In this document: positions 1-64,000 of the stretch, piece after piece
How the letters are laid out: each line of letters opens with the position of its first letter
Position numbering within the stretch: the first letter of the stretch is position 1
Assembly (NCBI GenBank): GCA_000092065.1
Contig: CP000594.1
DNA: 64,000 nt
Strand: one strand, 5' to 3'
Source: Ostreococcus lucimarinus
Taxonomy: Eukaryota
Notes under the pieces: generated by a model
The model's input: the letters and a program-made list of their open reading frames with translations, nothing else
Told to the model about the DNA's origin: nothing
Databases searched by the model: none
Made by a program: the position numbers and the translations under genes

Positions 1-181
1 CGCGCGCGTCGATCGTTCGCCGCGCGTCGCGCGCGCGCGGACGACCCGCGGACGCCCCGCGCGCGCGCGCGACGGCGACGGCGACGACCGGGACAACCGT
101 CCCGAACCGACGACGCGTCGAAAGACGCTCGCGCTCGCGCTCGGGTGCGCGTGCTGCGCGCGCGGGAGCGACGCGCGAGCG

Positions 182-913
182 ATGGTGCGATTGATCGCGC
201 CGGACGACGCGAACGAGGCGACGTTCGACGTCGAGCGCTCGACGACGCGCGATGAGGCGTTCGCGAAGGGCATGGCGACGATGATGGATGGATTCGAAGA
301 CGCGGTGCGCGCGCGCAAGAGGGCTCTGATCGATGACCTGCTGGCGGAATACGACGGGGCGAAGGAAATGACGGTGTGCGAGATCGGGGCGGGGAGCGCG
401 CCGAACGCGCGGTATTACGCGAACGCGTCGCGCGGGCCGGAGACGATGGACTGGGTCGGCGTCGACCCGAACGACTCGATGCGAGCGTACGCGGAAGAAA
501 ACGTGGCGGCGGCGAACGACGGTGGTCGGGTGAAGATAAACGCGAGATACGTGCACGGCGTGGGTGAGGCGCTGCCGCTGCCGGACGCGAGCGCGGATGC
601 GGTGGTGTCGACGTTGACGCTGTGCTCGGTGCTCGATCAGGGGCGGACGCTGCGAGAGATTCGTCGGGTGCTAAAACCGGGAGGGAAATTTTTGTTTCTC
701 GAGCACGTGCTGTCGAGGGATCCGAGCTTTGCGAGGTTGCAAATCGCGCTGACGCCGATGCAAATCAGCGTGGCGGATGGGTGTCATCTGGACCGACGGA
801 CGCTGGACGAGATCGAGGACGGCGGGTTGTTTTCGAGCGTGAACGCGGAGTACTACGAGCTCGACGGGTTTTGGGTGATCGCGCCGCAAGTCGCCGGCAT
901 CGCCGTGGCTTAG
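182..913 (+). CDS. Class I SAM-dependent methyltransferase (Methyltransf_11-like)
   Basis: ATG at 182. 243-aa ORF with the glycine-rich SAM-binding motif VCEIGAGSAPN and a later VLKPGGKFLFLEHV block typical of small-molecule MTases. Confidence 0.7.
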   Translation: MVRLIAPDDANEATFDVERSTTRDEAFAKGMATMMDGFEDAVRARKRALIDDLLAEYDGAKEMTVCEIGAGSAPNARYYANASRGPETMDWVGVDPNDSMRAYAEENVAAANDGGRVKINARYVHGVGEALPLPDASADAVVSTLTLCSVLDQGRTLREIRRVLKPGGKFLFLEHVLSRDPSFARLQIALTPMQISVADGCHLDRRTLDEIEDGGLFSSVNAEYYELDGFWVIAPQVAGIAVA

Positions 914-944
914 AATGAATGTGTATCTATAACATTAGTATGTT

Positions 945-2309
945 TCAATCCGACTGCAAGTGCTTCACGAGCAAACACTTCTTGAATAGCCGATACTCCA
1001 CCGCGGCGCGCAGCCGCGGCGGCGTGTCTTCGGCGCTAAACAGCTTTTCATCCTCCTCGATAGTCGTCTTCATCGATAACAGCACCTCTTCGCAGCGCTT
1101 TTTAATGGCGTGCATGACGATCTGGTCGGCGTTTTCGTCTGGCATGAGCGCCTGCGTGAAATGTCGAAACATCAACCACAACGCCTCGTCGTAATCCGTG
1201 CGCCACCCCACGCTCGGGCCCATGAGCGTGGATTGTATATCTCGAAGCCTCAACTCCGCCGCATCGTCCGCGGTACCACCGCCACCGCTCAATTCCACGA
1301 TTGAAGCGCGCTCCCTCGCGCGTTGCTGCGCCTCGAGTTCGTTCGCTATCGAACGCCCGGCGGCTTTATCCAACACGACTTCTCCGCCTTCGCTACGAAA
1401 CGTCTCGGCGAACCAATCCGCGGCTTCGCCGAGCGAACTCCACAACTCCACTCGATCGTACGGGTTCATGCCACCCACGAATCCCATGTAAAGCAGAAAC
1501 GACTCCGCGGGCTCGCACGCGTACTGCGTCAGTAACTCCTCGCCCTCGTCAATCGTCTTCAACGCGCGAAGCACGACCGCCTCGCCATCGTCGCTCGCGT
1601 CCCATTTCACGTTCGCCGCGCCGTGAGAATGATTCAACATGTCTAACATTGGCGCCAGAAAGCTCTCTCCGCGCTCTAAATCCACCGCTCGGCTTCGCAC
1701 GCACGACAACGCCCAGGCGAAATGTTTCGTCCAGCTCGCGTCGCCGTATTTTTCGTTCAACTTTTTGATAGTCCCCGCGTCGCGCGCTTTCGCCTTGGCG
1801 CAATTCCCGATCCCACGCGCGAACGCCATCTCTGCAATTTCAGCGTTCGTCCACGTCGTCACGGGCGAGTCTACCGTTTGCGGCAACGCGTCGACCACGT
1901 ACGCTCGCCACGCGCCGCCGTCCCGGTCGCCGCCCCCGGTCCCGCCCTCCGCCTCGAATCTCGCGTGCGCCAGCGTCGCCGCCAATCGATCGGAGGGCGT
2001 GTAAAACTGTTTCGAGCTTCCGACGTCGCCGTCGTCGAGCGGGCACGTGGCGTAGCCGCAGCGCAAGCCCGTCGTCCCGAGGCAAGCTGTAAAAGGTACC
2101 CTCACGGCGACTTCGCCGGCTTTAATCTTCGCCGTGGACGCGCACACCACGGCGCGGGCGCGCGTGTGAGGGTCCACGCGAAGGTCCACGCGCGAGGTGT
2201 CGATGCCGCGGGCGTTGGACCACAGGATGAAATCTTCCATGGCGCGGGCGAGGACGGGGTGGCGGAGTGCGGCGAGCGAGCGGCGGCGCGCGCGCTTTGA
2301 TGCATCCAT
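945..2309 (-). CDS. SET-domain protein lysine methyltransferase (Rubisco LSMT / SETD3-like)
   Basis: ATG verified at 2307-2309 on the complement. 454-aa ORF with a SET-domain core (LNHSHGAN.., ..EELLTQY) and a C-terminal substrate-binding-like region. No internal stop. Confidence 0.7.
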   Translation of the reverse strand: MDASKRARRRSLAALRHPVLARAMEDFILWSNARGIDTSRVDLRVDPHTRARAVVCASTAKIKAGEVAVRVPFTACLGTTGLRCGYATCPLDDGDVGSSKQFYTPSDRLAATLAHARFEAEGGTGGGDRDGGAWRAYVVDALPQTVDSPVTTWTNAEIAEMAFARGIGNCAKAKARDAGTIKKLNEKYGDASWTKHFAWALSCVRSRAVDLERGESFLAPMLDMLNHSHGAANVKWDASDDGEAVVLRALKTIDEGEELLTQYACEPAESFLLYMGFVGGMNPYDRVELWSSLGEAADWFAETFRSEGGEVVLDKAAGRSIANELEAQQRARERASIVELSGGGGTADDAAELRLRDIQSTLMGPSVGWRTDYDEALWLMFRHFTQALMPDENADQIVMHAIKKRCEEVLLSMKTTIEEDEKLFSAEDTPPRLRAAVEYRLFKKCLLVKHLQSD

Positions 2310-2323
2310 ATGATTGTAATCGT

Positions 2324-5300
2324 CTACGTGTCTAAGAGAAATGAGTGTTCGCGAGCGATCGCGCTGAGTGGGGTTTTAAGCGATGGCGTCGCGGGCGCGG
2401 TGACGACGGCATCGAGTTTAAGCTTGAGCGCGGCGAGCTTGGCGTCGTAGGACGCTTTTTGCGTCTGCAGCTTGCCGTAAACCATTTTCGCAACGCCCTT
2501 GTAGTACACCGCACGCTGTTTTGTGGACTCGCACACGTCTAACGCGACTTGCGTGGCCTCTTTTGCGGTGTCGATGACGTTCTGTCGTTGGATCGGAGAA
2601 GGAGAGGCGTCGCGCGAACGCGTCGGCGTCGACTTTGGCGGCTTCGCAGCGCCGCCGCGCATCTCGCGCTCAACCTTGGCAATTTCTTCATCCAATCTCT
2701 GGGCGTACAAATCGTTGCTTTGCATCGCCGCCTCGGCCTCGGCGGCTTCGTGTGCGAGATAGTCCGCGAACGAAGTTTCGTGGACGTCCTCGTCTCGCGG
2801 CTGCGTGGATTCGGCTTGTTGTCGCGAGGCGACGGTGATTTCCTTCAACTGCGCGCTGAGTTCTTCGAGCATCGTCTTTTTCTCCATTTGAACGGCATTT
2901 AGCGATCTCTTCATCTCGCTCAACTCGTCGCGAAGGTTTTCAATTTCTGAGGATTCTTTCATTGACGCCGCTTCGGTGCGGCGCTCGCTCGCTCGCGATA
3001 ATTCGCTTCGAAGTTGCTCGACGGTTTCCTCGAGCGCTCGCGCCGTGTGTTCGTACTCGTGCAAACGAGACTCCACGAGCTGCCTCGCCTTGATCTCATC
3101 ACTCGTCTTTTGCAAATTCGCCTTATATTTGCACGCGAGCGCGAGGTTTTCATCCTTGAACTTGGTTAATCGCGCGAGCGCGGCTTCGCTCTTGGTGAGC
3201 TCTGCGCGCAGCTTTGACCGTTCGGCTTGCAGACGACTGATTTCGTTCGACTGCCTCGAAGCCATGTCCACGAGATCCCGATTGGTGGCGACTAAATTTG
3301 CAACGTTCATCTTGCGAGATCCCGAGCTCGACGCGCGCGCGCGCGCGTTCTTCATCGGCGAAGGCGAGTGGGGATCTTCGCTTTCAGAAACGTCTTCGAT
3401 GTCGACTTCCGTCTCCTCTTCCGCGAGCTGCGCGGCGATGATGACGTCGTCGAGCTGCGAAAGCAAGTCTTGTTCGCGCTCGCGCATCGTGGCTAGCTCT
3501 TGCTGCAAGTGCGCGCAGTGCTCGAGCGCGCTTTCCAGTTCAGTAGTGAGATCGACGATTTTATATTCCTCCACGCTCGACGCCTCTGCGGCGGCGCGAC
3601 GCGCTTCTTGCGCTTCCACGATCGCCCTGTCCTTCTCCACTCGCGCTTGCTTCAGCTCGTACTGCGTCTCCTCCACCACCCGCGTAAGATCGTGGATGTT
3701 GTTCATCGCCGTCGCAAAATCTTTCTCGAGCTCGTATCGCTTCGACGAACCGTCCACGGTGACGCTTTGCAAGGCCTTTTCAAACTCGATGTTTTGCCTT
3801 CGAAGCGCCTCGAGCTCCGACGATGACTTCGCCGCGTTCGCCGCGTTTTCCGCTAAACGACGCTCCGCATCGCTGAGCGATCGACGCATTTCATCGAGTT
3901 CCGCGTTTTTGGCTTCAATCATGGCGTAGACGTCTGATTCAGACTTGGAGCTCTCGGCGCGATGCAACACGACTTCGCTCTCAGAACGCTCGAGCGCGGC
4001 GCGCAACTCCACTTCTCCCGCCTTGCGCCAAGTCAGCTCGCGCTCCAAGTCTTCATTTTCGCGCTCCAAGCGTTGATTCTCGGTCTCGTAATACACCTTT
4101 TCATTGGCCGCCTCTTGCACCTCTTCCAATCGCGCCTCGAGTTGTTCAATCTCCGCGCGCGCCGCGTCGAGTTCGGCGCAGAGTTCCTCGGCTTCGATTT
4201 CGCTCGCACCCGCGGCGAGTTCTCTCAACTTCGCCATATCGTCTTGAACGCTTTTGTGATTCGCTCGAGACGCGCTCAACTCGCGTTCGCTCTGCCGCAA
4301 CCGAGTTTCGAGCTCTATGAGCTCGCGCCGCGCTTCCTGCGCCTCCACTTGCGCGGCGCACCGCTCGGTCTCCGCCTTGACACACTGCGCGTTCGCCGCG
4401 TCCATCTTCGCCCAAACATCGCGCACGGCCTCTTTCACCGCCCCCTGCACGCGACGATCGCTCGCCTCGAGCTCGTTTTCCTTGTCGTTCAATCGAAGCT
4501 CGAGCTCGTGCAAGCGCGCCTTTAATCGAGCGGCGTTTTCATTCGCCGCGACGAGTTTACGCGCCGTCTCCTTCGTTTTGCGCTCCTCGACTAATCGCAC
4601 GCGCTCGATCGCCATCGCGACTTGTGGATCGTCCACGTTCGGCGTCGCGCACGCGGATTCGTCTCCTTCGTCGTCGTCGTCCTCCGCGCGCGTCGCCGCG
4701 CTCCCCTCACCCACCTCCACCGCCGCCGCCCTCGACGGCGATTCCACCGAACCCTCCGCCGTCGTCGCCTCCAACCGTCGCTCCAGCGCCACGACCACGT
4801 CTCCCGCGTCGACGTCCTCCGTCTCCGAATCCCCGTCCTCGCTCGCCGTCGTCTTCTCCATCGACAGCGCGCGCGACCGCGCCAACCGTTCCCTCGTCCT
4901 CGCCATCTCCTCCCGCCACGCCGACCCAAGCGGTGATTTCCCTCGACTCGCGCTCCCCGTCCCTCTCGGCGTCGTCGTCGTCGTCCCCATCGGCGTCCGC
5001 CGCGCGTCCCTCTCGCGTCTCGCCGTCGCCGCCGCGTTTAAATCGTCGTCGTCGTCGTCGTCATCACGATTCGTCCCCCCATCGTCCCGTCGCGCGTCCG
5101 CGCGCCTCCCTCGCGTCCGCGCGCTCACCGGCGGCGTGTTCTCCTCCCCCCTCGCCGTCCCTCGCCCCTTCTTCCCCCTCGTCGTCGTCGTCGTCGTCGT
5201 CTTCGCCCCGTCGTCGTCCCATCGCGGCGGCGTCATCGCCCCCTCGCGCGTCGCGTCGCGCGCCGCGTTCGCTCGCGCGTCGCGCGGCGTCAGCGGCGAC

Positions 5301-5326
5301 CGCGTCGCCGTCGCGCGCGTCTCCAT
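2324..5326 (-). CDS. Long coiled-coil protein (1000 aa) with poly-Asp and poly-Thr tracts
   Basis: ATG verified at 5324-5326 on the complement. Heptad-rich E/R/L/A composition over about 700 aa. Acidic and threonine homopolymer runs at the N-terminus. Confidence 0.6.
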   Translation of the reverse strand: METRATATRSPLTPRDARANAARDATREGAMTPPRWDDDGAKTTTTTTTRGKKGRGTARGEENTPPVSARTRGRRADARRDDGGTNRDDDDDDDDLNAAATARRERDARRTPMGTTTTTPRGTGSASRGKSPLGSAWREEMARTRERLARSRALSMEKTTASEDGDSETEDVDAGDVVVALERRLEATTAEGSVESPSRAAAVEVGEGSAATRAEDDDDEGDESACATPNVDDPQVAMAIERVRLVEERKTKETARKLVAANENAARLKARLHELELRLNDKENELEASDRRVQGAVKEAVRDVWAKMDAANAQCVKAETERCAAQVEAQEARRELIELETRLRQSERELSASRANHKSVQDDMAKLRELAAGASEIEAEELCAELDAARAEIEQLEARLEEVQEAANEKVYYETENQRLERENEDLERELTWRKAGEVELRAALERSESEVVLHRAESSKSESDVYAMIEAKNAELDEMRRSLSDAERRLAENAANAAKSSSELEALRRQNIEFEKALQSVTVDGSSKRYELEKDFATAMNNIHDLTRVVEETQYELKQARVEKDRAIVEAQEARRAAAEASSVEEYKIVDLTTELESALEHCAHLQQELATMREREQDLLSQLDDVIIAAQLAEEETEVDIEDVSESEDPHSPSPMKNARARASSSGSRKMNVANLVATNRDLVDMASRQSNEISRLQAERSKLRAELTKSEAALARLTKFKDENLALACKYKANLQKTSDEIKARQLVESRLHEYEHTARALEETVEQLRSELSRASERRTEAASMKESSEIENLRDELSEMKRSLNAVQMEKKTMLEELSAQLKEITVASRQQAESTQPRDEDVHETSFADYLAHEAAEAEAAMQSNDLYAQRLDEEIAKVEREMRGGAAKPPKSTPTRSRDASPSPIQRQNVIDTAKEATQVALDVCESTKQRAVYYKGVAKMVYGKLQTQKASYDAKLAALKLKLDAVVTAPATPSLKTPLSAIAREHSFLLDT

Positions 5327-5462
5327 CGCGATCCGCGCGTCGCCGCCGACGCCCGTCGCGCTCTGCGGCGGACGCCCGCGACGTCAACGGTCGGAAATCT
5401 TTGACGTTTCGCGTCCGTCTCACTGTTTACCCATACGACGTCCCGAGTTTGTCGTCCCGACG

Positions 5463-7547
5463 ATGGATGGATGGATGCATCCCGCACGCGACGACGCGAT
5501 GCCGCGGTGTCGCGCGCGGTACGAGATCGTGGAGCACGGCGCGCGCGCGCCGCTGCGCGCGACGTGCGCGACGCTCGTCGAGGGCGCGCGAGCGCTGCCG
5601 GTGCGCGATGCGTGCGAACGCGACGAACGACGCGAATGAAATGAAATCGAAACGGCGCGACCGACGGCGACGGACGAGACGACGCGCGATGGCGCCACGG
5701 ACTGACCCAGCGCGCGACAAACGGAACAGGGCGCGCGCGCGGCGGTGCGAGAGTGCGCGAACGCGCGCGGCGTCGTGGACGCGGATGACTGCGCGCGCGC
5801 GCTCGGGACGACGGCGACGGCGGCGAGACGCGCGTTCGACGCGACGCGCGCGACGAGCGAACGCGCGAGCGATGATCTGGACGACGACGCGAGCGCGCGA
5901 AGCGAACGGGGCGCGACGGACAGGGAGACGTGCGAGGCGAGACGGTTGATGCTGTATCTGGCGGCGGCGTGCTACGCGACGGCGCGGGGCGGAGGCGCGA
6001 CGGCGCTGCGGGACGAGGCGCGGCGGTGCGCGGACGAAGACGCGAGCGAGGGAAACGAATGGGTCGGGCGCGAGGTCTCGGCGAGGAGCTCGCCGTCGAG
6101 GAGTCCGTCGAAGCGGGCGATGCTGCGGCGCGCGAACGGCGCGGGGTCGCCGGCGAGAGGGGACCGGTTCGTCGTCGACGACGAGGACCGGGAAGACGCG
6201 GCGTTCGGGAGCTTCGTTTTGCTGAATTGGGACGCGTTCGCGGACGCGTGTCGATCGGACCGCGGCGAGGGCGAGGGCGAGCGCGGTTCGGCGACGACGC
6301 TGACGCGGGAGGAGGTCGCGTGTTTGGACTACGTATTCGAGACGCGGGACGAAAACGGCGAGCGGAGTTCGCTCGCGGATTGCGCGATGGCGAGCGGCGA
6401 GGACGCGATCGAGAGCGCGCACTTGCGCGAGTGGGTGGCGAGAAACATGTCCGCGGACGCCACCTCGATGGCGTCGGCGAGCGCGAAGGCGAGCGGATCC
6501 GCGGTGGCGGCCGTCGCCGAGATGGCGGCGAACGTTTCGGAGAGCGACGTCGCGCGACCGGGGTCGAAAACCACCGTCACCGTCGACGGCGCGTACAAAA
6601 CCACCGTCGTTAGGCGACAAGGGTGCGATGTCACGCGCACGGCGTCGGGAAACGCCGCGGGATGTCGAACATCGCCGCGCGATCTCGCGACGTTTGGTTC
6701 GCCGCGGTACGTCTCCGGCGGCACGCCGTGCGCCAAAATCACCGATTGCGCGGAGTCGATCATTTATTTGCTCGAACCTTATCACTACGTCTCTATCGTT
6801 GGATGCGTGGATTGCGTGATCGTCGTCGGCGCCGTCGCGCGGTCGTTGCGCGTGGAGGGCTGCGAGCGCGTGACGCTCATGTGCGCCGCCAAACGCGTCA
6901 CCGTGCGTTCGTGTTTCGATTGCAACTTTCATCTCGGCGTTCTCACCCAGCCGTTGTTCGTGGGTGACAATCGAAAGTGCGTGCTGGCGCCCTACAACAC
7001 GTTTTACGAGCATCTCGGAGAGCACCTGATTGAGGCGCGTTTGCGACCCGAGGCGTGCACGGCGTGGGATCGACCCGTGGTGCTCGGCGTGGACGTCACG
7101 ATTCAAGACGGCTCGTCTTCCCCGAGCGCGCCAGACGTGGTGAGAATATCGAGTGGGATAACGCTCATGCCTCCGGACGCGTTCACGCTCTTCATCGTGC
7201 CGTTTCGCGAGTACGTCGCCGACGTCGTCGCCGACGCGCCGCCGACGCCCTCGAGCGTCGCGGCGACGACGCAGGCGAACCCGTTCGACGTCCCAGCGAA
7301 TTACGTCACCGCACTCGAGTCGAAGATGCAGCTCATCTGTGACGTCCGCGCGCGCGTGCGCGACTCCTCCCTCCCCGAGACAAAGCGCGGCGAACTCCAA
7401 GCCGCGATTCAGAGCCACTTCAAGGCGTGGCTGCAACAATCGGGAAAGTCGCGCGAGATCTTCGATTTATCCGCCATCGAGCGCGAGGAGATGCGCGCCG
7501 CGGGCGGTGAGATGCGCGCCGCGGGCGCCACCGCCGCCACCGCGTGA
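5463..7547 (+). CDS. TBCCD1: TBCC-domain protein (TBCCD1-like). Proposed two-exon model: 5463..5600 and 5730..7547.
   Basis: C-terminal block CERVTLMCAAKRVTVRSCFDCNFHLGVLTQPLFVGDNRKCVLAPYNTFYEHL matches the TBCC/C-CAP domain of TBCCD1. The track ORF 5745 starts with GTG. The proposed intron 5601..5729 has donor GTGCGC, branch ACTGAC at 5701 and acceptor CAG at 5727-5729. Both junctions are phase 0, and exon 1 starts at an ATG at 5463. The conservative single-exon alternative starts at ATG 5949. Confidence 0.55.
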
Positions 7548-7607
7548 CCCGCCGCCGACGTGAACCCATTAACTACGATTTCTAGACTGTATTAACGAAA
7601 AAGCGAG

Positions 7608-8090
7608 CTACGCCAACGGATTCGCGTGAATCGTCACCCTCTCAATCTTCGCGTCCCTCACCGGCCGATCCCGTTCGTCCACCGCCAACCGTTCCAGCGC
7701 GTCCAGCGTCCCGTGCCCGTCGATCACCCGTCCGAATATCGTCACCTTCCCGTCCAGGTGCGGCAGCTTCGCGAAGCTCAAAAAAAACTGGCTCTGATTC
7801 GTGTTCGGCCCCGCGTTCGCCATCGCCAGCATCCCTCGACGCGAGAACCGCAGGTGCGCGCGTATCTCATCCTTAAACGCGCGTCCGTCGTATATCGACG
7901 TCCCGCCTCGTCCCGTGCCCGTGGGGTCGCCGCTCTGAATCATAAAGTTTTTCACGCATCGATGAAACGCGCACTGATCGTAGTACCCGCTCGCGCACAG
8001 CGCCAGAAAGTTCTCGCACGCCCTCGGGCAGTCCGCGACGTGAAGCTCGACCTTGACGTCGCCGCACGTCGTGTGCAGCGTCGCGGACAT
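7608..8090 (-). CDS. PPIL3: Peptidyl-prolyl cis-trans isomerase, cyclophilin PPIL3 type (161 aa)
   Basis: ATG verified at 8088-8090 on the complement. Protein begins MSATLHTTCGDVKVELH and contains FHRCVKNFMIQSGDPTGTGRGG and GMLAMANAGPNTNQSQFF, canonical cyclophilin motifs. Its length matches PPIL3. Confidence 0.85.
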   Translation of the reverse strand: MSATLHTTCGDVKVELHVADCPRACENFLALCASGYYDQCAFHRCVKNFMIQSGDPTGTGRGGTSIYDGRAFKDEIRAHLRFSRRGMLAMANAGPNTNQSQFFLSFAKLPHLDGKVTIFGRVIDGHGTLDALERLAVDERDRPVRDAKIERVTIHANPLA

Positions 8091-8177
8091 GACGCGCGAG
8101 GCGCCCTGTGACGAACGACGCGCGCGGCCGACCGCCGCCTCAAAAGTCGACGCCGAGAGTCGCGCCGCGCGCGCGCG

Positions 8178-9584
8178 ATGCGCGCGCGGTCGACCGCGAT
8201 CGACAGCGCGGGCGATCTCGAGCGCGCGGGCGCGGTCGAACGCGCGCGCGAGGCGCGCGCGACGTCGCGGGCGCGCGATGAAGCGAAAGATGCGTCGAGT
8301 CGAGCGTCGAACGACGTCGACGCGCTTCGCGCGCTCGCGCGCGCGGCGTCCGCGGCGCGCGGCGCGGAGGCGGCGATGACGCGAGACCGGTGCGTCGACG
8401 CGCTGCGAGCGGCGAGCTCGAGGGAGGCGGACGACGAGGCGGACGCGTACTACGCCGCGCTGAGCCTGCACCGAGCGCTCGCGACGCGGGCGAATCGAGA
8501 CGACGACGAGGCGATGGCGCGATGCGTCGCGACGTGCGAGGAGGTGGTAGAGAGGTACGCGCGACGCCGCGGCGGGCGCGACGGCGCGATGCGGCGGGAG
8601 ACGGTGGCGCTGGCGGCGTTGACGGTGGCGCGCGCGAGAGGACCGGCGGCGGCGGCGGAGACGCTGAGGGGCGGCGACGAGCGCGCGAGCGTGCTCGGCG
8701 CCGCCGTCGCGCGGTGGTTAGCGCTGCGATTGGTGGACGTGGACGCGGAGAGGGAGCTCACGGTGGCGGATTTGACGCGATTGGCGGTTATTTTGTCAAA
8801 GGCGCGGGATTCGCGCGCGGCGACGGCGTTTTGCGAGTGCGGCGGCGTGTCGTCGTTGTGCGCGTTGATCGACGTCGAATCGTCCCCGCCGCTGAGCGCG
8901 GGGACGATATTTGATTGCGCCAAAGCCATCGCGGGTTTTTGCGCGGCGCTTTCGGATGGTTCGACGACGACGAGGTTCGACGTCGAAGGCGTGTCGCGCG
9001 AGTTGAGGGCGATTCTCTCGTCGGCTTCGGGTAAGATGGCCGATCCCCTTCCCGCGGTCGCCGCCACCGCGTGTCGCCAAGCGTTGGCGTCTTTGGAAAA
9101 GTACGCGGCGACCCGAGCGGGAGCGGTGTCCACGGTGGAGCGGCAGTCGTCGTACGGGGCGCTCGGCGATTGCGTCACCGCGGCGAAGGAGCTCGATTTC
9201 GCCGACGCCTCGCGCTCGGGTTCGCACGCCAGTCTACACCGCGCGCAAAAATACGACGGTTCGTTTGGATCGCAAATCGATCTCTCGCGCACGCGCTCGG
9301 AATCGCTCAACTCCTTGGATGCCTCGTTTAGTTCGCCGACGAAGCTCATCCCCGCGGCGTCCGTTCCCGAAGCCTCCGACACCGCCACCGCGCTCTTCAC
9401 CACCCCACCGCCGCTCGCGCGAAAACGATCCGACTCCGGCACATCACCTCTGCTCAAGTCCAAGTCCCCGGCGCGCGCGCGCTCGAAGAAGCGCGCCGTC
9501 GCGCTTCGCCGCTTCCTCTTCTTCGTCTTCGCCGTCGGCGTCGTCTTCGCCTTCGCCGACCGTCTCCGCGCCCATCGCGCGTGA
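8178..9584 (+). CDS. Hypothetical protein (468 aa) with a C-terminal hydrophobic tail-anchor segment
   Basis: ATG at 8178. Its composition is more complex than the overlapping antisense ORF 8450..9463. It ends in LRRFLFFVFAVGVVFAFADRL (a tail-anchor-like TM). No recognisable domain. Confidence 0.4.
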   Translation: MRARSTAIDSAGDLERAGAVERAREARATSRARDEAKDASSRASNDVDALRALARAASAARGAEAAMTRDRCVDALRAASSREADDEADAYYAALSLHRALATRANRDDDEAMARCVATCEEVVERYARRRGGRDGAMRRETVALAALTVARARGPAAAAETLRGGDERASVLGAAVARWLALRLVDVDAERELTVADLTRLAVILSKARDSRAATAFCECGGVSSLCALIDVESSPPLSAGTIFDCAKAIAGFCAALSDGSTTTRFDVEGVSRELRAILSSASGKMADPLPAVAATACRQALASLEKYAATRAGAVSTVERQSSYGALGDCVTAAKELDFADASRSGSHASLHRAQKYDGSFGSQIDLSRTRSESLNSLDASFSSPTKLIPAASVPEASDTATALFTTPPPLARKRSDSGTSPLLKSKSPARARSKKRAVALRRFLFFVFAVGVVFAFADRLRAHRA

Positions 9585-9788
9585 TTTCCTCCGTTCGTCC
9601 GTCCATTCCGCCGTTCGTCGTCCGTTCGCTTCCCCGTTTCCTCGCCGCCGTCTGTTCCTTCGGGCGTCGACCGCGTCGATTCGCCGCCGAGTCGCGTCGC
9701 TCGAGTTAGTTAGTTAGTTGAAAAGATCCTCCAGCGACTAAACCCCAACACTTCGGCGCCACATCATCGCGCCGCGTCGACGCGCGCG

Positions 9789-10909
9789 ATGCGCTGCGCC
9801 GCCGCGCCGCGCGAGATGCGCGCGTGCGCGACCTCCTCGCGCGCGCGCGCGACGCGAGACCGCCGCGCGACGCCGCGAGCGGCGCGATCGCGCCGCCGCG
9901 CGGCACCCAGGAAAAGCGCTCGATCGGCGCTCGCGCGCGCCGCGGACGGCGCGCGCGACGACGAAACGACGCACGAGTGGTGCGCGGGAGATGCGTCGTC
10001 GACGGACGCGCGCGAAAGCGTCGACGCGCGCGACGCGGGCGCGGACTGACCTCGACGCGTCGAGCACTCGCGCGCAGCGTCGTCATCGAAAACCGAGCGG
10101 CGAGCCTAGACGGCGATAAGCGCACGCTCGTCGTCGCGATCGAGGATAAACAGACGGAATCGAACTTGCGTAAGAGCCCGGGGAGCGCGGTGTACGGAAA
10201 TGGGAACGGGAAGGTGTGGACGGAGATGTACGACGAGCCGGGGCAGTACGTCAGGGCGCGGTGCGGGTGCGGCGCGGAGACGCGCTTGCCGATAGCGCGA
10301 TCGCCGTATCACGTGCGGTACGACTCGGCGAGGTTAGACAGCGCGAAGGTTGAATTCTTGGTGGATTCGAGTCATCATCCGAACGCGCTGACGGGCGCGA
10401 AACCGGGCGACGTGTTTCACGTGAGCGAGCCGCGCGGCGTCGGCTTCTCCAACGTGTTGTTCGCGGAGCGATCGCTCGAGGCGGCGATGCGTAAAAACCA
10501 TCCATTGGTCCTTCTCGCGAACGGTACCGACGGTCTCGCGAGCGTGCGCTCGCTATTAGATTGGCAACCAGTGATGGCGTACGCGGACGCGCATCCTGTG
10601 ACGTTATTTTACCTGTGCGAGAGTCAAGAGAGCGCCGCGCTCTTGTCCATCCACGACGAGTGGCGGGAGGAGGGCTTCAAAATCATTCCGTGCTACGGCG
10701 CTTTGGACGACCAACTCTTCTTGATGGAGCAGTGTTTCCTCACCGGCGCCGTCGCGGCGGGTGGCAAGCCAACCATTCTCGGCGCCGACCCCGCGGCGTG
10801 TTCCGTCTTGCTCGCCGGCGCCGAGGGCGACGTCGCCGGGAGCATCTTGAAGCTCCTGAACGCCCGAGGTATCGCGCGCGACAACATCTTGACGAGTGAC
10901 TTTTTTTAA
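9789..10909 (+). CDS. FAD/NAD(P)-binding oxidoreductase, ferredoxin-reductase-like (pKIWI502-like). Proposed exons 9789..9823 and 10078..10909.
   Basis: C-terminal NAD-binding half (HPLVLLANGTDGLASVRSL.., FKIIPCYGALDD) and PGQYVRARCG FAD-domain motif. The track ORF begins with GTG at 9824, which is exactly a GTGCGC donor. Branch ACTGAC at 10045 and acceptor CAG at 10075-10077. Exon phases 2/2 are compatible. Spliced length 867 nt = 288 aa. The intron removes an Arg-rich junk translation. An alternative ATG exists at 9816. Confidence 0.6.
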
Positions 10910-11055
10910 TCCCTAAAGAAGCGTCCGCGCGCCGCGCCGTCGTCAGATTATTCGCGCGCGCCGCGCGTCGTCCGCGCCGTCGTCGCCGCAGCGCGCGACC
11001 GACGCACCGCACTTCCCCGCGCGCGTCGTCGCGCCGTCGTCGCTCGCGCGCGATC

Positions 11056-13464
11056 ATGGGAAAGAAGGAAGAGACCCCCGAGCAGCGCGCCGCGCGCAAG
11101 GCGAAAGGTGCGTCGCGCGTTTCGTCGCGTTTCTTCGAGGCGGCGGCTGCGCTGGTCTCGAAAGATCGCCGCGCTCGCGCCGCGTGCGCGCGCGCGGCGC
11201 GCTCGTGCGCGCGCGAAACCGAACGAAGCGATCGCGATGAAGGACTGACGGACGTTCGCGACGCGCGTCGCGACGGTGTGCGCGCAGAGAAGGGCGAGAA
11301 GAAGTCTGACAAGGGCGAAAAGAAGGAAAAGAAGGAAAAGAAGGAGAAAAGGGACGACAAGGGCAGGAGAGGGAATGAAAAGACCGCGCCGAGAGCGCCG
11401 CCGAAGATGCGAGCGCCGCCGCCGCCGACGAACGATCGGGACGATTACTTGGCGGGGATGGATTTGCCGTCGAGCGATAGCGATAGCGGAAGCGAAAAGG
11501 AGGTCGCACGCGAGGAGAAGGTGACCGCGCTTCCGTCGGGACCGACGGATAAACAAATCAAGCGACAGAGACAGAAAGAGATTGAAGCGGCGCGTAAAGA
11601 GGCGCAGGCTAAAGCGGAGGCGATGATGGAGGATGATGACGCGTTCAACGTGCGAATTCCGAACATGTCGGACGAAATGATGGCGGCGATGGCGAATAGT
11701 AGGGATATTAAGATCGACGGGTTCTCCGTGAGCGCCCGAGGGAAGCCTTTGTTGACCAACACCTCGTTGACGATCGCACACGGGCGGAGATACGGTTTGG
11801 TGGGTCCTAACGGTACCGGTAAAACCACCGTGATGAAATTGCTCGCGAGGCGCAAAATTCCCGTCCCAGAGCACATCGACATTTTGCTCGTCGAACAAGA
11901 AGTTGTCGGTGATGATCGCTCGGCGTTGCAATCTGTCGTCGCGGCCGACGTCGAGTTGCAAGATTTACGCAAGAAGAAGGTTGAGCTCGAAGACTTGATG
12001 GAGAAGCTCGCCATCGGCGACTCGAGCGTGACGGAGCCCGTGTTCAAAAACGAAGAGACGGGCGAAGAGAACGATTTGAACGCTGAGCTCAACAAAACGT
12101 ACGAACGATTGAATGAGAAGGGAGACGCCACCGCAGAAGCGCGCGCGTCGAAGATTCTTCACGGTTTGGGTTTTACGGTGCCGAAGAAGGATGGTTCGCA
12201 AGGGCCGGATCGTTTCTCCATGCACAACACTACGAAAAGCTTTTCTGGTGGTTGGCGTATGCGCATCTCCCTCGCCCGCGCGCTGTTCATCGAGCCCACG
12301 TGTTTGTTGCTCGATGAGCCGACCAACCACTTGGATTTACGAGCTGTTATTTGGCTTGAAGAGTATTTGATGCGCTGGAAGAAGACGCTCGTCGTCGTAT
12401 CGCACGATCGCGACTTCTTGTCCTCCGTCACGACGGATATCGTGCACTTGCACGACCACAAGCTCGACCAATACAAGGGCTCATTCGATCAATTCGAAGA
12501 GATGTACGAGATTCGTCGTCGCGAGGCTAATAAGGCTTTCGAAAAGTACGAAAAGGAGATGAAGGCGGCGAAGAAGGCGTCGAGCAAATCGAAGCAGCAA
12601 GATGTCAAGGACAAGGCGAAGAAGGCCCAAGAGCGCAAACAAGGGAATAAAAAGAATAAGGGTATGATGATGGACGACGACGACGACGCGCCGTCACAAT
12701 TACCTGAGAAATGGGCCGATTACCAAGTCAAATTTAGCTTCCCGACGCCGACTGAGTTGCCTCCGCCACTCATTGGCCTGAACGAGTGTTCGTTCGAGTA
12801 TCCCGGACTCAAAGGCTTTTCGTTGGACAAAATCGACCTTGGTATCGATATGGGTACGCGAGTGGCTATCATTGGCCCGAATGGTGCGGGTAAGTCTACG
12901 CTGATGAATCTCTTAGCCGGCGACTTGGAACCAACGAGCGGGGAATCGCGCCGTTCGCACGCGCTGAGAATCGGTCGCTACTCTCAGCACTTCGTCGACG
13001 TCTTAGCCATGGACGAAAATCCAGTGGAGTACTTGAGACGCAAGTACCTGAAAGAGAACGGCTCTTCGTACAAGCCCGAAGAAATCCGCGCCAAGCTCGG
13101 TCGATTCGGCTTGCCCGGGCACAACCACTTGACACCGATCGTGAAACTTTCCGGTGGTCAAAAAGCTCGCGTCGTTTTCACAGCCATCGGTCTATCCAAC
13201 CCTCACATCTTGCTTCTGGATGAGCCGACGAACCACTTGGACATGCAGTCGATCGATGCCCTCGCGGATGCCTTGGAAGAATTCGAAGGCGGCGTCGTCA
13301 TGATTACGCACGACGCGCACATTTGCGAACAAGTGCTCGACGACGAGAAGAGCGAGATTTGGGTCGTCGACGAAGGTCGTGTCGATAAATTCAACGGCGA
13401 TTTCGCGGAGTACCGCAAACAATTAGTCGCTGAAATCGCCGCCGAGCTCGACGACGAAAATTAA
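11056..13464 (+). CDS. ABC-F family ATPase (GCN20/ABCF-like, two ABC cassettes)
   Basis: ATG at 11056. Two Walker A sites (GPNGTGKTT, GPNGAGKST), two LSGG signatures and a Lys/Glu-rich N-terminal region. A possible in-frame 180-nt intron at 11108..11287 is described in findings. Confidence 0.9.
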   Translation: MGKKEETPEQRAARKAKGASRVSSRFFEAAAALVSKDRRARAACARAARSCARETERSDRDEGLTDVRDARRDGVRAEKGEKKSDKGEKKEKKEKKEKRDDKGRRGNEKTAPRAPPKMRAPPPPTNDRDDYLAGMDLPSSDSDSGSEKEVAREEKVTALPSGPTDKQIKRQRQKEIEAARKEAQAKAEAMMEDDDAFNVRIPNMSDEMMAAMANSRDIKIDGFSVSARGKPLLTNTSLTIAHGRRYGLVGPNGTGKTTVMKLLARRKIPVPEHIDILLVEQEVVGDDRSALQSVVAADVELQDLRKKKVELEDLMEKLAIGDSSVTEPVFKNEETGEENDLNAELNKTYERLNEKGDATAEARASKILHGLGFTVPKKDGSQGPDRFSMHNTTKSFSGGWRMRISLARALFIEPTCLLLDEPTNHLDLRAVIWLEEYLMRWKKTLVVVSHDRDFLSSVTTDIVHLHDHKLDQYKGSFDQFEEMYEIRRREANKAFEKYEKEMKAAKKASSKSKQQDVKDKAKKAQERKQGNKKNKGMMMDDDDDAPSQLPEKWADYQVKFSFPTPTELPPPLIGLNECSFEYPGLKGFSLDKIDLGIDMGTRVAIIGPNGAGKSTLMNLLAGDLEPTSGESRRSHALRIGRYSQHFVDVLAMDENPVEYLRRKYLKENGSSYKPEEIRAKLGRFGLPGHNHLTPIVKLSGGQKARVVFTAIGLSNPHILLLDEPTNHLDMQSIDALADALEEFEGGVVMITHDAHICEQVLDDEKSEIWVVDEGRVDKFNGDFAEYRKQLVAEIAAELDDEN

Positions 13465-13556
13465 CACCACGAGTTGCTTTTGTTATGAGATGGTGACCCC
13501 ACCTGAAATACACTAAGTCTTGCTACTGCTAATCATCAATCGCTCGACATCGAGTC

Positions 13557-14222
13557 CTAAAGCGTTCGCAATAAATACTCCACCGCCTCTTCCTTCGTGC
13601 TTCCCGTGGATAACAAAAAGTCCACCATCTTTTTCGCGTTTTCGTTGGCGTCCAACCCGAGCAAGCTCGGCCGCTTCGTCACGTCATCCACAAACATCTC
13701 CGCCGTCCGCTCGAACGTCGCCTCCATGTACTCAAACAACGGTCTCAATCGTTTCTCCACGTCGTACGCCAACACCGCGGGATTACGTATGACTAAAAAT
13801 CCAACCGCGTCCTCCTTCACGCCGCTCGCCTTCAGAAACTCCACCACCTCTCGCATCTCTTCCGCGCCGAATTTCATCGCTTTCGGGTCTTGGCCTCGTC
13901 GCACCGCCTCGCGCTCGAACGCTGTGGACGCTCGGGACATGACTTGCAGCGCCTGCGCCCTGGGGACGCCGATGGACTCGAGGTATTCGTACTCGCCAAT
14001 CATTTCCTTTTCCTGGGTCAGGCGATAGATTCGTTGCACGCCCTGTCGCCCGGGGCGCAGGCGCGATTCCGTCGCGCGCGAGACGCGGCGACGCTCGCGT
14101 CGCGAGCCGTGCGCGAGCTTGAGCTCGCGGGTGATCGGTTTAAACATCGCGAAAATCGGTGTCCCGAAATGAGGTTGAGGTTTTGGGCAGCCGTCGGGGC
14201 GTCGGGACTCGCGAGAGAACAT
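13557..14222 (-). CDS. mTERF-domain protein (221 aa)
   Basis: ATG verified at 14220-14222 on the complement. Repeated mTERF-like helical motifs (RNPAVLAYDVEKRLRPLFEYM, KRPSLLGLDANENAKKMVDFL). The start lies only 22 bp after the stop of the upstream gene, so a downstream ATG at 14147 is an alternative. Confidence 0.55.
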   Translation of the reverse strand: MFSRESRRPDGCPKPQPHFGTPIFAMFKPITRELKLAHGSRRERRRVSRATESRLRPGRQGVQRIYRLTQEKEMIGEYEYLESIGVPRAQALQVMSRASTAFEREAVRRGQDPKAMKFGAEEMREVVEFLKASGVKEDAVGFLVIRNPAVLAYDVEKRLRPLFEYMEATFERTAEMFVDDVTKRPSLLGLDANENAKKMVDFLLSTGSTKEEAVEYLLRTL

Positions 14223-14243
14223 AATAATACAGCGAACGTCGCA

Positions 14244-16775
14244 TCACTCGCGCTTGACGCGCTCTAAAGGATGCCTAGAGAAAGATGAAGCGACGGCGAC
14301 GATGGCGCAAACGTCGGCGACGGTGGAACCGATGGCGTCGAAGACGAATTTTGGCGCAAAAATCGCCCAAACCATCAAATGTCGACGGTGGATGAAGGCG
14401 CACAGGGCGGCGCACGTCGCCGCGAATGCGCGGAAGAGCGCGACTTTCATCGATACGCGCACGGTCAATCGTTGGAAAGACTCGTATGGTTCATTTTGAG
14501 TCATAGCGAACGCGAAGAGCGGAATGGCGACGGCGAGAATGATTTCACCACTCCACGTTTCAAAGCCGAGGAGAAATCCCATGCCGTAAAAGTTGAATTT
14601 GCGAAAGCCGGTGAACGCGACGGCGAAGTGTAAACCGTCAAACGAGCACGTGTGTCCTCCACCAAAAAATACAACCGTGCTCGCGAGCCATAGTCCACTG
14701 GCGACGACAGTTTCCGTGCCTTTCGAGCGCGGCGACGCGTCGACCAAGAGGCTGAGCAAACCGTCGTACAAGACGTATGTCAGCGCTACGTACGCGACGC
14801 CTAGGATTGGTCCGGCGAGCATGGCGATCGTCGGTGCGACTGAGAGTATGAAAACTCGCAGAAGACGTGCGACGTTCGCCGACGGCGACCGCGTCGACGT
14901 CTCGATCCCGTTCGCCACAGCGCCTGCGATTGAAAGCGCGTACGTCGCACGGGCGAGCGCGATTCCTTCGCCTTTGAAAACTAAAATTTGCACGCTCCGA
15001 ATCGCCACGGTGAGCCAGGCGCACGATGCGATGTCGACGACGCGTAACTTACCATTGTACGACGCCATCGACGCATGGCGACGAATCGCGTTCAAAGCGA
15101 CGATGACGACGACGAGCCCGCACGTTGCGATGACGACGGTGATCGCGGGCGACGCGATCGCCGTCGAGTCACTCTTCACCCACGACACTCCTAAAACATA
15201 AAGCGCACCGTTAGCAAAAAGGCACTTGCATCCACTTTGCAAGACCCCCGCTTGACCTCGTGTGAATCTCCCAAACATCGCGGCGACGATGAACGTGGCG
15301 AAGAGAAATTGCATCATCTCGCGCTCTTGCACCACGAAACTATTCGATAATCGTGCCACGGACGCTAATATCACCATAAATACACCGACGCGCGCGATCA
15401 TAAGATCTAAATCTCCATCGCGCGCGTCGTCGACTTTGTCGTACGCGAGCACGGCGTGCGCCGTGAGCGTGACGACGAGCGCGATGAAACCAACCGTCAT
15501 GCTCAACAATCCGAATTGTGCCCACTTCGCGCGCGCCAATTCTGCCACCTCATTCATGAAATCCAGCACAAACTCTGTCGTGTCTACAGATTTATTCGCT
15601 CGCACCACCTTCATGAGCGCCGCGAGGCGCGTGGTGTGTTCGGCACCAAACGGACTCGTCTTGCCGTCGCCGTACGATTGAACGTACGTCCAAATTTGCT
15701 CCGCGTTCGCGTGCATCGCGCGCACGTAAGCGGCGAACACATCGCCTCGCCCACTCGCGCGTTTCCCCTCGTGCGCGAGATTGAATACTTTTTCGTTCAC
15801 CTTTCCTAAATTTCCATGCGGTATGGGCACGCCCAGAAGCGTCGCCATCGTCGGCGCGAAGTCAATCTGTGGGAAATCATCGTCGTCTTCGCCGTCGCCG
15901 TTCCCACAGTTCTCACCTTTCGCCCAGGGGTGATACGCGAGCATGAAAGACTCCACCTCCTCGGGCGTCCCACCGCCGTGGTCTCCGTTGTCTGTCATCC
16001 CATGATCGCCGAACACGAACACCATCGCGTCGGCGTACTTTTCGTCCGCTCGCATCGCCTCGACTACGTTCTCGATATCTCGATCATTCTCCTCTAACTT
16101 TGCGCGCATGAAATCCGTCGTCGCCCCGTGCGTGTGGCCGACGTGATCGGCACCGAGCATGTGCCCTATCAAAACGTCCCAGTCATCGGGCGCGCGCAAC
16201 GCGGCCGCCATCGACGCGCGCACGCCGGCGTCCACCGTCTCCGTATCCTTCACGTCAAAGCTCGGATACATCGCCGCCCCCGCCCGAAACGTCGCGTTCA
16301 CGTCGAAAAGTTCGCTCCACGTATCGTCCCCACTGATCGCCATCCGTCGTCCATTCGCGCTCAACTGTTCGATCAAATTATCTTCCCCGAGCGTCGTCCC
16401 GCCGAACGACGCGCTCGCGTCGATAAACGTCGGCAACCCTCCCGTGAGCAATCCCTTCAACCGCTGCTGCGTCGTCGTCGGCGCGTCCGCTATGAATTTA
16501 AACACCATCCCTCGTCCTCGTTCGTTCGTCGCGTCTTCGCACCGCCTCCCCCCCCCGTATCGTCTCGCGCTCGGCAGTTTCAACCGCCGCCGCGCCTCGT
16601 CGCCCTCGTCCCTCGTCGCCGTCGTCCAATCGTGCCGCGCGCCGTCGACGACGAGCACCACCGCCTTATCGACGATCGCGCGCGCCGCGTCCGGCCTCGC
16701 GGTCGCCCTCGACGGCGATTCCACGCGCGCGAGCAGAAACCCAGACGCGAACAGTCGCAGCGCCGTAAACTTCAT
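14244..16775 (-). CDS. GPI ethanolamine-phosphate transferase (PIG-O / PIG-G / Gpi13 family)
   Basis: ATG verified at 16773-16775 (MKFTALRLF.., a signal-anchor). N-terminal alkaline-phosphatase/sulfatase-like domain (HMLGADHVGHTHG, FVFGDHGMTDNGDHGGGTPEE) followed by about 10 TM helices. The track ORF extends upstream in frame with no other plausible start. Confidence 0.85.
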   Translation of the reverse strand: MKFTALRLFASGFLLARVESPSRATARPDAARAIVDKAVVLVVDGARHDWTTATRDEGDEARRRLKLPSARRYGGGRRCEDATNERGRGMVFKFIADAPTTTQQRLKGLLTGGLPTFIDASASFGGTTLGEDNLIEQLSANGRRMAISGDDTWSELFDVNATFRAGAAMYPSFDVKDTETVDAGVRASMAAALRAPDDWDVLIGHMLGADHVGHTHGATTDFMRAKLEENDRDIENVVEAMRADEKYADAMVFVFGDHGMTDNGDHGGGTPEEVESFMLAYHPWAKGENCGNGDGEDDDDFPQIDFAPTMATLLGVPIPHGNLGKVNEKVFNLAHEGKRASGRGDVFAAYVRAMHANAEQIWTYVQSYGDGKTSPFGAEHTTRLAALMKVVRANKSVDTTEFVLDFMNEVAELARAKWAQFGLLSMTVGFIALVVTLTAHAVLAYDKVDDARDGDLDLMIARVGVFMVILASVARLSNSFVVQEREMMQFLFATFIVAAMFGRFTRGQAGVLQSGCKCLFANGALYVLGVSWVKSDSTAIASPAITVVIATCGLVVVIVALNAIRRHASMASYNGKLRVVDIASCAWLTVAIRSVQILVFKGEGIALARATYALSIAGAVANGIETSTRSPSANVARLLRVFILSVAPTIAMLAGPILGVAYVALTYVLYDGLLSLLVDASPRSKGTETVVASGLWLASTVVFFGGGHTCSFDGLHFAVAFTGFRKFNFYGMGFLLGFETWSGEIILAVAIPLFAFAMTQNEPYESFQRLTVRVSMKVALFRAFAATCAALCAFIHRRHLMVWAIFAPKFVFDAIGSTVADVCAIVAVASSFSRHPLERVKRE

Positions 16776-16916
16776 CGCCGTCGCCAGCGTCCACGCGCGC
16801 GTCCGACGCGCCGGCGACGCATCGCCGTCGCGACCGCGACGGCGCATCGCGCGCGCGCGCGCGCGTTCGTTCGAATCGAAATCGAACGCCGTCGTCGCGC
16901 GCCGGCGACTGGATGG

Positions 16917-17143
16917 TCGTCGCGCGCGCGCGCGCGCGCGCGCGCACACATTTTTATATGGCGCAATCAGAGGTATTGTACGACCTCAGCGTTCATACAA
17001 CGGCGGTGCGCGTACCCATGTATGTATTCATTACCAGAGCCACGGCGACGGCCCGCGCGTCGACCGCCGGACCCACACAGCGCAATCAGAGGTATTGTAC
17101 GACCCCAGCGTTCATATAACGACGGTGCGCGTACCGATGTACG
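16917..17143. repeat. (CG)14 tract plus two copies of a 63-bp direct repeat (period about 118 bp)
   Basis: 16917-16950 is cgcgcg...cacaca. Copy 1 at 16961..17024 and copy 2 at 17079..17143 (gcgcaatcagaggtattgtacgacc[t/c]cagcgttcata[c/t]aacg[g/a]cggtgcgcgtacc[c/g]atgta) are about 90 percent identical. They lie between divergent start codons at 16775 and 17231. Confidence 0.8.
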
Positions 17144-17230
17144 ACCAGAGACGCGGCGACGGCCATCGGACGCCACGTCGCGCCGCGACGCGCGCGCGCG
17201 ACGGCGCGCGCGTCCGAGATCGCGCGCGCG

Positions 17231-19003
17231 ATGCCGCGCGCGTCGACGCGCGACGCCGACGCGCCGGGTTCGGCGCGCGCGGACGCTCGCGCGCGCGATG
17301 CCGCGTCGACGTCGCGCGAGACGGACGACGCCGACGCGCTGGCATCGGCGCGCGCGTCCGCGCTCCTCGACGACGCGACGCTCGAGCGCGCGATGGGGGC
17401 GACGGAGCATCGACGATTCGCGTTGAAGTGTCGCGCGCTGCGGTTCCGCGCGCGACGCGCGATCGAATCGAGACGCGACGGCGACGACGACGCGGCGCGC
17501 GAGCGACGCGCGGAGGACGCGGCGACGCTGGAGGCGACGGCGGCGTTTTGGCGCGAATTGTCGAGCGACGCGTCGAGCGGGACGAGGGCGCTGACGGCGC
17601 TGTTGAGACTCGCGCTGGACGGACGCGAGGGCGCGGGATCGGACGGGACGCGCGTGTCGAGCGCGAGAGCGCTGGCGAGGGCGCACCGGCCGCGAGACGT
17701 CGACGAGGACGAGGCGCCGACGACGGAGGCGCTGTTTCGGAGCGGCGACGCGCTGCGCGCGCGGGCGACGGCGCAGAATTTCGGAAGCGGCTTCGTCGCG
17801 GGGTTGGGGGGGGTGTTGACGCTGCCGATCGCGATCCCGGCGCAGCTCGCGGCGACGACGTTTACGTCGCTGCGACTCGCGCTGGCGCTGGCGATTTTAG
17901 CGGGGAAGGATCCGCTCGAACCGTCCGTCGCGGCGAAGGCGATCGCGGCGGCGCTCGGGAGCGCGGGAAGCGCGAGCGAAGAGTTGGACGACGTCGCGAG
18001 CGTGGGCGCGGGGGTGCGGGACGGGGTGCAATACGCCGCGATTCGAGCGAGCGGCACCGCGATGCAAAACGCTTCGTGGCGATTGACGCGCGCGGCGGCG
18101 ACAAAGTTGGCGCAGCGCGGGGCGCAGCGCGGCGCGTCGATGGCGATCACTCGCGCGGTGCCGATCATCGGAGGCGTCATCGGCGGCGCCGTGGACGGCG
18201 TCGTGACGCAAAACGCGGGGAACCGCGCGATGGCGGCGTTTTTCCCGCCGCGGCCGAAGGATTGTTCGACGATTGAGGAGAGCATTCGCAAGAGTAAAGA
18301 CGAGGCGGTGGCGAACGTGAAGAACGCGGCGGAAACCGCGGCGAAAACGTTAAACGGCGCGTTCGATAAAATATCCGTATCGCTGAAGACGAGTTTCGGA
18401 AAGCAAACGGACGACGCCGAGGGCGTCGCGACGCCGACGAGCGCGGGCTATCAAAGCCGCGAACTTTTAGCCGACGACTCGTGGGAACGCTTCGAGCGCG
18501 AGCGAGAATTGGAAAACATGCGCGCCGTCTTAGAAGACGACGTCGCGTTCGACGACGTGCACGCAGACGTGTTTTCGACGAAGTCGTCGTCCACGACGAC
18601 GACGACGACGACGACGAAATCTTCGCTCAAAGACGCCGACGCCGTCGAACGCGCCGCCAGGGACAAGAAAAAAGCCGACGCGTGGGCCGAATTCGACGCC
18701 CGATGGAAAGTGTTTCACGAAGACGTCGCCGACGCGACGACGAAAGTGATTCGTTACAAAGACATTCCGTGGCCGCCGAGCACGTCGCGCGCGCTCGCCG
18801 GCTGTCGCGGCAAAAACGCCGCGCCGGACGCCACCAAACGCGCGTATCGCAAACTCATCTTGCGTTTTCACCCCGATCGTTTCTCGAGGTTCACCCTTCA
18901 CGAGAGGGACAGGGATAAAATCATGGCCAAATGCGTGGCCGTGTCCGCCGCGATTCAGACGCAGTACGCCGAAGCGACTCGCGAGTCGCGAATAGCCGAA
19001 TAG
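17231..19003 (+). CDS. C-terminal J-domain (DnaJ) protein with a Gly/Ala-rich hydrophobic central region (590 aa)
   Basis: ATG at 17231. The C-terminus carries ..DATKRAYRKLILRFHPDRFSRF.. with the HPD tripeptide of J-domains. The central segment GFVAGLGGVLTLPIAIPAQLAATTFTSLRLALALAILAGKDP resembles bacterial EcsC-family proteins (tentative). The TAG stop lies inside a heptamer microsatellite. Confidence 0.6.
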   Translation: MPRASTRDADAPGSARADARARDAASTSRETDDADALASARASALLDDATLERAMGATEHRRFALKCRALRFRARRAIESRRDGDDDAARERRAEDAATLEATAAFWRELSSDASSGTRALTALLRLALDGREGAGSDGTRVSSARALARAHRPRDVDEDEAPTTEALFRSGDALRARATAQNFGSGFVAGLGGVLTLPIAIPAQLAATTFTSLRLALALAILAGKDPLEPSVAAKAIAAALGSAGSASEELDDVASVGAGVRDGVQYAAIRASGTAMQNASWRLTRAAATKLAQRGAQRGASMAITRAVPIIGGVIGGAVDGVVTQNAGNRAMAAFFPPRPKDCSTIEESIRKSKDEAVANVKNAAETAAKTLNGAFDKISVSLKTSFGKQTDDAEGVATPTSAGYQSRELLADDSWERFERERELENMRAVLEDDVAFDDVHADVFSTKSSSTTTTTTTTKSSLKDADAVERAARDKKKADAWAEFDARWKVFHEDVADATTKVIRYKDIPWPPSTSRALAGCRGKNAAPDATKRAYRKLILRFHPDRFSRFTLHERDRDKIMAKCVAVSAAIQTQYAEATRESRIAE

Positions 19004-19183
19004 CGAATAGCGAATAGCGAATAGCGAATAGCGAATAGCGAGTAGTCAACATTTGTGATTCAATAGTCGCAGTCACACGTCGACGCGAGTCGCGAGTCGC
19101 GAGTCGCGAGTACTGTAGCGAAAAGCGAGTAGTCATCTCATCATTCGTGATTCAATAGTCGCGGTCACACGTCGACGCGATCG
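18989..19183. repeat. Composite minisatellite: (GAATAGC)6-7, then a 50-bp unit, (GAGTCGC)4, and a second 50-bp unit
   Basis: Read directly. cgaatagc repeats run 18989-19035. The direct repeats gcgagtagtca..gtgattcaatagtcgc[a/g]gtcacacgtcgacgcga occur at 19038..19088 and 19125..19180. gagtcgc x4 lies at 19087-19114. Confidence 0.85.
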
Positions 19184-19645
19184 TCGCGTGGATGCGCGCG
19201 CGCGCGGACGCGAGCGACGCGAGCGACGCCGCGCGCGACCGCGACCGCGACCGCGCGAGCGCGGCGACGCGGGACGCGGAGATCGACGGGTTTCGACTCA
19301 TTCGCGCCCTCGCGTCGAATTCAACGCTCTCGACCTCGCGCGCGTCGGTCCTCGCGTCGCTCGCGGCCGCGTTCGGCGTGTCCGCGGTCGGCGCGGCGAC
19401 GGTCGTCGCGCGCGCGCGGTCGAGGACGAAGGCGGAGCGGGACCTGCCGCGAGGAACGCACTGGAGGGCGGCGGCGCACGCGGCGCGAGCGCTGGCGGCG
19501 GCGACGAGCGGAACGGCGGCGGCGTGCCTGGGAGCGTACGGCGCGTGTCACGCGCTCGGCGTGCGAAACGTTGAAGATTTGAGAAGAACTCTGCGACGAG
19601 GGACGACGAACGCGCTGGAGGCGGCGCCGGGGGAGTTTGGGAAGG

Positions 19646-20344
19646 ATGTCGTCGGGCGAGGACGATGAGGTGGATTTGAGCGCGCTGGCGACGATTTCGG
19701 AGACGTGTCGCGAGTTTCGACGGTTGCACGAGGCGAGCGATCGAGCGATGGCGGTGATTCCGCGGTGGTACGCGCTGTGCGTGAACGATGCGGCGGTGGA
19801 GCTCGGAGAAGCGGCGACGGCGGCGACGCGAGCGGCGCCGAGCGCGCGACTGGACGCGTTTCTCGAGCGCGGGTTCGCGCACGAGAGCGAGAAGGCGCGC
19901 GCGCCGGAGAAGCTGACGAGCGCGATCGAGGACGTTGGAAGGTGCGTGGCGTTCATGGGCGATGCGGTAACGCGCGCGAACGAGGCGCTGGGAGAGTTTG
20001 TGGAGGCGACGTCGGGGAGGCGGCCGAGCGACGACGGCGACGCGCGTTGGATCGCCGACGTTCCGGTGCCGGTGATGCGCACCGCGTTCAAATGGGGCTC
20101 GGAGGAGGAGTACACCATCGAGCAGTGGCTTTGGATGGCGACATCCGTCGTTGAGCAGCTTGAGCGTGAGTTAGAGACGCGGCGTAAGATTTTAGATTAC
20201 GTGCGCGGCGGCGTCGCGAGCGCTCGAGCCGAGGAATTGGACGGATGCGTCGCCCTCTGGAGCGCGCAGCCGTTCGTAGACGATAGATTGTTCGCCATCG
20301 TGTGCGGTGATTCCGCGGACGCGGACGCCGCCGCGGCATCGTAG
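19646..20344 (+). CDS. Hypothetical protein (232 aa from the first ATG)
   Basis: The track ORF 19637 starts at TTG. The first ATG is at 19646. Composition is non-repetitive and no domain is recognised. An upstream ATG ORF 19192..19668 in another frame overlaps it (see findings). Confidence 0.4.
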   Translation: MSSGEDDEVDLSALATISETCREFRRLHEASDRAMAVIPRWYALCVNDAAVELGEAATAATRAAPSARLDAFLERGFAHESEKARAPEKLTSAIEDVGRCVAFMGDAVTRANEALGEFVEATSGRRPSDDGDARWIADVPVPVMRTAFKWGSEEEYTIEQWLWMATSVVEQLERELETRRKILDYVRGGVASARAEELDGCVALWSAQPFVDDRLFAIVCGDSADADAAAAS

Positions 20345-20433
20345 TGTTTGTTGTATTCAATGTATGTACAAGTATCAATTGATTCTAAATCGTTCCGTCG
20401 GCTATAATTCGTTCTAAAAAAAGACGCGCATCG

Positions 20434-22843
20434 TCAAGCGCCCGACGATCGTCGCGATCGACCCCAGGTATTTTGCGTTCCTTGCGTTGAAGTGTTTTGC
20501 GTCCCGCGCGTGCCGCGTCGAGATGGAGCGATTATTTCATCCACATCGTCGCCGCTATCATCACCCGCCGCGGCTCGACCGCGCGTCGCCTTTGCTCGTC
20601 CCGTCGGCGGTTTCGCCGCCGGCTTGGTCTTCTTCGTCGCCGGCTTGGTCGCCGCGGCGCGCTTTCGACCTCGCGCAGGCGGTGATGCGTCAATGACTTC
20701 GTCGTCATCCGATGCCTCGATGACCTCGTCGTCGACGATAAAAGAATCGTCCGAATCGCTCGGCGCGTCGTCTCGCACGACTGGCTTCTTTGCGGCGTTT
20801 CGTTTGACGCGCGTCGAAGCGATGGCCGCCGCGCGAGAAGGTCGCGTCGACTTTTCCACTGGTGCGCTCAAAGGAATGACGTCAGCGTCAGAATCTTCGA
20901 TTTCGTCGTCAGAATCATCGTCCACGCGCGGAGGCTCGGGCGTCGGCGGTTTGGCTGACGCGCGACGCTGCGTCCGTTGCTTCTTTTGCGTCGCCGGTTG
21001 CGTCGGCGCGGCGTCTTCCACCGTCGCCGTGGGTGCGGCGTCATCATTTTCCACCGCTACCGTGCTCACTCGCGCGCGCTTTTTGGACGTCTTTGGTGGC
21101 GGCGGCGCCGTGTTTTCATCCATGACTGGTTTATGCTTGCTAGGTTTGTTTAACTGCACCTTCACGGCTTCGTAAATCTTCGAAGTCAATCGATCGACGT
21201 CGTCGGTGTTTTCTTGATCATCCGCATTCACCGATGTTTGCACCGCCTTTAAGCGCGTTTGACAAAGCTTGGAAATCGCCGCCTTTTCGTCGCGATTGAC
21301 GAAATCGTCGAGCGCGGCGGAGAGATCGTTAGGTGTGAGAAGTTGTAAACCGTCGCTCGTCGACAAGTGTTCGCGCACGAGTCGATCGATTCGTCGTTGA
21401 TTCTCGAGCATGCCATCGGCGAGGGCGTCTTCCTCCTCCAACGCCGCCGCCTCCTCATCGATCATGTCTTCATCCACGTCCACGCCATCGCGACGTTGCT
21501 TCTTTTGAGATTTATGAAAGAGCAAAACATCGTGCGGATTCGCCACCTTGCCGACAAACTTTTGACCGAAGCGCTGCGGATTGATGGTGCTAAAGCCGCC
21601 CGAGTAATCCACGCGCAGACGAATCAAAGGCAAATTCAAGCGGTCGAGCATGTCGACATCGTCTCTCCCATTTTTCGCGTGTCGTTCTCTATGCTTGCGC
21701 CCCGCCCGGACTATCATGGCGTTCACGCGGTTCTCCAGATACGTCGCCACGCCTTGGGCATCCGCGCCTTCGAGCTCGGGCGTGTTCGCCAACGTCATTT
21801 GCTCAAACTCGAACGGTCGCGTCGTTCGCAAGGTGATGGGCGTCGTGCGCCAGAATGGCGCGCTATTCGGATTCTCCGGATCACTTCGCACTTCGAGCAC
21901 GCAAATCTTCTTCTCCTTCGCCTCGCCTTCAATCAAAGACGTCACCACGCTCGATCCCGGTTGCGACACGTGAAATCCCTGCGCGCTCTCGGTTGGCTCC
22001 ACTAAACACTCGTGCTCGTGCCCCCAAACGACGTAATCCAACCAACTCGGCAAGTAACGATCGGAAATCGCATTCTTCGAATGCGCGGCTCGATTTTGAT
22101 GAATCAACATCACGTTAAACCACGAACTCGACGAGCAATCCTCCGTCTCCGCCGGTCGATGCCATCGCACGCATCCCTTGACGCTAAACATTTGATGTAA
22201 ACGATTATCGCGAATGTATCCCAACCCGTACAGCGCCACCTTAGTCTGTCCTTTACGTAACAATACCGGCTTCAAGTCCACGCGACCGGCTCCCCCCCCA
22301 CCGAGCGCGTGCTTGCCGAAATAATTCACCAATCCCGCGCTCGCGAGCACGTCCATCGCGCTCAAATTCGCCTCCCCCGCGGGATCGTCGTGATTCCCGT
22401 GTATGCTAAACACCGGCAACGACACGTTACAATTCGGATCCTCATAATTCGCCATGCCTGATTTTCCCGCATCCGCGCCGTCAGTCATCGTTTCGACCTC
22501 GTCTTCGCCTCGCTTCGCGCGCACCTCGACTCGGAAAGTTTTCCTTCCCATCGCTCAAAACTTCAATCTCGATCCCTTTATTCCCTCGCGTCGCCTCCCG
22601 CAGCGCGTCCATGCACCGCACCAGCGTCTCTCGGCTCGGTTTATTCACGTCGAACACGTCTCCCGCGAGAAACACGCAATCACAGAGTTGTTTTCTCGCG
22701 TGATCGAAGATTTCTTCAAACGCTAAAAACGCGTCATCTTTTCGAATCGGATCGCGCTCGTGCGCGCCCAGGTGCGTGTCCGTGGCGATGAGCACGCGCA
22801 GCGTGTTCGCATCGGGCGGTTTCACCCCCGCGGCCGGTCGCAT
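20434..22843 (-). CDS. MRE11: Double-strand-break repair nuclease MRE11 (780 aa). Exons 22843..22525 and 22457..20434.
   Basis: Exon 1 (ORF 22481..22843) carries phosphoesterase motifs I-II (LRVLIATDTHLG, DCVFLAGDVFDVNKPS). Exon 2 (ORF 20434..22551) continues with ..[23 protein letters not shown].., GHEHEC and the rest. The two are joined by a 67-nt intron at 22458..22524 with minus-strand donor GTGCGC, branch ACTGAC and acceptor CAG. Phase is consistent, total 2343 nt. Start ATG verified at 22841-22843. Confidence 0.9.
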
Positions 22844-23608
22844 CGCTCGCGGCGACGTGTGCGGACGCGATTCGTTTCGTTTTGAATCAGCCTCGTCAGA
22901 CGGTTACCGAGGTTTCGCGCGTTTCGCGCCTTCGCGATCGAATCCACGCCGCGCGCGCGTCGCGCGCGCGATTTTCGCGCCGAGTAAAGCACACGCGAGT
23001 GAATGTTAATGTCACAACGTCACGGTACGGCGCCGAATCGCGGTCGCGAAGCCGCCGAATCGCGCGTCGCCGCGAATCGCCGTCGCGATTCGCCGCGAAT
23101 CTCGAGCTCACGCCCGCGCGCCCGCGCCCGCGCGCGGTGAATTCCCCTGCGAGTGCGCGCTCACCACCGCGGGACTCGCGAATCCGTCGCCCGCCGTCGC
23201 GCCGCTCGAGATTACATCCAAATCCGCGCGCAATCGCTCGTTCACCTCGTCGAACTGCGACCGCACCGACGCCTTCCCGTCCGCCGACGCGCGAAACGCC
23301 TCGTACGCGCGCGTCCAATCGTCCCGCGCGTCCGTCGCGCGACGCGGCGACCCGATCGGCGCGACGAGCTCCGTCGTCGCGCCGTCGTCGTCGTCGTCGG
23401 TCGATTTTCGCGCGTCGCCGCGGCACCGCGCCGGTTCGCACGACGCGCACGGATCGAACGCCACGCGCTCGCGCACCGCGGCGACGAGTCGCGTCGCGGT
23501 GAGCTCGGAGTCGCGCAGCACGCGGTGCGGCGCGGACATGGCGCGTCGCGGTGCGACGATTCGCGTCACTGCGCGACGGGGACGCGTTGCGTTCGATTCG
23601 TCGCGACC

Positions 23609-24790
23609 ATGTTCGAGTTCTTCTTTCGCGCGCCTCGCGCGAGGGGACGGCCGGGACGGCGCGCGTGGGCTTCGGCGTGGACGACGGCGATCGGCGCGTG
23701 CGCGTGCGCGCTCGCGTGGCGCGCGACGCGCGACGCGAGGGCGTTCGATGGGGCGAAACGATGGTTCGACCGGTCGAGTTTGAAGGCGTCGACGCGCGCG
23801 CGAGGCGACGAGGACGCGGAGACGGCGCTGCGAGCGGAGATGGCGCGCGTGGACGCCGTGACGAACGAATTGACGACGCCGGGCGTGGCGGAGGGCGTGC
23901 GAAGGGCGACGCGGGCGGCGACGCGGGGCGACGGGACGCGGGACGTCGGGACGGCGCGAAGGCCGAGCGAGGCGCTGGCGGAGGCGTGCGCGACGCTCGC
24001 GGCGACGTCGGCGTGCGCGCTGCTCGTGAAGACAGCGATGAATTTGATCGGACGACGAGGGTTTCTGGATCGCGAGCGGCGGGAGGGGGGGGACACGCTG
24101 GACGACGCGTCGAGGGCGGCGTTTTTGAGCGCGACGACGACGGATTTCGCGCGTCGCGGCGTGGGAGAGTTGGCGGCGATCGCGCGGGCGATCGTGGAGC
24201 GGGAGTTGCGAGAGTTTAACGATGGGAGGGAGGAGGACGAGGCGTCGGCGTCGTGGACGCGCGAGGACGCGATAGATTTCATGCGCAGGTGTCGGGAGAC
24301 GTTGAGTCGCGCGTTGTTGGTGCCGTCGGACGTGTTCAGCGATCCAAAGGCTTTGCCGTTCGAGCGTAAAAATAGACTGCACGTGAAAGCGCCGCGGTCG
24401 TTCCCGTCGTGGGAGTCCATGCTGTTGCCGCCGAAGAATCCAGATTTCGACGCCGCGCTCGGGGCGCCGTCGAGCGGCGCCGAATCGCTCGCCGAGCGCG
24501 AACGGCAGGTTTCGAATTTGAAAGACATCATGAACGAAACGCGATTGGTGATTCGATCGCCGCATTTCGTGGTGGCGCTGAACGACGCCATGCACGCGGC
24601 GTGGGCTTCGCACGCCGACGCGATGCCTCAAAAGTTTTTCGGCGCGACGCGCGCGGCGCGACTCAGCCTGGCGCGCGCGGCGCTCGTCGTCGAGGCGACG
24701 GCGGATAGAATCGCGTCCGATCCCGACGGTCTCTTGGCTTCGATTGCGAATGAATCGGGGGTTACGTACTTCGGCAACTCGATATGGTAG
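23609..24790 (+). CDS. Hypothetical protein (393 aa) with an N-terminal hydrophobic segment
   Basis: First ATG at 23609 (MFEFFFRAP..AWASAWTTAIGACACALAW). The track ORF from 23153 has no ATG upstream. Composition is better than the overlapping antisense ORFs. No domain recognised. Confidence 0.45.
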   Translation: MFEFFFRAPRARGRPGRRAWASAWTTAIGACACALAWRATRDARAFDGAKRWFDRSSLKASTRARGDEDAETALRAEMARVDAVTNELTTPGVAEGVRRATRAATRGDGTRDVGTARRPSEALAEACATLAATSACALLVKTAMNLIGRRGFLDRERREGGDTLDDASRAAFLSATTTDFARRGVGELAAIARAIVERELREFNDGREEDEASASWTREDAIDFMRRCRETLSRALLVPSDVFSDPKALPFERKNRLHVKAPRSFPSWESMLLPPKNPDFDAALGAPSSGAESLAERERQVSNLKDIMNETRLVIRSPHFVVALNDAMHAAWASHADAMPQKFFGATRAARLSLARAALVVEATADRIASDPDGLLASIANESGVTYFGNSIW

Positions 24791-24918
24791 AAGCGCGCCA
24801 TGAGAAGCGAGACGCGTTGTATTTAAAGAAAATGAAAGAAATAACAATAACGGTTGCAACAAATAACCGCGCCACGCGAGCGAAACGACCGCACGCGCGC
24901 GCTTAAGAATCAACATAA

Positions 24919-26037
24919 CTAATCATCGGTCGCGAGCTTGGCGGCGAACTTCCTGCCTTCGTCCGATCGCAGCCAAGACGCGATGTCTCGCTTTCCGCAC
25001 TCGTACATGTCCCACAATTCGGCGTCGTCCAAGGGGATGAACGTCGCGTACCTCGGCTTGGGCTCGCTCGGAATGATCGTAGCGTCCCAATCGGTCTTAT
25101 CCTCGGGATCTAATCCAACGCGCAACGTCGCCGGGCTCAGCGACGCGAGATTATTGCACACGCCGCCGTCGACGCAAACCATGCCCTTGTGCAAGCACAC
25201 GCCCGGAAACGTCCACGTCGGTATGTACGTCGACGCGATCACGGCGTCGATCAAATCGTCTCGCGTGTCGTACTCGGTGAGAATCACGTTGTGCGGCAGC
25301 GGTAACAACGACGTGACCGAGATGAAACACCTCCCCGTGCATCGTTCGTGCGCGTCCGCCGGCAAGACGTCGTCGAGCAAAAATCGGCACTTACTCCCCA
25401 CCGTGGTCAAATTCTCCATCCACGAATCTCGGTGCAGCGCGGCTATTTCCGGTATGTGCGCCCACACCACGTCGGGATCGACCCCGCACGCCGCGATCGC
25501 CGCCATGATCGACCCCACGCTCGATCCCGACCACCGCGCCTTCTCCAGCGCCTTCGCCCCGAACCTCTCGTACAATCCGTGGTACACCCCCAAGTGATAC
25601 CACGTTCGAAATCCCCCCCCGCACATCGCCACGCTCGCGTGTCCGTCGTGCACGACCGGCGTTCGCCGCCGTCCTCGTCGCGCGCCCGCGTCGCCGTGGT
25701 GCCTCCGCCTCGGCTTCCACATCGGCTTCCGCGCCGCCTCCCAAAACGCGATCCACGCCGCGATCCACGCCGCCTGCGCCAGCGCCGCCGGCGCGCCGTA
25801 CGCCACGCGCATCGCCACCACCAACCGTCCCTTCCCCGTCTCCAGGTACATCGGGTTTCGCTTCGCGTGAAACACCCCGTGCGCGAGCGCGTTCGCCGCG
25901 TACAGCGCCGCCGCGACGACGAGCATCCATCGCCACTCCTCCCGCGTCAGCGCCGCCCCCTCGAGCGCGCGCGCCAGCGTCGTCGCGCGCGCCATCCCGC
26001 TCGACGTCCGCACGCCGCGCGCGTGTGCGGCATCCAT
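24919..26037 (-). CDS. Patatin-like phospholipase (372 aa)
   Basis: ATG verified at 26035-26037 on the complement. Oxyanion-hole CGGGFRTW, nucleophile elbow GSSVGS (GxSxG) and catalytic-Asp motif VDGGVCNN. The ORF upstream of this ATG is Arg-rich junk. Confidence 0.8.
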   Translation of the reverse strand: MDAAHARGVRTSSGMARATTLARALEGAALTREEWRWMLVVAAALYAANALAHGVFHAKRNPMYLETGKGRLVVAMRVAYGAPAALAQAAWIAAWIAFWEAARKPMWKPRRRHHGDAGARRGRRRTPVVHDGHASVAMCGGGFRTWYHLGVYHGLYERFGAKALEKARWSGSSVGSIMAAIAACGVDPDVVWAHIPEIAALHRDSWMENLTTVGSKCRFLLDDVLPADAHERCTGRCFISVTSLLPLPHNVILTEYDTRDDLIDAVIASTYIPTWTFPGVCLHKGMVCVDGGVCNNLASLSPATLRVGLDPEDKTDWDATIIPSEPKPRYATFIPLDDAELWDMYECGKRDIASWLRSDEGRKFAAKLATDD

Positions 26038-26050
26038 CGCGCGTCGATCG

Positions 26051-26233
26051 ATACACCGATCGACGCACCGATCGACGCACCGATCGATCGCTATTTTGAT
26101 CCAACCTCGCCTCGAGCGTCGATCGTTTTTCGCGGCTCGATCGATCGGTCGGTCGCCGCGCTCGATCGACGTCTCGCGATCGACGTCGCGATCTCGTCGA
26201 ACCTCGGCGCGAGGTTGGATAAAAATAGCGATC
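26051..26233. repeat. 12-bp tandem repeat (ccgatcgacgca x3.5) followed by a 25-bp inverted repeat with a 98-bp spacer
   Basis: Tandem run 26051-26092. Inverted arms gatcgctattttgatccaacctcgc (26086..26110) and gcgaggttggataaaaatagcgatc (26209..26233) are reverse complements with one mismatch. The region is rich in CGATCG palindromes. It lies between divergent start codons at 26037 and 26366. Confidence 0.8.
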
Positions 26234-26365
26234 GGCGCGTCGATCGACGCGCGAACGAGTGGCTGAGATTCATTCGCCCGGTCGTTATCCGATCGCGAAT
26301 CGCGACGCGACGCGGCACACCGCGACGCGGACGCGCGACGTGGACGCGCGACGCGAGAGGCGTGC

Positions 26366-28195
26366 ATGGGAGCGTTGACGACGCGCGCGGCGCCTCGAAC
26401 GACGACGACGACGACGACGACGCGCGCGCGGTCGACGAGGACGCGAAAGACGGCGAAGACATTCGGGACGATCGCGCGAGGGACGACGACGACGCGACGC
26501 GCGAGCGCGGCGGGAGGGATGGTGACGGTGCGCGAGGTGCCGACGACGCCGATCGAGGGGCAGAAGACGGGCACGAGCGGACTGCGGAAGAAGGCGGCGG
26601 TGTTCAGCGAGGGGAACTATTTGGCGAACTGGGTGCAGGCGCTGTTCGGCGCGCTGCCGAGGCGCGAGGTCGAGGGGAGCGCGATGGTGCTGGGAGGGGA
26701 CGGACGATGGTTTAATAAGGAGGCGAGTCAAATAATTTTGAAACTGGCGGCGGGGAACGGGGTGAAGAAGATGTACGTCGGGAGGGATGGGTACTTGTGC
26801 ACGCCGGCGGCGAGCGCGGTGATTCGCGAACGCGGGGCGTACGGGGGATTCATCATGAGCGCGTCGCACAATCCGGGCGGGCCGAAGGAAGACTGGGGGA
26901 TCAAGTTTAATTACAGCTCGGGCGAACCGGCGCCGGAGAAGATCACGGATGCGATTTACGGGTTCACGCAAACCGTGGACACGTTGAAGATGGCGGACAT
27001 CCCGGACGTCGACTTGAGCGTGTGCGGCGTCACCAAGTTTGGTGACTTTGAGGTCGAAGTCATCGATCCGGTGGCCGATTACTTGAAGCTTCTCAAGCGA
27101 GTCTTCGACTTTGATCTCATCAAGTCGTTGTTGACGCGCCCGGATTTCAAGATGCAATTCGACGCCATGCACGCCATCACGGGCGCGTACGCCAAGCCCA
27201 TCTTTGTCGATGAACTCGGTGCGTCGCCAGACTCGTGCGTGAACGCCGTGCCGAAGGAAGACTTCGCGGGCGGTCATCCGGACCCGAACTTGACGTACGC
27301 CGAAGAGCTCGTCAAGGTGATGTTCTCCGCCGACGCGCCGGATTTCGGCGCCGCGTCCGACGGCGACGGCGATCGCAACATGATTCTCGGTAACAACTTC
27401 TTCGTGACCCCGAGCGATTCCGTCGCTATCATCGCCGCTAACGCGGTCGAGTGCATCCCGTACTTCAAGTCTGGTTTGAAGGGTTTGGCGCGCTCCATGC
27501 CCACCGCCGCCGCGCTCGATCGCGTCGCCGCGGGTCTCGGCGTCGAGTGCTTTGAAACCCCCACTGGGTGGAAGTTTTTCGGCAACTTGATGGACGCTGG
27601 TCGCTTGTCGGTGTGCGGTGAAGAATCCTTCGGTACCGGCGCCGATCACGTGCGCGAAAAGGACGGTCCCTGGGCCGTTCTCGCGTGGTTGTCCATCTTG
27701 GCGTACCGCAACAAGGACGTGCCGGTGGGCGGCAAAAAGGTGAGCGTCGAGCAAATCACCAAGGAACACTGGGCCAAGTACGGTCGCAACTTCTTCTCTC
27801 GTTACGATTACGAAGGCTGTGAGTCCGACCCGTGCAACGCCATGGTCGAGTCGCTCCGTGCCAAGGCTGCCGCCTCAAAGAAGGGCGACAAGTACGGCGA
27901 CTACGAGTTGGACTACGCCGACGACTTCGAGTACACCGATCCCATCGACGGTTCCGTGTCCAAGAATCAAGGCGTCCGCTTCGTCTTCACCGATGGTTCT
28001 CGTTTCATCTTCCGCCTGTCTGGCACCGGTTCTTCCGGCGCCACCGTGCGCATGTACATTGAGCAATACGAAGCCGATCCCGCCAAGCAGGGCGCCGACG
28101 CCCAAGTCGCCTTGGCGCCTTTGATCAAGATTGCTCTCGAGACCAGCGAGCTCGCCAAGTTCACCGGTCGCGAGTCCCCGACCGTGATCACGTAA
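26366..28195 (+). CDS. PGM: Phosphoglucomutase (alpha-D-phosphohexomutase), plastid-targeted form
   Basis: ATG at 26366. Ser/Thr/Arg-rich N-terminal extension, then canonical PGM start [23 protein letters not shown]. Active-site SASHNPGGP, metal loop DGDGDRNMI and GEESFGTG. Confidence 0.93.
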
Positions 28196-28367
28196 TTCTT
28201 CATTCTCTCATGCTTTTACGCGCGCGCGACTGTTTTAATCAAACTCAAAGTCGTCGTCGACTCTTTCTCCGTCGCGCGTTGACTCTGAGAGTCGACGTCT
28301 CGTTCTCAAACCTAATCTATCGTTACAATCTACCCTTCGCGCCGCACGCCGCGCACAAGAGACGCGT

Positions 28368-28553
28368 TTATTCTCTCCCCACCGCCTCGCTCTCGCGTCT
28401 GAGCTCTCGCACGACCGCGGCGAGCGCCTCTGGATTCACCCCACGTTCGATCAGCGCGATCAAAACCGCGAGTTGTTCGCGATCAACGCCGCAATCGAGC
28501 AGCTTCGCGACGTCGTACGCGTTATCGAGCGTTTCTCGAGCGGCGTCCGCCAT
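28368..28553 (-). CDS. MZT1: Mitotic-spindle organizing protein 1 (MOZART1), 61 aa
   Basis: ATG verified at 28551-28553 on the complement. RETLDNAYDVAKLLDCGVDREQLAVLIALIERGVNPEALAAVVRELRRE aligns motif-for-motif with MZT1, a subunit of the gamma-tubulin ring complex. Confidence 0.7.
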   Translation of the reverse strand: MADAARETLDNAYDVAKLLDCGVDREQLAVLIALIERGVNPEALAAVVRELRRESEAVGRE

Positions 28554-28706
28554 TTCGCCGCGGACGCTCGAGCGCGCGCGGTGTGACGCGAGCGCAGGAA
28601 GTCGAGAAGCTCAGCAACTGTCACATTTTCAAACGCGGCGCGACGCGGCGATGGATGATTGACTAACGATTGGCTTATATTACAAGTGGTGATTTTACTA
28701 GAGCTC

Positions 28707-31700
28707 TCAGAGCATTCGGCTGGCGCGCTGCGCTGCGCGCGCGCGCGCAGCGGCGCGGCGGTCCGTCGGCGCGGTTTCAGTCGACGGCTCGGTCGCCGCT
28801 CGGTTATTCCGGCGCGGCGGTTCGACGACGTCGTTCGCGCGCGCGTCGGAGTCGCTCAGTTCGAGCGACTCTTTGGACTCGTCCACGTCGCCGTGGGAGT
28901 CGGAGTCGCCACCGGCGAGCTTGGTTGTATTCGGCGCGTCTTCGCCGAAACCAAAAGAGCGCATCATAGCGCGTGATTCGCGCTTTTCGATGCGACGTTG
29001 GACTCGCCAGCGAGAGTCATCCATTTTTTCTCGCCATGTCATTCGTCGACCAGATGAAGACTCTGGATCGTGCGTAACGTCGACGTGGGCCGTCGCGTTG
29101 ATTTCTTCTTGCATCACGGCTTCGAGCTCGGCGACCTTTTCGGTAGCGCTGAGCTCGTCGCGCATCTTGGTCATTTCAAAGTAGTCGTACGTGAACGGAT
29201 CAACGCTCGTCGACGCTGCGTTCGACGTCGCGGTAATAGATGATGTCGATGGTTTTCTTGGCGGTTTCGTCGGTGACTCGAGCATGATATCGGCCGACGG
29301 CGGCGTCCACGAAACCGAATCGCGCGCCGGGAGTCGCGGCGGTCGCGGGATGTAACCTGGCGGATACAAAGGCGCCGGCTTTTCGATCGATTCTTTTTCG
29401 GTTCGCTCGCTTTGTCGCGCCAGACGTAATTGTTGCGCGATGATTTCGTTGTACTGCGCCACGCGGGCCTCGACGCTGTCACGAGCTGCTTTTTCTCCTG
29501 TGGCGGCGTAGGCGGAATCGTCGCTCGCCACAGATTTGCGCTCACCCTCGCTCGAGTGCGACGCCACTTCGAACTCATCTTCAGAGGACCCACCGATGGC
29601 GGTGTTTTTCCTGCGCCAGCGCTCGTGATCGATCGCCTTGAGCTTGCGCTCGAGCGCGAGCGCTTCAATTTCGTGATCCCGATGCGCCGATTGATCCACC
29701 ATTGACGACTTGCGTGCTTGCCATTTGTTCCGCAAACTCTCCAAATGCACGCTGAGCTGAAGATGTCTCAGCTTTAAATCGTTCGCACCGGCTTTAGATA
29801 ACTCTTCTACCAGCACTTGATCGTCAAAAGCGGCGATCAGTTTCTCAGCCATTCGCGGATGCAACGCACGCGACGCCGCGTGGGTATCCACGATCGCACG
29901 TTTCACCGCCTCGCGTCTGTACGCGTGCTCGTCTTCGATTTCTTTTCGCTCAGCTTCTATCTTAGCCGCGATGACCTCGTCTTTGACGTCTCCGCGCACA
30001 GAGCGCAAGACTGTGATACAAAAGTTCAAATTCAACGCGTAAATGAGCAACGCTGCGATGACGGAGGCTGCTTGGTGCTTCACCGTGGACATCAACGCCC
30101 CGGCGTTGTAACTCACCAAAATTGTTGTCAGCGATGCGATCTCTACCTTGCGGTGTTGATCCTTCTCGTAAATGTCCAAAATCAACACCAACGCGAGGTA
30201 GCTTTGTAAGATGCCGATGGAGATGTACGCCGCGAGAAGCGGAGTTTCAGGAAGGAGCACCGAAGCTGCGACGAGCAAGCCTTTCCGCATCATCACCACG
30301 AATTCCCAGTAATACCTTTCTTGCGTGAATCCGATGTAAAGAAAGCCGTACAGCGCTTTTGTCTTTGCCCAGCGTAATTGATTCCGATGTCGTTTCAGCG
30401 CTCCAAGGATGAAATACGGAAATCCGAAGACGAATATCGAGGCTAAAATGAAATATCCATACATCGTCATCTTGTATCGAGCGTTATCAGTGCGCACGTT
30501 GTAATCGATGAACAAAAATCGTCCGATACCCTCGACAGAGGTCGAACGAATCATCTGCATGATGTTGGTAAAGATTGGGTACCAGCACATGGCGAGCGTC
30601 ACGGCTTTAAACAACCCGTTGGTGATGTCGCCCGCTGACGGCGCGAGCACTTCGAGTTCGTCCTCGGTCCATTGCTGGACAATATATCCTTCTTTATTCA
30701 CCTTTGTGAGAAGTTGCAACTTGTACGCATCCGGTTCGGAATCATTTAAATCTGGCGCGCGTTTCATGCGATCCAACTGGAATCGCAATCCTTCGACGTC
30801 TTCGCCCTCCCTTCTCGCGTTAATGTACGCCGACTCCAACGCATGCCTCTTTTCGTACCACTCACTTCGTAGTTTGAAGAACGCCGTCAGGCGAAGGTAT
30901 AAATAAAGAGGCACACACAGCGCCGCGAAGATGCCGACCGTGCCAAAACTGTACGTCGTGTACTGAATGTGATTCCACTTTGACACGCAATCCGTCGCAA
31001 ACGCCTTGATCGACGTCGTGGACGTGAGCCTGGCGAGCGGGAACAGCACGCCGACGACGTCTGGCCACCCGAGGTTGATCGTTCCGAGCGTTGCAAGCAT
31101 GTGAAAGTGAGAGACGATGACCTTGGTGTAGACGATTTGCGCTGGTAATGCGCTCCGCGCGGCGCGACAAATCAACAACATGGAGACGATTTGGACAATC
31201 GTGAGGACGAACAAGCTCATACCGCTTAGCCATTTTGGCCAACATTTCGTGCACCGCAGCGACGTTTCAAGCGAGCGCGAGTCTTCTAGACTGGCATACT
31301 CTTTTCGCGCATCACACGTACCACACAGCGTCCCAGAGTAACCGATGTTACACAATTCGTCGCCTTCACCGACGCCGCCTTTGCAGCTGTACGGTGATCG
31401 ACACCTTAGCACGCCCAACTTTGTCTCGTCGGCGCGCCAGTTGCCTTCCGAGAGAGATAATTTTGTGATGTCTCGTGAATCGCACACCGCGCCATCGGGA
31501 CAAGATCCACACTCGTACGCGTCGTACGGCTCCAATCTGTAATAACGCGTATACGTCGTCGTTCCATTTTGCGCCGGTCCAGTGAGTGTGCACTGACACG
31601 AGGTTTTGTTCACGTTTGCGAGATGGCCCGGAAGTGTTTCCCCGCTCGAAGTCACGTGCATCTGGCGCGGTTTGCCATCTTCGCCGGTGTACGTGTTCAT

Positions 31701-34700
31701 CCGTATCGGACACGCATCGCACAGTGCTGGTCCACTACCGGTTTTGTAAAAACCCGCCGCGCACGGCACACACGCACCGTACGGCCGCAACGAAGTTATG
31801 AAGCTCGAAATCCTGGATGGGTCGACTTGAGCGTAGAGACCTGGATAACTCGATACTGAAACTGACGGAGGTTGATAACCCGATCCTGAGGCGTCTTCCG
31901 TATATCCTGGATAACACTCGCACGAACCATTGGAGGTAGACTGCGAATGTGGCTTTACTGTGCTGCACGGAAAGAGCGTGAGTCCACCGGTAACGTTGAG
32001 CTCGGCGGTGCCAAGCTTAAACATAAGACTGTACGTCGTCCCGCGCCGACCGATGACTGTCAAATCTTTGAACGTCGCGAGACCGTTCGAGACGCGTTCT
32101 GACCCTCCGATCACCGCATATGGAGCCGGCGTTACTGTTACCGTCACATTATCCACTGAGTTTGTCACGACGTTGCCCGAAATATCGTAAACGGTGATTT
32201 CAAACGTTGGAAGCGATACGTTGCTGTCATAGCTCGATGGAATGCGCTGCGTACCGAACTCAAGCCTGTACGGATCTCCGGGCTCGATGATGACTTCCAG
32301 AGCATCGCCAATGAGAACCAAGTTTTGCGTTGACGTGCACTCGTTGGCTTGACATTCAGACTGAAATTCTAGCACGTAACGCCCTGCGAGCGGGCGAATG
32401 AATTTCAGCCCCGTTGCGGTGCCGACAAATCCAGGGTCGCTTCGCACGCCGTAAAAGTCCAAACCAGTCCCCGTGGTGCCAGCGACATTCGGAGGTGAAA
32501 GTCCACCAAGCGAGCGTAAATATGCGGTCTCAGCGGCGAGCTTGTTCTCGCTCGCTTCGCTACTATCTGGCGAGCAAAAGCTCTTTGCGCGATTGCTCTC
32601 TGTGCCATCGGCGCACCACGCCGCTACACCATTGACGATGTAAAGGGCGCCCACACTCACTGATCGTGAATTGCTCGGCGAACAACCAATTGTGGCGTCC
32701 GCGCACGATACGCTTGTTTCATCGGCGATGAGCGGTGACGTCACCGTTGTGGTGGACGTCGTCACTCCTGTGGCGCTCAGTGCGTACTGTTTTAGGTTGA
32801 CGTTGACGGCTCGGCGGGCTTCGGCGGTGTCCAACGAAGAGCCCATGAGTAATCCACCGGCGTCACGTGTGACGACAAAAATGTCAGTAAGATCGACGAC
32901 GTCTGCACTTTTGTATGGACGTGTATCTGTGCACAAACCGACGGGGAATTCCACGGTGACGTCAGCGCGAGCGCAATTTGGGCAACCGCACGCGTCCAGA
33001 GATGAAATATCGCCAGCCTTGATGAGAATGTCGAACGAATATGGCGTGAGGACCACGGGTGAAGGTGTCGACACAGTTACTCGATATGTCCCAGCGACGG
33101 GATTGTAGAGCCTGATGCCAGAGATTAGTCCAACGCCCGACGAGGTGGCGTATTGGCTGATTTCGGGCGGCTGCGAAAATGGGTCTTGCGTTGTCGACGT
33201 CACGTATTTTATGCCCACGCTCACATGTCGCAAGATCCCAAAGTCAGCGCTCGTGACTTCGTTTGCACCACCATCGGTAACCGTCACCGCAAACGGGGCT
33301 AATATCAGAACTCGTGCCGCCATGAGCGTTGTCGGACGACTGTACGTGGCGTCGTTTGGAGTTGGATAGCCACGCGAGCTCGGCACATTAAGTTGACTCG
33401 CATCGCCGAGGGTGATTGCCACGGCCACGCTATCCGATATCAACCCATCGCCTGCAAATGTCAAGACATACTGACCTACTTCCAGCGCTTGCGCGGTGAT
33501 GCCAGTAAATTTAACGATGGATCGTCCCATCGGCGCTGTAACCGATTTCGTAGCGTACGCTTGCGTCGTAAACGTCCTAGTCGAGTTGAATGAGGAACGT
33601 AAAGTCGCCGTGATAACCTTTGTGAACTGGTTGCTTTCCAATAACGTCCCACCAGCATCTTGCATGTGCACAGTGAATTCATCAAATAAAATGAGAGCAC
33701 TTGATTTGTATGAAGTCACGGTTTCGATGGTTGAGACGTGCTCTAGCTTCGCCGGAACACCTTCGATGATTTTCACCGTCATATCGTACGAGCTCAAGCC
33801 AGACGTGGAAAATCGGATGACATGCGTGCCCTGTGGTGGCGAACTGAGATAGAAATTACTCAGTACCACGGTCCCTGCGACTGTCGTACTACTTGTCGTA
33901 CCGAGCAACTGCGCGGTGCTATCCACCACGGAGATGGTCAAAGTGCGATTGACGCCGTCTTCGGCGAGCAGTTTGTTGCCCGCGGCGTCCACGACGTTCA
34001 GAACGAACGGTTCCGATGCACGACCAATAAGGGTGTAAGTCGATGACTTGAGCCCCACTTGACCGACCAAGCCTTCAAAGGAGTCCGGGAAGACGACGTC
34101 GAGCGACGCGGCAGAGCCCGGCCAAACGTCGTATGACACATCCACGTCAACCAAACCGGGGGATTTAAAGGTAACGATTGCCTTTCCACCGTGAATGGTG
34201 GACTTTGGAAGTCGAAATGCGATGTCGCTGAACGTCGCTGTGCCACTACTGATGGCTTTCGTGTGCGTTTGAGGTTGTGTCGCCGCGCACGCGTTTCCAG
34301 ACAACACACACGGATTCGTCCTGGCGACGTCAAACACTGCCTCAATCGTTCCGGCACAGCTCGCGTCGCCGGTGACACAGGTAGGAGAATACGCGCTCCC
34401 GACCAAATTATCGCCGCCATCCATAACGACAATGACGATTGGGCTCAAGACCACGAGCGCCGCTGACCTATACTGCGTACAAGTACACGAGGAACCACTT
34501 CGCAGGAGCGTCGTTGTCGTCGTACACAATCCTGTCCCTGTGTCGCGATATTGCACGTAATAATCATCGCAAGGCGCTCGTATAGCGAGATGGTGTGCGC
34601 GCCCGAGAGTCACAGTGATAGACTGCGTGAGATTCGAAAACGCTGGCATCGCTGGCACGTGAAATTTCAGCGTGTGCGTACCCACCTTTGCTCGTTCAAG

Positions 34701-37700
34701 CGCCAATCCCGCGAAAGTCACCGCGTTTGTCGCGACGTCAAAACTCGGACTCAATCCAGTCGACACAGCCAGCGGATCAGGAATGACAAACGCATGTCGT
34801 GTCGCAACCGTGGCATTATACGTCAAGTAATCGCTCTTCACCCCGATAGCATCGCTTGAGACGCCGGATGTGAACTCAAGGTACGCCACGACAGGAGTGT
34901 CCCCTAAAACGTAATTGACTCCATTTGCGTGCGCGTCGTACATTTGAAAATCGAACGCATCCAGAGGGACGTAATATGCCGCCGCGTAACGTCGAAACGT
35001 CGACATATTCATCACGCCAAACTCTGGTTCGTAAGTCGTCACTGGGGAGTTCGTGAGCGCAAAGCTACTCGGTACGCCTGACGTGACGGTGATGTTGAAG
35101 TTCAAATCCACGAGCGGCGAGGTGTTCGTGGACATGACGTTTCCAGAACTATCCTTCAGCGTGTTAGTCGTCGAAGAACACGTGATTCCGTGCACACCCA
35201 GCGTGACGGAAGACAAAGTCAAACCGGTGAGTACGGCGGCCCCAGTGCTCAAAGTATTGCCCGTGAGCGTTCCTGAAATAGAAAGTGTCGAGCTGGTGCA
35301 TGCGAAGGCGCGATCAACTGTGTACGAGAGCGTTGACGCATCATAACGGTCGTTCGCGCCCAAGAAGCTTCCCCCAATATCCGCCACATAAATCGTCAAA
35401 TCGCCCAGAGGCGTCGACGATCCGGCATAACGTATGTCAGAGCCGAACTCGAGGGTATGTTTCCACTGATGACCGATGTTGCCTTCGACCAGCTGAACGA
35501 GTTGCTTTGCCGGGCGAATGTAATCCGAACCAGTCGCGTAAAAGGCGATTACGTAATACCCAGCCGGTTGGACATCGAGCGTGATACTATTCGCTGCGAA
35601 CGTCCAAGTGGCTGTTCCAGTTGAATCCGTGACGCTCGTCGTGGAAGTCGGTTCGAGCGTGAAAGAGTCGCCGTATGCCCGAACGTCAACCGAGGCACCA
35701 GACTCCGGCGGCGATGTGATCAAATTATTTCCAGCGTCGTACAATCGCACCGTGATCGCGTTTGGGATGGTCAGCGTCGTTGAAGACGTCGTCATTGAGG
35801 GCACGATATGGTTATCTATCTCCAAATATCTCGGTCGACCGACCACAGTGGTGAATGCGGATATTGCCGAACCAAAGGACGCAGAGAATAGAAATCTGTA
35901 CGTCGCGTCCGCATCGTTTACTCCCCTGGACGCCGCAGGGTAGGTTAGATTGTTTACGAATATCGTTTTACCGGGTGTTCTCGCACCGATCGGTGCAGGA
36001 TTGAGAAGCTTCAAGTCACGGAATACCGCCACGCCTCGATGCGTAGACACTGTCGTGGAGCCATTGATAATCGATCCAGAGGTTCGCGGAGCGTTTGACG
36101 CGTCCACAGATGTCACCGAGATTGAGTGCGAAACTTCGTCAAAGTTGTGCAACCTGTTGCCTGCGGCGTCTAACACGTACACGTTTACGACGCCGACGTC
36201 GGATTCCTCATTAGTGGGCACCACCAATGTGTTTGTTGAGCTCGGTATCGCGGCCAATCCTACAGGCGCTCCAGGCACGACGGTGAAATGGAACGTCGTC
36301 GCCATCGCAAGGGCAATGCAACTTGAACCAGTGCAGTCTTCACCGATGACATCGACGACATAATTACCCATCCGCAAAGGTGCGCTAAAACGTAATTGAA
36401 ACGTTGCCTTACCATCCAAAGTGGTGATGGTGGACGGCACCGTCGTCATCGTCACCCCTGGTGTATCCGTGGAGAGCGAGGTGTTTAGCGTCGCCGTGAT
36501 TTTAAATCCCCGCGTCCCGCCAACGCCAAGATCATCCGCGATGACGGTGCCTCTGTTATCCACCAAGTTCACCGTCATCGCGTCGAGCGTCATTGTCGAC
36601 GCGCCAGCATCTTTCGTTGACTCATACGCAGTGTGAGCGATGTTTTGTCGCGCGTGCGTCACGCGAAGACCATTCGGCGTTCTATGCAGCGCTAGGGCGA
36701 CGCCGGTATGATAATCCACCCCATTCATGCTAAAATCCACCGTCACCGACGTCGGTGGCGGGTCTAACAACCACGGCATTTTCACGTGGTAGTCTCCACA
36801 TCCGTTTGCGCTCGTCGAAGGACAGAGGGGACACGTGACGCGTGTCGAGTTGACGTACGCCGCGTCCAACACGCTCTGAGCGCCGAATCGACATTTGAGC
36901 ACGCCGTCGACGAATGGACCGCCATCGATAGCAATTACCGCTGGATCCCCATTCGGTACTTCTCCCGTAAATAGCACCGAAGGCACGTGTGAATTCGTTA
37001 CCGACGTCGCGACGAGATTCGGCGGGTCGTAATACATGTAATTTGCCATTCCGCCGACCCATATAGAGTTTTCAAAAAACGTCGCGAGCGCGCTGCGATC
37101 GTCCGGATAACCCTCAAAACTGATACTGACGGCCGATATGTACGTACCGGTCGCCGCGAACGCACTGTACGACGGCGCATCGCATTCGATCGTTGTCGAA
37201 TTCACCAGTTTGGCTGGCACATACACGGGCGAACCGTCGTTCAAAAATCGGCACGCCACGCGGTGCGACAGAGTGTCGTCCGGGGCCCAGGAAGAGTCGT
37301 ATGGAAACCCAACACCACGAATCGTGAGCGTTGTCCCACCCGCCTTGGGTCCTCTTGAAGGGGAAATATCATCGATTTCTGTCACGGAGAAGCTTTGGTA
37401 CGAGATTTCTGCGTCCGAAACATTGTACGTCCCTGTGAACAACGCACCCATGCTTGGGATCGTCGTCATCGCACCGATCGGTCTTGTCGACGCCGTCGAC
37501 CCTTGAACTTCCATGCACGCCGATCCGACGCAGTTGGCATCCGGGAATACTTTGACTTTTACTATGCGCGTCGGAGCATTCACGTCTGACGCGTCCTGGC
37601 TCGTGAGGACGTACAGCGTCCCTCCACTCGCACCCCCATCGCTCACTGTCTCGATGGCGAGCGCATCCCTAACTAAACTACCACTCGTTCCTAACTTGAC

Positions 37701-39071
37701 GTGTTCTATCGCCGAGCTCGTGTTGTTGAATGATTTTCTAACCCGGTATACGCACGAGATGCGACTGACGCACGTTGCGCCGCACATCGCGCCGTTGTAA
37801 GGCGCACTCGATGTCGCGACGTAAGCATAATCTCCCATCACTCCGAGCGCGGTAAACGCGGTATACCTTCCGAGATAGCTCGACGAAAGCAAAGAATGAC
37901 CTTCGCACGCCGCGTCGATGGCGGTGGCGTCTTTAAAGTACAGCTCCCCATCCGCCGCGATTACGCTCTCGCTCGAGTACGGATTCAGGCGAACAATCGC
38001 GGGATAATCTTGCGCCGAACTAGCCTTCGCGCGACCTGCGAGAAACATATCGACGCCACCACCAGTTGTGCCGACCGTGACCGCCTCGGTGAACTTACCT
38101 GCGTCTCGTCTGTTGTGGCACGCCTCGCACGCCGCGCGCAGCGTCGGCAACGATATATCCTTCGCGCTCGGCGCTGCGTCGATACCGCTCGAATACACCA
38201 GCACGCGACCAAGCGCGCTCACCGCTGTGGGTGTTACTTTTAAAATCAAATCATCGTCCGTGCCCATGGCCGCAACGTCGACGATGTATCCATCCGTGGT
38301 TTTCTCGTGACGATTTCTAATCGTCCCGCCGCCCGACGCCAAATCTGACCACACGACGTAACCGTATTCAACTGGCTGCCCCGCCCTTCGCACCCACGCG
38401 TTTGCGATGGCGTATATCACATCACTCGTCGCGCTCGCGACGACGATCGGTCCGCGCATGGCTATCGTCGACCACCCGTCGCTCGTCGCCGCGTCGCCGC
38501 GCGGATGCCCGCACGACCCCTTCCATCCGTTTGGCACAGGATCATCCACGTCGAGCACGATCGTCCCATTCGCCTGCGGCCGCGCGGGCCAACGCGTGGG
38601 TTCATTCGCGTTCCACGCCCGCGCGCTCGCATCGCCCAACCGCGCGTAATGATCCACGCACAGCGCGTCTCGCCCGCCCATCGCGACGACTTCTCGCGTC
38701 CCCGCCGCGCGCGCCGTCGCGCACGTCACCTCCCGCGGCGCCGCCCCGACCCCCGTCGCCATCACCGGCGCCATCGCCGCGTACCACGTCTCCCGCACCG
38801 TCCTTCCATCGACCTCGACGACGCGCTCGAACGTCTCCACCGCGTCTCTCGCCGCGCCGCAGTCGACGCCGTCCCGGTCCGCGCGGCAGCGACACGTCTC
38901 ATCGATCTCGCACGTCCCGTACGACCGCTGCGCCAGGCACTCGCGCGGGCAAAAGCTATACGCGTACCCTTCGCGCGCGCTCGCGCCCAGTGATCCGCAC
39001 AGCAGCGCCAGCGCGCGCGTCACCGCGCGCGTTCGTCGCGCCGCGTGTGTCGGTTGCGCGCGCGACGACAT
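28707..39071 (-). CDS. Giant (3454 aa) extracellular IPT/TIG-repeat protein with EGF-like N-terminus, multi-pass TM region and charged coiled-coil tail
   Basis: ATG verified at 39069-39071, followed by a signal peptide (ALALLCGSLGASA), then Cys-rich CPRECLAQRSYGTCEIDETCRCRADRDGVDCG. Numerous Ig-like IPT/TIG units (e.g. ISPSRGPKAGGTTLTIRGVGF, AIDGGPFVDGVLKCRFG). At least 8 hydrophobic helices follow, starting WLSGMSLFVLTIVQIVSMLLI. Final 450 aa are Lys/Glu/Arg-rich coiled coil. One uninterrupted 10.4-kb ORF. Confidence 0.8.
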   Translation of the reverse strand: MSSRAQPTHAARRTRAVTRALALLCGSLGASAREGYAYSFCPRECLAQRSYGTCEIDETCRCRADRDGVDCGAARDAVETFERVVEVDGRTVRETWYAAMAPVMATGVGAAPREVTCATARAAGTREVVAMGGRDALCVDHYARLGDASARAWNANEPTRWPARPQANGTIVLDVDDPVPNGWKGSCGHPRGDAATSDGWSTIAMRGPIVVASATSDVIYAIANAWVRRAGQPVEYGYVVWSDLASGGGTIRNRHEKTTDGYIVDVAAMGTDDDLILKVTPTAVSALGRVLVYSSGIDAAPSAKDISLPTLRAACEACHNRRDAGKFTEAVTVGTTGGGVDMFLAGRAKASSAQDYPAIVRLNPYSSESVIAADGELYFKDATAIDAACEGHSLLSSSYLGRYTAFTALGVMGDYAYVATSSAPYNGAMCGATCVSRISCVYRVRKSFNNTSSAIEHVKLGTSGSLVRDALAIETVSDGGASGGTLYVLTSQDASDVNAPTRIVKVKVFPDANCVGSACMEVQGSTASTRPIGAMTTIPSMGALFTGTYNVSDAEISYQSFSVTEIDDISPSRGPKAGGTTLTIRGVGFPYDSSWAPDDTLSHRVACRFLNDGSPVYVPAKLVNSTTIECDAPSYSAFAATGTYISAVSISFEGYPDDRSALATFFENSIWVGGMANYMYYDPPNLVATSVTNSHVPSVLFTGEVPNGDPAVIAIDGGPFVDGVLKCRFGAQSVLDAAYVNSTRVTCPLCPSTSANGCGDYHVKMPWLLDPPPTSVTVDFSMNGVDYHTGVALALHRTPNGLRVTHARQNIAHTAYESTKDAGASTMTLDAMTVNLVDNRGTVIADDLGVGGTRGFKITATLNTSLSTDTPGVTMTTVPSTITTLDGKATFQLRFSAPLRMGNYVVDVIGEDCTGSSCIALAMATTFHFTVVPGAPVGLAAIPSSTNTLVVPTNEESDVGVVNVYVLDAAGNRLHNFDEVSHSISVTSVDASNAPRTSGSIINGSTTVSTHRGVAVFRDLKLLNPAPIGARTPGKTIFVNNLTYPAASRGVNDADATYRFLFSASFGSAISAFTTVVGRPRYLEIDNHIVPSMTTSSTTLTIPNAITVRLYDAGNNLITSPPESGASVDVRAYGDSFTLEPTSTTSVTDSTGTATWTFAANSITLDVQPAGYYVIAFYATGSDYIRPAKQLVQLVEGNIGHQWKHTLEFGSDIRYAGSSTPLGDLTIYVADIGGSFLGANDRYDASTLSYTVDRAFACTSSTLSISGTLTGNTLSTGAAVLTGLTLSSVTLGVHGITCSSTTNTLKDSSGNVMSTNTSPLVDLNFNITVTSGVPSSFALTNSPVTTYEPEFGVMNMSTFRRYAAAYYVPLDAFDFQMYDAHANGVNYVLGDTPVVAYLEFTSGVSSDAIGVKSDYLTYNATVATRHAFVIPDPLAVSTGLSPSFDVATNAVTFAGLALERAKVGTHTLKFHVPAMPAFSNLTQSITVTLGRAHHLAIRAPCDDYYVQYRDTGTGLCTTTTTLLRSGSSCTCTQYRSAALVVLSPIVIVVMDGGDNLVGSAYSPTCVTGDASCAGTIEAVFDVARTNPCVLSGNACAATQPQTHTKAISSGTATFSDIAFRLPKSTIHGGKAIVTFKSPGLVDVDVSYDVWPGSAASLDVVFPDSFEGLVGQVGLKSSTYTLIGRASEPFVLNVVDAAGNKLLAEDGVNRTLTISVVDSTAQLLGTTSSTTVAGTVVLSNFYLSSPPQGTHVIRFSTSGLSSYDMTVKIIEGVPAKLEHVSTIETVTSYKSSALILFDEFTVHMQDAGGTLLESNQFTKVITATLRSSFNSTRTFTTQAYATKSVTAPMGRSIVKFTGITAQALEVGQYVLTFAGDGLISDSVAVAITLGDASQLNVPSSRGYPTPNDATYSRPTTLMAARVLILAPFAVTVTDGGANEVTSADFGILRHVSVGIKYVTSTTQDPFSQPPEISQYATSSGVGLISGIRLYNPVAGTYRVTVSTPSPVVLTPYSFDILIKAGDISSLDACGCPNCARADVTVEFPVGLCTDTRPYKSADVVDLTDIFVVTRDAGGLLMGSSLDTAEARRAVNVNLKQYALSATGVTTSTTTVTSPLIADETSVSCADATIGCSPSNSRSVSVGALYIVNGVAAWCADGTESNRAKSFCSPDSSEASENKLAAETAYLRSLGGLSPPNVAGTTGTGLDFYGVRSDPGFVGTATGLKFIRPLAGRYVLEFQSECQANECTSTQNLVLIGDALEVIIEPGDPYRLEFGTQRIPSSYDSNVSLPTFEITVYDISGNVVTNSVDNVTVTVTPAPYAVIGGSERVSNGLATFKDLTVIGRRGTTYSLMFKLGTAELNVTGGLTLFPCSTVKPHSQSTSNGSCECYPGYTEDASGSGYQPPSVSVSSYPGLYAQVDPSRISSFITSLRPYGACVPCAAGFYKTGSGPALCDACPIRMNTYTGEDGKPRQMHVTSSGETLPGHLANVNKTSCQCTLTGPAQNGTTTYTRYYRLEPYDAYECGSCPDGAVCDSRDITKLSLSEGNWRADETKLGVLRCRSPYSCKGGVGEGDELCNIGYSGTLCGTCDARKEYASLEDSRSLETSLRCTKCWPKWLSGMSLFVLTIVQIVSMLLICRAARSALPAQIVYTKVIVSHFHMLATLGTINLGWPDVVGVLFPLARLTSTTSIKAFATDCVSKWNHIQYTTYSFGTVGIFAALCVPLYLYLRLTAFFKLRSEWYEKRHALESAYINARREGEDVEGLRFQLDRMKRAPDLNDSEPDAYKLQLLTKVNKEGYIVQQWTEDELEVLAPSAGDITNGLFKAVTLAMCWYPIFTNIMQMIRSTSVEGIGRFLFIDYNVRTDNARYKMTMYGYFILASIFVFGFPYFILGALKRHRNQLRWAKTKALYGFLYIGFTQERYYWEFVVMMRKGLLVAASVLLPETPLLAAYISIGILQSYLALVLILDIYEKDQHRKVEIASLTTILVSYNAGALMSTVKHQAASVIAALLIYALNLNFCITVLRSVRGDVKDEVIAAKIEAERKEIEDEHAYRREAVKRAIVDTHAASRALHPRMAEKLIAAFDDQVLVEELSKAGANDLKLRHLQLSVHLESLRNKWQARKSSMVDQSAHRDHEIEALALERKLKAIDHERWRRKNTAIGGSSEDEFEVASHSSEGERKSVASDDSAYAATGEKAARDSVEARVAQYNEIIAQQLRLARQSERTEKESIEKPAPLYPPGYIPRPPRLPARDSVSWTPPSADIMLESPTKPPRKPSTSSITATSNAASTSVDPFTYDYFEMTKMRDELSATEKVAELEAVMQEEINATAHVDVTHDPESSSGRRMTWREKMDDSRWRVQRRIEKRESRAMMRSFGFGEDAPNTTKLAGGDSDSHGDVDESKESLELSDSDARANDVVEPPRRNNRAATEPSTETAPTDRRAAARARAAQRASRML

Positions 39072-39469
39072 CGGCGTCTTCGTCGCGCGTTCGCGTCGTC
39101 TTCAGCGCATCGCACTCGATGTCCGCGCGTCGGGCGATGCGCGACGGTGCGTTTTATCCGCGCGTCGCGTCGCGTCGCGTCGTCGCGTCGCGCGCGCGTC
39201 GCGGTTCGGCGTCGCGCGTCATTCCCCCGCGGCTCAGTCTCGTTCGGCTCTTGGATACAACACGGAACGTGCGCGCACATCGAATCGTCGCGCTTGACCG
39301 GCGCGCGGGAGACGCGCGCGCGGCGAGAGCGCGACGCCGCGCGCGCGATCGCGGTCGATCGTGATTCGAACCGCGCGCGACGGCGCGCGGGAGCGAACGC
39401 GGACGTCGACGCGCGGGCGCGAAGGCGCGCGCGTCGGGAGACGCGAGACGTCTCTTCGTATCCCTCGCG

Positions 39470-40777
39470 ATGATGCGAATCGTCGTCGTCGTCGTCGTCG
39501 TCGCGAGCGCGGCGCGCGTCGAGCGCGCGCGCGCGTCGACGATCGTGGACGCGTCGAGCGACGTCAGAACGGGCGGTTTCGCGGAGGTGCGCGGTCGGGC
39601 GCTTCGCGGGACGAGCGACGCGGAGGCGTGTCGAGCGCGCGCGTGGGCGACGGGCGCGGACGCGCCGGGCGGCGCGTCGACGGCGGAGGCGACGTGTGCG
39701 GCGATCAGTGCGACGTCGGCGACGCGATGCGAGGCGGCGATGGCGTCGTTGAAGTGTCGGCTCGCGCGGGCTGGCGCGCGCGCCCGCGCCGAGGCGTGTG
39801 ACCTCGCGAGCGCGGACGATTGCGAACGGTGCGTCCTGCGCGCGCTCGGACGAGGCGCGAGAGGACGCGGAAACATGAACGACAACGATTGGGACGACGC
39901 GGTGGAAGACGAGGCCGCTTTTGAGAGTGACCGCGCGATTACGCTGGACCGCGCGGTGGAGTTTTCAATGTACGTCGACGAAACGCACGCCATCGACAGC
40001 GATTGCAAGTTTTTGGTCTCCATGTTCAGAGCCGAGATGGCATCGCGGGTCGTAGAGTCATTCTCCACGCTGCTCGCAGAGGCGCAGCGCGAGGCCAAGG
40101 CGAGGGCGGAAGAAATCACCATCGCGCTCGCGGAAATTGACGAAGCGGCTCGCAGAAACGCTCGCGACGTCGAGCAAGCGGCGATGGCGCTCGACAAAGT
40201 ACGCCGCGACCAGCTCGAGTTCGCGACGCGGTTTGAAACGTTTGCGGCAAACTTGAACGCCGCGCTGGACCGCGTGGAGCGCGCGTCGCGCGGCGCGCTG
40301 CGCGCCGCTCGATTCGCCGCCGAGCTCGCGAAGCGCTGCGCGGGAATCGTTTCCGAAACCTTCGCGTCGTTGGTTTCGGTTGAGATGATTTTCGTGCGCT
40401 TCATCGTCATCGCGTTCGGAACCACGCGCCCGGCTTTACGGCGTTGCTGCTTTACGGCGTTACTCGTGGAGTGGATGTTACGCGCCGCGCCGCGAACGGC
40501 GGCGACGACGCCCTCCAATCGTCTTCGCCTCGGTCTCCTCTGCGCGTTCGCGCCCAGGATCTGGACGTACGCGAAAGAGCAACTACATCGCTCGCGACGC
40601 GACGACGCCGAGACGGGTCGCGTCGACGTCGGCGCGAAACCGCGATCCGGTCGTCGCGCGCGAGGCGTCCCCGCGGCGCGAATCGAACCGTCGCCTCGAG
40701 TCCCCGAGCCGACGATCGCATCGCCGCGTCGCGCCAGCGCGCGCCTTCGCGCGACGAAGACGACAAAAATAATTTAA
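39470..40777 (+). CDS. Hypothetical protein (435 aa) with N-terminal signal-like segment and coiled-coil middle
   Basis: ATG at 39470 (MMRIVVVVVVVASAARVERARA). The middle has plausible composition. The last 120 aa are Arg/Pro-rich and may be non-coding read-through. The stop is only 23 bp before the next gene's ATG. Confidence 0.35.
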   Translation: MMRIVVVVVVVASAARVERARASTIVDASSDVRTGGFAEVRGRALRGTSDAEACRARAWATGADAPGGASTAEATCAAISATSATRCEAAMASLKCRLARAGARARAEACDLASADDCERCVLRALGRGARGRGNMNDNDWDDAVEDEAAFESDRAITLDRAVEFSMYVDETHAIDSDCKFLVSMFRAEMASRVVESFSTLLAEAQREAKARAEEITIALAEIDEAARRNARDVEQAAMALDKVRRDQLEFATRFETFAANLNAALDRVERASRGALRAARFAAELAKRCAGIVSETFASLVSVEMIFVRFIVIAFGTTRPALRRCCFTALLVEWMLRAAPRTAATTPSNRLRLGLLCAFAPRIWTYAKEQLHRSRRDDAETGRVDVGAKPRSGRRARGVPAARIEPSPRVPEPTIASPRRASARLRATKTTKII

Positions 40778-40800
40778 CGCTCCGCACACGCCGCCTCGAG

Positions 40801-41829
40801 ATGAGCCCGAAGATCACCGAACTCTGTTCGTACCCGGTCAAGAGCTGCGCCGGAGTTTCCCTGGACGCCTGCGCGCTGACGTCCACGGGATTAGCGTTCG
40901 ATCGGCTGTTTTGCGTCGTCAACGCTGTCGATGGAAAGTTCATCAGCCAACGCTCGCACCCGCGTTTATCCCTCGTCGCGTGCGCGATAGAGCCACCGGA
41001 CGCGTTCACCGATCGCACCGTGCGCCAGTTCGCGCTGACGTGCGAGACGTCGAGCATGGCGACGAAATTGCGCGTGGAGGTGGATTTGGACGACGCGAGC
41101 GGGACGGCGACGTCGGCGACGAACGTGGAGTGTTGGGAGTGGCGCGGGAAAGCGGCGAAATGCGGCGACGAAGCCGGGCGATGGTTCAGTGAGTTTTTGA
41201 ATCAAACACCGGACGGCGATGGGGCGGCGTACGAGCTCGTGCGATGGATGGGAAAGGGAGGCGCGCCGAGCGCGCCGCAAGACGCCGACGATTTAGACGT
41301 CGACGACGACGTCACGCGTTTAACGTCAGAGAATTACGGTTCGCGTCGCGCGACGACCACCCTGAGCGATGGATATCCGATGTTACTCGTCAACGCCGCC
41401 TCCGTGCGCGCGATGCACGAACTCGTGCGCGAGGAAACTGAAAAATCCAACGCCGCGCCCGTCGTCGTCGACAATCGACGCTTTCGCGGCAACGTCGTCG
41501 TGGACGACGCCAAAGCCTACGCCGAAGACACGTGGTCCGTGATCGCCCTCGGCGCGCGCGAAGTCCAAGCCGAGTTATGCAAGCCGTGTTCGCGATGTTC
41601 GATTCCCCTCGTCGATCCGGACGTCGGTTCTCCCGCGCTCGGCGCGCCTCTGGCGCGCGCGCTCAGTCGCGCGCGCTCCGGCGCCGCGTTACGAACCGCC
41701 AATCGTCTCTGGCGCCAGTCCCCGTTTTTCGGTTGGAATTTACTCGTCCCTTCGACGCAGGACGCCACCGTCGTGTTGCGCGTCGGCGACGACGTGCGCG
41801 TGTTGGAGACCCGTCCCGCGTTCCCCTAG
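40801..41829 (+). CDS. MOSC-domain protein (mARC / MOCO-sulfurase C-terminal domain family), 342 aa
   Basis: ATG at 40801. The track ORF upstream starts with TTG and has no ATG. N-terminal beta-barrel MSPKITELCSYPVKSCAGVSLD.., invariant cysteine in CKPCSRCSIPLVDPDVG, and a typical C-terminal region. Confidence 0.8.
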   Translation: MSPKITELCSYPVKSCAGVSLDACALTSTGLAFDRLFCVVNAVDGKFISQRSHPRLSLVACAIEPPDAFTDRTVRQFALTCETSSMATKLRVEVDLDDASGTATSATNVECWEWRGKAAKCGDEAGRWFSEFLNQTPDGDGAAYELVRWMGKGGAPSAPQDADDLDVDDDVTRLTSENYGSRRATTTLSDGYPMLLVNAASVRAMHELVREETEKSNAAPVVVDNRRFRGNVVVDDAKAYAEDTWSVIALGAREVQAELCKPCSRCSIPLVDPDVGSPALGAPLARALSRARSGAALRTANRLWRQSPFFGWNLLVPSTQDATVVLRVGDDVRVLETRPAFP

Positions 41830-41877
41830 CGCGTCGCCGTCCCGCCTTCCATCTTTCATACGACACATATTATAGCG

Positions 41878-41884
41878 TATAAAT
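41878..41884 (+). promoter_or_regulatory. TATA-box-like element tataaat upstream of the HAD phosphatase gene
   Basis: tataaat at 41878, 81 bp upstream of ATG 41959, within an AT-rich patch (catacgacacatattatagcgtataaatcc). Confidence 0.3.
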
Positions 41885-41958
41885 CCCCATCAATCTATTC
41901 CCGCCGCGGTCGACGCATTCCAGAACCCTCGCGCGCGCGCCGCATTCCGCGTCGCTCG

Positions 41959-43281
41959 ATGTCCGCGCCCGCGTGTTCCGCGTCGCTCGCGCGCGCGTCG
42001 CGCGTTTCGACGCGCGCGCCGCGCCGTCGCGCGCGTTTCGACGCGTCGCGACGCGCGCCGACGCCGCGCGGACGCGCCGACGCCGTTCGAACGATGGCGG
42101 CGGACTCGAAGCACCTGCAGCGCGTTCTCGTCACCTCGCGCGACGGGCTGACGAGAGAGCTCGACGAAGACGTCGACAGCGTCGTCATCGACTGCGACGG
42201 CGTCGTCTGGAACGGCGACGCGCTGATACCGGGGGCGAAAGCGGCGATAGAGGCGCTGCGGGCGAAGAAGAAGAGGGTCTTTTTCGCGACGAATAACTCG
42301 ACCAAGTCGCGAGCGCACTACGCGGCGAAATTCGCGTCGCTGGGTGTGGACGTGTCGAAATATGAGATATACACGTCGGCGTACGCGGCGGCGATGTACC
42401 TGAAACAGCGAAGGTTCGATGAGATCGAGGACGGGGACGACGCGGAGCCGCGCGGGGAACACGGAGAACGAGTCGGAGACGCGCGACAGAAAAAGGTGTA
42501 CGTGATCGGTGAGAGAGGCGTGATGGAGGAGATGGAGGAGGCGGGGATTGATGTTGAGGCGGGGGTGTACGACAGCGTGCGGTGCACGGGGAGAGATTGG
42601 GAGGAGATGGAGGAGTGGTTGGATCCGGAGAACGACGTCGGGGCGGTGGTGGTTGGGAGCGATTCCGCGTTTACGTTTGCGAAATTGGCGTACGCGTCGC
42701 TGCAGATACAGCGCGGGGCGCTGTTCATCGCCACGAATCCCGATGCGGGGGATAAGATTGGTCGAGCGCTGTATCCAGGGGCGGGCGCGATCGTGAACGC
42801 GGTCGCGACGGCGTGCGGCGAGCAGCCGGAAATTTATTGCGGCAAGCCGAGCTCGTTCATGTTGGATTTGCTCTGCGAGCACACCAACATCGACATGTCC
42901 CGCACGCTCGTCGTCGGCGATAGAATAGACACCGACATTGCGTTCGGCAAGGCGGGTAAAGCCGGGCTCACCGCCCTCGTGTTCACCGGCGTCACCGACT
43001 CTGAACAGCTCAGAGAAAAGTGTCTGCTCGCCGACGCCGACGAATCGCTCGCCGACGCGCTCCCCGATCGCGCCATCGGCTCCCTCGCCGAGCTCGTCGG
43101 GCTGACGTTCGATCCCGACGAAGTCTGCGACAGCGTCAGCGACGTCGACACCGACGTTAACATCGACGAAGACGACATGCTTCGCGCGTTCCCCGTGAGC
43201 GACGCGCCGTTGCCCGAGTGGTCGCAATACGACGACGACGACGATCAATTCGATCAAACGCAGTACGCGCCGGCGTCGTAA
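41959..43281 (+). CDS. HAD-superfamily IIA phosphatase (phosphoglycolate / p-nitrophenyl phosphatase type), probably with a transit peptide
   Basis: ATG at 41959 with an S/A/R-rich leader. The conserved core starts at the alternative ATG 42094 (MAADSKHLQ..). HAD motif I VVIDCDGVVWNG, FATNNSTKSR and C-terminal GDRIDTDIAFG. A TATA-like element lies at 41878. Confidence 0.8.
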   Translation: MSAPACSASLARASRVSTRAPRRRARFDASRRAPTPRGRADAVRTMAADSKHLQRVLVTSRDGLTRELDEDVDSVVIDCDGVVWNGDALIPGAKAAIEALRAKKKRVFFATNNSTKSRAHYAAKFASLGVDVSKYEIYTSAYAAAMYLKQRRFDEIEDGDDAEPRGEHGERVGDARQKKVYVIGERGVMEEMEEAGIDVEAGVYDSVRCTGRDWEEMEEWLDPENDVGAVVVGSDSAFTFAKLAYASLQIQRGALFIATNPDAGDKIGRALYPGAGAIVNAVATACGEQPEIYCGKPSSFMLDLLCEHTNIDMSRTLVVGDRIDTDIAFGKAGKAGLTALVFTGVTDSEQLREKCLLADADESLADALPDRAIGSLAELVGLTFDPDEVCDSVSDVDTDVNIDEDDMLRAFPVSDAPLPEWSQYDDDDDQFDQTQYAPAS

Positions 43282-43464
43282 TTCATCACTATATTTTAAT
43301 CTGTAGTCTGACGAAAGTTTTCGAAATCATTCGCCTCGCCTCGCCCGAGCGCGCCTCGCCCGACCGCGCGGTTTGGGGGGGACTAAAAGTCGGTTAGACT
43401 TTACTACGCGTGGTGAAAATGAATCGTCGTGACCGCACATCTCGGCGCATCGCGCGCGCGCGCG

Positions 43465-46400
43465 ATGGATCTCGCGAAAACGATCCCAAAATGTCTCAAC
43501 GACGCGCAAATCTCGTTGACGACGCACAAGCGCGGCGCCAAGACGCTGTGCGCGGTGCGAAACGAAGACCCAGAGACGTTTTTACCGACGTTTTGTAACG
43601 CAATCTTGCCGGTTTTGCTCGAGTACAAGGTACGCTTGGACGCCGCGGCGACGCGCACGCGCGCGGACGATACGGTGTCGTCGTTCGTTGGATGTGGACG
43701 ATCAGAGACGGCGGGAAACGCGCGTGTGAGATGCGAATGCGATGGAACGATGACGCCGGGACGCGGCGAGCGCGCGAGACGGGACGACGACTGACCGAAC
43801 GCGGCGAACGCTCGAACGAGACGCAGCGAGACGTGTGCACCGAACGTGTCGTACGATTTATCGTCACCTTTTGCGCGTGGCGCGAGGAAGGAATGGAGGA
43901 AGACGCGGATGAGTTCAACGAGGCGTTTTTGGGATTTTTGCTCAACTTGCACGGAGCGAAGGACAAGGCGGTGCGATTCCGCGCGTGTCAAATCATCGCG
44001 GGTGTGCTGAATGGACTCGGTGCCGACGCTGAGGTGAGCGATGAGTTGTATGAACGCATGACGGACGTGATGCTGGAGCGGATTCGGGATAAGATGCCGC
44101 CGGTGCGGGCGCAGGCGGCGCGAGCGCTGAGTCGTTTGCAAGACGGAGGGGAGACGCAAGATTTCTCGCAGGATGACATCACGCAAGCGTTCGTGGAGTT
44201 GCTCGGAAGCGAAAAGAACAAAGAGGTGCGAAAGGCGATTTTGGGCTCGCTCGCGATCTCTGATTACACGATTCCGTGCGTTGTAGAACGCACGCGGGAC
44301 GTGGCGGAGGACGTTCGTCGCATCGCATTTTTGGCGCTCACGTCCAAGGTGCCCGTCGAGTCGGTGTCTATCGCGCATCGTGCCTTGGTTTTGCGTCGAG
44401 GTTTGAATGATCGCGCACCCATGGTTCGAAGCGCGAGCGTCGAGATGCTCAAGCGATGGCTCGAAGCATTCCAGGGCGACGTCGTGAAATTCCTCACCGC
44501 GCTCGACGTCGAGTCCAACGAATCCGAAGCCGAGCTCGCGCTCAAGGAACTCATCACCATCGGTCGCATCAAGCCTATGGACGTGTGCAAAGACGTCGAG
44601 CTGGTGTCGAAAGGTTTGAAACGCGACATCGACGTCGACGGTCTCATGACGCCCGAAGAAGGGTTGTACTGGCGCGTCGTTTTGCAACATTTGGCCGAAG
44701 CCTCCGCCGTCAAGGGCGCAAATTCGGCGCAGTCGGTCGGTCAAGCGCGGGAAATCGCCGTCGCCGAAGTCGGTGAGATGATCGAAGCTATGGAATCGGC
44801 GTTACCGCCGACGGCGATGGATTTGCTGAGCATCGTGAGCTCGCACGCGAAGAGCGCGGAAGGGAAATTCGCGGCGAGACAACTCCTACCTCTTCTCAAA
44901 TGCGTCGATCTGAACGACGGTGCGATTCGACGAGGCGCCATCAACTTGGTCGCTGAGCAGCTTCACGTCAAACCCGTGGTGAATTCGCACGGATCGTCGT
45001 ACGCGTGCGGGGGTGATGGCAAGTGGGAGAGCGCGCTCGTCGAAATTGCTCGTCTCGTCGCCAACGATTCCACCGAATTCGCCGGTCTCGTTTTGGACGC
45101 CGCAGATTCTCTTCAAATGTCTGGTACTGCCGAATCGCTCACGCAGGCGTTGTACATCGCGGGTTCTTTGCTCGAGCGCACGTCGAAGCGTTTACCATCC
45201 GTCGCCGCCGAAGCCGTGATGGACTCTTTGATCAAGCCCGCGGTGACGCACTCCACCACGGCGGTTCGCCGGGAATCGATGCGCGTGCTGGGTCTCTTAC
45301 TCGCTTCTCAAGGCGTCATCAACCCTGACGCGGTGGTGATTCTGCGAACGGCCTTAAGTGCCGATGCCGCGCCCGTTCGATGCATGGCGGCTCGCGCGCT
45401 CGGCGACGCAGCGCTTCTTCATGGTCCCGCGGCGCTGGACAAATATCGCGTCCTCGTCGATCCGGAGGATGAAGACGTCACTGAATCCGCATTCAACGCG
45501 AGTCTTCCTCTCGAGATTGCACTCATGAAGTGCCTCGATGAAGAAGGAAAACCATTTGTGTTCAAAGCGAACGCGTATGATTTGGAAGACGTAGATGTTG
45601 AAGACGTGGATGCCACCAAGGCCGCCGCGGCGGTGGAGGCGGAGGAAAGCGTCGGCACCGTCGCCGCGGAGTCGCTCTGCAAAATCATCCTTCGTCGCGG
45701 TGAAGGCGCGTTTGAAGCCGCTGCGGCGGTTGTCTCGCGATTGCTTGGCAGCTACTTTGCGGCGGATGCGCAGCGAAGACCGCGTCTCGCACAATGCTTG
45801 GCCGTCTTCTTCCCGGCGCTCGCAAGCGGGCCGGAGGATCGTCGACGCTTGCTCGCGGATTGCGCCCTGCCGGCTTTGCGCGCCGCGGCTAAGATCAAGG
45901 GCTTGTCGCGCGTCGCCGCCCTTCTCGTGCAACTTCTCACCGCGTCCGAAGAACCGACGGCGGGCGGCGCCGAACTCGCCCTCGCGTTGGCGAACGAATC
46001 TCTGGCGTTAAGCACGAAGCAAACGCCATCTGGCGCGCAAGCACCGCTCGCCAAGGCGTACACCAACGCCATCGCTCGCGTGTTATCTGTCGTTCCAGTG
46101 AAATCCACGCGAGACGAAGTCGACGTCGCTGAAAAGGTCGAGCTGAACGACACGTTAACCAAGGCTTGGCACGCCGCCGTGCTCGCGGCGGAGCGAACAA
46201 AGGAAAAGTCTGCGGCCAAGGATTTGGCGATGGCGGCAGAACGTCTTCGCTCGAATTGCCTTGCGACACAAAAGACGGTGGCGCCCGAAACCGAAGGTAG
46301 CGAAGGAATCGCCGTTCCAGCGGATGACGACGACTTATCGACGCAGATGAACGACGACGTTCGCGCCGCCGTGATGGAGTACGCAGAGGAGCTCGCCAAC

Positions 46401-46610
46401 GGCGCTGACGTACCGTTTTGCGGTTCTAAAGTGAAAGCCGCCAAGGTGAAAGCCGCGCCCGCGGTGCCGACGCGCGAGTCTCGTTCGCGCGCGAGCAAAA
46501 CTGCGGCGGCGGATAAGCTGAAAGACGACGACTTGAAGAAGCCGCTTCCGAAAGTCACGCCCGAACGCAAGTCTCGTTCTCGACGAGGCGCGCTGCAAGA
46601 AACAAACTGA
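43465..46610 (+). CDS. NCAPG: Condensin complex subunit 3 (CAP-G / Ycg1 / Cnd3), 982 aa. Exons 43465..43629 and 43827..46610.
   Basis: Exon 1 (MDLAKTIPKCLNDAQISLTTHKRGAKTLCAV..LLEYK) and exon 2 (RDVCTERVVRFIVTF..NAVRFRACQIIAGVLNGL..KMPPVRAQAARALSRLQD..VERTRDVAEDVRRIAF..LNDRAPMVRSA..LDVES) are collinear with CAP-G HEAT repeats. The intron 43630..43826 has donor GTACGC, branch ACTGAC at 43790 and acceptor CAG. Both junctions are phase 0. The track ORF 43429 starts with GTG. The first ATG is 43465. Confidence 0.85.
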
Positions 46611-46655
46611 CGCGAAACATCGATGTGATATTAAATAAACTCCTAACCACACTAC

Positions 46656-47570
46656 TCAGTTCTTCTTCTGGCCACGCCTCAGCTTCATCAGCACGACCGG
46701 CGCGGAGACTTTAACGCGAATATCCAACTGATCGAGATCGTGCCCTCCCTCGACTAACCCCCACTCCTCGATCTGCGCCTCCTCCTCGACGCGCGCCGCC
46801 GCGATGGCTTCATCCACCGTCAGCCCTCCTCGAAGCGTCTTCAAACTTATCAACAACGACTTCGTCGCCGCGCTCAGCGCGAACGCGCACGTCAGCTCCC
46901 ACGGGCACATCGCGTGCAACCGCCGCCGCAGCACCTCCACCGTCTTCTCGCTCGTTCCCGGTCCAAAGATCGAATCCGACGTCTCCACCGGTCCGAACTC
47001 TCGCTCCGCCCACGCCACGATCGGATCGTGCGCCTTCGCCTGCCTCGCCGCCGTCGCCTCGTCCGGGCTTCGCACCCGCGTCGCGTCCGTGCCAAAGTAT
47101 TTCAGCAGCGTCTCCACGTGCACCCGTCGCGTCTCCGCGTCTCCCATGTGATCGATCGCCGTCGCGCTCAGCGACGTCAGCGGCATCGTAAACGGCGCGA
47201 TGCGTTCGCCCTGCGCGTCCCACTCCGCCGCGACCGCGCGCGCCAATCCCTCCGTCGCGAACGCGTACTCGTTTCGCTTCGGCGTTCGCAGCGCGCGCGC
47301 GTCGAGCTCGACGCGCCACGTCCCGTCGCGCGCGTCGCGTTCGCGCGCGTCGACGCGCTCGTAAAACCTCGGCGCCGTGCCGTCGGCGCCCATCGTCATC
47401 GCGACGCGCTCGGACGACGCCTCGCCGCGCGTGCGCCCGACGCGCTTCGCCGCCTCGGCGCGCGCGCGCAGCGACGCGCTGCGCGCGTCGCTCGCGTCGA
47501 CGGGCGCTCGCGACGACGCCGCGCGTCTCAGCGCCGCTCGGACGCGATCGAGCGCGCGACGCGCGCGCAT
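46656..47570 (-). CDS. ATPAF2: ATP synthase mitochondrial F1 complex assembly factor 2 (ATP12 family)
   Basis: ATG verified at 47568-47570 with a presequence-like N-terminus (MRARRALDRVRAALRRAASS). The core PRFYERVDARE..WRVELDARALRTPKRNEYAFATEGLARAVAAEWDAQ.. is typical of ATP12. Confidence 0.85.
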   Translation of the reverse strand: MRARRALDRVRAALRRAASSRAPVDASDARSASLRARAEAAKRVGRTRGEASSERVAMTMGADGTAPRFYERVDARERDARDGTWRVELDARALRTPKRNEYAFATEGLARAVAAEWDAQGERIAPFTMPLTSLSATAIDHMGDAETRRVHVETLLKYFGTDATRVRSPDEATAARQAKAHDPIVAWAEREFGPVETSDSIFGPGTSEKTVEVLRRRLHAMCPWELTCAFALSAATKSLLISLKTLRGGLTVDEAIAAARVEEEAQIEEWGLVEGGHDLDQLDIRVKVSAPVVLMKLRRGQKKN

Positions 47571-47630
47571 GGCGTCGCGATGTGCCGTCGCGATGCGCGC
47601 CGGCGCGCGCGGGCGTCACTCATTCGCGAC

Positions 47631-49340
47631 ATGTCGAGCGACGACGCGTTCGAGGACGCGTTGGACGACGCGCGCGACGACGCAGACGACGCCTCGAGCG
47701 ACGACGCGCGATCGGACGCGTTCGAGGACGCGCTCGGCGCGCACGCGGCGCGATTTCCGTTGCACCGCGCGGCGTTCGAGAACGACGTCGACGCGGTGCG
47801 AGCGCTGCTGGCGCGCGACGACGTCGACGCGAACGCGCGCGACGACGCCGGGCACTGCGCGTTGCACGTCGCGGCGCTGAGGCGCGCGGTGGGGGCGACG
47901 CGGGCGCTGGCGGCGAGCGCGCGGGTGGCGACGGAGGCGCGAGACGCGAGGGGCTGGACGGCGACGCGGTTGGCGACGGATCGAAGGGCGCGCGCGTGCG
48001 TCAGAGCGCTCGTGGAGGCGAACAGAGCGAGAGAAAAGAGGTTGGCGCGAGAGATTCGACCGGAGATGGCGCGGGCGGTGGAGGGCGTGGGGGATTTTGA
48101 GACGCGCGCGGCGTGGCGGTTCGGTTCGCGAGTGTTGGCGCCTTTGATTAAGATGGTGGCGCCCAGAGACGCGTACGCGGTGACGTGCGTGGGGAAAAAG
48201 CTGAGAATCGACGGCGAGTTGAGAGGGATCGATTCCGAGGCGTTGGTGCGGTCGATGATGCCGAAATGGCGACGAGGGAAGTTTAGCTTGATTTACGACG
48301 GCGACGCGGGCGAACGCGCGGCGCTTTGGTTCGTCGATCACGAATCGCGAGAGGTGGTGAACGCGATGGAAAAACCCACGAGACGGGACGGCGATGATGC
48401 CGACGCGGCGTCGACGAGCGATGCGCCGCCGCTCACGGAGGAGGAGATGATTGACGCGATCACGGACGCGTTGCTCGCCGAGGGTGCGGCGAAGAAGAAG
48501 GTGCGAACGGAGGGTTTCAAATTCGCACCGGTGAAAGGATGGATCGCGGGAAAAGCCAGCGCGTGGATTGGAGGACGCAAGGCGGAAATTTGGGAGGCGA
48601 CAGCGAAGCTGGCGCGCGAGACTGTGGCGCCGGGAGGGGGATTTAAACTCGACGGTTCGTTTGAGGAGTACGTGGAGAGCGCGAACGACGCGCGAGAAAA
48701 CGTCGTCACGCGCGCACCTTTGGGCGAGTCTTCGAAAGATAAATCCGGGTTAAACATCGATGATAGTAAGGACATGCCACAGCGTCTTCGTAAGATGTCG
48801 GCGCGATGTTGGCTCGTGCGCGACTTCCCTTTAAAGGCGAGTCAGGCGTCGCAGATTTTGGACGTCTTGGAGCGTGCGAATAAAAACGCCGCGCACGTGA
48901 ACCGCGTGGTGAAGTATTGGTGCTCAAACCACGAAAACATGTTTCCGGTGAAGATCCAAGTCCCGCTTATGCTCACGATTTACGCCCAAGTGCAATTTAA
49001 AGATTTCAAAGCGCTCGACAAGCGCGCTCGGGAAGCCAAGTTGCGAGACGGCTTCTTCGAAATTCCGTCGGATTATCGCGTGAAATCTGTGGATGAGATG
49101 CTCGCTGAAGTGGAAGAGCGCGCAAATCGTGACATGGAACGCATCGAGGCGCTGGATGAGTCGCTGGACGTCGATAACGAGACGGAAGAAATTCGACAGT
49201 TGCGCGTCGAACTAGAACGCCTGGCGAAAAACACGTCGGGCGAAGACGAAGGCGACGATGAATACGAGTTTGACGACGACGACGACGACGAAGACGAAGA
49301 CGACGAAAACTTAGATGCCGATAGAATGAATGTACGCTAG
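47631..49340 (+). CDS. Ankyrin-repeat protein of the ANKRD13 type (ankyrin repeats plus a GPCR-chaperone-like domain), 569 aa
   Basis: ATG at 47631. The upstream part of the track ORF is antisense to ATP12. Ankyrin repeats (PLHRAAFENDVDAVRALLARDDVDANARDDAGHCALHVAA), a central domain ending FPVKIQVPLMLTIYAQVQFKDFK, and an acidic C-terminal tail. Confidence 0.7.
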   Translation: MSSDDAFEDALDDARDDADDASSDDARSDAFEDALGAHAARFPLHRAAFENDVDAVRALLARDDVDANARDDAGHCALHVAALRRAVGATRALAASARVATEARDARGWTATRLATDRRARACVRALVEANRAREKRLAREIRPEMARAVEGVGDFETRAAWRFGSRVLAPLIKMVAPRDAYAVTCVGKKLRIDGELRGIDSEALVRSMMPKWRRGKFSLIYDGDAGERAALWFVDHESREVVNAMEKPTRRDGDDADAASTSDAPPLTEEEMIDAITDALLAEGAAKKKVRTEGFKFAPVKGWIAGKASAWIGGRKAEIWEATAKLARETVAPGGGFKLDGSFEEYVESANDARENVVTRAPLGESSKDKSGLNIDDSKDMPQRLRKMSARCWLVRDFPLKASQASQILDVLERANKNAAHVNRVVKYWCSNHENMFPVKIQVPLMLTIYAQVQFKDFKALDKRAREAKLRDGFFEIPSDYRVKSVDEMLAEVEERANRDMERIEALDESLDVDNETEEIRQLRVELERLAKNTSGEDEGDDEYEFDDDDDDEDEDDENLDADRMNVR

Positions 49341-49384
49341 AACTGTATAATTACACCTTACAACACGAGACGCATCACATCACG

Positions 49385-50086
49385 CTACCCGTTCGCGGCT
49401 TTGACGAGTTTCGCCTCGCCGTACGATCCGTCAAAGTATCTCTCCAACAGAATGGCCGCGCTCGCCGAATCCAGCGCCCCGTTCTCGTTCGACCCCCCAC
49501 TCGTCGCGATGCGTTCCGACGCTTCCTTACTCGTCCTAGACTCGTCGTACGTGTACACCACCAAAGCCTTCGTCTCGGCGTTCGTCGAACGCGCGCACGC
49601 GTCCGCCACCTCTCCCGCGAATCGAGCGCACACCGCGTGCATTTGCACCGCCCCTCTCCCGCGTCCGCGACGATCTTTCGCCGCCCTCCCCGGTGGCACC
49701 GGAATTCCAACCACGATTCTATCGCAGCATTCCTCCAGCGCGACGTCTAAGATGGCTCTGACCGTGCTCGTCGTCGTCGCCGTCCCGCTGTGCGTCAGCG
49801 TTCGCAGCGGCCGCGGCGCCGCGCCACCGTTCGACACCGCCAGACCGACCCTGCGCGCGCCGTAATCCACCCCGAGCGCGATGACATCACCGCGCGCGCG
49901 TCTCGCCGCGCGTAACTCATCCTCGAGCGACGACGACGACGTTTGCGCGTCCGTGAAGGGCGCGCGGCGTTGAGAAAACCACGACGGGGACATCGCGCGC
50001 GCGACGCCTCTGTCGACGCCGTGGCGACGCGCGCGCGACGAGGACGACGGTACGAGCGCGCGCGAGCCGTTCGCCGCGCGAAACAT
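49385..50086 (-). CDS. RuvC/YqgF-like (RNase H-fold) putative Holliday-junction resolvase / pre-16S rRNA nuclease, organelle-targeted
   Basis: ATG verified at 50084-50086. After an N-terminal presequence comes VIALGVDYGARRVGLAVSNG (the YqgF catalytic Asp motif), then IVVGIPV and a C-terminal ..SASAAILLERYF.. typical of bacterial YqgF/RuvX. Confidence 0.75.
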   Translation of the reverse strand: MFRAANGSRALVPSSSSRARRHGVDRGVARAMSPSWFSQRRAPFTDAQTSSSSLEDELRAARRARGDVIALGVDYGARRVGLAVSNGGAAPRPLRTLTHSGTATTTSTVRAILDVALEECCDRIVVGIPVPPGRAAKDRRGRGRGAVQMHAVCARFAGEVADACARSTNAETKALVVYTYDESRTSKEASERIATSGGSNENGALDSASAAILLERYFDGSYGEAKLVKAANG

Positions 50087-50236
50087 GGTTCGCGCGGTGA
50101 TGCGCGGCGCGCGGGCGAGTGGCGCGTCGAGCGGCGGCGGCGAGAGGAATCGAGTGGAAGCGTACGCTCGCGACGAACGACCGCGGTGAATGAGGTGTGC
50201 TATTGAAATGAATAGAATCTAATGGCGCGGCGACGC

Positions 50237-52033
50237 TCACGCGCTGGAGGCGAAGAGTTGCGAAAACACGCGCTCTGCCCACGCCGGAATTTCCACGTCG
50301 TTTGCCTGCGTAAAGTTCACGAGCGGTTCCTGGACGTGATAACGAATCTTTCGACCCTTGCTCGCCTTGCGATCGACGTTTTTGCGACGTTTGATTTGTT
50401 TGGAGACGACGGAAGGTCCACCGGCGACGCCGGCGTCGTTGCCGCTCTCGAGGAACTCTTTGAGGAGTTGCTCGTAAAAGTCGACGTCGTCGTAAAGCTC
50501 CGACTCGCGAGCCTCACCTTCGTCCAAGCCATCGACGTTGACGGTTTCGGCTTTGTTCTCGTCGTCATCGTCGGCTTCTTCGCTCCGCACGGCGGCGCGT
50601 CGCTCACCGACGCGAATCGGCGCGCTGCGCTTCGGCGGCTGCGACTTTTCAATCAAACGCGCGGGCGCGCGCATGGTGGACGATACTTGCTGAGAGATGG
50701 ACTGGTTGAACGCCTTCAGACCGCCGCCCGCGCCTCCGCCGACCGCTTTACCCACGGAGACGGCGGATTTTCTGTACCATCGATCGCACGTCGAGTCGCG
50801 GTAGTTTGCGAACGCTCTGTATCCGGCGTCGTGCTTCGTCCACGCGTCGTCCAAGTCGTCGTCCACACCAATCACCGTAGCGTCCGCGCCGAGATTTGAG
50901 GTCGAGGCTATGTCGGCTATGTTCGCCATCAACGCAGTTTGAAGCGCAGAGAGCGTTCGCATGGTCTTCCGTGCGACTTTGGATAACGTCTCGAACGATT
51001 CGCGCGTCTCGGGCGACGCGCGTTTCAGTCCTCGGCACGCCAACGCCGTCGGTAACTTGGCGGCTCCGGTCATGACTTTCTGCAAACGAATTCTCGCGTG
51101 TAGCGCACGCTCCCAAACCGTTCGTTGCGCGCGAACCGCCTTACCTTTCGAGACGTGCTGCGCCTTGGTGTCGACGAGCTTCTTCGTTTGTTCCTCCTCC
51201 TCGCGAAACGCTTGAAGCTCTCGAGCGAGATCTGCGTCGCCTTCCGTGGCGGCGCCCAACAAATCTCTCGCCCGCGCGCCCTGCGCGTCGAACTCATCGC
51301 TCTGATCCTCGTCGTCCTCGTCCTCGTCGTCCTCGTCGCCGCCGTTCCTTCGTCCGGATCCCGTCGCCGCGGCGTCTTCGTCGTACCCTTCGTACGCGTC
51401 GTCGTCCTCATCCGCGTACGGATCCTCATCGCTCGCGTCCCCATCCTCCTCCGCACTTTCCTCGTCGTCGTCCCCGTCGTCCCCGTCGTCGTCGTCGCTC
51501 TCGTCCTCATCCGTCTCGCGCGCCGCCTCCGGTTCGTCCCGCGCGAAGTCCCGCCTCGACGCGCTTCGTCCCGCGTACTCCTCCCCCTCCATCTCGATCG
51601 GTCCTCGCATCCGCAACCGTCCGTCGTTCCCCCCCCCCGCGCGCACCGCGCGCTTTCCTCGCTCCCTCCCTCGCCTCGCCGCGCGTCCGCTCTCGCGATC
51701 GTCGCTCGAATCGTCGCCGAACCCGTCGCCCGCGTCGCGTCCCGCGTCGTCGTCCCACCCATCCTCGCTCCCGCTCTCGTCCTCGTCCAGCGCGCCCTCG
51801 ATCGCGCGCAGCGCCTCGAACGCGCGTTTGCGCGCCTCTACCCCGCCCTCTGGCTCGAGCGCGCGCGCGCGCGCGTCGTCGTCGTCGTCGTCGCGCGTCG
51901 TCGCGCCGCCGCCGGCGTCCCCACCGCGCGTCGTCGCGCCGCGCGCGATCGCGTCCAGCCGCGCCATCGCGTCCGCGCGCGAGGGCGTGGACGAGGGCGA
52001 CGCTTTCGCGCGTCTCCGCGGCGTCGCGCCCAT
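50237..52033 (-). CDS. AATF: AATF / Che-1 / Bfr2 family nucleolar protein (598 aa from the first ATG)
   Basis: The track ORF starts at GTG 52117. The first ATG is at 52031-52033. Long acidic D/E tracts, then an AATF-Che1 domain and a C-terminal TRAUB-like region (..LYDDVDFYEQLLKEFLESG.., ..IRYHVQEPLVNF.). Confidence 0.8.
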   Translation of the reverse strand: MGATPRRRAKASPSSTPSRADAMARLDAIARGATTRGGDAGGGATTRDDDDDDARARALEPEGGVEARKRAFEALRAIEGALDEDESGSEDGWDDDAGRDAGDGFGDDSSDDRESGRAARRGRERGKRAVRAGGGNDGRLRMRGPIEMEGEEYAGRSASRRDFARDEPEAARETDEDESDDDDGDDGDDDEESAEEDGDASDEDPYADEDDDAYEGYDEDAAATGSGRRNGGDEDDEDEDDEDQSDEFDAQGARARDLLGAATEGDADLARELQAFREEEEQTKKLVDTKAQHVSKGKAVRAQRTVWERALHARIRLQKVMTGAAKLPTALACRGLKRASPETRESFETLSKVARKTMRTLSALQTALMANIADIASTSNLGADATVIGVDDDLDDAWTKHDAGYRAFANYRDSTCDRWYRKSAVSVGKAVGGGAGGGLKAFNQSISQQVSSTMRAPARLIEKSQPPKRSAPIRVGERRAAVRSEEADDDDENKAETVNVDGLDEGEARESELYDDVDFYEQLLKEFLESGNDAGVAGGPSVVSKQIKRRKNVDRKASKGRKIRYHVQEPLVNFTQANDVEIPAWAERVFSQLFASSA

Positions 52034-52102
52034 GCCGGGCGTCGCGACGGCGCGTGACGCGCGATGGGGACGACGCCGACGGCGGACGCGCGTCGTGTAT
52101 AA

Positions 52103-52267
52103 AAACCCGTCTCGCACTGCGCACCATACGTGATATCAACAAAACCCGTCTCGCACTGCGCACCATACGACGCGAGCAGTGATATGAAAACCCGTCTCGC
52201 ACTGCGCACCATACGACGCGCGCAGTGATATCAACAAAACCCATCTCGCACTGCGCACCATACGACG
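52103..52267. repeat. Four tandem copies of the 29-bp motif aaaacccgtctcgcactgcgcaccatacg (period 38-49 bp)
   Basis: Copies begin near 52103, 52141, 52187 and 52236. The fourth copy has a single G-to-A change. The spacers are gtgatatcaac- or acgcgagcagtgatatg-like. The array lies between the divergent AATF start (52033) and the psaD start (52390). Confidence 0.85.
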
Positions 52268-52389
52268 CTACCGCGGCGTATCTCGCGCGCCGCGCGTATC
52301 GCGAGCGATCGCGCGCGGCCGACGCGGGCGCGGCACACGCGCGCGCCCGACGCCCGCGCCCCCGAACTTCGCGGACGCGACACACGACG

Positions 52390-53454
52390 ATGTTTGCCAT
52401 CTCCAGCTCCGCGCTGACGCCGCGCGCGACGGTCGCGAACGCGACGCGCACGCGACGATCGACGACCGCGCGACGATCGACGGCGATCCGCGCCGAGGCG
52501 GAGGGCGCGAAGGCGGCGCCGGCGGCGCCGAAGGCGTGGACGGCGCCGAAGTTGAACCCGAACACGCCGTCGCCGATTTTCGGTGGTTCCACCGGCGGTC
52601 TGTTGAGAAAGGCGCAGGTGCGCGAGCGACGAGGGAGCGGCGAACGCGCGCGACGATCGAGGCGCGGGCGGGATACGCGACGAACCTAGGGGTGATGATT
52701 GGGGCGATTGGGGCGCCGGCGAACGGAGGGGGGGGGGCGAACGATGCGCGAACGATGCGTCGAGTTTCTTTGCGGCGCGGGCGCGCGGGCGATCGGGGGG
52801 GGGTCGAACGCGCGCGACGACGCGCGCGCAATCGCGCGATCGGGCGCGGTGGGATGGGAACGTTTGGCGCGAGGCGCGCGGGGGGGATTTCAAAGACGAC
52901 GACGACGCGAGACTGACGGATGCGATGATGCGTTTGACGCGTGTAGGTTGAGGAGTTCTACGTGCTGACGTGGGAAGCGAAGAAGGAAGCCATCTTCGAG
53001 ATGCCGGTGCGTGGACGAGGCGAGCGCGAAGGCGCGCGCGCGCGAAGATATCGCGCGCTTTGAAACGACGCGACGACGAAGAGGCAAAGATTGGGGATGC
53101 GCGACGCGATCGTGGACGCGAAACAGCGACTGACGTGATGAAACGTGTATTTTGCATCCGCAGACCGGTGGTGCCGCGATCATGCGCAAGGGCCCGAACC
53201 TGTTGAAGCTCGCGCGCAAGGAGCAATGCCTCGCGCTTTTGAACAACTTCCGCGCGAAGATGAAGCTCGACGGCTGCATCTACCGCGTGTTCCCGTCCGG
53301 TGAGGTGCAATACTTGCACCCGAAGGATGGTGTGTACCCGGAGAAGGTGAACAAGGGTCGCGTCGGTGCCAACCAGAACATGCGATCGATCGGCAAGAAC
53401 ACCAACCCGGCGTCGATCAAGTTCCAAGGCAAGCTCGGCCCGTTCGAAGTTTAG
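52390..53454 (+). CDS. psaD: Photosystem I reaction-centre subunit II (PsaD) precursor, 192 aa. Exons 52390..52617, 52947..53006 and 53164..53454.
   Basis: Spliced protein reads ..[18 protein letters not shown]|[20 protein letters not shown]|[96 protein letters not shown], collinear with PsaD. Intron 1 (52618..52946) has donor GTGCGC, branch ACTGAC and acceptor TAG. Intron 2 (53007..53163) has donor GTGCGT, branch ACTGAC and acceptor CAG. All junctions are phase 0. N-terminal transit peptide. Confidence 0.9.
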
Positions 53455-53711
53455 ACAGACGGCTCGCGCTCGCCGCGCACCGAGGGTTCGGTCGTCGTCG
53501 TCGAGTCGCCGCTCGAGTCAGATGTCCGTCGATGTGTTTCACTCTTCGCGATGCGAAGTCAACGCGAGATGGCGCTCGTTTGAATTATTAGAATTCTTCG
53601 ACGTCCCTCGCGCTTTGCGTCGCGTCGAGCGCGCTTCGACGTTCGCGGCGTCTGATTTCTTCGCGCGGCGTCGCTCGACGCTTCGATCTCACCCTCTGCG
53701 CGCGATCGTGA

Positions 53712-53716
53712 TGTAA
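53712..53716 (+). promoter_or_regulatory. Candidate chlorophyte poly(A) signal TGTAA downstream of psaD
   Basis: tgtaa is seen at 53712. Green algae use UGUAA as their polyadenylation signal. It lies about 258 nt after the psaD stop, which is long for this compact genome. Confidence 0.25.
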
Positions 53717-53884
53717 ATCACGCCTCCTAGCCAAACTAATTGCAGTAACACACAGATTTTCACTGTTCATCCGCGCGCGCGCGTTCGCCCGCCCGCGCGC
53801 GATCGCCGGTCGCCGGTCGAGATCTTCGCCGCGATGACGCTGGCTGCGCGCCGTGGAATGACGCACATCGTATTTTAGAGCCAT

Positions 53885-53922
53885 TATATATGCAAGATAC
53901 GTTTTTAGGGTTTACCTATAAT
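53885..53922 (+). promoter_or_regulatory. AT-rich island with TATA-like elements (tatatat at 53885, tataat at 53917) upstream of CHL27
   Basis: About 60 bp of sub-40-percent GC in a roughly 68-percent GC genome, 205-240 bp upstream of the CHL27 ATG. Confidence 0.3.
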
Positions 53923-54126
53923 TTCGCGCGATCGGATCTTATCTGAGAAAATCTATACTGTTTGCGCATACGACGCGGACGCCCTCGGGACGACCCGCAT
54001 CGGATAAGCGCCGACGATCGTCACAGCACGCCTCGCGTTCGCCGCTCCGTCCGCTCGCGACGCCGTGACGAAAGCAGACGCACGTAACACTTTGCGCACG
54101 CACCACCGCACGCCTCGACGAGCGAC

Positions 54127-55353
54127 ATGCACGCGTTCACCATGCGCGCGAGCGCGATGAAGACGCCGGTGGCGAAGATGACGTCGAGATCGCGATCGGC
54201 GACGCGACGCCAAGGCGCCGTGGTCGTCCGCGCGGCCGCGGCGACGGACGCGGAGACTGGGATCAAGAAGATGCGCGAGGGTATCAAGGAGGCGGCGAAC
54301 GAAAACTTGTTGACGCCGCGATTTTACACGACGGATTTCGACGAGATGGAGCGCCTGTTCAGCACGGAGATCAACCCGAACTTGGACGAGACGGAGATTA
54401 ACGCCATCTTGAACGAGTTCCGCGAGGATTTCAACCAGAAGCACTTCGTGCGCAACGATGAGTTCAAGGCGGCGGCGGATCAGATCAAGGGTGAGCCGCG
54501 CAGAATTTTCATCGAGTTTTTGGAGCGCTCGTGCACGGCGGAGTTTAGCGGGTTTTTGTTGTACAAGGAACTCGGCCGCAGATTGAAGAAGACGGCCCCG
54601 GCGGTGGCGGAGATCTTCACGTTGATGTCCCGCGACGAGGCGCGTCACGCTGGGTTCTTGAACAAGGCGATGAGCGATTTCAACTTGGCGCTCGACCTCG
54701 GGTTTTTGACCAAGAACCGCCAATACACGTTTTTCCAGCCGAAGTTCATCATGTACGCCACGTACTTGAGCGAAAAGATTGGCTACTGGCGTTACATCTC
54801 CATCTACCGCCACTTGCAAGCGAATCCGGACGAGCAATTGTACCCGTTGTTCAAGTACTTTGAGAACTGGTGCCAAGACGAAAACCGTCACGGCGACTTC
54901 TTCTCGGCGATTTTGAAGGCGCGCCCGGAGTTGATCAACACCACCGAAGCGAAGCTCTGGTCTCGATTCTTCTGCTTGTCCGTGTACGTCACCATGTACT
55001 TGAACGATCACGGCCGCAGTGAGTTCTACGAATCGCTCGGTTTGGACACGACGCAATTCAACATGCACGTCATTCACCAAACCAACAAGACGACGGCGAC
55101 GATTTTCCCGCAAGTCATCGACACCTACAACCCGGAGTTCAAGGCGCGTCTCGACAAGCTCGTCGGCGTGAACACCCAACTCCAAGCCATCGGTAAGGGT
55201 GAAGGTTCGGAAATCATGAAGAACTTGCAAAAGGCGCCGCTCATCGCCACCTTCGCGGGTGAGTTGATCGGTTTGTTGGCCATGGCTCCGGTCGACGCCG
55301 GTTCCATCGACTTGACCGGCGTTCCGGAATCCGACCCGTCCTTCATGTACTAA
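54127..55353 (+). CDS. CHL27: Mg-protoporphyrin IX monomethyl ester (oxidative) cyclase, di-iron type (CHL27 / CRD1 / AcsF)
   Basis: ATG at 54127 with a plastid transit peptide. Near-complete match to the cyclase family: ExxH di-iron motifs ([18 protein letters not shown]), [13 protein letters not shown], and C-terminal ..[11 protein letters not shown]. Confidence 0.93.
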
Positions 55354-55755
55354 GCGACAGTCACAGACGGCGACGAGGAGGACACACCAGCAACCATTTT
55401 AGCGCAACACACATCCACAAAAACGTGATTTTATCGTCACATCTTTTCAAGATTCTTAAAGTCTTCGGCGCCGTTCGCGCCGCCGGCGAACGATATCGCG
55501 AAACGAGCCAACACGCTTGGTATTTCCACTTTATTGTATTGGCGCGTAGTCTCGCTTTATAATATTACACAAGATTCGAAATGTTTATCCTCCTCGCGCA
55601 CTCGATCGCGTCGCGCGTTCGATTCCGCGCGTTCGACGTCCGCGCGTTCGACGTCTGCGCGCCGCGCCTCCCCGTCTCGTCCTCATTCCACCGCGCGTCC
55701 GCGCATCCGCGCGTCTGCGCGCCGCCCGCGTCCGCGCGCGCTCAACGAACGTACC

Positions 55756-57660
55756 ATGCGTCGTTTCATGCGCGACGCCTCGCGCTTAGAGCGCGACGCC
55801 AAGGCTGAGCACGATTTTTATCATTCATTAATCAGTCAGTTGCAGACGGAATTGGAAGACGCGAAACACTCGAGCGAATTACTGCGCGCCGAGCTCGATC
55901 GCGCGCGCGAGGGACGGTCGCGAGACGTCGCATCTTCGTCCGCGACGACGCCGAGCGGCGACGCGACGAACGCGAGGGAGACGACGACGGTGGGGGTGGA
56001 AAGGGAGACGCGAGGGGAGGACGAGGCGACGCGAGACGCGAAAGCGGAGGAGACGGAGCGGGAATTGATCGCGTTGCGCGCGAAAGTCGCAGCGTTGAGC
56101 GCGCAAAGCGAAAAAAGTGAGAGTGATGCGAATGATGACGCGGAACGCGCGCGGATGGTGGAGGAGTTGGATGAGATGCGAGAACACATGCGAACGGCGA
56201 CGGCGAGCGCGCATCGAGCGAACGCCGAGGTGAACGCGGTGGCGCATCAAAATCGGACGTTGATGGAAAAAGAACGACGACGCGCGAACGCGGCAGAGGC
56301 GAGAATAAAAGAACTCATGGATCTCATGGAACAGCAGGTAAATGGTGAGGACGCGGCGATGCGTAAGCGCGCGGAGGCGTTAGAGGAAGCGTTGACAACG
56401 TCGACGAGCGAAGTCGAGACGCTTCGCTCGGAGAACGAGGAACTAGAGGTGCGGTTGCGAGCCGTGATCGAGCGCTTGGATGCGATTGAGTCATCCGTGG
56501 ATGTGAGTGAGTCATCCGCGCTCGCGGTGGTGGTGGAGGAGAAGGAACGCGCGATGATGGGTCGGGCGTACGCCGACGAAGCGGCGACTTCGCTTCGACG
56601 CTCGGCGCTCGAGGCGCGAGCGGCGGCGAACGCGTTTCGCGCTCGCCTGTACCCCGACGGTGATCCTGAAAGTGACGATGCGCGAATGTTGGTGATCGTA
56701 CACGCCGTGCTCGAGGGACATCCGTTTGACGACGCGAGTCGCGACGTCACAAACGCCGTTCGAGCACGTCTGCGATCGCACGGGGAAGAACGACTGGTGA
56801 TTCTCGTGAGCGAAAATCTGTGCGATTTGATTCCAGACGACGCCGTGAACGCGCCGATGAGCTTAGGCGCCAAAATCTCTCTGCGAGACGTCGAAAATAC
56901 GACGAACCGACGACCCGCGACGTTGCGCATAACGTATGCGTTCGACGTGCGCGATTCGCAAACAGGCGATGTCGTCAAGGGCGACGAGCGAATGATCACC
57001 ATTCCCGTCGGCGCCGCCGGGACTCCGCACGCGTTCGCCATGCAAAGCGTATGGCTCGAAGCCGCGTGCACCGGCATAGAAGACGCTCTCAAAGCGTCTT
57101 ATTCGCGATTGAGAGACGCCGAAAGCACGGCGAGCGCTGCCAAAGTACGCGCCATCGCGTTGCAAGGCGAAGCCGCGCGAATGCGTCACCATGGAGGCAG
57201 TTCGGCTCGAGCACAAGCTCTCGAGCGACGAGAACTCGAGATTGAAAGGCGCGAGGCCCAACTCAACGCCGAGGTCGTGGAAATCGAAGGCATGGTTGCG
57301 CGCGCGCGGGAAGAAGCCGAAGCCATGCGCCGCGAGGCGAACCGCATCGTCGCCGACGCCTCGGCGAGTCTCCGCGTCAAGGATGACGAAATCGAACGCC
57401 TGCGCGCGCTACAATCGTCCGTCACTCGCGCGCAAAACCGGTCGAAATCTTGGCGTCGAGAGACCGCCGCCGCGCGTTTAACCGCCGCCGCCGACGACGA
57501 CGCTTCCAACGCTCGAAGACTCGCCGCCGCCGGCAACCATCGCGCCGCGGCGTCCTCTTTAGAAAACGCCGAGCGTCGTCTCGCGAGAATCACCGCCGCG
57601 TGCGTCGCCAAATCTACCGCTCGAGCGTTGGCGCCCGTAGACAACGTAAACTTGATGTAA
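55756..57660 (+). CDS. Coiled-coil protein (634 aa from the first ATG)
   Basis: The first ATG is at 55756. Heptad-rich E/A/R/L sequence over most of its length. No globular domain recognised. Confidence 0.5.
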   Translation: MRRFMRDASRLERDAKAEHDFYHSLISQLQTELEDAKHSSELLRAELDRAREGRSRDVASSSATTPSGDATNARETTTVGVERETRGEDEATRDAKAEETERELIALRAKVAALSAQSEKSESDANDDAERARMVEELDEMREHMRTATASAHRANAEVNAVAHQNRTLMEKERRRANAAEARIKELMDLMEQQVNGEDAAMRKRAEALEEALTTSTSEVETLRSENEELEVRLRAVIERLDAIESSVDVSESSALAVVVEEKERAMMGRAYADEAATSLRRSALEARAAANAFRARLYPDGDPESDDARMLVIVHAVLEGHPFDDASRDVTNAVRARLRSHGEERLVILVSENLCDLIPDDAVNAPMSLGAKISLRDVENTTNRRPATLRITYAFDVRDSQTGDVVKGDERMITIPVGAAGTPHAFAMQSVWLEAACTGIEDALKASYSRLRDAESTASAAKVRAIALQGEAARMRHHGGSSARAQALERRELEIERREAQLNAEVVEIEGMVARAREEAEAMRREANRIVADASASLRVKDDEIERLRALQSSVTRAQNRSKSWRRETAAARLTAAADDDASNARRLAAAGNHRAAASSLENAERRLARITAACVAKSTARALAPVDNVNLM

Positions 57661-57709
57661 ATCGACGTCCGCGCCTCGCCGCGCGTCACACCTCGCCGCG
57701 CCGCGCGGC

Positions 57710-58147
57710 ATGGACAAGTACTACCCCGACCCAGACGCGCCGCTCCGACCGCCGCCGCCGTCGCAGCCGACGCAGCCGCACGCCGGCGCCACCGTCGCGC
57801 ACGGTGATCCCGCTCGAACGACCGTCGTCGTCTTACCGAGCGCGTACGCGCCGCAGACGCCGCAGCCGTCGGTGCCGAGTCAACAGATACCGACGGGTTT
57901 GCCGGTCGGTCAGGCGCGGCCGGCGTACTTGGGAGCGACGCGAGGGCACGAGCGACAAATCGTGAGCTGCGAGCGATGCGGACACAGCGGTCCCGCGGAC
58001 GTGGTCAAGGTCAGAGGGGCGGCGAGCTGCTTCGCGGCCATCGTGACGTTTGGGATATCCGCGTGCCTTTGCGGAGACGCGTTCTCGGATACGTATCACC
58101 ACTGCGCGAATTGCTCGGCGGTGTTAGCGTTCGCGAAATTAGCGTAG
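57710..58147 (+). CDS. LITAF/SIMPLE-like zinc-ribbon membrane protein (145 aa)
   Basis: ATG at 57710. Pro-rich N-terminus (PPPSQP.., PQTPQP). The C-terminal LITAF domain has knuckle CERCGH, a hydrophobic helix AAIVTFGISACLCG and HHCANCSAVL. Confidence 0.75.
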   Translation: MDKYYPDPDAPLRPPPPSQPTQPHAGATVAHGDPARTTVVVLPSAYAPQTPQPSVPSQQIPTGLPVGQARPAYLGATRGHERQIVSCERCGHSGPADVVKVRGAASCFAAIVTFGISACLCGDAFSDTYHHCANCSAVLAFAKLA

Positions 58148-58215
58148 ACGATGCGATGCGTGGATGACGCGCGCGCGCGATGTAAATAATGTTCGATTCC
58201 TGTGTCGCCGCGGGA

Positions 58216-59976
58216 CTAAAATCCAAAGAAGGAGCCGAGCGTCGACGGGGGCGCGTTTTTCGCCTTGAGCGCCTCGTGCTCGAGCGCGAGCTCGCGAAGT
58301 TTGGTCTCGAGCGCGGTCTTCGCGGCGGTTTCCGTCTCCACGACGGATTCGAGGTCCTTGATCTTCTTCTTGAACGCGGCGGACGAGCCGGTGCCGAGTA
58401 GAGCGCCGAATAATCCCCCAGAGTCCTCGGCTTCGAGCTCGGCGAGCGCGGTCGAGAGCGACTCCACTTCTTTCTTCAGCTTCTCGTTTTGCGAGCGAAG
58501 TGTCGTCATCGATGCGTCTGTGGAGGCGGCGTGCTTCGCTTGAAGCGTCGTGTTTTGCGCCGTGACCTCCTCGATGAGTTTTTGATATTCGCTCTCGTTC
58601 TTCTCGTACGATTCCAACGCGGCTTTCAGCTCGGATTCCAAATCGCGCACGCGGGATTCCAAATTCTTTGCTCGAGTCTCGCTCTCGAGCGTCGAAGCCT
58701 CGGTCGATTTCGCCAACGCAGTCTTCACGCGCTCGAGCTCGCTCGTGAGCGCGGCGACGCGCGCCGTCGATTCTCGCTCAGCCTTGGCCGAAGCCGCGAG
58801 CGCAGCGACGGTTTTCTCGAGTTCTCCTTCCAAACGCGCAATCGTCGTCACACGCGCTTCGTTTTCGGCGCTTACGCGCGCCATCTCGTCACGCAGCTCT
58901 TTATGGCTCTGCTCCAGTTCGTGCTCGCGCTCGTCAAAGCTCGTGTTTAACGCTTTCTCTTTCATCAGCACAGCAGCATTTTGCTCTCTCGCCGCAGCGG
59001 ACATTTCCTTGGTCGCGATGTCGAGCGCGGCGGTGACTTCAGCGACGCGCACTTCGAGCTCCTTGATTCGTATCTTCGCTGTGCGCTCTGACGTCTTTGC
59101 ATCGGTGAGTTCTTGCACCAAGTTGTGCTGAATCGTCGTCTGCTGTGCGATTTGCGACGATAAGGTGTTGCTCTGCGACGAGCGATGGGCGTCGAAATCC
59201 GCGCGCGCCTTGCTGAGCTGTGTCTTGAGCTCGTCAATCTCTGAAACGTGCGCAGCGACTTTGGCATCGAAATCGCGCTTAGCATCGCTCACCGCACGTT
59301 CGATCTGCGTCACGCGATCTATTTCGCTCGAGTTTGCCGCTTCCGCAAGTCGATGAGATTCCTCGCGCGCGACGCGCAACGCCTCGACGGCTTCATCGCG
59401 CGCCTTTCTCGCAGCGTCCAACTCTTCGCGCAAACGTAACGCGCTCTCTCGCGTATCCGCAAGATCTCTTTCGTACCGCGCCGTCATCGTCTGTCGAGAT
59501 CGCACCAAGGCATCGTCGTTCCCCGCCGACGGACGCGGCTTCAACGGCGACGTCGACGCCGACGTTCCCGCCTCGCTCTCTTTACTCGCCCTCTCCAGCT
59601 TCTCCCTCAAATCATCCAACCGCTCGTTCAAATCCGTCGTCTCCTTTTTCAATCGCTCCGTCTTCGCCCTGTGCGTCGCCCGCTCCTCCTCCGCCCGTCG
59701 TCCGAACGCCTTCGTCGGCGACGGCGACGCCGACCCTCGCGCCGACCGCGTCCCCAACGGTTCATACATCGCCCTTCGCGTCCGCTCGTGCGATCGTCCC
59801 GCGTCCCGCCGCCGCGTCAACTCTTCGCTAAGCAACCGTCGGCTCGCCATCACCTTGGCCCGCAGCGCCTCCGCGCGTCGCAACGCTTCGAGTCGTTCGT
59901 GCTCGAGCCACATCATCGAGTTTTGCGCAACATTCGTCGTTCGCGCGGCTCCGTGCGGCGCCGATTCGAGCGCCAT
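58216..59976 (-). CDS. Coiled-coil protein (586 aa), myosin-tail / golgin-like
   Basis: ATG verified at 59974-59976. Continuous heptad repeats. Ends in ..GSFFGF. Confidence 0.55.
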   Translation of the reverse strand: MALESAPHGAARTTNVAQNSMMWLEHERLEALRRAEALRAKVMASRRLLSEELTRRRDAGRSHERTRRAMYEPLGTRSARGSASPSPTKAFGRRAEEERATHRAKTERLKKETTDLNERLDDLREKLERASKESEAGTSASTSPLKPRPSAGNDDALVRSRQTMTARYERDLADTRESALRLREELDAARKARDEAVEALRVAREESHRLAEAANSSEIDRVTQIERAVSDAKRDFDAKVAAHVSEIDELKTQLSKARADFDAHRSSQSNTLSSQIAQQTTIQHNLVQELTDAKTSERTAKIRIKELEVRVAEVTAALDIATKEMSAAAREQNAAVLMKEKALNTSFDEREHELEQSHKELRDEMARVSAENEARVTTIARLEGELEKTVAALAASAKAERESTARVAALTSELERVKTALAKSTEASTLESETRAKNLESRVRDLESELKAALESYEKNESEYQKLIEEVTAQNTTLQAKHAASTDASMTTLRSQNEKLKKEVESLSTALAELEAEDSGGLFGALLGTGSSAAFKKKIKDLESVVETETAAKTALETKLRELALEHEALKAKNAPPSTLGSFFGF

Positions 59977-60212
59977 CGCGTCGCGCGCGCGCGCGCGCTT
60001 CGCGACTGTGTCGCGTGAAGCGCACGCGGCGTTCGAGGTGCGCTCGAGCGCTCGGCGCGAGCGAACGCGGGCGAATGTGACGCCGTCGGAATTAAGTTCC
60101 CCCGTCGGTTGGGAAACAAATCGACGTTTTGGGATCGAGCCGACAAAAATAGCAACGCGCCACTCGGCGACGCGCGCGCGGGCGATCGACGACGCGAAGA
60201 GCGCGAGAAACG

Positions 60213-60962
60213 ATGAGAAACGCGGCGACGGATTTAAACGCGTCGCGGGCGAAGGCGACGACGCAACCGCGACGCGTGCGAACGCGGTTTCGACAAAAGT
60301 ACGACGCCGGGGAGATACCGGCGCGCGTGGCGCACGGAACCGGCGCGAACGCGATCGCGTGGCGCGTCGATCCGAGCGCGCTCGACGCGAGCGCGTACTT
60401 GCCGTTGTTTATCGATGGGTTAAAGGAGACGAAGCATCCGTATCGCTTGCTCGCGGTGCGAGGCGGGATCGAGTTGACGCGCGCGTGCGGCGAACGCGCG
60501 TTGCTCGACGCCTTGCCACGGTCAGTCTTGCCGATGAAAGAAGCGCTCGGAACGGGCGACATGGCCGTGACCGCCGTCGCGCTCGAGCTCTTGCGAGAGT
60601 TCGTCAAGGTATCGCCGTCGATCGGTGAGGCTTTGGTACCGTATTACAGAAATCTGCTCCCGGCGTTGAACGCGTTGAAAGACGTCTCCGACGTCTACGT
60701 CTCTCTCGTCAACTTAACCGACTGTCGCTCCTGGCGCGAGCCTCACCGTCGTTCCCGCGTCACCGACGACGCCTCGGACGTCGCCGACGACGTCGACCGC
60801 TTTCCCTCGCGCGAAATCGTCGGCTGCGGCCGCTCCAAGCGCAACATCGGCTCTCTCGTTCGCGCCACTCTTCGCGCGCTCGAGCGTCGCGGCGGCGCCG
60901 ACGCTCTGGTGAACATCAAGTACCAAATTCCCACGTATCAGAGCTGCGTTCGCTGCGAGTGA
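60213..60962 (+). CDS. PACRG: Parkin co-regulated gene protein (PACRG), axonemal/basal-body protein
   Basis: ATG at 60213. FRQKYDAGEIPARVAHG..IAWRVDPSALDASAYLPLFIDGLKETKHPYRLLA..ALVPYYRNLLPALNALKD..VNIKYQIPTYQSC is collinear with PACRG across the whole conserved core. Confidence 0.85.
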   Translation: MRNAATDLNASRAKATTQPRRVRTRFRQKYDAGEIPARVAHGTGANAIAWRVDPSALDASAYLPLFIDGLKETKHPYRLLAVRGGIELTRACGERALLDALPRSVLPMKEALGTGDMAVTAVALELLREFVKVSPSIGEALVPYYRNLLPALNALKDVSDVYVSLVNLTDCRSWREPHRRSRVTDDASDVADDVDRFPSREIVGCGRSKRNIGSLVRATLRALERRGGADALVNIKYQIPTYQSCVRCE

Positions 60963-61145
60963 GCGTCGACCGGGCGTCGCTCGACGCGCGCGGTCCGCCG
61001 TCGCGCGCTTACAAAATGCAAGACTGTATACAACACGGCCAATCATCCGAACCTTTAAGCCCCCTTTAACGAGAATCGCGACGATATCGACACTTCGCGC
61101 CTCGCGCTTCGCGCCTCACGCGCGCGCGCGCGTCGATCGGTGACG

Positions 61146-62174
61146 ATGCACCTCTCTCGCCCGCTCTTCGCGTCTCACGGCGCGCGCGTCGCTCGACGCG
61201 CTGAAAATCGCGGGAATGCGATCGCCGGACGCGCGCGCCCCGTCAGCACGCCGGCGGCGAACGAAACCGCGCGCGCGCGACGCGCGGCGGTCACGCGCGC
61301 GCTCAGGGACGCGGAGACGAACGCGGGAGTGCGCGATCGACGACCGGGGCTGGTGGTGATCGAAGAAGACGGAAGGATGCGCGAACGCGTGGAGGACGCG
61401 GCGAGGCGGTTGGCGCGGGAGGCGAACGCGGTGGACGAGCACGTGCTGAACGAGGAACTCGCGGAGCGGAGAATCGCGTGTGCGGTGGAGCAGGATGACT
61501 TTGAGTCGGCGCAAAATTTAGTGGAGGAAAGGAAGCGGAAGGAACAGGAGCTGTCGCCGTCGACGGCGTTAGCGGTGGCGCTGGCGAGACGACTGCGGGA
61601 GCCGAACGCGGAGGACACGGAGGTGATTTGCGCAGACGTCGTGCAGTTGGGTGATCGAAGGCTTGTGCCGGCGCTTTTGCGCGCGCTTTGCGTGGTGAGT
61701 GATGAACACGAGAGCGCGGCGCAAGCGATTGAACACGCGCTTTGGATGTTGTGGCAAAAGTCTGGTAATAGTCATTACGACGCGAGGTTATTAGACGGCA
61801 TTCGAGCGATGAGCATCGTGCCCGACGGGTTGCCCATGGCGCGGGATATCTTTTCAGAGATCATGGAAGCGAAGCCTGACTTCGCGGAGGCGCATAATAA
61901 ACGCGCGACGGCGTTGTACTTGATGCAGCTGTACGACTTGAGCATTAAAGATTGCGACAACGTACTCAAGCTCAACCCCCAACACTTTGGCGCGCACTCG
62001 GGGAAAGGGTTGTGCTATCTCGCCTTACATCAATATCAAAATGCCCTCGACAGTTTCGAGGCGGCGTTGAGAATCAACCCGAGGATGGTGCACGTTCGCC
62101 GGTATCGCGAATCACTCAAAACCATGATTGATCGGGTTGAGAGTAAGCGTTTACAAGGCGGCGACTCCCCGTAG
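61146..62174 (+). CDS. Tetratricopeptide-repeat (TPR) protein
   Basis: The track ORF starts with GTG at 61140. The first ATG is at 61146. C-terminal TPR units (DFAEAHNKRATALYLMQLYDLSIKDCDNVLKLNPQHFGAHSGKGLCYLALHQYQNALDSFEAALRINP). Confidence 0.65.
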   Translation: MHLSRPLFASHGARVARRAENRGNAIAGRARPVSTPAANETARARRAAVTRALRDAETNAGVRDRRPGLVVIEEDGRMRERVEDAARRLAREANAVDEHVLNEELAERRIACAVEQDDFESAQNLVEERKRKEQELSPSTALAVALARRLREPNAEDTEVICADVVQLGDRRLVPALLRALCVVSDEHESAAQAIEHALWMLWQKSGNSHYDARLLDGIRAMSIVPDGLPMARDIFSEIMEAKPDFAEAHNKRATALYLMQLYDLSIKDCDNVLKLNPQHFGAHSGKGLCYLALHQYQNALDSFEAALRINPRMVHVRRYRESLKTMIDRVESKRLQGGDSP

Positions 62175-62304
62175 GGTGCGACCGAAATTGATTCTTTCAT
62201 TCCGATATTCTTCTTCCGAGCATGACACGACGATACGACGACACAATAATGTACGATACCCAATTACAATAAACGAGATTTTGTATACGACATATATCTG
62301 TACT

Positions 62305-64000
62305 TTACGAAAATTCGCCGCGAGCTCTGAGCGCGGCGTACACTCGCGCTCGCGCCGCGCGGAGGGGTTCCATCTCCGCCGCAAATCGAGCGCTGTACGC
62401 GCGCTTATCTTCGCTAGATGTCGAATCATCGCGCATGTACTCCGCGCGCGCACTCTGAAGCTCGCTTATCTTTGTCTCGATCGCGTCGTATGCTTCAGAC
62501 GACGCCGTCTCACCGTCGCGCAAGGACAAGTCTACGTACGTCGCCGAGCGTCGGCTCGGATCGTACACTTGTCCAGGAGCCTCGCCCAGGGTCAACGCTT
62601 TATAAATCGGTTTGTCTCCCGCGGAGGCACCGAGATATGTGCCGTGAACGCCAGTCCAACTCGGTGCGACCTCGCTCGTGTTTTCCTTTTCGTCCCACCA
62701 AGTCTTGACGTCTCGCGACGTGTAGACGCCGCCGAGCGAACGGTTCGCCGTTTGATCAACGTCGACTTCATTATGTTCGGTCTGCTCCACTTCGTCGTCC
62801 TCGTCATCATCGCTGTCATCATGTGTACTCCGTGCAACGCGCCAGACGCTCACTCGACCGCCTTCGTCACCGATGACGACCATCCACGGTGACGCGGCGG
62901 TCAGGCGCTCGCCCGATCGAAGCGAGATCGGCGTTGGACTCCACGCCACGTGCGTCACCGCGCCGTCGCCGCTCGCGCGCCAACTGGATGTTGCTTCTAA
63001 TGTATCGCTATCGTGTACGCGCAAAAAACCATCCCGTGTGACGACAGCGACGAGGCCACCCATCGGAGAATGCGCCACTTTGACCACGGCGCCCGAGCGC
63101 ACGACGTCTACGCCTCGCATCGTCGCGATGACGCCTGAATGATCGCTGTTTTCCAAGAGAGGTTTCCCAGCCCCGCTCGGGGACGCTCGAATGGACCACA
63201 CACGCAACACACCGTCATCGCAACCCGTCACGGCGACGTTACGCGAACCAGGATGAGGATGCCAGGAGAAGGACGAGATTCGGCTCGAGTGTGCGTCGTA
63301 CCACTTACACAAGCGTCCGCTCACGGAGCTCCACACGAGAAGTCTGTTCAGAGATCTCGACGCGCCTTTCAACGCGGACATTGCCGTCGACGTGACGACG
63401 AGACGACCGCAGGAGAGGTAGTTCACGTCGATGATGGCGCCTGATTTCCAGCGAAGCGTGTGCAGGCACTCGCCCGCCGTCTCCGTCGCTTCTGCGACGA
63501 GATCCCACACTCGTCCATCGCCATCGAGAGAGCCGCTGGTGAGCTGCGCGCGACCACGCGTTGGATGAAACGCTAAACACGTTATCTCGCGTTTATGCGC
63601 GTTCAGTCCGGCAGGGATGACCAGCTCTAGCGTGGCGTGCGCGACGTCCCAGACGCAAATCGAGCCGTCACTCGCGCCCGCGGCAACGAACTCACCGGTA
63701 CGATCAAAGTCGATCGCGGTCACGTTGACAGACTGAGAGAATCCAACAAGTGCGTTTGTCGACGCCACTGACGCGCTTGGGGCGCCTCGTTCGGTTAAAT
63801 TAAATGTCCAAATACTCACGAAACCGTTCACGCCGGCGACGACGAGCTCGCCGTCGCCTTCTGGCGACCATTTCAACTCACTCACCGCGTGAGGTAACTT
63901 TGTCGAGTACAAGCACTCACCTTGAGGAACGCTAAATAACTTCAAGTTGTTATCCTCACCGATTGTGGCGACGTACGCGTTCGTCGTTTCCGCGCCGCCG
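62305..64000 (-). CDS. WD40-repeat protein, 5-prime end truncated by the window edge
   Basis: The track start at 63945 is a TTG. The frame stays open to position 64000, so the gene continues beyond the window. Multiple WD repeats (..SGSLDGDGRVWDL.., ..TGCDDGVLRVWSI..), an acidic D/E tract and a C-terminal helical region. Confidence 0.7.
   Translation of the reverse strand, partial: GGAETTNAYVATIGEDNNLKLFSVPQGECLYSTKLPHAVSELKWSPEGDGELVVAGVNGFVSIWTFNLTERGAPSASVASTNALVGFSQSVNVTAIDFDRTGEFVAAGASDGSICVWDVAHATLELVIPAGLNAHKREITCLAFHPTRGRAQLTSGSLDGDGRVWDLVAEATETAGECLHTLRWKSGAIIDVNYLSCGRLVVTSTAMSALKGASRSLNRLLVWSSVSGRLCKWYDAHSSRISSFSWHPHPGSRNVAVTGCDDGVLRVWSIRASPSGAGKPLLENSDHSGVIATMRGVDVVRSGAVVKVAHSPMGGLVAVVTRDGFLRVHDSDTLEATSSWRASGDGAVTHVAWSPTPISLRSGERLTAASPWMVVIGDEGGRVSVWRVARSTHDDSDDDEDDEVEQTEHNEVDVDQTANRSLGGVYTSRDVKTWWDEKENTSEVAPSWTGVHGTYLGASAGDKPIYKALTLGEAPGQVYDPSRRSATYVDLSLRDGETASSEAYDAIETKISELQSARAEYMRDDSTSSEDKRAYSARFAAEMEPLRAARARVYAALRARGEFS

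Follow-up and report, generated by a model that had tools for sequence, protein, structure and literature searches.

How can a conserved gene end inside an unstable repeat whose unit length is not a multiple of three, and is the stop in all three reading frames that such a repeat provides a selected device or an accident of its arithmetic? The question is raised by a nuclear locus in Ostreococcus lucimarinus, which we examined within a 64-kb window (the whole stretch of DNA analysed), starting from a first-pass annotation that had been made from the letters of the sequence. We put at roughly 80% the probability that the array is a lineage-specific, slippage-driven compound microsatellite, tolerated across the stop codon because its units carry TAG. 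The features at the end of the gene are the following.

17231-19003, plus strand: conserved 590-aa coding sequence with a C-terminal J-like domain, from the list of open reading frames, ending ...RESRIAE-TAG
18973-19045, plus strand: degenerate heptamer array, from TRF at period 7, the parse into units and shuffles
18974-18996, plus strand: 5' inverted arm at the coding end (GCGACTCGCGAGTCGCG...), complementary to the downstream GAGTCGC run
18997, plus strand: one additional C separating the first GAATAGC unit from the second, from comparison of the window with allele L004
19001-19003, plus strand: TAG stop of the J-domain gene, inside the second GAATAGC unit, from the table of stops and frames

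The domain of the 590-aa protein is best described, from its sequence, as a divergent J-like domain. The protein has no PF00226 match above the curated cut-off: its Pfam DnaJ match is sub-threshold (E=0.0025, 18.3 bits against a cut-off of 27.8) and spans only profile positions 10-34. The J-domain label therefore derives from this sub-threshold match together with an HPD motif at residues 547-549, whose three residues (H547, P548, D549) do not vary among 14 sequences, and from the names given by the sources of the orthologues ('DnaJ domain' or 'J domain-containing protein'); two more distant orthologues, P0012 and P0013, bear precomputed PF00226 matches. Eighteen homologues were found and 13 aligned. 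The closest is 98% identical to the window protein, and its 90%-identity cluster includes an Ostreococcus sp. 'lucimarinus' UniRef entry; the cluster with the O. tauri orthologue stands at 53%. All 13 aligned orthologues end at most about 10 residues from the stop, after a conserved QY or QW, and since orthologues across the algal group all end near this point, the stop marks the true end of the gene rather than the edge of an intron. Residues after the last helix of the J-domain appear not to be conserved. An intron or introner-type repeat inside the gene was considered and rejected on the evidence of these 13 ends; the uniqueness of the repeat units in the window and the presence of a start of its own in the next open reading frame also speak against it.

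The repeat reads, in order, GACTCGC, GAGTCGC, GAATAGC, the extra C, (GAATAGC)6 and GAGTAG, and TRF scores it at 10.3 copies with 89% matches (score 102). The dimer (GAATAGC)2, with up to two mismatches, has seven matches in the window, all within 18983-19046, against 0.40 expected, a count reached in none of 100 shuffles. TAG occurs at 18993 (frame 1), 19001 (frame 0), 19008 (1), 19015 (2), 19022 (0), 19029 (1), 19036 (2) and 19043 (0), so that a stretch of 25 nt, 18993-19017, holds a stop in each of the three frames, and the gene has in-frame backups soon after its primary stop, 21 nt (19022) and 42 nt (19043) downstream. The antisense units, GCTATTC, contain no stops; TAG is thus presented on one strand only. 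These positions bear out the first-pass annotation in its claims that the coding sequence ends RESRIAE-TAG inside the repeat, that the heptamer supplies the stop together with the last codons, and that TAG appears in every frame. It had counted four repeat-derived codons and placed the start of the repeat at 18989; the repeat begins earlier, with degenerate units GACTCGC and GAGTCGC (18976-18989) coding for T-R-E-S-R, and about nine terminal codons are repeat-derived. The composite that it had drawn at 18989-19183 stands, with its onset moved to 18973-18976.

Downstream of the stop the repeat continues into a composite that reaches almost to the next gene.

19046-19088, plus strand: first copy of a 43-nt unit (TCAACATTTGTGATTCAATAGTCGCAGTCACACGTCGACGCGA), a direct repeat, from the allele maps
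19084-19111, plus strand: (GAGTCGC) run of 4.0 copies (TRF register CGCGAGT), 100% match, score 56
19112-19137, plus strand: decayed heptamer units (ACTGTAGC, GAAAAGC, GAGTAG) and a TCATC motif, from the sequence
19138-19180, plus strand: second copy of the 43-nt unit, a direct repeat kept in all lucimarinus-clade alleles
19192-19668, plus strand: next gene, a 158-aa open reading frame, from the alignment, called in all related contigs

The distance from the stop to the next ATG is 188 nt in the window, and the composite fills all of it, ending 9-12 nt before the ATG at 19192; the roughly 200-bp composite that the first-pass annotation placed in the intergenic space and a putative 3' UTR, like its second heptamer run of four GAGTCGC units, is thus real. 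Its two direct repeats are also there, at 43 nt rather than 50: the copies align ungapped at 93% identity, an exact 34-mer of the unit has just two sites in the window, and about 50 nt is reached only by adding the preceding GAGTAG and an indel. The segment at 19112-19137 joins the GAGTCGC run to the second copy, and part of it (19112-19132) is a 71% member of the repeat family. The 3' half of the second copy, GTCGCGGTCACACGTCGACGCG, lies directly upstream of the next gene and is identical in the sister lineage, which makes it a possible, sequence-based candidate for a promoter-proximal element. The 158-aa frame itself is conserved in four Ostreococcus lineages, with an invariant core RTKAERDLPxGTHWRAA in the alignment. 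A tRNA-Ala (cgc) called by ARAGORN on the minus strand at 19161-19246 was rejected: the call, 86 nt of GC-rich DNA, runs into the start of this conserved frame. For the tRNA covariance model, the window had no Rfam match that reached the gathering score, and the interval 18800-19400 had none even at E<=1. The Rfam search for known RNA families near the array returned just two sub-threshold chance matches, to the archaeal eL15 leader, one per 43-nt unit, and a promoter and terminator scan of bacterial type, ill-suited to a eukaryote, found nothing relevant.

Comparison of alleles, which the first-pass annotation had proposed as a check on copy number, was positive: 13 gap-free alleles from independent assemblies have 12 different repeat structures, with copy numbers that derive from short-read metagenome assemblies and with spacers of 175-279 nt. 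They comprise 0-10 GCATAGC units, 4-7 GAATAGC units, 1-4 units in the downstream GAGTCGC run, which is the 3' inverted arm, and one or two 43-nt units. Two deeply separated haplotype groups are present, and the first copy of the 43-nt unit occurs only in group B (the window and L004). The gene ends in four natural C-terminal tails, RIAE*, RIANSE*, RVANSE* and RDSRVAHSA*, each stopped by a repeat-borne TAG in the first 2-3 TAG-bearing units; the J-like domain is complete in all four, and their differences are confined to the last 2-6 residues. Relative to L004, the closest allele, the extra C at 18997 shifts the frame and turns RIANSE* into RIAE*, a natural frameshift absorbed by the next TAG. 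The expectation that changes in repeat number or upstream frameshifts would still be terminated is thus realised in nature, with the proviso that the extra C is confined to the window among 20 lucimarinus-clade alleles examined and so may be a sequencing error. Three-frame closure is achieved within 14-37 nt in every allele, and all 18 of 18 lucimarinus-clade alleles keep the property; TAG occurs 12-23 times per gap-free contig.

Where did the array come from? It is absent from the sister lineage, whose protein is 86-87% identical to that of the window, and which has GATAGCCAGCAATAGCCAGTAGTCATC in its place with the stop in CAATAG; the sister CAATAGCCAGTAGTCATC matches the window GAATAGCGAGTAGTCAAC at 15 of 18 positions. 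The sister sequence at this site, also given as GATAGCCAGCAATAGCCAGTAG, is a proto-repeat that already holds the stop, and the array was therefore probably seeded on the ancestral stop codon. It is absent as well from two more distant Ostreococcus lineages, an O. tauri-like one, which has a 39-nt spacer and a single TAG with no nearby out-of-frame stops, and a fourth. The array would have been born in the stop-codon region of the J-domain gene in the 'lucimarinus' clade, through duplication of a heptamer (G/C)AATAGC that bore the ancestral TAG, followed by expansion via replication slippage or unequal exchange; point mutation would have made the variants GCATAGC, GAGTAGC and GAGTCGC, and the array would have grown to fill the short spacer. 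Because the unit carries TAG and seven is not a multiple of three, a change in copy number or an indel still stops translation within three units, and this, together with the apparent lack of conservation past the last helix of the J-domain, would explain how an unstable array can be tolerated at the end of a gene.

Might the stops nevertheless be there for a purpose? TAG heptamers could have been kept to halt ribosomes in every frame after read-through or frameshifting, so that the gene region close downstream would be spared aberrant translation. The closure of three frames within 25 nt, the two in-frame backups and the retention of the property in the whole clade agree with this, as does a paper in which selection for additional in-frame stop codons is proposed in eukaryotes (PMC6764699). 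The sister lineage closes its three frames in 17 nt with no array and the fourth lineage is likewise tight, so a conserved preference at the end of this gene is possible. However, any TAG-bearing unit of period seven yields a three-frame stop automatically, and one to three units would suffice, whereas the number of TAGs per allele speaks of runaway slippage and not of need. We also compared the J-domain gene with the 28 others among the 29 approximate genes in the window: it ranks first of the 29 in how soon all three frames are closed (after 21 nt, where the median is 209 nt) and is extreme in stop density too (seven stops in 60 nt), and none of the 28 closes its frames as tightly, so that within the window there is no sign of a genome-wide selected device. 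Nor did the search for other genes ending in the same heptamer, also proposed in the first-pass annotation, yield any within the 64 kb, where no second non-triplet repeat is both stop-bearing and placed on a gene end. Among the window genes and in the O. tauri-like orthologue, extra stops were thus neither enriched over a null nor conserved from gene to gene or between lineages. We regard selection for the stops as very unlikely, and infer that the three-frame stop is permissive rather than adaptive, an arithmetic by-product of the repeat. Also very unlikely is that the copy number of the heptamer or of the 43-nt unit alters the distance or dosage of a downstream promoter, or the length of the 3'-UTR of the J-domain gene, and so gives heritable expression variation as in the hmw promoters of Haemophilus influenzae, where heptanucleotide repeats between genes are documented to tune expression (PMC8262952 and PMC12721329). 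The composite does lie 9-190 nt upstream of the ATG of the next conserved frame, it varies in length among alleles by the amounts given above, and GTCGCGGTCACACGTCGACGCG is duplicated in the window haplotype besides being identical in the sister lineage. Against this, the 39-nt spacer of the O. tauri-like lineage indicates that the promoter needs little of the region, a 22-nt identity set beside the overall divergence figure of ~87% is only weakly significant, and the variable heptamers adjoin the upstream gene, at the opposite end of the spacer from the promoter in question.

The inverted arms lend themselves to another account, in which they would form an RNA hairpin or DNA cruciform that encloses the TAG units and serves mRNA 3'-end formation or stability, or insulates the tandem genes, the heptamers of the loop being secondary. 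The inverted repeat spans 23 nt at 87% complementarity (18974-18996 and 19085-19107, with 88 nt between), is found in both haplotype groups and can be lengthened, in the RNA fold, by pairing of GTACTG (19110-19115) with CAGTAC (18962-18967). The predicted stem is stronger than in shuffles (z = -5.15, 0/200, for allele L009; z = -2.39, 2/200, for the window), which hints at structure beyond simple slippage. But GACTCGC is the reverse-complement register of GAGTCGC, so the complementarity can come from mutation of units in a palindrome-prone, CG-rich repeat; the arms vary from 1 to 4 copies, L004 lacks the GTACTG extension, the alleles compared are near-identical, and no Rfam family matches at gathering score. 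A modelled element of this kind is a long shot. So is a combined reading in which array and arms together are a selected boundary element, a three-frame stop plus hairpin that would act as an insulator between tandem neighbours which, in this minimal eukaryotic genome, are separated by less than 200 nt, in functional convergence with bacterial (GAATAGC)n-loop-(GCTATTC)n hairpins. That the repeat is collapsed or chimeric and does not exist as written is barely credible. N-gaps, which a long unstable repeat would be expected to cause in scaffolding, interrupt the array in 5 of 20 related contigs and two contigs end in it, and the extra C is confined to the window; however, more than 20 independent assemblies, made with different assemblers from different samples, show this architecture, L004 independently reproduces the two-copy haplotype of the window, and an Ostreococcus 'lucimarinus' protein entry ends with the repeat-encoded tail RVANSE. 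The gaps thus leave exact copy numbers soft, while the array itself is no artefact.

The slippage-driven microsatellite that we favour has its nearest counterpart in compound VNTRs. It shares with them head-to-tail short units, tandem copies beyond chance, variant blocks that differ by single substitutions, a copy number polymorphic among near-identical alleles in short-read assemblies, a recent, lineage-specific origin from a proto-repeat that is all the outgroup has, and the trouble it gives short-read assemblers; unlike them, it straddles a stop codon, encodes the last residues and terminator of a conserved protein, and, in a very compact genome, takes up essentially all of the intergenic spacer. 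Synthetic three-frame stop cassettes in cloning vectors space their stops so that each frame meets one within a few codons, and the array follows the same spacing logic, although it is natural, repetitive and unstable. Additional (tandem, fail-safe) in-frame stops and the out-of-frame stops of the 'ambush' hypothesis, as treated in PMC6764699, PMC5909447 and PMC2996987, resemble it in that it offers in-frame backups and out-of-frame stops and has absorbed one +1 indel; its stops, however, are made en bloc by the repeat and are not individually placed codons, neighbouring genes are not enriched in them, and the O. tauri-like orthologue lacks the feature. With the phase-variable repeats of bacteria such as those of H. 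influenzae hmw (PMC8262952, PMC12721329), the array has in common a hypermutable, non-triplet 7-nt unit at a gene boundary upstream of another gene, here overlapping the last ~9 codons of the coding sequence. The difference, beyond its being in a eukaryote, is that an ON/OFF switch is impossible, since each frame meets a stop by the third unit and the change is limited to 2-6 terminal residues that are not conserved; neither switching nor truncation of the domain is seen in the four natural tails. O. lucimarinus is reported to be an extreme outlier in tandem-repeat density, and its repeats with units longer than 6 bp exceed short ones (PMC3152781). Our literature search on the repeat sequence itself found no paper.

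The array leaves the understanding of gene termination in these algae unchanged. It illustrates how a coding boundary can accommodate a repeat of non-triplet period: when the unit bears a stop and its length is not a multiple of three, the gene end withstands slippage and indels alike. It is also a PCR-sized and highly discriminating candidate strain marker for Ostreococcus 'lucimarinus' populations, given 12 structures in 13 alleles, and intraspecific markers are, to our knowledge, scarce in this algal group. A practical warning follows as well, in that short-read assemblers break or leave gaps at the locus and the annotated C-terminus depends on the allele.

The same heptamer occurs far from Ostreococcus. 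Among the at least 120 matches listed in a metagenome scan for (GAATAGC)3 are contigs unrelated to the window, and hairpins of the form named above are found in diverse bacteria (Rhizobiales, Acidobacteriota, Gemmatimonadota, Planctomycetota and others); the scan of genome collections for the heptamer covered bacteria and archaea. These hairpins resemble the Ostreococcus array in their heptamer unit, variable copy number, intergenic position, often abutting gene ends, and inverted arms. In the bacteria, however, the TAG heptamer forms both arms, whereas in Ostreococcus the arms are GACTCGC and GAGTCGC and GAATAGC lies in the loop, and as there is no sequence relationship outside the repeat, the origins are independent. 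The idea that long open reading frames run preferentially into the bacterial arrays on the TAG strand was discarded: 36% do so on that strand against 7% on the other, but the figure at random positions is 53%, and on inspection many of these frames are antisense artefacts of GC-rich DNA. As an observation apart, the bacterial hairpins show a polarity, with TAG presented toward the loop from both sides in 101 cases and the opposite in 11.

The heptamer array at the 3' end of the J gene (the 590-aa ORF at 17231-19003, plus strand) is a real, lineage-specific, hypervariable compound microsatellite that probably grew on a stop codon, and the existence of the array itself is beyond doubt. Read 5' to 3', its units run ...CAGTACGCCGAAGC, GACTCGC, GAGTCGC, GAATAGC, a lone C, (GAATAGC)6, GAGTAG and a first 43-nt unit, followed by (GAGTCGC)3-4, GAGTACTGTAGC, GAAAAGC, GAGTAG, TCATC..., a second 43-nt unit, TCGTCGCGTGG and an ATG. 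This composite occupies the entire 188-nt spacer between the J gene and the next same-strand ORF. The double unit GAATAGCGAATAGC, with at most two mismatches allowed, has seven matches, all inside 18983-19046, where 0.40 would be expected, a count reached in none of 100 shuffles. The features of the region are as follows.

14244-16949, minus: PIGO/PIGG-type GPI ethanolamine-phosphate transferase
18973-19045: period-7 array (TRF, 10.3 copies, score 102)
18974-18996 and 19085-19107: 23-nt inverted repeat, 87% complementary, pairing coding-end units with the downstream GAGTCGC run
19046-19088 and 19138-19180: direct repeat, 43 nt ungapped, 93% identity
19052-19101 and 19144-19188, minus: sub-threshold eL15-leader matches (Rfam)
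19084-19111: perfect (CGCGAGT)4 (TRF)
19161-19246, minus: 86-nt tRNA-Ala(cgc) call (ARAGORN), overlapping the repeat end and the start of the next ORF
19192-19668, plus: next ORF, conserved in four Ostreococcus lineages, core RTKAERDLPxGTHWRAA
20434-22551, minus: MRE11

The first-pass annotation had placed the J-gene stop within a GAATAGC array presenting TAG in every frame, and this interpretation is supported. The ORF ends RESRIAE-TAG, its stop (19001-19003) lying inside the second GAATAGC unit, and the eight TAGs at 18993, 19001, 19008, 19015, 19022, 19029, 19036 and 19043 fall in frames 1, 0, 1, 2, 0, 1, 2 and 0, so that all three frames are closed between 18993 and 19017. That the repeat supplies the last codons also holds, with the refinement that degenerate units upstream already encode T-R-E-S-R. 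The second heptamer run, described as (GAGTCGC)4, is the perfect (CGCGAGT)4 found by TRF; the two direct repeats are likewise present, their 34-nt core having exactly two sites in the window, but they measure 43 nt rather than the 50 bp first proposed. Two non-coding calls fall in this stretch. Each 43-nt unit matches the archaeal eL15 leader only below threshold (24.3 and 21.8 bits, where the gathering score is 33.7), almost certainly by chance, reflecting the small hairpins GTGA...TCAC and CGTCGACG within the unit. The tRNA-Ala(cgc) call lies in GC-rich DNA and is most likely spurious, Rfam returning no tRNA at any threshold tried.

Is the repeat-borne stop the true end of the gene? Aligned orthologues all terminate about ten residues or less past the conserved QY/QW at the end of the last helix, and because they end at the same point the stop is real and an intron boundary at the repeat is ruled out. 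The J-domain label of the protein is secure only in part. Its Pfam DnaJ score, 18.3 bits, falls below the cut-off of 27.8, but HPD is invariant across 14 aligned orthologues; the closest homologue (98% identity) belongs to a 90% cluster that includes a UniRef entry 'J domain-containing protein, Ostreococcus sp. lucimarinus', and a cluster at 53% identity includes O. tauri proteins labelled 'DnaJ domain'. These homologues place the window in the nuclear DNA of the Ostreococcus 'lucimarinus' clade, and the neighbouring MRE11 and PIGO/PIGG-type genes are eukaryotic. Two more distant orthologues, P0010 and P0011, carry weak precomputed PF12787 (EcsC) matches over the central glycine/alanine-rich region, which suggests an EcsC-like domain fused to the C-terminal J-like domain. 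Within the gene, (ACG)8.3 at 18593-18617 encodes a poly-threonine tract, T8, which is itself polymorphic: the closest homologue (P0001) has T9, whereas a proline/threonine run takes its place in the sister lineage.

Variation among alleles was assessed by retrieving this locus from 22 contigs, drawn from independent assemblies of metagenomes and read archives, and parsing the repeat into units (D, GACTCGC; S, GAGTCGC; H, GCATAGC; N, GAATAGC). Eleven gap-free contigs, group A, read D D S H(3-10) gagtcc H S H S (H S) N(4-7) S(1-4) ... and then one 43-nt unit, with the protein tail RDSRVAHSA*; group B, comprising the window and its closest allele, L004, reads D S N7, 43-nt unit, S-units, second 43-nt unit. 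The suspected copy-number variation is thus borne out, with 12 distinct structures among 13 gap-free alleles and a stop-to-next-ATG distance of 175-279 nt. Among cluster members the C-terminal tail takes four forms (RIAE*, RIANSE*, RVANSE* and RDSRVAHSA*), each spelled by the first-placed units and terminated by the TAG of the second or third TAG-bearing unit. The claim that a frameshift would still meet a nearby stop has a natural example: L004 has CGAATAGCGAATAGCGAATAG, giving RIANSE*, where the window has CGAATAGCCGAATAG, giving RIAE*, and this one-base insertion is absorbed two codons downstream. The inserted base, a single extra C at 18997 after one GAATAGC unit, is a singleton and could be a sequencing error. 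Five scaffolds (L006, L007, L008, L015 and L017) carry N runs of about 100 nt inside the array, and two contigs (L021 and L022) terminate within it; short reads therefore give only approximate copy numbers, and such scaffolds call for caution when copy number is inferred from public assemblies. Gene callers nevertheless give a full-length J protein, because the stop sits in the first units.

The array is confined to one of the lineages compared. No array is present in the sister lineage, which is represented by L002, L003 and six proteins ending ADSQQ* and has 86-87% protein identity; past the shared CAGTACGCCGA this lineage reads TAGCCAGCAATAGCCAGTAGTCATC, with its stop in CAATAG. Between its CAATAGCCAGTAGTCATC and the window's GAATAGCGAGTAGTCAAC, 15 of 18 positions agree, and thus the last GAATAGC unit is positionally homologous to the ancestral stop-bearing heptamer; the microsatellite would have been seeded on the stop codon itself. 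The O. tauri-like lineage has no repeat, a single TAG and a 39-nt spacer (L143 4342-4382), and the fourth lineage has no repeat and an extra gene separating the J gene from its conserved downstream neighbour. In that lineage the stretch after the J gene (L145 4267-5417) contains a whole additional ORF of 308 aa. The spacer 3' of the J gene, 98 nt long in the sister lineage, is thus highly plastic between Ostreococcus lineages.

GACTCGC is the reverse-complement register of GAGTCGC, and the inverted repeat is extended by CAGTAC (18962-18967) and GTACTG (19110-19115). In RNA folds the TAG units lie in the loop of a long predicted stem, with a z-score of -2.39 for the window, equalled by 2 of 200 shuffles, and of -5.15 for the group-A allele L009, equalled by 0 of 200. 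The arms could go back to an inverted duplication when the array arose, could promote slippage, or could be a mere consequence of a palindrome-prone, CG-rich unit. A functional hairpin, as the predicted stem might suggest, is a minor rival, because the number of arms differs between alleles and the GTACTG extension is missing from L004.

Is three-frame termination a by-product or a device? Among 29 approximate window genes, the J gene is extreme both in the distance past the primary stop at which all three frames are stopped (21 nt against a median of 209 nt) and in having the most stops, seven, in the first 60 nt. The window holds no second non-triplet repeat that both bears a stop and touches a gene end, and shows no sign of general three-frame termination, which fits an arithmetic by-product. 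What counts against a purely neutral picture is that the sister lineage closes all frames within 17 nt and the fourth lineage within about 19 nt, both without an array, although the O. tauri-like lineage shows no such tight closure. O. lucimarinus is an extreme outlier in tandem-repeat content, with units longer than 6 bp denser than shorter ones (PMC3152781), so a 7-nt array there is unremarkable; its tolerance at a gene end probably follows from the TAG in its unit.

The array agrees with a compound variable microsatellite in every respect tested. There is a likeness to additional, fail-safe stop codons and to out-of-frame 'ambush' stops (PMC6764699, PMC5909447), but the array shows no enrichment among the window's genes and is not conserved in the O. 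tauri-like orthologue. Phase-variable repeats of bacteria, among them the heptanucleotide repeats of H. influenzae hmw promoters (PMC8262952, PMC12721329), are also similar, but the array is unable to switch the protein off. A literature search for the repeat sequence itself found no paper. The array lends itself to use as a population marker and makes a textbook-style example.

Scans with (GAATAGC)3 of metagenomes and of bacterial and archaeal genomes gave at least 120 matches each, and no contig among the matches listed is related to the window outside the repeat; on that sequence comparison, the bacterial arrays are independent of the Ostreococcus one. Many of the arrays among the matches listed make up the 5' arm of a hairpin, (GAATAGC)n - loop - (GCTATTC)n, with a median loop length of 33 nt, for example:

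L028 700-797, L072 2004-2091 and L090 2357-2450
L059, L095, L107, L128 and L062
L182 5594-5680, Rhodopseudomonas palustris BisB18
L184, L152, L163 and L174, Mesorhizobium; L197, Devosia

Among the matches listed, 57/119 and 44/119 arrays have a downstream inverted partner, against 1 and 10 of opposite polarity (TAG towards the loop on both strands, 101 against 11), copy number varies from 3 to 18, and hosts also include Acidobacteriaceae, Gemmatimonadales and Planctomycetota. Period 7 dominates the tandem repeats of the listed hairpin contigs (178/208). Rfam has no family over the six hairpins checked, and a literature search found no paper with the sequence; these hairpins may be an undescribed class of intergenic repeat. 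Cyanobacterial heptamer STRR repeats bear them a loose likeness.

Two further observations concern the window's other genes. The ORFs at 19192-19668 and 19646-20344 (plus) overlap by 23 nt in different frames, and both are conserved in four Ostreococcus lineages. Two other lineages show an overlap of 23-41 nt, and the O. tauri-like contig has a 3-nt gap instead. The two ORFs may belong to a single gene interrupted by a small intron or a frameshift, or may be two genes packed unusually tightly. The ORF at 28707-39071 (minus, 3454 codons) coincides with an 8-kb low-G+C stretch (0.50-0.56 against about 0.62 elsewhere).

Follow-up and report, generated by a model that had tools for sequence, protein, structure and literature searches.

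The window, that is, the whole 64,000-nt stretch of Ostreococcus lucimarinus contig CP000594.1 that was analysed, contains two head-to-head genes separated by a gap of 328 bp. The coding sequence of a patatin-like phospholipase lies on the minus strand (24919 to 26037, 372 aa; Pfam PF01734, E 4.7e-14), with its ATG at 26037. That of a plastid-type phosphoglucomutase (PGM) lies on the plus strand (26366 to 28195, 609 aa), with its ATG at 26366. Patatin and PGM had been named as the flanking genes in a sequence-only reading of the window, and the domain searches agreed, detecting the Patatin domain and four PGM domains (I to III and the C-terminal domain). An identical 372-aa patatin gene call was obtained in locus copies L002, L027 and L038, and the orthologues elsewhere were 366-368 aa long. 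Residues 52-609 of PGM were 100% identical to XP_001421345.1 of O. lucimarinus CCE9901, so the window represents nuclear DNA from this picoalga or from a strain nearly identical to it. This RefSeq model (558 aa) begins at Met52 (26519), and the open frame from 26366 adds 51 aa. The added presequence (26366-26518) is rich in Thr and Arg and resembles a plastid transit peptide. Across haplotypes the (ACG)n run in it varied in length, giving proteins of 606, 609 or 611 aa. The published PGM model may be truncated at the N-terminus.

A palindromic feature occupies the entire gap between the two genes. The gap itself is non-coding, since the indels of 1, 2, 4 and 5 nt between haplotypes break the reading frame, and a hidden coding sequence was ruled out on the same grounds. 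The minus-strand frame of patatin (24919-26574) continues without a stop codon for 537 nt upstream of the start, through the gap and into PGM. Owing to this open frame, prokaryotic gene callers produced spurious ORFs of 58-166 aa on metagenome contigs.

Almost all of the sequence from 26037 to 26254 forms one imperfect palindrome. Its most regular part is the inverted repeat that had been described as near-perfect and 25 bp long, and the description held: GATCGCTATTTTGATCCAACCTCGC (26086-26110) paired with the reverse complement of 26209-26233 with one mismatch, across a 98-bp spacer. The arms reach 26 nt (26085-26110 and 26209-26234) with the flanking C/G pair, and 38 nt at 87% complementarity. 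The left arm has the minus-strand sequence GCGAGGTTGGATCAAAATAGCGATCG, and its TATA-like core (26091-26101) is directed toward patatin. The right arm, GCGAGGTTGGATAAAAATAGCGATCG on the plus strand, has its TATA-like core at 26215-26229, directed toward PGM. These two cores were the only patches in the 328-bp gap with at least 8 A/T in 10 positions, in line with the earlier statement that the arms hold the sole AT-rich patches. An outer pair of arms was also recognized. The left one, TCGCGCGTCGATCGA (26037-26051), begins where the patatin start codon has its first base, and the right one, TCGATCGACGCGCGA (26240-26254), is its perfect 15-nt complement. When one half of 26085-26234 was reverse-complemented and aligned with the other, 59 of the 80 aligned positions matched.

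The remaining parts of the gap are mostly repetitive. The reported 12-bp tandem repeat was recovered at 26045-26087 by Tandem Repeats Finder (period 12, 3.6 copies, 93% matches, score 72; consensus CGATCGACGCAC). Its copy number differed between haplotypes through indels of 4-12 nt, and it probably lies within the 5′ leader of patatin. The 98-bp spacer (26111-26208) is CG-rich, weakly self-complementary and hypervariable across haplotypes. We counted five CGATCG palindromes in it (at 26120, 26138, 26142, 26163 and 26177) instead of the six or more that had been claimed, and two further copies overlap the outer ends of the arms. A small local hairpin at 26200-26216 consists of the stem AACCTCG / CGAGGTT and a 3-nt loop (26207-26209). 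On the PGM side, the plus-strand block GCGTCGATCGACGCGCGAACGAGTGGCTGAG...CCCGGTCGTTATCCGATCG (26235-26299) was the least variable non-coding block and nearly invariant in the haplotype alignment; it may hold the transcription start and the leader of PGM. Hypervariable CGCGACG-type repeats on the plus strand (26300-26365; Tandem Repeats Finder periods of 5, 7 and 13 nt), with indels across haplotypes, fill the remainder up to the PGM start codon.

The symmetry of the inverted repeat is real and non-random. No match to the arm GATCGCTATTTTGATCCAACCTCGC at up to 3 mismatches arose in 100 dinucleotide-preserving shuffles of the window. Over the whole gap CGATCG occurred 13 times, compared with 5.2 ± 1.8 times in local dinucleotide shuffles, none of 2000 of which reached 13; elsewhere in the non-coding part of the window its frequency was about 2.8 per kb. 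Among the approximately 30 intergenic regions of the window, only the patatin-PGM gap carried a long, complex inverted repeat. The other intergenic inverted repeats did not exceed 15-18 nt and were plain (CG)n. The structure recurred in many independent metagenome assemblies, and is therefore no assembly artefact.

The palindrome is single-copy in the window, and the same holds for environmental DNA of O. lucimarinus. Elsewhere in the 64 kb, neither a search for the arm at up to 3 mismatches nor a short-word BLAST of the whole element gave a match. An exact-match scan of 241 million metagenome records with the arm returned this locus and unrelated chance matches, and a scan of viral contigs gave chance matches in AT-rich contigs only. 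A dispersed repeat or transposon was rejected on the basis of these searches. [quoted passage not shown] Similarities to such elements are a non-coding unit of 150 bp, well within their limit of 800 bp, with terminal inverted repeats of 25-26 nt, AT-rich sequence near its ends and the ability to fold back. In the L038 lineage, related 12-mers (CGATCGATACAC / CGATCGACGCRC) are also present on both sides of the element. However, MITEs exist as multiple dispersed copies, and no second copy was seen in the 64-kb window or the metagenome scan. The flanking CGATCG-based 12-mers are nearly palindromic and can be read as both direct and inverted repeats, so they provide no unambiguous target-site duplication. 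In addition, no matching inverted repeats flank the glycosyltransferase genes of the sister species. We therefore regard a transposon remnant as unlikely. Searches of the literature on Ostreococcus yielded nothing specific on a CGATCG motif, on palindromic promoters or on transposons of this sort.

The palindrome was predicted to fold with high stability, at -85 kcal/mol as DNA (z -6.7 against shuffles) and -92.7 kcal/mol as RNA (z -6.4). The proposed stem-loop-forming element is thermodynamically possible (z about -6.5), but the pairing did not look selected. At least five independent changes in the arms were found over about 17 haplotypes, and all of them were one-sided and none was compensated, which disfavours a selected hairpin. 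The predicted stability is also what any palindrome would show, and a 98-bp spacer is long for the extrusion of a cruciform. Were the arms promoter cores, each mRNA would lack at least one of them. The best Rfam score was 24.8 bits, compared with a gathering score of 114, and ARAGORN detected no tRNA. A functional hairpin, cruciform or structured RNA with selected pairing, such as a regulatory stem-loop or a small-RNA precursor, is accordingly very improbable. As a separate matter, a known RNA was dismissed, with nothing near the threshold in the Rfam E-value scan and no tRNA from ARAGORN.

For comparison, loci from three other Ostreococcus lineages were collected through PGM homologues and their contigs. 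In all three the patatin and PGM genes are separated by another gene, of the glycosyltransferase type. The order is patatin-GT90-PGM (GT90, PF05686) in L035-37, a lineage whose PGM is about 87% identical in nucleotides over the aligned part, and in the O. mediterraneus-type loci L042-44. The GT90 proteins of these two lineages are 54% identical (E 1e-157). In the O. tauri-type loci (L008, L045-47) the order is patatin-Nucleotid_trans-PGM (Nucleotid_trans, PF03407). The slot of the intervening gene, equivalent to 26038-26365 of the window, spans 2423-4408 in L008/L045, 1754-3415 in L035 and 2793-4286 in L042. Gene turnover among Ostreococcus lineages seems to have a small hot spot here. By contrast, every O. 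lucimarinus-type contig has the head-to-head patatin/PGM order. In a Micromonas-like outgroup the neighbours of PGM were unrelated.

The arms, the palindrome and the CGATCG cluster were absent from all three other lineages. Their sequences upstream of the genes could not be aligned with that of the O. lucimarinus type, to which the arms were confined. The sequence-only reading had named a lack of conservation of the arms in relatives as a refutation of its proposal, and the arms are indeed not conserved there. Nor did the comparison reveal regulatory elements conserved at the orthologous locus of related species. A multi-species alignment of the upstream regions averaged 51% identity, and local alignments of the sister-species upstream regions with either half of the palindrome gave only CG-rich, low-complexity matches. 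The likeness of the right-arm core to A-rich elements upstream of PGM in other species was too weak for homology to be established. A tblastn search of the window with the GT90 and Nucleotid_trans proteins found no remnant of a lost gene. A transposon carrying the glycosyltransferase gene was considered and discarded, as GT90 and Nucleotid_trans lack matching flanking inverted repeats in the sister species. Since the palindrome is confined to the O. lucimarinus type and a gene lies between the pair elsewhere, it is a young structure that sits where a gene was lost. Both the palindrome and the patatin-PGM junction are derived, restricted to the O. lucimarinus lineage and located where GT90 was lost.

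The variation within O. lucimarinus was examined in about 17 independent copies of the locus, drawn from the contigs of PGM homologues and the metagenome arm scan. All of them carried the palindrome, with a degenerate right arm in L015, and in 11 haplotypes the 25-26-nt inverted repeat was perfect. The single mismatch in the window is due to G26098, which was seen in the window only; the 11 other haplotypes have T at this position. Both the junction and the palindrome are older than the split of the main population from the L038 and L015 sub-lineages. The left arm occurred as four alleles, every one of them derived by one-sided changes, including two changes in L038 and L039 and one in L041. 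The right-arm core GGATAAAAATAGC was identical in 14 of 15 cleanly assembled haplotypes. In L015, six clustered substitutions erased the right-arm AT core. At the equivalent of 26213-26230 in this copy, GGTTGGATAAAAATAGCG was replaced by GGGTCGACGAAGATCGCG, and the six substitutions look like a single multi-nucleotide event, for example a conversion or a template switch.

The CGATCG-rich, low-complexity spacer between the genes is a mutational hot spot. Among seven close haplotypes the pairwise diversity was 0.003-0.0045 at the third codon positions of the flanking genes, 0.011-0.018 in the arms and 0.010 in the block 26235-26299. It rose to 0.054 in the 98-bp spacer, 0.066 in the 12-nt tandem repeat and 0.083 in 26300-26365. 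The ranges of the pairwise diversity were 0.054-0.095 for the 98-bp spacer, 0.066-0.105 for the tandem repeat and 0.003-0.011 for third codon positions. The arms and the block 26235-26299 were the calmest parts of the gap, and the arms were at least as variable as the third codon positions of the flanking genes, a level at which purifying selection on them is not demonstrable. The small hairpin also varied in a characteristic manner. Its loop (26207-26209) occurred in wild haplotypes either as GCG or as the reverse complement CGC, between the same 7-bp stems. All four combinations of the loop state with an A/C variant at 26201 were present. This indicates that the loop has been inverted recurrently, and the pattern is characteristic of hairpin-mediated template switching.

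Assembly of this region from environmental DNA was often incomplete. Many contigs ended inside or beside the spacer (L033, L034, L001, L003-L006), those of L001 and L003-L006 within 26300-26365, which indicates that the palindrome disrupts metagenome assembly. Contig L040 (1-840) starts with a fold-back, in which the reverse-complemented PGM 5′ end and the palindrome are joined at the arm to a forward copy. This fold-back joins two haplotypes, whose flanks differ by 16 mismatches plus indels. Such breaks and fold-backs matter for the reconstruction of Ostreococcus genomes from environmental data.

The sequence-only reading had suggested that the symmetry serves a bidirectional promoter. The proposal is plausible. 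The part of it that stood is positional: the palindrome fills a head-to-head gap, and its cores are oriented toward the genes at plausible distances. The part that did not is the conservation of the arms in relatives. The gap of 328 bp falls well below the spacing of about 1 kb within which head-to-head genes are considered to share a bidirectional promoter. Head-to-head pairs are very common in Ostreococcus (O. tauri has 2288 bidirectional transcript pairs; PMC4035068), where the typical intergenic region is shorter than 200 bp (PMC2850359). Truly bidirectional elements may be comparatively rare in the genus according to a footprinting study (Piganeau et al. 2009) as it is cited in PMC2850359, and such rarity would fit a separate module for each gene.

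We consider there to be an even chance that the palindrome represents two mirror-image core-promoter modules, one for each gene, made by inverted duplication. A promoter-proximal module would have been duplicated in inverted orientation to yield the two arms, and the likely mechanism would be a switch of strand or template at the numerous short CGATCG palindromes. The process that flips the 3-nt hairpin loop in the spacer could thus have formed the larger palindrome as well. Each arm would now act alone as a core-promoter module, with its TATA-like element GGATAAAAATAG directed toward one gene, the left arm facing patatin and the right arm facing PGM, and the palindrome would not need to fold. 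Read in this way, it probably gives each gene a promoter core that mirrors the other.

The position of the AT cores is consistent with such a role. The patatin-side core lies 54-64 nt and the PGM-side core 137-151 nt upstream of the respective ATG. AT patches near other genes of this GC-rich window mostly lie at upstream distances of about 35-180 nt. Comparable motifs occur in sense orientation ahead of other genes: 105 nt before the one that ends at 16847 lies the ATAAAA-type motif ATATAAAAAT, and 67 nt before the one at 60213 lies AAAAATAGC. Another ATAAAA-type motif, GGATAAAA at 39152, lies in sense orientation 81 nt upstream of the start of a 3454-aa gene. Like a TATA box, each core is an A/T-rich element of about 10 nt that is oriented to its gene, with plausible spacing to the start codon; similar A-rich elements lie upstream of other genes in the window. 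The arms read GGATAAAAATAG, or GGATCAAAATAG in the left arm of the window, which is A/T-rich but not canonical when compared with TATAWAWR. Moreover, GATAAAAATAG departs from this consensus, and the identity between the arms covers 26 nt, far more than a TATA box. Only about 10 nt of it would be accounted for by a TATA-like core, which counts against the promoter interpretation; the remaining identity beyond the core may simply stem from a recent duplication.

A neutral origin accounts for several of these observations and is a serious rival, although we hold it with less confidence than the mirror-image modules. The palindrome and the CGATCG minisatellite would then be non-functional by-products of the break repair that accompanied the deletion of GT90, or of later template switching during replication and slippage in low-complexity DNA. 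Both genes would start from the GC-rich spacer anyway, and the AT cores would be incidental. Several findings favour such a scar. The spacer is far more variable than the third codon positions of its neighbours and the arms are no better conserved than these positions, a finding that also counts against the promoter interpretation. Decay affects one arm at a time: the PGM-side core is gone in L015, and the patatin-side core is altered in L038/39, L041 and the window, so neither arm looks indispensable. Nothing is conserved in other species, the loop-flip polymorphism represents ongoing template switching, and two other divergent promoters of the window, at 8091-8177 and at 39072-39469, lack an AT patch under the 8/10 criterion. 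On the other hand, variation within the spacer is clearly lowest in the arms and in the block 26235-26299, and the AT cores are oriented and spaced as are the AT patches upstream of other genes. Following the loss of the GT90 gene, furthermore, both genes must draw their promoters from the 328-bp gap.

Returning to the mirror-image modules, their origin might be linked directly to this loss. After GT90 disappeared, a template switch could have copied the core-promoter module of PGM to the other strand, thereby supplying a promoter for patatin. We put this sequence of events forward tentatively and find it rather doubtful. If true, a starch-metabolism gene and a lipase-type gene would have been newly wired to mirror copies of one module, and the locus would be a datable, still polymorphic example of promoter rebuilding in compact genomes that have lost a gene.

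The features of the locus overlap with two further known kinds of system. Like bidirectional RNA polymerase II promoters, it lets two genes diverge from a short gap. However, its halves are near-exact mirror copies, which points to inverted duplication and not to a shared element read in both directions, and the pair is no older than O. lucimarinus. Quasi-palindrome mutagenesis and hairpin-loop inversion by replication template switching are known from bacterial genomes and plastid non-coding DNA. The flipping of a short loop between inverted stems, GCG to CGC, within the population is of the same type. The larger palindrome could likewise have arisen by a strand switch at CGATCG microhomologies, if the inferred mechanism is correct. 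The difference is one of scale, as an inverted duplication of about 75 bp in a nuclear promoter region is concerned here. We regard the locus as a young example of these known kinds, a divergent promoter region combined with palindrome formation by template switching. The patatin-PGM spacer is in this sense a local curiosity and not a new kind of element. The halves of the 328-bp spacer mirror each other and now decay independently in wild populations. If the promoter interpretation is right, they provide a small natural experiment with a known ancestral state (patatin-GT90-PGM) and a clean gene loss, which could show how promoters are regenerated after deletions in extremely compact eukaryotic genomes. 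Leaving that interpretation aside, this is an ordinary divergent intergenic region with unusual local symmetry.

Two other features of the window were noted. The 3454-aa gene mentioned above is a single minus-strand ORF (28707-39071) with TIG domains, and its GC content of 0.50-0.56 is clearly below that of its surroundings. At about 18999-19041, just after the gene ending at 19003, serial 8-nt matches are spaced 7 nt apart, and this pattern suggests an intergenic tandem array with a period of 7 nt.

What the first reader, a model, noticed from the sequence alone, without database searches (positions are those of the whole stretch)
28707..39071. 10.4-kb intronless ORF encoding a 3454-aa IPT/TIG-repeat surface protein with a polytopic C-terminus
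It is by far the largest gene in a window where the median gene is about 1.2 kb. It has a signal peptide and an EGF-like Cys knot. About 2500 aa of Ig-like IPT/TIG units follow, with motifs GP..GGT..TI.G. Then come eight or more TM helices, and a 450-aa Lys/Glu-rich cytoplasmic coiled coil. The architecture suggests a sensory/adhesion receptor or a cell-surface or flagellar-surface structural protein. It does not match a well-known family by eye.
Basis: partly seen in the sequence, partly recalled or inferred. Interest (0 to 1): 0.5.

Follow-up and report, generated by a model that had tools for sequence, protein, structure and literature searches.

The report
Giant CRMP-like surface receptor gene
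The 10.4-kb gene is real and encodes a giant cell-surface protein of the tiny green alga Ostreococcus lucimarinus. Its nine-helix membrane core belongs to the same family as the CRMP proteins that trigger secretion during host invasion in Toxoplasma and malaria parasites, a family that turns out to be spread across eukaryotes.

Summary
The ORF (window 28707-39071, minus strand, 3454 aa) is real and is identical to the annotated O. lucimarinus CCE9901 protein XP_001421522.1 / UniProt A4S7W4.

- **TIG domains:** Pfam finds only one, at residues 566-636.
- **Repeats:** The long repeat region holds 11 divergent units of about 120 aa (796-2375). They fold as generic Ig-like beta-sandwiches and are not IPT/TIG by sequence.
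- **Membrane region:** A Cys-rich stalk (2376-2612) leads into nine TM helices (2613-3025).
- **Tail:** The 429-aa tail is charged (R/E/D/K 34%) and partly conserved. A crude heptad test gave no support for a coiled coil.

[quoted passage not shown] A profile scores TgCRMPA at E 6e-64, and a TM-only profile scores it at 2e-48. The module occurs in 1919 protein clusters, including green algae, CRuMs, ancyromonads, ciliates, an oomycete and diplonemids. No solved structure resembles it.

The best reading is a contact- or ligand-sensing receptor that signals through the nine-TM core. Its function in this flagellum-less, extrusome-less alga is inferred, not shown. I rate it a new member of a known kind, of moderate interest.

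The parts
28707..39071 (-). Complete single-exon CDS, 3454 codons plus stop; O. lucimarinus XP_001421522.1 / A4S7W4
38976..39071 (-). Residues 1-32: probable signal peptide (R-rich n-region, h-region ALALLCGSLGASA, ASA|RE)
   Evidence: sequence inspection and KD 1.73; no dedicated predictor was run
38859..38951 (-). Residues 41-71: six-Cys EGF-like motif (C-x3-C-x8-C-x5-C-x-C-x8-C)
   Evidence: sequence; no Pfam hit; orthologue P0061 has the canonical EGF signature CACAEGFVGGSC at the same position
37377..38849 (-). Residues 75-565: N-terminal 'head' domain of unknown fold. It is lineage-specific: absent from syntenic orthologue P0061 and unrelated to the head of P0063
   Evidence: no Pfam; no PDB sequence hit; only a >90%-identical relative found
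37122..37376 (-). Residues 566-650: IPT/TIG domain 1, the only Pfam TIG hit and the only copy of the GPxxGGTxLTIxG motif
   Evidence: Pfam PF01833 E 2.2e-8, residues 566-636; motif count
36687..37094 (-). Residues 660-795: probable second TIG-like/Ig-like domain (…LKCRFGAQSVLDAAYVNSTRVTCP…)
   Evidence: sequence inspection only; weak internal match 605-637 vs 725-755, E 0.41; no Pfam hit
31947..36686 (-). Residues 796-2375: 11 divergent Ig-like beta-sandwich repeats of about 120 aa. Units: 796-927, 929-1046, 1073-1196, 1192-1314, 1347-1486, 1510-1650, 1663-1770, 1766-1888, 1896-2019, 2040-2254 (with a Cys-containing insert), 2260-2375. Motif phi-x-phi-x-D-A-G-G-N
31236..31946 (-). Residues 2376-2612: Cys-rich stalk (EGF/ephrin-receptor-like repeats). 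Its last part, from about residue 2520, belongs to the conserved CRMP core
   Evidence: Ephrin_rec_like 2433-2464, E 0.003, below the cutoff; the same domain passes the cutoff in homologues P0063 and P0069; invariant Cys columns
29997..31235 (-). Residues 2613-3025: nine-TM CRMP-type core. TM1 2613-2639, TM2 2643-2662, TM3 2701-2733, cytosolic insert 2734-2812, TM4 2813-2841, extracellular hairpin 2843-2853, TM5 2864-2894, TM6 2922-2939, TM7 2944-2965, TM8 2971-2996, TM9 3000-3025
   Evidence: hydropathy; AF2 pLDDT 81, pTM 0.79; mapping to sequence; homology to CRMP cores
30282..30350 (-). Residues 2908-2930: family signature YGFLYxGF…YYWEF..M.RK at the cytosolic end of TM6. W2922, E2923 and R2929 are conserved in at least 90% of the 24 aligned sequences; K2930 is invariant, as is E2977 in TM8
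   Evidence: alignment A1; the same motif is visible in the TgCRMPA, PbCRMP and Paramecium sequences
28710..29996 (-). Residues 3026-3454: cytosolic tail, 34% charged, with a Pro-rich stretch 3228-3275 containing PPGY (3237-3240). Residues 3003-3177 are conserved in P0061 and P0063

Best explanation
The gene encodes one giant N-out/C-in membrane glycoprotein of the CRMP-like superfamily.

A signal peptide directs a roughly 2580-aa ectodomain to the naked cell surface. That ectodomain runs: EGF-like knot, a lineage-specific 490-aa head, one or two TIG domains, 11 Ig-like repeats, and a Cys-rich EGF/ephrin-receptor-like stalk. The stalk is fused directly to a nine-helix membrane bundle homologous to the conserved core of the apicomplexan and ciliate cysteine repeat modular proteins. 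A conserved charged cytosolic tail follows.

**Proposed mechanism (inferred by homology and anatomy):** The string of Ig-like domains would hold the variable head tens of nanometres from the membrane (my estimate). Binding or contact at the head or repeats is passed through the rigid disulfide-rich stalk to the nine-TM bundle. The bundle's conserved polar cluster at the cytosolic leaflet (E2923, R2929, K2930, E2977) and the conserved tail then relay the event to the cytoplasm. The likely output is a membrane or secretory response, as CRMPs produce for rhoptry and mucocyst discharge.

**Shown:** gene integrity, domain anatomy, nine-TM model, CRMP-core homology, and wide eukaryotic distribution.

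**Inferred:** surface location, topology, signalling role, and downstream output.
For: - **Gene integrity:**
- **Other homology tests:** A TM-only profile scores TgCRMPA at 2.4e-48 over positions 3-342 of 354. A profile built only from five CRMP sequences scores the Ostreococcus segment at 4.4e-13. A profile that excludes the Ostreococcus sequences scores it at 7.3e-78 (all). The single sequence scores 2e-9 against Paramecium and 5.5e-5 against TgCRMPA.
- **Matching definition of the core:** CRMPs are defined by a core of two EGF-like domains plus nine TM helices. Their ectodomains carry ephrin-receptor-like, furin-like, parallel-beta-helix and Ig-like modules (PMC9815656). Homologues found here carry Ephrin_rec_like, Chlam_PMP and TIG.
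- **Structure:** The AF2 model gives nine TM helices with pLDDT 81. K/R residues are denser in the loops predicted to be cytosolic, read from the sequence.
- **Conservation:** The tail is conserved in the Ostreococcus-like and Micromonas-like orthologues.
- **CRMP function:** CRMPs are surface-exposed and needed for regulated exocytosis in Toxoplasma and Tetrahymena (PMC9670195; PMC9815656).
- **Distribution:** 1919 clusters contain the module, in green algae, CRuMs, ancyromonads, ciliates, an oomycete and diplonemids.
Against: - There is no experimental data for this protein or for any green-algal homologue.
- Ostreococcus has no known extrusomes, rhoptries or flagella (my own knowledge), so the output documented for CRMPs may not exist here.
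- The Ostreococcus lineage has lost the Cys pair of the TM4-TM5 hairpin that 22 of 24 homologues keep.
- No CRMPB-type partner was looked for outside this window.
- Signal peptide and topology were not tested with dedicated predictors.
Confidence: 0.6

Rival explanations
1. Passive adhesion or surface-coat protein. The Ig-like string forms a glycocalyx or adhesin on the wall-less cell, and the nine-TM bundle is only a robust anchor with no signalling role.
For: - The ectodomain is 75% of the protein. It is S/T-rich with 22 N-x-S/T sites.
- The repeat fold resembles S-layer, adhesin and MG domains.
- The head domain is hypervariable.
Against: - A single TM helix would be enough for anchoring.
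- The nine-TM bundle is the most conserved part of the family across eukaryotes. It has invariant polar residues (K2930, E2977), and W2922, E2923 and R2929 are conserved in at least 90% of sequences.
- The cytosolic tail is conserved.
- Loss of CRMPs blocks exocytosis rather than attachment or gliding motility (PMC9815656).
Confidence: 0.2
2. Channel or transporter with a giant ectodomain, working like polycystin-1/PKD-type mechanosensitive assemblies. The nine-TM bundle, possibly as a dimer, would conduct ions when the ectodomain is pulled.
For: - The layout is analogous to polycystin-1: Ig-like repeats, then a stalk, then a polytopic domain.
- CRMPA and CRMPB are predicted to pair through their TM domains (PMC9815656).
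- Conserved charged residues lie in TM6 and TM8.
Against: - There are no Pfam PKD_channel, REJ, PLAT or GPS hits.
- The conserved charges sit at the cytosolic ends of the helices rather than lining an obvious pore. This is read from the secondary-structure map only.
Confidence: 0.1
3. One reading: an IPT/TIG-repeat receptor of the plexin/MET/fibrocystin kind, with about 2500 aa of TIG units.
For: - There is one genuine TIG and a weak TIG_2 (plexin) hit at E 0.25.
Against: - Only one Pfam TIG is found.
- None of 34 repeat units hits TIG.
- hhalign of the repeat profile against the protein's own TIG gives probability 0.6%.
- The motif occurs once.
- There is no Sema, PSI, G8 or PbH1 domain.
- The protein has nine TM helices rather than one.
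Confidence: 0.05
4. Artefact: several genes, or a chance ORF, fused by the reader.
For: None found.
Against: - The 3454-codon ORF is identical to the NCBI model.
- Its 90%-identity cluster holds 392 members.
- It is collinear with the syntenic orthologue, which sits in the same HAD-MOSC-x-gene-MOZART1-PGM neighbourhood.
- Domain order makes sense from signal peptide to tail.
Confidence: 0.01

Closest known systems
Cysteine repeat modular proteins (CRMPs): Toxoplasma CRMPA/CRMPB, Plasmodium CRMP1-4, Tetrahymena CRMP1/2 (PMC9670195, PMC9815656)
   Same: - The 'conserved core' is homologous: the last EGF/ephrin-receptor-like Cys-rich repeats plus nine TM helices. The profile scores TgCRMPA at 5.8e-64, the TM-only profile at 2.4e-48.
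- The signature motifs are shared: KI..NY.Q, WP, YGFL.NG…YWE…RK and P[FY]…N.LE.
- Both have a large modular N-terminal ectodomain with a signal peptide and a cytosolic C-terminus.
   Different: - The ectodomain content differs. This protein has one or two TIG domains, 11 Ig-like repeats and a unique head. It has none of the Kringle, MAR or C-lectin modules described for apicomplexan CRMPs, and Pfam found none here.
- The host organism is a free-living green alga without rhoptries, mucocysts or other known extrusomes.
- The loop Cys pair kept in 22 of 24 family members is missing.
- No partner subunits are known (CRMPB-type, MIC15, TSP1).
- The function is untested.
Polycystin-1 (PKD1) and fibrocystin (PKHD1)
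   Same: The overall logic is similar: a giant ectodomain made of many Ig-like repeats (PKD or TIG) on a membrane-embedded signalling part. These proteins are thought to sense contact or flow (my own knowledge).
   Different: - There are no PKD, REJ, GPS/GAIN, PLAT, PKD_channel, G8 or PbH1 domains by Pfam.
- The protein has nine TM helices, not 11 or 1.
- The resemblance is therefore analogy, not homology.
Adhesion GPCRs
   Same: Both have a large adhesive ectodomain coupled to a helical bundle. CRMPA has been called 'GPCR-like' on the basis of a PANTHER assignment (PMC9670195).
   Different: - The protein has nine helices, not seven.
- There is no 7tm or GAIN Pfam hit.
Ig-like repeat strings of bacterial adhesins, S-layer proteins, and macroglobulin/filamin domains
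   Different: - There is no significant sequence match to any Pfam family or PDB chain.
- The unit is a eukaryotic repeat type that travels with the CRMP-like core in several supergroups.

Membership tests
CRMP / CRMP-like nine-TM superfamily | Sequence homology across the 'conserved core' (EGF-like Cys-rich repeats plus the TM region) as defined in PMC9815656 | tested here: met
   - The A1 profile scores TgCRMPA at 5.8e-64, PbCRMP1 at 3.7e-60, PbCRMP2 at 5.6e-51, Paramecium at 6.1e-48 and TgCRMPB at 3.4e-27.
- The TM-only profile scores TgCRMPA at 2.4e-48.
- A CRMP-only profile scores the Ostreococcus segment at 4.4e-13.
CRMP / CRMP-like nine-TM superfamily | Nine transmembrane helices at the C-terminal end, with N-terminus outside and C-terminus inside | tested here: met
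   - The AF2 model (pLDDT 81, pTM 0.79) has nine long hydrophobic helices.
- Hydropathy peaks agree.
- The orientation is inferred from the signal peptide, the odd helix count and K/R-rich alternate loops. It is not experimentally tested.
CRMP / CRMP-like nine-TM superfamily | Large N-terminal modular ectodomain with a signal peptide and Cys-rich (EGF, ephrin-receptor or furin-like) repeats next to the membrane | tested here: met
   - Ephrin_rec_like at 2433-2464 is sub-threshold here but above the cutoff in homologues P0063 and P0069.
- The stalk has invariant Cys columns.
- The signal peptide is judged by inspection.
CRMP / CRMP-like nine-TM superfamily | Heteromeric complex of two paralogues (CRMPA with CRMPB) and accessory TSP1/MIC15-type proteins | not tested
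   - Only one CRMP-like gene lies in this 64-kb window.
- The rest of the genome could not be searched.
- A separate, shorter Mamiellales-type protein exists (P0069, whose cluster includes a Micromonas pusilla protein). P0067 comes from a Bathycoccus-like contig, judged by GC only.
CRMP / CRMP-like nine-TM superfamily | Required for triggered exocytosis of a secretory organelle (rhoptry or mucocyst) | not testable with these tools
   This is functional data from Toxoplasma and Tetrahymena only. No such organelle is known in Ostreococcus (my own knowledge).
IPT/TIG-repeat receptors (plexin/MET/fibrocystin type) | Tandem array of IPT/TIG domains recognisable by the TIG profile | tested here: not met
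   - There is one Pfam TIG hit only.
- None of 34 repeat units matches TIG.
- hhalign of the repeats against the protein's own TIG gives probability 0.6%.
- The motif occurs once.
IPT/TIG-repeat receptors (plexin/MET/fibrocystin type) | Sema/PSI or G8/PbH1 modules and a single TM helix | tested here: not met
   No such Pfam hits were found. The protein has nine TM helices.
Polycystin-1 family | PKD repeats, REJ, GAIN/GPS, PLAT and an 11-TM/PKD_channel region | tested here: not met
Adhesion GPCR | Seven-TM bundle of GPCR fold preceded by a GAIN domain | tested here: not met
   - There are nine helices.
- No 7tm or GAIN Pfam hit was found.

The most novel reading that the evidence does not exclude
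CRMP-type nine-TM receptors are not an alveolate invention for firing extrusomes. They are an ancient, possibly LECA-age, family of giant contact sensors.

Ostreococcus is a minimal eukaryote with no flagella, wall, scales or extrusomes. It keeps one member whose head domain differs completely between close relatives. That pattern would point to an ancestral role in cell-cell or cell-virus recognition coupled to a membrane fusion or secretion event. Candidates include gamete recognition in the never-observed sexual cycle, or the docking site used by prasinoviruses.
Probability: 0.2. Interest if true: 0.7.

Novelty: new member of a known kind. Interest (0 to 1): 0.45.

Why it matters
- **Family range:** CRMPs are essential invasion factors of Toxoplasma and Plasmodium. 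In the literature I could search they are treated as apicomplexan- or alveolate-specific, with only a passing note of Dictyostelium homologues. A clear homologue in a green alga, and in CRuMs, ancyromonads, an oomycete and diplonemids, moves the origin of the nine-TM core deep into eukaryote history. It also separates the core from extrusomes.
- **A simple test system:** My understanding is that Ostreococcus is haploid, very compact and open to gene targeting in O. tauri. It may therefore be a simple place to learn what the nine-TM core actually does, which is still unknown in parasites.
- **Ostreococcus biology:** For the alga itself, this is a candidate for the main long-reach surface receptor of a naked cell. 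That makes it relevant to virus adsorption, grazing, aggregation and mating.
- **Unmodelled domains:** Neither the Ig-like repeat unit nor the nine-TM core matched any Pfam-A model in the copy searched, so both could be turned into new models.

Tried and rejected
- **The search for homologous proteins:** The full protein timed out. The C-terminal 663 aa and profile A1 returned nothing or only a 537-aa fragment, and not the protein's own 90%-identity cluster. Its word index seems to miss C-terminal parts of giant proteins. I relied on the exhaustive HMMER search instead.
- **NCBIfam scan:** nothing found.
- **Whole-protein self-BLAST:** it gave only the identity hit, because contained HSPs are culled. 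Chunked BLAST worked.
- **PDB sequence searches:** profiles A1, A2 and A3 and the head domain gave nothing significant.
- **afdb50 fold library:** not available, so AlphaFold-DB relatives such as Dictyostelium Q86I19 could not be checked.
- **Head domain (75-565):** No Pfam, PDB or distant homologues were found. Smith-Waterman against the head of P0063 gave z = -0.9. I ran no further search on it because its alignment would have been nearly single-sequence.
- **Horizontal transfer as a reason for the low GC:** rejected. GC3 is 0.63, against 0.65-0.82 in neighbours, and GC1 is low because of the S/T-rich composition. The locus is syntenic in a sister species.
- **Literature searches:** 'PTHR11319', 'Ostreococcus' with 'TIG domain', and CRMP outside alveolates gave nothing relevant.
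- **Coiled coil in the tail:** only a crude heptad score was possible. It is not decisive.
Full report
**1. The observation**

The window is eukaryotic. Genes for MOZART1, phosphoglucomutase, Mre11, condensin Cnd3, MOSC and an ABC-F protein surround the finding. Exact-sequence look-up identifies the organism as Ostreococcus lucimarinus CCE9901.

The ORF at 28707..39071 on the minus strand is 3454 codons. It is identical to the annotated single-exon protein XP_001421522.1 / ABO99815.1 / UniProt A4S7W4, named 'predicted protein' or 'IPT/TIG domain-containing protein'. Its 90%-identity cluster has 392 members, mostly from marine metagenome assemblies.

A 2956-aa protein (P0061) is encoded on a metagenomic contig of 56% GC. 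It sits in the same gene neighbourhood: HAD hydrolase, MOSC, an unknown gene, the big gene, MOZART1, PGM. It is collinear with the O. lucimarinus protein from residue 569 to the C-terminus. The 10.4-kb ORF is therefore one real gene, not a chance ORF and not several genes.

**2. Anatomy of the ectodomain**

- **Signal peptide (residues 1-32).** These look like a signal peptide: an R-rich n-region, the h-region ALALLCGSLGASA and an ASA|RE cleavage motif. No dedicated predictor was available.
- **EGF-like motif (41-71).** The six cysteines have EGF spacing. Pfam does not score the region, but orthologue P0061 has the textbook signature CACAEGFVGGSC at the same place.
- **Head domain (75-565).** This region has no Pfam match and no PDB sequence match. 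The one homologue search of this domain, which has limited sensitivity, returned only a 95%-identical fragment.
- **TIG domains.** Pfam finds exactly one, at 566-636 with E 2e-8. A second TIG-like domain at about 660-795 is visible only by eye (…LKCRFGAQSVLDAAYVNSTRVTCP…), with a weak internal match of E 0.41.

**3. The repeats**

Chunked self-BLAST finds weak internal similarity of 25-31% identity between residues 900 and 2340. A recurring motif phi-x-phi-x-D-A-G-G-N marks the units. An iterated HMM tiles residues 796-2375 with 11 units of about 120 aa. Unit 10 (2040-2254) carries an insert with four Cys residues.

- **Not circular.** In leave-one-out tests each unit is found by a profile built from the other ten, at E 5e-7 to 2e-13. 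Two hundred shuffles of each unit never exceed 13.5 bits.
- **Found in distant homologues.** The profile of the 11 Ostreococcus units detects 15-16 units in each of two Mantamonas proteins and 13 in a third. It detects 11 in a Rigifila protein, 6 in Fabomonas, 5 in Nephroselmis and 5 in P0069, the representative of the cluster that contains a Micromonas pusilla protein. All of these proteins also carry the same C-terminal membrane module.
- **Fold.** AlphaFold2 on unit 8, with 34 units as the alignment, gives a confident all-beta model with pLDDT 88.9.
- **Not TIG by sequence.** None of the 34 units hits TIG or any other Pfam family significantly. hhalign of the repeat profile against the protein's own TIG gives a probability of 0.6%.

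**4. The membrane module and its family**

I searched residues 2371-3033 with an exhaustive HMMER search against 1.84 billion cluster representatives. It found 1919 proteins at E<=1e-3 and 285 at E<=1e-10.

The homologous part is always the last Cys-rich repeats plus the polytopic region. It almost always lies near the C-terminus of proteins from about 500 to more than 6000 aa.

Named members come from the following groups:
- green algae: Micromonas pusilla, Nephroselmis pyriformis
- CRuMs: Mantamonas, Rigifila
- an ancyromonad: Fabomonas
- ciliates: Tetrahymena malaccensis, Halteria
- an oomycete: Aphanomyces stellatus
- diplonemids: Diplonema, Namystynia

An alignment of 24 modules (A1) shows invariant stalk cysteines and a WP motif. 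It also shows the signature YGFLYxGY…YWEF..M.RK and invariant K2930 and E2977.

AlphaFold2 on this alignment gives pLDDT 81 and pTM 0.79. The model has nine long hydrophobic helices, an extracellular hairpin between TM4 and TM5, and a disordered cytosolic insert between TM3 and TM4. An N-terminal signal peptide, an odd helix count and K/R-rich alternate loops together put the ectodomain outside and the tail inside.

**5. Identification as a CRMP core**

The layout of Cys-rich repeats plus nine TM helices recalled the apicomplexan cysteine repeat modular proteins. Singer et al. (PMC9815656) define a CRMP 'conserved core' of two EGF-like domains plus nine TM helices. They list ephrin-receptor-like, furin-like, parallel-beta-helix and Ig-like modules in the ectodomains. 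Homologues found here carry Ephrin_rec_like, DUF7630, Chlam_PMP and TIG.

I took CRMP core sequences from that paper's S3 Table and scored them with Z set to 1e6:

| Query | Target | E-value |
|---|---|---|
| Profile A1 | TgCRMPA (222 bits, profile positions 36-432 of 444) | 5.8e-64 |
| Profile A1 | PbCRMP1 | 3.7e-60 |
| Profile A1 | PbCRMP2 | 5.6e-51 |
| Profile A1 | Paramecium homologue | 6.1e-48 |
| Profile A1 | TgCRMPB | 3.4e-27 |
| TM-only profile | TgCRMPA (positions 3-342 of 354) | 2.4e-48 |
| Profile of the five CRMP sequences | Ostreococcus segment | 4.4e-13 |
| Ostreococcus segment alone | Paramecium homologue | 2e-9 |
| Ostreococcus segment alone | TgCRMPA | 5.5e-5 |

The TM-only result shows that the match is not driven by cysteines. 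Membership in the CRMP-like superfamily is therefore established at the sequence level.

**6. The tail**

Residues 3026-3454 are 34% charged (R46, E46, D32, K24 of 429). They include a Pro-rich stretch at 3228-3275 that contains PPGY. A crude heptad score is no higher than in shuffled sequences, so I do not endorse a 450-aa coiled coil.

The first roughly 150 residues of the tail, within the aligned stretch 3003-3177, are conserved in the Ostreococcus-like orthologue. They are also conserved in a 3168-aa homologue from a 67%-GC, Micromonas-like contig. This suggests a functional cytosolic interface.

**7. How it probably works**

The following points are shown:
- It is a single gene for a giant protein with an N-terminal signal-like sequence.
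- The ectodomain has about 13 Ig-like domains and a variable head.
- A disulfide-rich stalk is fused to a conserved nine-TM bundle.
- A conserved tail follows.

The mechanism is inferred as follows. In Toxoplasma and Tetrahymena, CRMPs are needed for contact-triggered discharge of rhoptries and mucocysts. In Toxoplasma they are exposed at the surface with the N-terminus outside and accumulate only transiently at the exocytic site.

By homology, the most likely role here is a contact or ligand sensor. Its ectodomain reports through the stalk to the nine-TM core. The conserved polar cluster at the cytosolic leaflet, together with the tail, would then relay the event to the cytoplasm.

What the output is remains open in an alga with no known extrusomes and no flagella (my own knowledge of the genus). 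The flagellar-surface idea can be dropped for this organism.

Rival readings are a passive coat or adhesin, and a channel-like device. They are less likely because the membrane bundle is the best-conserved part of the family and no channel fold was found. Neither is excluded.

**8. Novelty**

The gene model is already in the databases, so the feature itself is not new. In the sources I could see, it carries no link to CRMPs.

The searchable literature treats CRMPs as apicomplexan- or alveolate-specific, with one remark about Dictyostelium homologues. I recall that PANTHER has a broad 'GPCR-related' family that may already cover these proteins. I could not check this.

I therefore classify the finding as a new member of a known kind. 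Two useful by-products are the wide eukaryotic range of the core and of the accompanying Ig-like repeat type.

**9. Things noticed along the way**

- **Variable head.** The 490-aa head is absent from the syntenic orthologue, where EGF is followed directly by TIG. It is unrelated to the head of the Micromonas-like homologue (z = -0.9). This is the kind of variability seen in recognition molecules.
- **Lost Cys pair.** The Ostreococcus lineage has replaced the Cys pair of the TM4-TM5 hairpin, which 22 of 24 homologues keep.
- **Lower GC.** The gene body has lower GC than its neighbours: 0.52-0.56 against 0.59-0.69. GC3 is 0.63 against 0.65-0.82. I attribute this to its S/T-rich composition and weak codon bias rather than to foreign origin.

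Noticed in passing
window 37377-38849 (-), residues 75-565: The N-terminal 490-aa head domain is lineage-specific. It is missing from the syntenic orthologue P0061, where the EGF-like motif is followed directly by TIG. It shows no similarity to the equivalent roughly 480-aa region of the Micromonas-like homologue P0063 (Smith-Waterman z = -0.9). No Pfam or PDB match was found. The pattern is typical of fast-evolving recognition domains.
   Followed up: partly
window 30001-38000 vs flanks: The gene body has lower GC than the neighbouring genes (0.52-0.56 against 0.59-0.69). GC3 is 0.63, against 0.65-0.82 in neighbours, and GC1 is only 0.54. The first 300 codons are 'normal' (GC3 0.79). I read this as S/T-rich composition plus weak codon bias, not foreign DNA, since the locus is syntenic in a sister species.
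   Followed up: partly
window 30489-30545 (-), residues 2843 and 2861: The two cysteines of the extracellular TM4-TM5 hairpin are conserved in 22 of 24 family members. They are Ser and Thr in O. lucimarinus, and Thr and Ala in its orthologue. The Ostreococcus lineage has therefore lost a conserved loop disulfide.
   Followed up: partly
window 29352-29363 (-), residues 3237-3240: A PPGY (PPxY-type) motif lies inside a Pro-rich stretch (3228-3275) of the cytosolic tail. It could be a WW-domain / Nedd4-type ligase docking site. Its conservation was not checked.
   Followed up: no
window 28368-28553 (-): A 61-aa MOZART1 gene (Pfam E 1e-20) starts only 154 bp downstream of the big gene's stop codon. 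The 150-aa ORF at 28210-28662 (+) overlaps it on the opposite strand and is probably spurious.
   Followed up: yes
window 38402-39364 (+) and other long antisense ORFs: A 320-aa ORF runs antisense to the GC-rich 5' end of the big gene, and many overlapping ORF pairs occur across the window. I read these as the usual stop-codon-poor antisense frames of a 60-69% GC genome. They were not examined further.
   Followed up: no
window 32310-32954 (-), residues 2040-2254: Repeat unit 10 carries an insert of roughly 95 aa with four Cys residues, at about residues 2090-2190 (…VSCADATIGCSP…WCADGTESNRAKSFCSP…), inside the Ig-like unit. The orthologue P0061 has an even longer unit at the same position.
   Followed up: no
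loci L003, L004, L005: Relatives in Mamiellales-like contigs differ greatly in size. One is 2956 aa on a 56%-GC contig (Ostreococcus-like, syntenic). One is 3168 aa on a 67%-GC contig (Micromonas-like). One is 1566 aa on a 48%-GC contig (Bathycoccus-like). Taxon assignments rest on GC content only.
   Followed up: partly
window 39470-40777 (+): A 435-aa ORF is divergently oriented about 400 bp upstream of the big gene. It has no Pfam match, and a gene of similar size (422 aa) sits at the same position in the syntenic locus L003. It is a conserved neighbour of unknown function, and the two genes may share a bidirectional promoter.
   Followed up: no

Follow-up and report, generated by a model that had tools for sequence, protein, structure and literature searches.

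The spacer between the AATF/Che-1 homologue and psaD of Ostreococcus lucimarinus carries, in its distal half, a tandem array that is very probably a young, species-specific and hypervariable minisatellite (VNTR). The array lies in a 64,000-nucleotide stretch of DNA (the window), and was followed in natural alleles and in the orthologous spacers of other Ostreococcus lineages. In the original prediction the motifs were taken either for multimerised transcription-factor sites or for a minisatellite of recent expansion. The minisatellite is borne out, given that a whole unit is repeated, in one to four copies and at a single locus. The transcription-factor sites find no support in conservation among orthologues, in constraint on the repeated core or in recurrence within the window. 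Judged from sequence, the array shows no sign of being a conserved regulatory site and its effect is most likely neutral, or at most a weak change of promoter strength via spacing or composition.

Position and structure of the array

Both divergent neighbours had been named correctly, as Pfam matches bear out: the AATF reading frame matches AATF-Che1 (2.6e-24) and TRAUB (1.3e-21), and the psaD product matches PsaD (4.3e-65) and is 100% identical to the PsaD of O. lucimarinus CCE9901. Exact look-up returned no record for the AATF protein of the window, and its homologues were found through a protein search. From start codon to start codon the spacer measures 356 bp (52034–52389) and not the 357 bp given originally, and 68 nt separate the AATF start codon from the array. 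The two psaD introns (52618–52946, 329 nt; 53007–53163, 157 nt) are confirmed by cDNA, and their positions are the same in O. tauri and the other Ostreococcus lineages examined. Downstream of psaD and on the same strand, the gene at 54127–55353 has a 408-aa product, in which a Rubrerythrin domain is present at all orthologous loci. The AT-rich island upstream of this gene (53860–53970) holds a telomere-like TTTAGGGTTTA at 53904–53914 and a GATAAG word, and has no motif in common with the psaD array. A similarity between the array and this next promoter downstream, TGCGCA-TACGACGCG at approximately 53960, was rejected as consisting mostly of a very common genome word.

The 29-mer AAAACCCGTCTCGCACTGCGCACCATACG occurs in four head-to-tail copies on the plus strand at 52102–52264 (Table 1), and was matched 0 times in 100 dinucleotide-preserving shuffles of the window. 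Most of the original description holds, namely a 29-bp motif repeated four times head-to-tail (three exact copies and one variant), a single G-to-A change in the fourth copy and spacers of 10–20 bp. The array had been placed at 52103–52267; its existence stands, and those ends are off by one to three bases. Core start-to-start spacing is 39, 46 and 49 nt, and the three junctions are length variants of a single sequence. The spacer sequences show a relationship among themselves as well as to the right flank; the repeated unit is therefore the whole 39–49 bp segment, and the array a minisatellite with indels. Tandem Repeats Finder (TRF) reports a period of 46 at 52130–52268, with 2.9 copies, 89% matches, 6% indels and a score of 236, the highest of any tandem repeat in the window; the runner-up, a CG-rich simple sequence, scores 111. 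The repeated segment of approximately 46 bp can be written as the 29-nt core plus ACGCGCGCGGYGWTATC-like sequence, and the right flank is probably where the segment of the first duplication ended.

Table 1 Features of the AATF–psaD region (positions in the window).
Feature	Position	Strand	Remark
AATF/Che-1 homologue	50237–52033	−	single exon, 598 aa; ATG at 52033
Repeat core copy 1	52102–52130	+	exact 29-mer
Junction 1, tgatatcaac	52131–52140	+	10 nt, shortened form of the other junctions
Repeat core copy 2	52141–52169	+	exact 29-mer
Junction 2, acgcgagcagtgatatg	52170–52186	+	17 nt
Repeat core copy 3	52187–52215	+	exact 29-mer
Junction 3, acgcgcgcagtgatatcaac	52216–52235	+	20 nt; with its core, the full 49-bp unit
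Repeat core copy 4	52236–52264	+	G-to-A at 52243 (motif position 8)
Right flank, acgctaccgcggcgtatc	52265–52282	+	resembles junction sequence
GC-rich psaD-proximal block	52283–52362	+	sole conserved part of the spacer among Ostreococcus species
psaD cDNA 5′ ends	52344–52348	+	two independent spliced contigs, 46 and 42 nt before the ATG
psaD gene	52390–53454	+	exons 52390–52617, 52947–53006, 53164–53454; 192-aa product

In base composition the array is the sole AT-richer island of the spacer, with a G+C content of 53–57% versus 77–84% in the flanks, so that each unit amounts to approximately 45 bp of 54%-GC DNA between flanks of approximately 80% GC. All other stretches of the spacer are very GC-rich, and the array may therefore be the nucleosome-free part of the promoter. 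Low-GC islands were also considered as a general proxy for intergenic spacers and rejected, given that coding regions dip below the threshold as well.

The psaD transcript could be positioned with two Logan contigs (L018 and L019), which encode a PsaD 99% identical to that of the window and are spliced exactly at the modelled introns; they are therefore cDNA. Bases 1–19 of L018 are the Nextera mosaic-end adapter AGATGTGTATAAGAGACAG, which is not algal and was removed. The 42–46 nt thus obtained are a minimum 5′ UTR and give a minimum estimate of the transcription start. Relative to these 5′ ends the array lies approximately 80–240 nt upstream, outside the psaD mRNA, and its original placement in a promoter region agrees with 5′ ends some 80 nt downstream of it. 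The same data bear on whether the repeat encodes or belongs to an RNA, be it a small non-coding RNA or a 5′ UTR of psaD or AATF that is structured or contains a uORF. Some units contain an 8-nt inverted repeat (CACTGCGC ... GCGCAGTG), an ATG in junction 2 opens a 14-codon ORF as read from the sequence, and the AATF transcription start could lie in or beyond the array. However, both psaD cDNA contigs begin downstream of the array, the inverted repeat is disrupted in several alleles, and the folding energy is no better than that of shuffles on either strand (z = −0.72 and −0.76). A scan of 51800–52700 against Rfam at E ≤ 10 gave four chance-level matches, the best with an E value of 2.2 and none of them in the array. 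The family match, stable structure and transcription that mark a non-coding RNA gene were thus not found for the array, and such an RNA role of the repeat is highly unlikely.

Genomic distribution and natural alleles

An exact scan of 241 million metagenome records with the core 21-mer TCTCGCACTGCGCACCATACG returned five contigs from near-identical strains, and all five are the AATF–psaD spacer. The same samples cover the genome at the array locus, so other copies should have surfaced if they existed. The 21-mer was found neither in IMG/VR viral contigs nor in 185,579 prokaryote genomes. Elsewhere in the 64-kb window, core words of at least 9 nt are not above expectation, 15-nt sub-blocks of the core are as frequent as in shuffles, and a degenerate search, which covered these 64 kb of the genome, gave a best other match to the 29-mer with 10 mismatches. 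The search for the 29-mer that had been proposed as a check, carried out here on the window and, with the core 21-mer, on the metagenomes, indicates that it is not dispersed, with all matches outside the window at the same locus; where thousands of dispersed copies would have spoken against the original prediction, the exact metagenome scan finds one locus.

Further alleles were collected through a 90%-identity cluster of AATF proteins (202 members), giving 13 alleles including the window and 34 core copies altogether. Copy counts rest on the nine fully spanned alleles, window included: one copy in L011, two in L012, three in L001, L003, L005, L014 and L016, and four in the window and L015. 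All nine are distinct in structure, between near-identical flanks. One right-flank haplotype, GCATTCG, alone spans one to four copies, and the array therefore changes faster than point substitutions build up. The G-to-A change of copy 4 in the window also occurs in the last copy of an environmental allele (L005). The array thus shows what characterizes a minisatellite or VNTR: head-to-tail copies of a unit of 10–100 bp, a single, non-dispersed locus, and a copy number that differs within one species, most of the alleles being metagenome assemblies.

At least four classes of junction can be told apart among the alleles: acgcgNgcNgtgatatc, both with and without aac; (c)ggtgatatcaac; tcgtgtatg or acgcgcgtcgtgtatg, in which the left flank is re-used; and acgctaccggtgatatcaac, in which the right flank is re-used. 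GTGATAT is present in most junctions. The several breakpoint classes point to several independent events. Alleles L001 and L004 have the right flank acgcgcgcgcggcgtatc adjoining junctions that read acgcgcgcggtgatatc, which indicates that the junction is a diverged copy of the flank and that the original event duplicated approximately 46 bp. Variation extends to the left edge of the array, where the window allele alone reads TATAAAAA at 52098–52105, owing to an A at 52101. All environmental alleles that cover this position (10 of 10) have a G there (GTGTATGAAAA), and the TATA-like word is therefore not conserved.

Several metagenome contigs stop within the array, and a run of N interrupts one scaffold at this point, as is expected for a variable repeat. 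Most alleles are short-read metagenome assemblies, in which repeats can be misjoined when alleles coexist; that distinct junctions exist is for this reason better assured than the copy number of any one allele. The junctions themselves are shorter than the assembler k-mers (55–141 nt, judged from contig names that give k127, k141 and SPAdes), and hence should not be inventions of the assembler.

Two incomplete contigs have an AT-rich insertion of approximately 95 nt, TCCCGGGTGTGCGTGGCTAAACCCCATTGGTTTCGTTTCTTTAATTTACTTCGCCGTGTTCTCTTCGTCGTATTTTGTTATATTTTCTACGA, inside the array: on the reverse strand of L017, in the last ~150 nt of the oriented contig, and in the first ~35 nt of L002. Such an insertion is what might be seen if the array were a fragment or internal repeat of a dispersed element (satellite, MITE or viral DNA) that had landed in the spacer. 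However, no copy of the insertion turned up in the window, in viral contigs or in spacers from other species, there was no sign of terminal inverted repeats, and the 21-mer surfaced at no second metagenome locus although the samples cover the genome, nor in viral contigs. A 15-mer gave 44 matches in viral contigs, all single and none in arrays, a number that a rough estimate puts at chance level. Neither the many copies nor the terminal repeats and target-site duplications of a dispersed repeat or transposable element were found, and such an origin is barely credible. Considered as an ancestral AT-rich island, the insertion was rejected for want of significant similarity to the spacers of other species. 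The right edge of the insertion borders on the GTGATATCAAC of the junctions, and the insertion-bearing form might therefore be the older structure.

Comparing the conservation of core and spacers had been suggested as a way to separate selected binding sites from a minisatellite. Mean pairwise difference is 0.022 in the cores, 0.027 in the right flank, 0.013 in the left flank and 0.004 in psaD exon 1, and 4 of the 29 core positions are variable. The lower polymorphism than in neighbouring non-coding DNA that would be expected of binding sites is therefore not seen in the cores, and the comparison does not favour constraint. Spacers look more variable because they are the breakpoints of separate duplication and deletion events, and not because the core is constrained. 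The whole core is kept in every allele across very different junctions, with at least one intact core throughout; this retention, together with the recurrent GTGATAT, is also what a functional need for the core would predict.

We suggest that the minisatellite arose through tandem duplication and keeps changing through replication slippage or unequal recombination between identical stretches of 29–34 nt. The near-identity of the cores would then reflect youth and repeated duplication and deletion, and not purifying selection on a binding site.

Orthologous spacers and a possible binding site

O. tauri (L010) and three environmental lineages (L006, L007/L008 and L009) have the same divergent order of AATF and psaD, and in the environmental lineages the AATF proteins are 68–77% identical to that of the window. 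Aligned to the spacers of L006, L007, L009 and L010, the repeated unit gives Smith-Waterman scores of 16–18, with shuffle means of 16.6–19.5. Scores at or below the mean of dinucleotide shuffles indicate that the unit has no detectable homology in these four lineages. Absence of the motif from orthologous promoters, which had been named in advance as evidence against binding sites, is thus what is found in the four other Ostreococcus lineages. Given the high divergence between species (57–78% AATF protein identity), the loss of a short binding site from the alignment is weak evidence against function.

The psaD-proximal block at 52283–52362, which includes CGTATCGCGAGCGATCGCGCGC and GGCACACGCGCGCGC, behaves differently. 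It scores 64 against the O. tauri spacer (shuffles 36.6 ± 5.7) and 43 against L007 (shuffles 27 ± 4), with 0 of 200 shuffles as high in either case, and is also conserved with the L009 lineage. As the proximal block scores above shuffles and the unit does not, the phylogenetic footprint of the spacer adjoins the array and does not lie inside it. The psaD cDNA 5′ ends fall within the block, which makes it the better candidate for the psaD core promoter. Added repeat units would shift the AATF side away from this block.

It is against this background that the 29-mer may be considered as a putative factor-binding site, multimerised and maintained by selection, with copy number setting the output. 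It would be an upstream activating element for day-expressed psaD, or for both divergent genes. The distance of 80–240 nt to the psaD 5′ end is the usual place of upstream elements, no other AT-richer island exists in the spacer, which is otherwise 77–84% GC, every allele has at least one intact core despite differing junctions, and O. tauri has independently duplicated 80 nt in the same spacer. Regulated transcription also exists, given that expression of O. tauri PSAD peaks by day and is at its minimum at night (PMC5508029). However, the motif is undetectable in the orthologous spacers of four lineages although the adjacent block is conserved, it recurs neither in the 64-kb window (degenerate search) nor at another metagenome locus (exact 21-mer), the polymorphism of the cores equals that of the unique flanks, and an allele with one copy (L011) exists. 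To our knowledge, the array contains no known plant or algal motif. A selected multimer of binding sites is, on these comparisons, unlikely, and a young minisatellite remains the preferred explanation.

The O. tauri repeat in the same spacer is a direct duplication of 80 nt (L010 3672–3751 and 3785–3864), 95% identical and spaced by 113 nt. By eye it shares ATACGTGAT and CACTGCG with the O. lucimarinus unit, but alignment scores do not exceed the shuffle mean and we rejected it as a homologue. In the next divergent spacer, ahead of a RuvX-domain gene, O. tauri has a second repeat (L010 6982–7161, 2 × 82 nt), so that two duplications were counted within 9.4 kb. The window itself has two further complex local duplications, at 16961–17141 and 19046–19180. 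Duplications of this local kind thus appear to be common in the spacers of Ostreococcus, and any one of them carries correspondingly less weight.

The first of these two window duplications is a complex segment of 62 nt (16961–17022 and 17080–17141), 94% identical and spaced by 119 nt. It sits in an AT-richer island, apparently between divergent genes, and resembles a local promoter duplication. The second is a segment of 43 nt (19046–19088 and 19138–19180), 93% identical, accompanied by the microsatellite (AGCGAAT)x10 at 18973–19045 and by (CGCGAGT)x4 at 19084–19111. These repeats, at 18973–19180, lie between a gene that ends near 19003 and one that starts near 19192.

Known promoter repeats and significance

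The closest known parallels of the array are human promoter VNTRs and the variable tandem repeats of yeast promoters. Human promoter VNTRs, such as the 30-bp repeat upstream of MAOA and the insulin-gene minisatellite, have measured effects on transcription. The psaD array resembles them in being a polymorphic, single-locus repeat upstream of one gene, with a unit of tens of bases and one to five copies, but in the array an effect on transcription is only a possibility. The 72-bp repeats of SV40 and the duplicated CaMV 35S enhancers contain defined factor-binding sites and are needed for activity. What they have in common with the array is a complex segment that is directly repeated ahead of a core promoter. 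The array differs from them in that it has no identified binding site, is not conserved between species and exists in a one-copy allele.

The other close parallel is provided by the unstable tandem repeats of yeast promoters (Vinces et al. 2009, as summarised in PMC3887541). As far as that summary describes them, the array is alike in lying within approximately 250 bp of the transcription start, in varying naturally in copy number and in forming an AT-richer part of the promoter, and like them it is a variable tandem repeat inside a promoter. In contrast to the short AT-rich tracts of yeast, as given in the same summary, its unit is long (39–49 bp) and complex, and any link of its copy number to expression would be putative. 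The host differs as well, being a marine green picoalga with very compact, GC-rich spacers. Within the genus, phylogenetic footprints in intergenic DNA have been addressed by Piganeau et al. 2009 (cited in PMC2850359). To the extent that the citing paper presents it, that study deals with the same genus and with the same question, namely which portions of short intergenic DNA are regulatory. In this spacer the footprint is the GC-rich block at 52283–52362 and not the array. Our literature search found no description of the array, or of promoter minisatellites in Ostreococcus.

The array is thus an ordinary and common kind of sequence, a polymorphic promoter minisatellite. Given that all nine spanned alleles are distinct, it could serve as a very variable marker at a single locus to type O. 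lucimarinus genotypes in cultures and metagenomes. Metagenome contigs break at the array, which is relevant for assembling the O. lucimarinus genome. For regulatory work, the conserved block at 52283–52362 is the better candidate.

The array possibly affects expression. In its strongest form, this would make it a 'tuning knob', in which gain and loss of the ~46-bp unit alter the output of psaD, and perhaps of AATF, among co-occurring genotypes, a role that appears quite improbable. If it were true, photosystem I stoichiometry could adapt fast to light regimes, and the duplication in the same spacer of O. tauri would be a parallel response and not a coincidence. If copy number affects psaD transcription, the array would offer an easily studied example, in an abundant marine alga, of expression variation driven by a repeat, and would help in designing strong Ostreococcus promoters.

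Follow-up and report, generated by a model that had tools for sequence, protein, structure and literature searches.

Seven short introns sharing a GTRCGY donor and an exact ACTGAC motif in a 64,000-nt window of Ostreococcus lucimarinus nuclear DNA

Here we describe seven short introns in a window of 64,000 nt from Ostreococcus lucimarinus, the whole stretch of DNA that was analysed. The window is nuclear DNA and consists mostly of tightly packed single-exon genes. It probably belongs to one of the normal high-GC regions, since its GC content of 62% and its approximately 0.2 introns per gene follow the pattern of such regions. Two of the introns lie in psaD, where the segment 52618-53163 runs from the first base of psaD intron 1 through the last base of psaD intron 2. 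The other five lie in MRE11, CAP-G (condensin subunit 3), an ABCF gene, a TBCC-domain gene, and a conserved Mamiellophyceae gene that had been labeled 'FNR-like'. This label found no support in Pfam or PDB-sequence searches, and it is kept here in quotation marks as a name only. The features are listed below in the order of the window, with the distance from the candidate branch A to the acceptor given for each intron.

Ending at 5600, plus strand: exon 1 of the TBCC-domain gene, with its ATG at 5463 or 5499.
5601-5729, plus strand: TBCC-domain gene intron, 129 nt, phase 0, donor GTGCGC, acceptor CAG ending at 5729, branch A to acceptor 24 nt, GACTGAC at 5700-5706.
9789-9979 and 10078-10909, plus strand: coding sequence of the 'FNR-like' gene.
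9980-10077, plus strand: 'FNR-like' gene intron, 98 nt, phase 2, donor GTGCGC, acceptor CAG, branch A to acceptor 28 nt, GACTGAC at 10044-10050.
11108-11287, plus strand: ABCF intron, 180 nt, phase 1, donor GTGCGT, acceptor CAG, branch A to acceptor 39 nt, GACTGACG at 11243-11250.
22524-22458, minus strand: MRE11 intron, 67 nt, phase 1, donor GTGCGC at 22524, acceptor CAG ending at 22458, branch A to acceptor 23 nt, GACTGACG at 22486-22479 (minus strand).
43630-43826, plus strand: CAP-G intron, 197 nt, phase 0, donor GTACGC, acceptor CAG, branch A to acceptor 32 nt, GACTGAC at 43789-43795.
52390-53454, plus strand: psaD coding region, exons 52390-52617, 52947-53006 and 53164-53454, 192 aa.
52618-52946, plus strand: psaD intron 1, 329 nt, donor GTGCGC, acceptor TAG ending at 52946, branch A to acceptor G 30 nt, GACTGACG at 52911-52918, candidate branch A at 52916.
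53007-53163, plus strand: psaD intron 2, 157 nt, donor GTGCGT, acceptor CAG ending at 53163, branch A to acceptor G 30 nt, GACTGACG at 53128-53135, candidate branch A at 53133.

All 18 ACTGAC sites in the 64,000-nt window were located and their contexts inspected. At seven of them, a GTRCGY donor precedes the motif, a YAG follows its penultimate A at 23-39 nt, and excising the segment leaves a correctly closed reading frame. Every intron contains a single, exact ACTGAC that is always preceded by G (GACTGAC), and in four of the seven a G also follows the motif, giving GACTGACG. The intron ends are GT and YAG throughout, and the spliced genes translate over their full length without a stop. The donor is GTGCG[CT] in six introns and GTACGC in one. 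A sequence-only reading of the window had described seven short introns with these signals, and its account was borne out: the lengths of 67-329 nt that join the frame-split MRE11, CAP-G and psaD (twice), the donors GTGCGC, GTGCGT and GTACGC, and an exact ACTGAC with its A 23-39 nt before a CAG or TAG were each re-derived, the last in seven of seven introns, with the branch role resting on position and analogy. Three of the introns (MRE11 and both in psaD) are confirmed by RNA contigs, and four are supported by orthologues or sister-clade genomic contigs.

The stretch between the motif and the acceptor is 30-56% pyrimidine, i.e., not pyrimidine-rich. It is free of AG in four introns and contains one internal AG in the remaining three. 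In six introns the first YAG past the branch A serves as the acceptor; the exception is the TBCC-domain intron, which skips a CAG that lies 5 nt from the branch A. The introns have a GC content of 0.61-0.76 and are biased toward the 5' end of their genes, at relative positions of 0.02-0.19; the psaD pair differs, at 0.40 and 0.50.

Removal of three of the introns from mRNA was observed directly. For psaD, there are four transcript contigs of 895-974 nt (L009-L012) from JGI, Logan and ENA samples. What they are missing is precisely 52618-52946 and 53007-53163, and they encode a contiguous 192-aa PsaD, with the transcript ends placed by contig alignment at approximately 52339-52380 and 53769. 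From end to end, the spliced PsaD has the same sequence as XP_001421350.1 / ABO99643.1 from O. lucimarinus CCE9901; the XP_001421350.1 record sits on a sequence of 708,927 bp. For MRE11, the exact sequence of the spliced 780-aa protein is found on 13 short contigs (Logan, JGI). We aligned eight of these (L001-L008), which match the window at 99.5-99.8% and are colinear with it save for a clean 67-nt gap at 22524-22458. The MRE11 contigs are taken to be transcript assemblies because a frame-shifting intron precludes calling a contiguous 780-aa ORF on genomic DNA. In a close relative (L039, L040) the orthologous MRE11 intron is also 67 nt and has the same signals. Mapping of RNA, which the sequence-only reading had proposed as a check and which was done here with RNA-derived contigs, yields the predicted junctions at MRE11 and at both psaD introns.

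For the CAP-G, 'FNR-like', ABCF and TBCC-domain introns, we infer excision from the mRNA by comparing sequences. Genomic contigs of sister clades covering ABCF, the TBCC-domain gene, CAP-G, MRE11 and the 'FNR-like' gene keep the exon sequence, the GACTGAC and the same acceptor, and where the clades have diverged (ABCF, TBCC-domain, CAP-G) the body of the intron differs in both sequence and length. All five sister-clade orthologous introns examined retain GACTGAC, 23-37 nt from the acceptor. Their donors are GTGCGA, GTGCGC, GTGCGT and GTACGA, such that position +6 is not always a pyrimidine (GTGCGA, GTACGA). Exact look-up in the protein collection returned none of the spliced forms of CAP-G (982 aa), 'FNR-like' (340 and 331 aa), ABCF (742 aa) or the TBCC-domain protein (651 aa), and no junction is spanned by the short ABCF, 'FNR-like' and TBCC-domain cluster members that were inspected as transcript fragments.

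The predicted CAP-G junction, LLEYK/RDVCTERVVRF, aligns without gaps to MMETSP transcripts and to Bathycoccus CAP-G. In a longer view it reads ...NAILPVLLEYK/RDVCTERVVRFIVTF..., and the transcript-derived MMETSP orthologues of Mamiellophyceae read ...NAILPVLLEFKRDLCAERIVRFLVSF.... Sister-clade genomic contigs, at 85% protein identity, retain GACTGACG along with the positions of donor and acceptor, and the intron itself has diverged to 217 nt with stops in all frames. The GenBank CAP-G model XP_001421348.1 (962 aa) shares its donor with the signature-based model and places the acceptor 60 nt further downstream. This choice drops 20 residues, RDVCTERVVRFIVTFCAWRE, that are conserved in Micromonas, Bathycoccus and the sister Ostreococcus clades.

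The ORF of the TBCC-domain gene opens only at 5706, just past the TGA within ACTGAC, and has no ATG ahead of the conserved N-terminal region; an upstream exon is therefore required. Two contigs of a sister clade with 90% identity (L035, L036) keep exon 1, the acceptor, GACTGACG and the donor, here GTGCGT, around an orthologous intron that is 87 nt, diverged and unalignable. GenBank model XP_001421339.1 (532 aa) begins at an internal Met and is without exon 1 and 119 N-terminal residues, and the missing residues include a region conserved among Ostreococcus clades. A 645-aa TBCC-domain protein (P0044) was considered as a spliced form and rejected: it results from genomic read-through in a strain whose intron has an indel. 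From these alignments, the signature-based models of CAP-G and the TBCC-domain gene appear to fit the orthologues better than the two GenBank models do.

For the 'FNR-like' gene, the spliced junction 'C VVIEN' matches an O. tauri protein (P0035) and an MMETSP transcript (P0037), and reading through the ORF instead gives S-VVIEN. At the sister-clade locus (L023), GACTGAC lies 29 nt before the same CAG acceptor.

The sequence-only reading had predicted the TBCC-domain, 'FNR-like' and ABCF introns by searching for the motif. All three are supported by sister-clade contigs, with the qualification that the ABCF intron is not forced by the reading frame: the segment 11108-11287 is 180 nt long, in frame and free of stops. 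It could then be coding sequence, or an intron that is often retained and translated, rather than a constitutive intron, with an 802-aa protein as a real product. The 802-aa read-through form is the only one in public collections, where it occurs on 78 contigs from NCBI, JGI and ENA sources, and the protein collection lacks the spliced 742-aa form. Transcript searches for splicing gave nothing either. A scan of JGI metagenome contigs with the 24-nt exon-exon junction returned two matches, neither similar to the window and both attributable to chance, and one contig considered as a junction transcript (L038) begins 35 nt upstream of an internal Met and stops short of the junction.

Most of the 802-aa entries, however, are prokaryote-style ORF calls on genomic metagenome contigs and are uninformative on splicing. 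Contigs L023-L032 of the sister clade have an orthologous segment of 179 nt that contains in-frame stops, with the donor GTACGA and a GACTGAC 25 nt before a CAG. This segment must be removed to keep the frame, and its removal yields an in-frame 741-aa ABCF in which the protein of exon 1 (MGKRDETPEQRAARKAK) is conserved. Within the window, the segment translates into an R/A-rich sequence between K/E-rich flanks, and it has the full signature of GTGCGT, GACTGACG and CAG. A coding or frequently retained segment is therefore unlikely, and we favor an ordinary intron at this position. There is also a slim chance that O. lucimarinus makes the 802-aa protein as a second ABCF isoform by facultative retention of the intron, which would add a 60-residue N-terminal insert.

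Could the shared motifs be a chance by-product of the GC-rich composition, found because they were searched for? By itself, ACTGAC shows no enrichment across the window (18 sites against 19.5 expected), GTRCGY is very frequent (297 sites), and three of the seven introns were located via the motif search itself. The composite pattern of GTRCGY, ACTGAC and a YAG at 23-39 nt, however, has eight matches against 1.93 +/- 1.47 expected, a count that none of 300 dinucleotide-preserving shuffles reached. Seven of these eight matches are the introns; the eighth, at 33470 on the plus strand, lies antisense inside a 3454-aa ORF and was discarded as a false positive. Similarly, seven of the nine GACTGAC occurrences in the window fall inside the seven introns. 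For introns established independently of the motif, the chance of an ACTGAC in the 17 nt at issue before the acceptor is approximately 0.0024 per intron; taken over the three that are proven by RNA, it is approximately 1e-8. The motif is present in each of the four introns that were not located through it, with P of approximately 5e-6 for at least four ACTGAC in 750 nt. Sister clades also keep the motif and its distance from the acceptor though the rest of the intron diverges.

Genome-wide figures based on ESTs agree with these counts. The sequence-only reading had suggested looking for ACTGAC in the other introns of the organism, and Irimia and Roy (2008) report that among EST-confirmed O. 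lucimarinus introns outside chromosome 2, 87.2% have ACTGAC and 66.5% have GACTGACG (PLoS Genet 4:e1000148, PMC2483917). Between the position-specific statistics and this survey, chance is already refuted as the source of the shared motifs, and we give it practically no probability.

Searches for further introns in the window did not add to the seven. A generic scan that joins ORFs returned mostly false candidates within ORFs and no additional intron. A relaxed scan for a CTRAC branch, anchored on downstream ORFs, recovered six of the seven known introns together with an implausible candidate at 42148, and again no additional intron. Introns next to very short exons, or with signals that depart from the consensus, would escape both scans. 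An ACTGAC at 55840 on the minus strand, with a CAG at +31, was rejected, having no donor and lying antisense to a plus strand ORF. The ORFs at 17120-19003, 19159-19668 and 19583-20344 had been suspected to be one split gene; they are separate genes, and RNA contigs are colinear there. The J-domain ORF of this region ends at a stop and is followed by a microsatellite. An Rfam scan of the window found no RNA family at the gathering threshold, i.e., no snoRNA or snRNA gene hosted by an intron.

The seven segments are very probably canonical U2-type spliceosomal introns of the 'canonical' class of Mamiellophyceae. The near-invariant donor G/GTGCGY (GTACGC in one intron) defines the 5' end and would be recognized by U1 and U6. 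The GACTGAC(G) motif would pair with the GUAGUA box of U2 snRNA with the penultimate A bulged, by analogy with yeast UACUAAC. The YAG used as acceptor lies 23-39 nt past the branch A, and the skipped CAG of the TBCC-domain intron, 5 nt away, is presumably too close for use. Given that the stretch between branch and acceptor is pyrimidine-poor, without a polypyrimidine tract, recognition seems to depend on the strength of the donor and the branch site, a feature of other intron-poor eukaryotes as well. The C at donor position +4 is unusual, and a U1 snRNA that co-evolved with the GTGCGY donor would be one explanation. This has already been tested, with a negative result for Mamiellophyceae: U1 snRNA candidates of five green algae keep the standard pairing region, and the odd C is therefore not compensated in U1 (bioRxiv 10.1101/2022.06.08.495308).

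We take ACTGAC to be the branch site because of its position and its analogy with yeast UACUAAC and the CTRAY consensus. It might instead be conserved for some other purpose, e.g., to bind a splicing factor, and a different adenosine would then form the lariat. Other adenosines do lie between ACTGAC and the acceptor, and the branch site of these introns is a predicted one. Against this, ACTGAC fits the universal CTRAY branch consensus, lies at a canonical 23-39 nt from the acceptor, and is the counterpart of yeast ACTAAC in a cross-species survey (PMC2483917). A role other than branching is thus very unlikely, and ACTGAC is best treated as the putative branch site.

The introns could also be copies of a mobile 'introner element' family such as IE-C of Micromonas. 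The IE-C elements of Micromonas RCC299 average 67 nt and carry GACTGACG (PMC3879977), and the MRE11 intron is likewise 67 nt with GACTGACG. However, the similarity expected among copies of such an element was not found among the seven introns: comparing all introns against each other and against the window gave only low-complexity, CG-rich matches of at most 19 nt between introns. The lengths are spread over 67-329 nt, and the positions are common to sister clades, which indicates that these are old introns and not recent insertions. An origin as introner copies is highly improbable. Two other classes also differ from the canonical introns described here. U12-type introns have the donor [AG]TATCCTT and the branch TCCTTAAC, and the window introns have GTGCG or GTACG donors and ACTGAC. 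The small introns of BOC1/chromosome 2 do not correspond either, since the window introns are 67-329 nt long with a GC content of 0.61-0.76 and rigid motifs.

The donor and branch rule, its interpretation, and even the genome-wide test proposed in the sequence-only reading are already known from publications from 2008 onwards. Strong branch and donor consensus sequences are a general rule of intron-poor genomes (PMC2483917), and the view that a rigid consensus marks an intron-poor, compact genome matches what the same study reports for O. lucimarinus. The rule has been published since 2008 and cited since, and it therefore has little value as a discovery. Its suggested use as a practical intron finder is supported, with qualifications. 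In the window it recovers all seven introns at the cost of one false positive; its published sensitivity is approximately 87%, and it fails for the chromosome-2 class. The practical value is real, if modest: the signature appears to improve the CAP-G and TBCC-domain models and flags the in-frame ABCF intron that databases read through. For these genes, many of the 'proteins' derived from metagenomes are ORF calls that extend into introns. Metagenome catalogues, in which prokaryote-style callers routinely read into introns, could be cleaned of such errors in their Ostreococcus-derived proteins by applying the rule.

Among known systems, the BOC1/chromosome-2 introns of Mamiellales occur in the same organisms and use the same spliceosome. 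They form the other class of Mamiellales introns, 40-65 bp, AT-rich, without detectable conserved motifs and located on the big outlier chromosome (PMC3491373, PMC2483917), in contrast to the window introns with their 67-329 nt, 61-76% GC and strong motifs. Introns of Saccharomyces and other hemiascomycetes (GTATGT...TACTAAC...YAG) resemble those of the window in being few, in their near-invariant hexamers and in their 5' bias (PMC2483917, Table 2), and in both cases the acceptor is picked downstream of a strong branch site (PMC2483917). The window differs from Saccharomyces in having ACTGAC rather than ACTAAC, GTGCGY rather than GTATGT, and a GC-rich context.

The canonical introns of Micromonas, described as AG/GTGCGT with NCTGAC and belonging to a class found in all Mamiellophyceae (Verhelst et al. 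2013, GBE 5:2393, PMC3879977), are alike in the GTGCGT donor and in NCTGAC. The predicted branch motif of Micromonas lies 43-52 bp upstream of the acceptor (PMC3879977), compared with 23-39 nt in the window introns. The same study cites GACTGACG as the canonical branch motif of Ostreococcus (PMC3879977). The closest match is with the canonical introns of O. lucimarinus itself (PMC2483917), which share the species, ACTGAC, GACTGACG, the type of donor and the link to an intron-poor genome. The donor consensus outside chromosome 2 is strong (4.8 bits) and atypical, GTGCGTG (PMC2483917). Beside these published introns, the branch-to-acceptor distance of 23-39 nt is a measurement from this window alone. 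All seven window introns fit this group with no substantial difference, the motif being exact in seven of seven and one donor being GTACGC.

ACTGAC is the putative branch-site motif of seven short introns, two in psaD and one each in MRE11, CAP-G, the 'FNR-like' gene, ABCF and the TBCC-domain gene. Exact matches also arise outside introns, as shown at 46606-46611, where the motif shares bases with the CAP-G stop codon, TGA, and at 33470 (+), a false-positive match to the composite donor/ACTGAC/acceptor pattern. This second site lies antisense within one very long reading frame:

28707-39071, (-) strand: one ORF running uninterrupted for 3454 aa; contains an IPT/TIG domain, plus a weak ephrin-receptor-like match

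Five of the 11 non-intronic ACTGAC occurrences are antisense inside this ORF, around which the GC content is 52-56%, versus 60-70% elsewhere.

Repeats were found beside two further genes, at the end of a J-domain ORF and upstream of psaD:

within 18973-19180: microsatellite (AGCGAAT) x 10, its start overlapping the stop codon that ends the J-domain ORF, 17231-19003
within 18973-19180, intergenic: direct repeat of ~50 nt in two copies, after the microsatellite, containing …TTCGTGATTCAATAGTCGC.GTCACACGTCGACGCGA…
52095-52268: 46-nt unit in ~3-4 tandem copies, the unit containing …AAAACCCGTCTCGCACTGCGCACCATACGACGCG.GCAGTGATATCAAC…

The 5' ends of psaD transcripts fall at 52339-52380, which places the 46-nt tandem repeat 70-250 nt upstream of them. 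Since psaD is highly expressed, the repeat may serve it as a promoter or enhancer element.

Around MRE11, single RNA-seq contigs (L001-L008, window 19166-24343) cover three to four adjacent genes on both strands, and the stop codons of MRE11 and a convergent 232-aa gene are only ~90 nt apart. Adjacent genes in the compact O. lucimarinus genome therefore have overlapping transcripts.

The gene at 9789-10909, labeled 'FNR-like' in the sequence-only reading, gave no Pfam match and no significant match to PDB sequences, even with a six-sequence profile. Its product is conserved in Mamiellophyceae, and the first exon looks like one encoding a transit peptide. One metagenome scaffold, locus L017, aligns to 9872-11219 in inverted orientation and then to 9872-15964, an inverted duplication. 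Its arms join at ~9872, on the 5' side of the 'FNR-like' intron, and the inverted one continues to ~11219, within the ABCF intron, where the fetched locus was cut; it may extend further. This arrangement is probably a palindromic assembly artefact.

Database proteins for three of the intron-containing genes were compared with the intron predictions. For ABCF (11056-13464), the sole form in the protein collection, for which NCBI, JGI and ENA are listed as sources, is 802 aa long and translates the 180-nt in-frame intron (11108-11287, +); the spliced form of 742 aa was absent from this collection. The GenBank model of the TBCC-domain gene, XP_001421339.1 (532 aa), has an internal Met as its start and is without exon 1 and 119 N-terminal residues (segment concerned: 5463-5729). 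Metagenome catalogues contain several variants of this protein, 600-645 aa long, in which translation reads through the intron. For CAP-G, the GenBank model XP_001421348.1 (962 aa) uses the same donor, 43630, with an acceptor that lies 60 nt beyond the one consistent with the branch motif (43630-43886 rather than 43630-43826, +). Since XP_001421348.1 thereby lacks 20 residues (RDVCTERVVRFIVTFCAWRE) that are conserved in Micromonas, Bathycoccus and sister Ostreococcus clades, this gene model is probably wrong.
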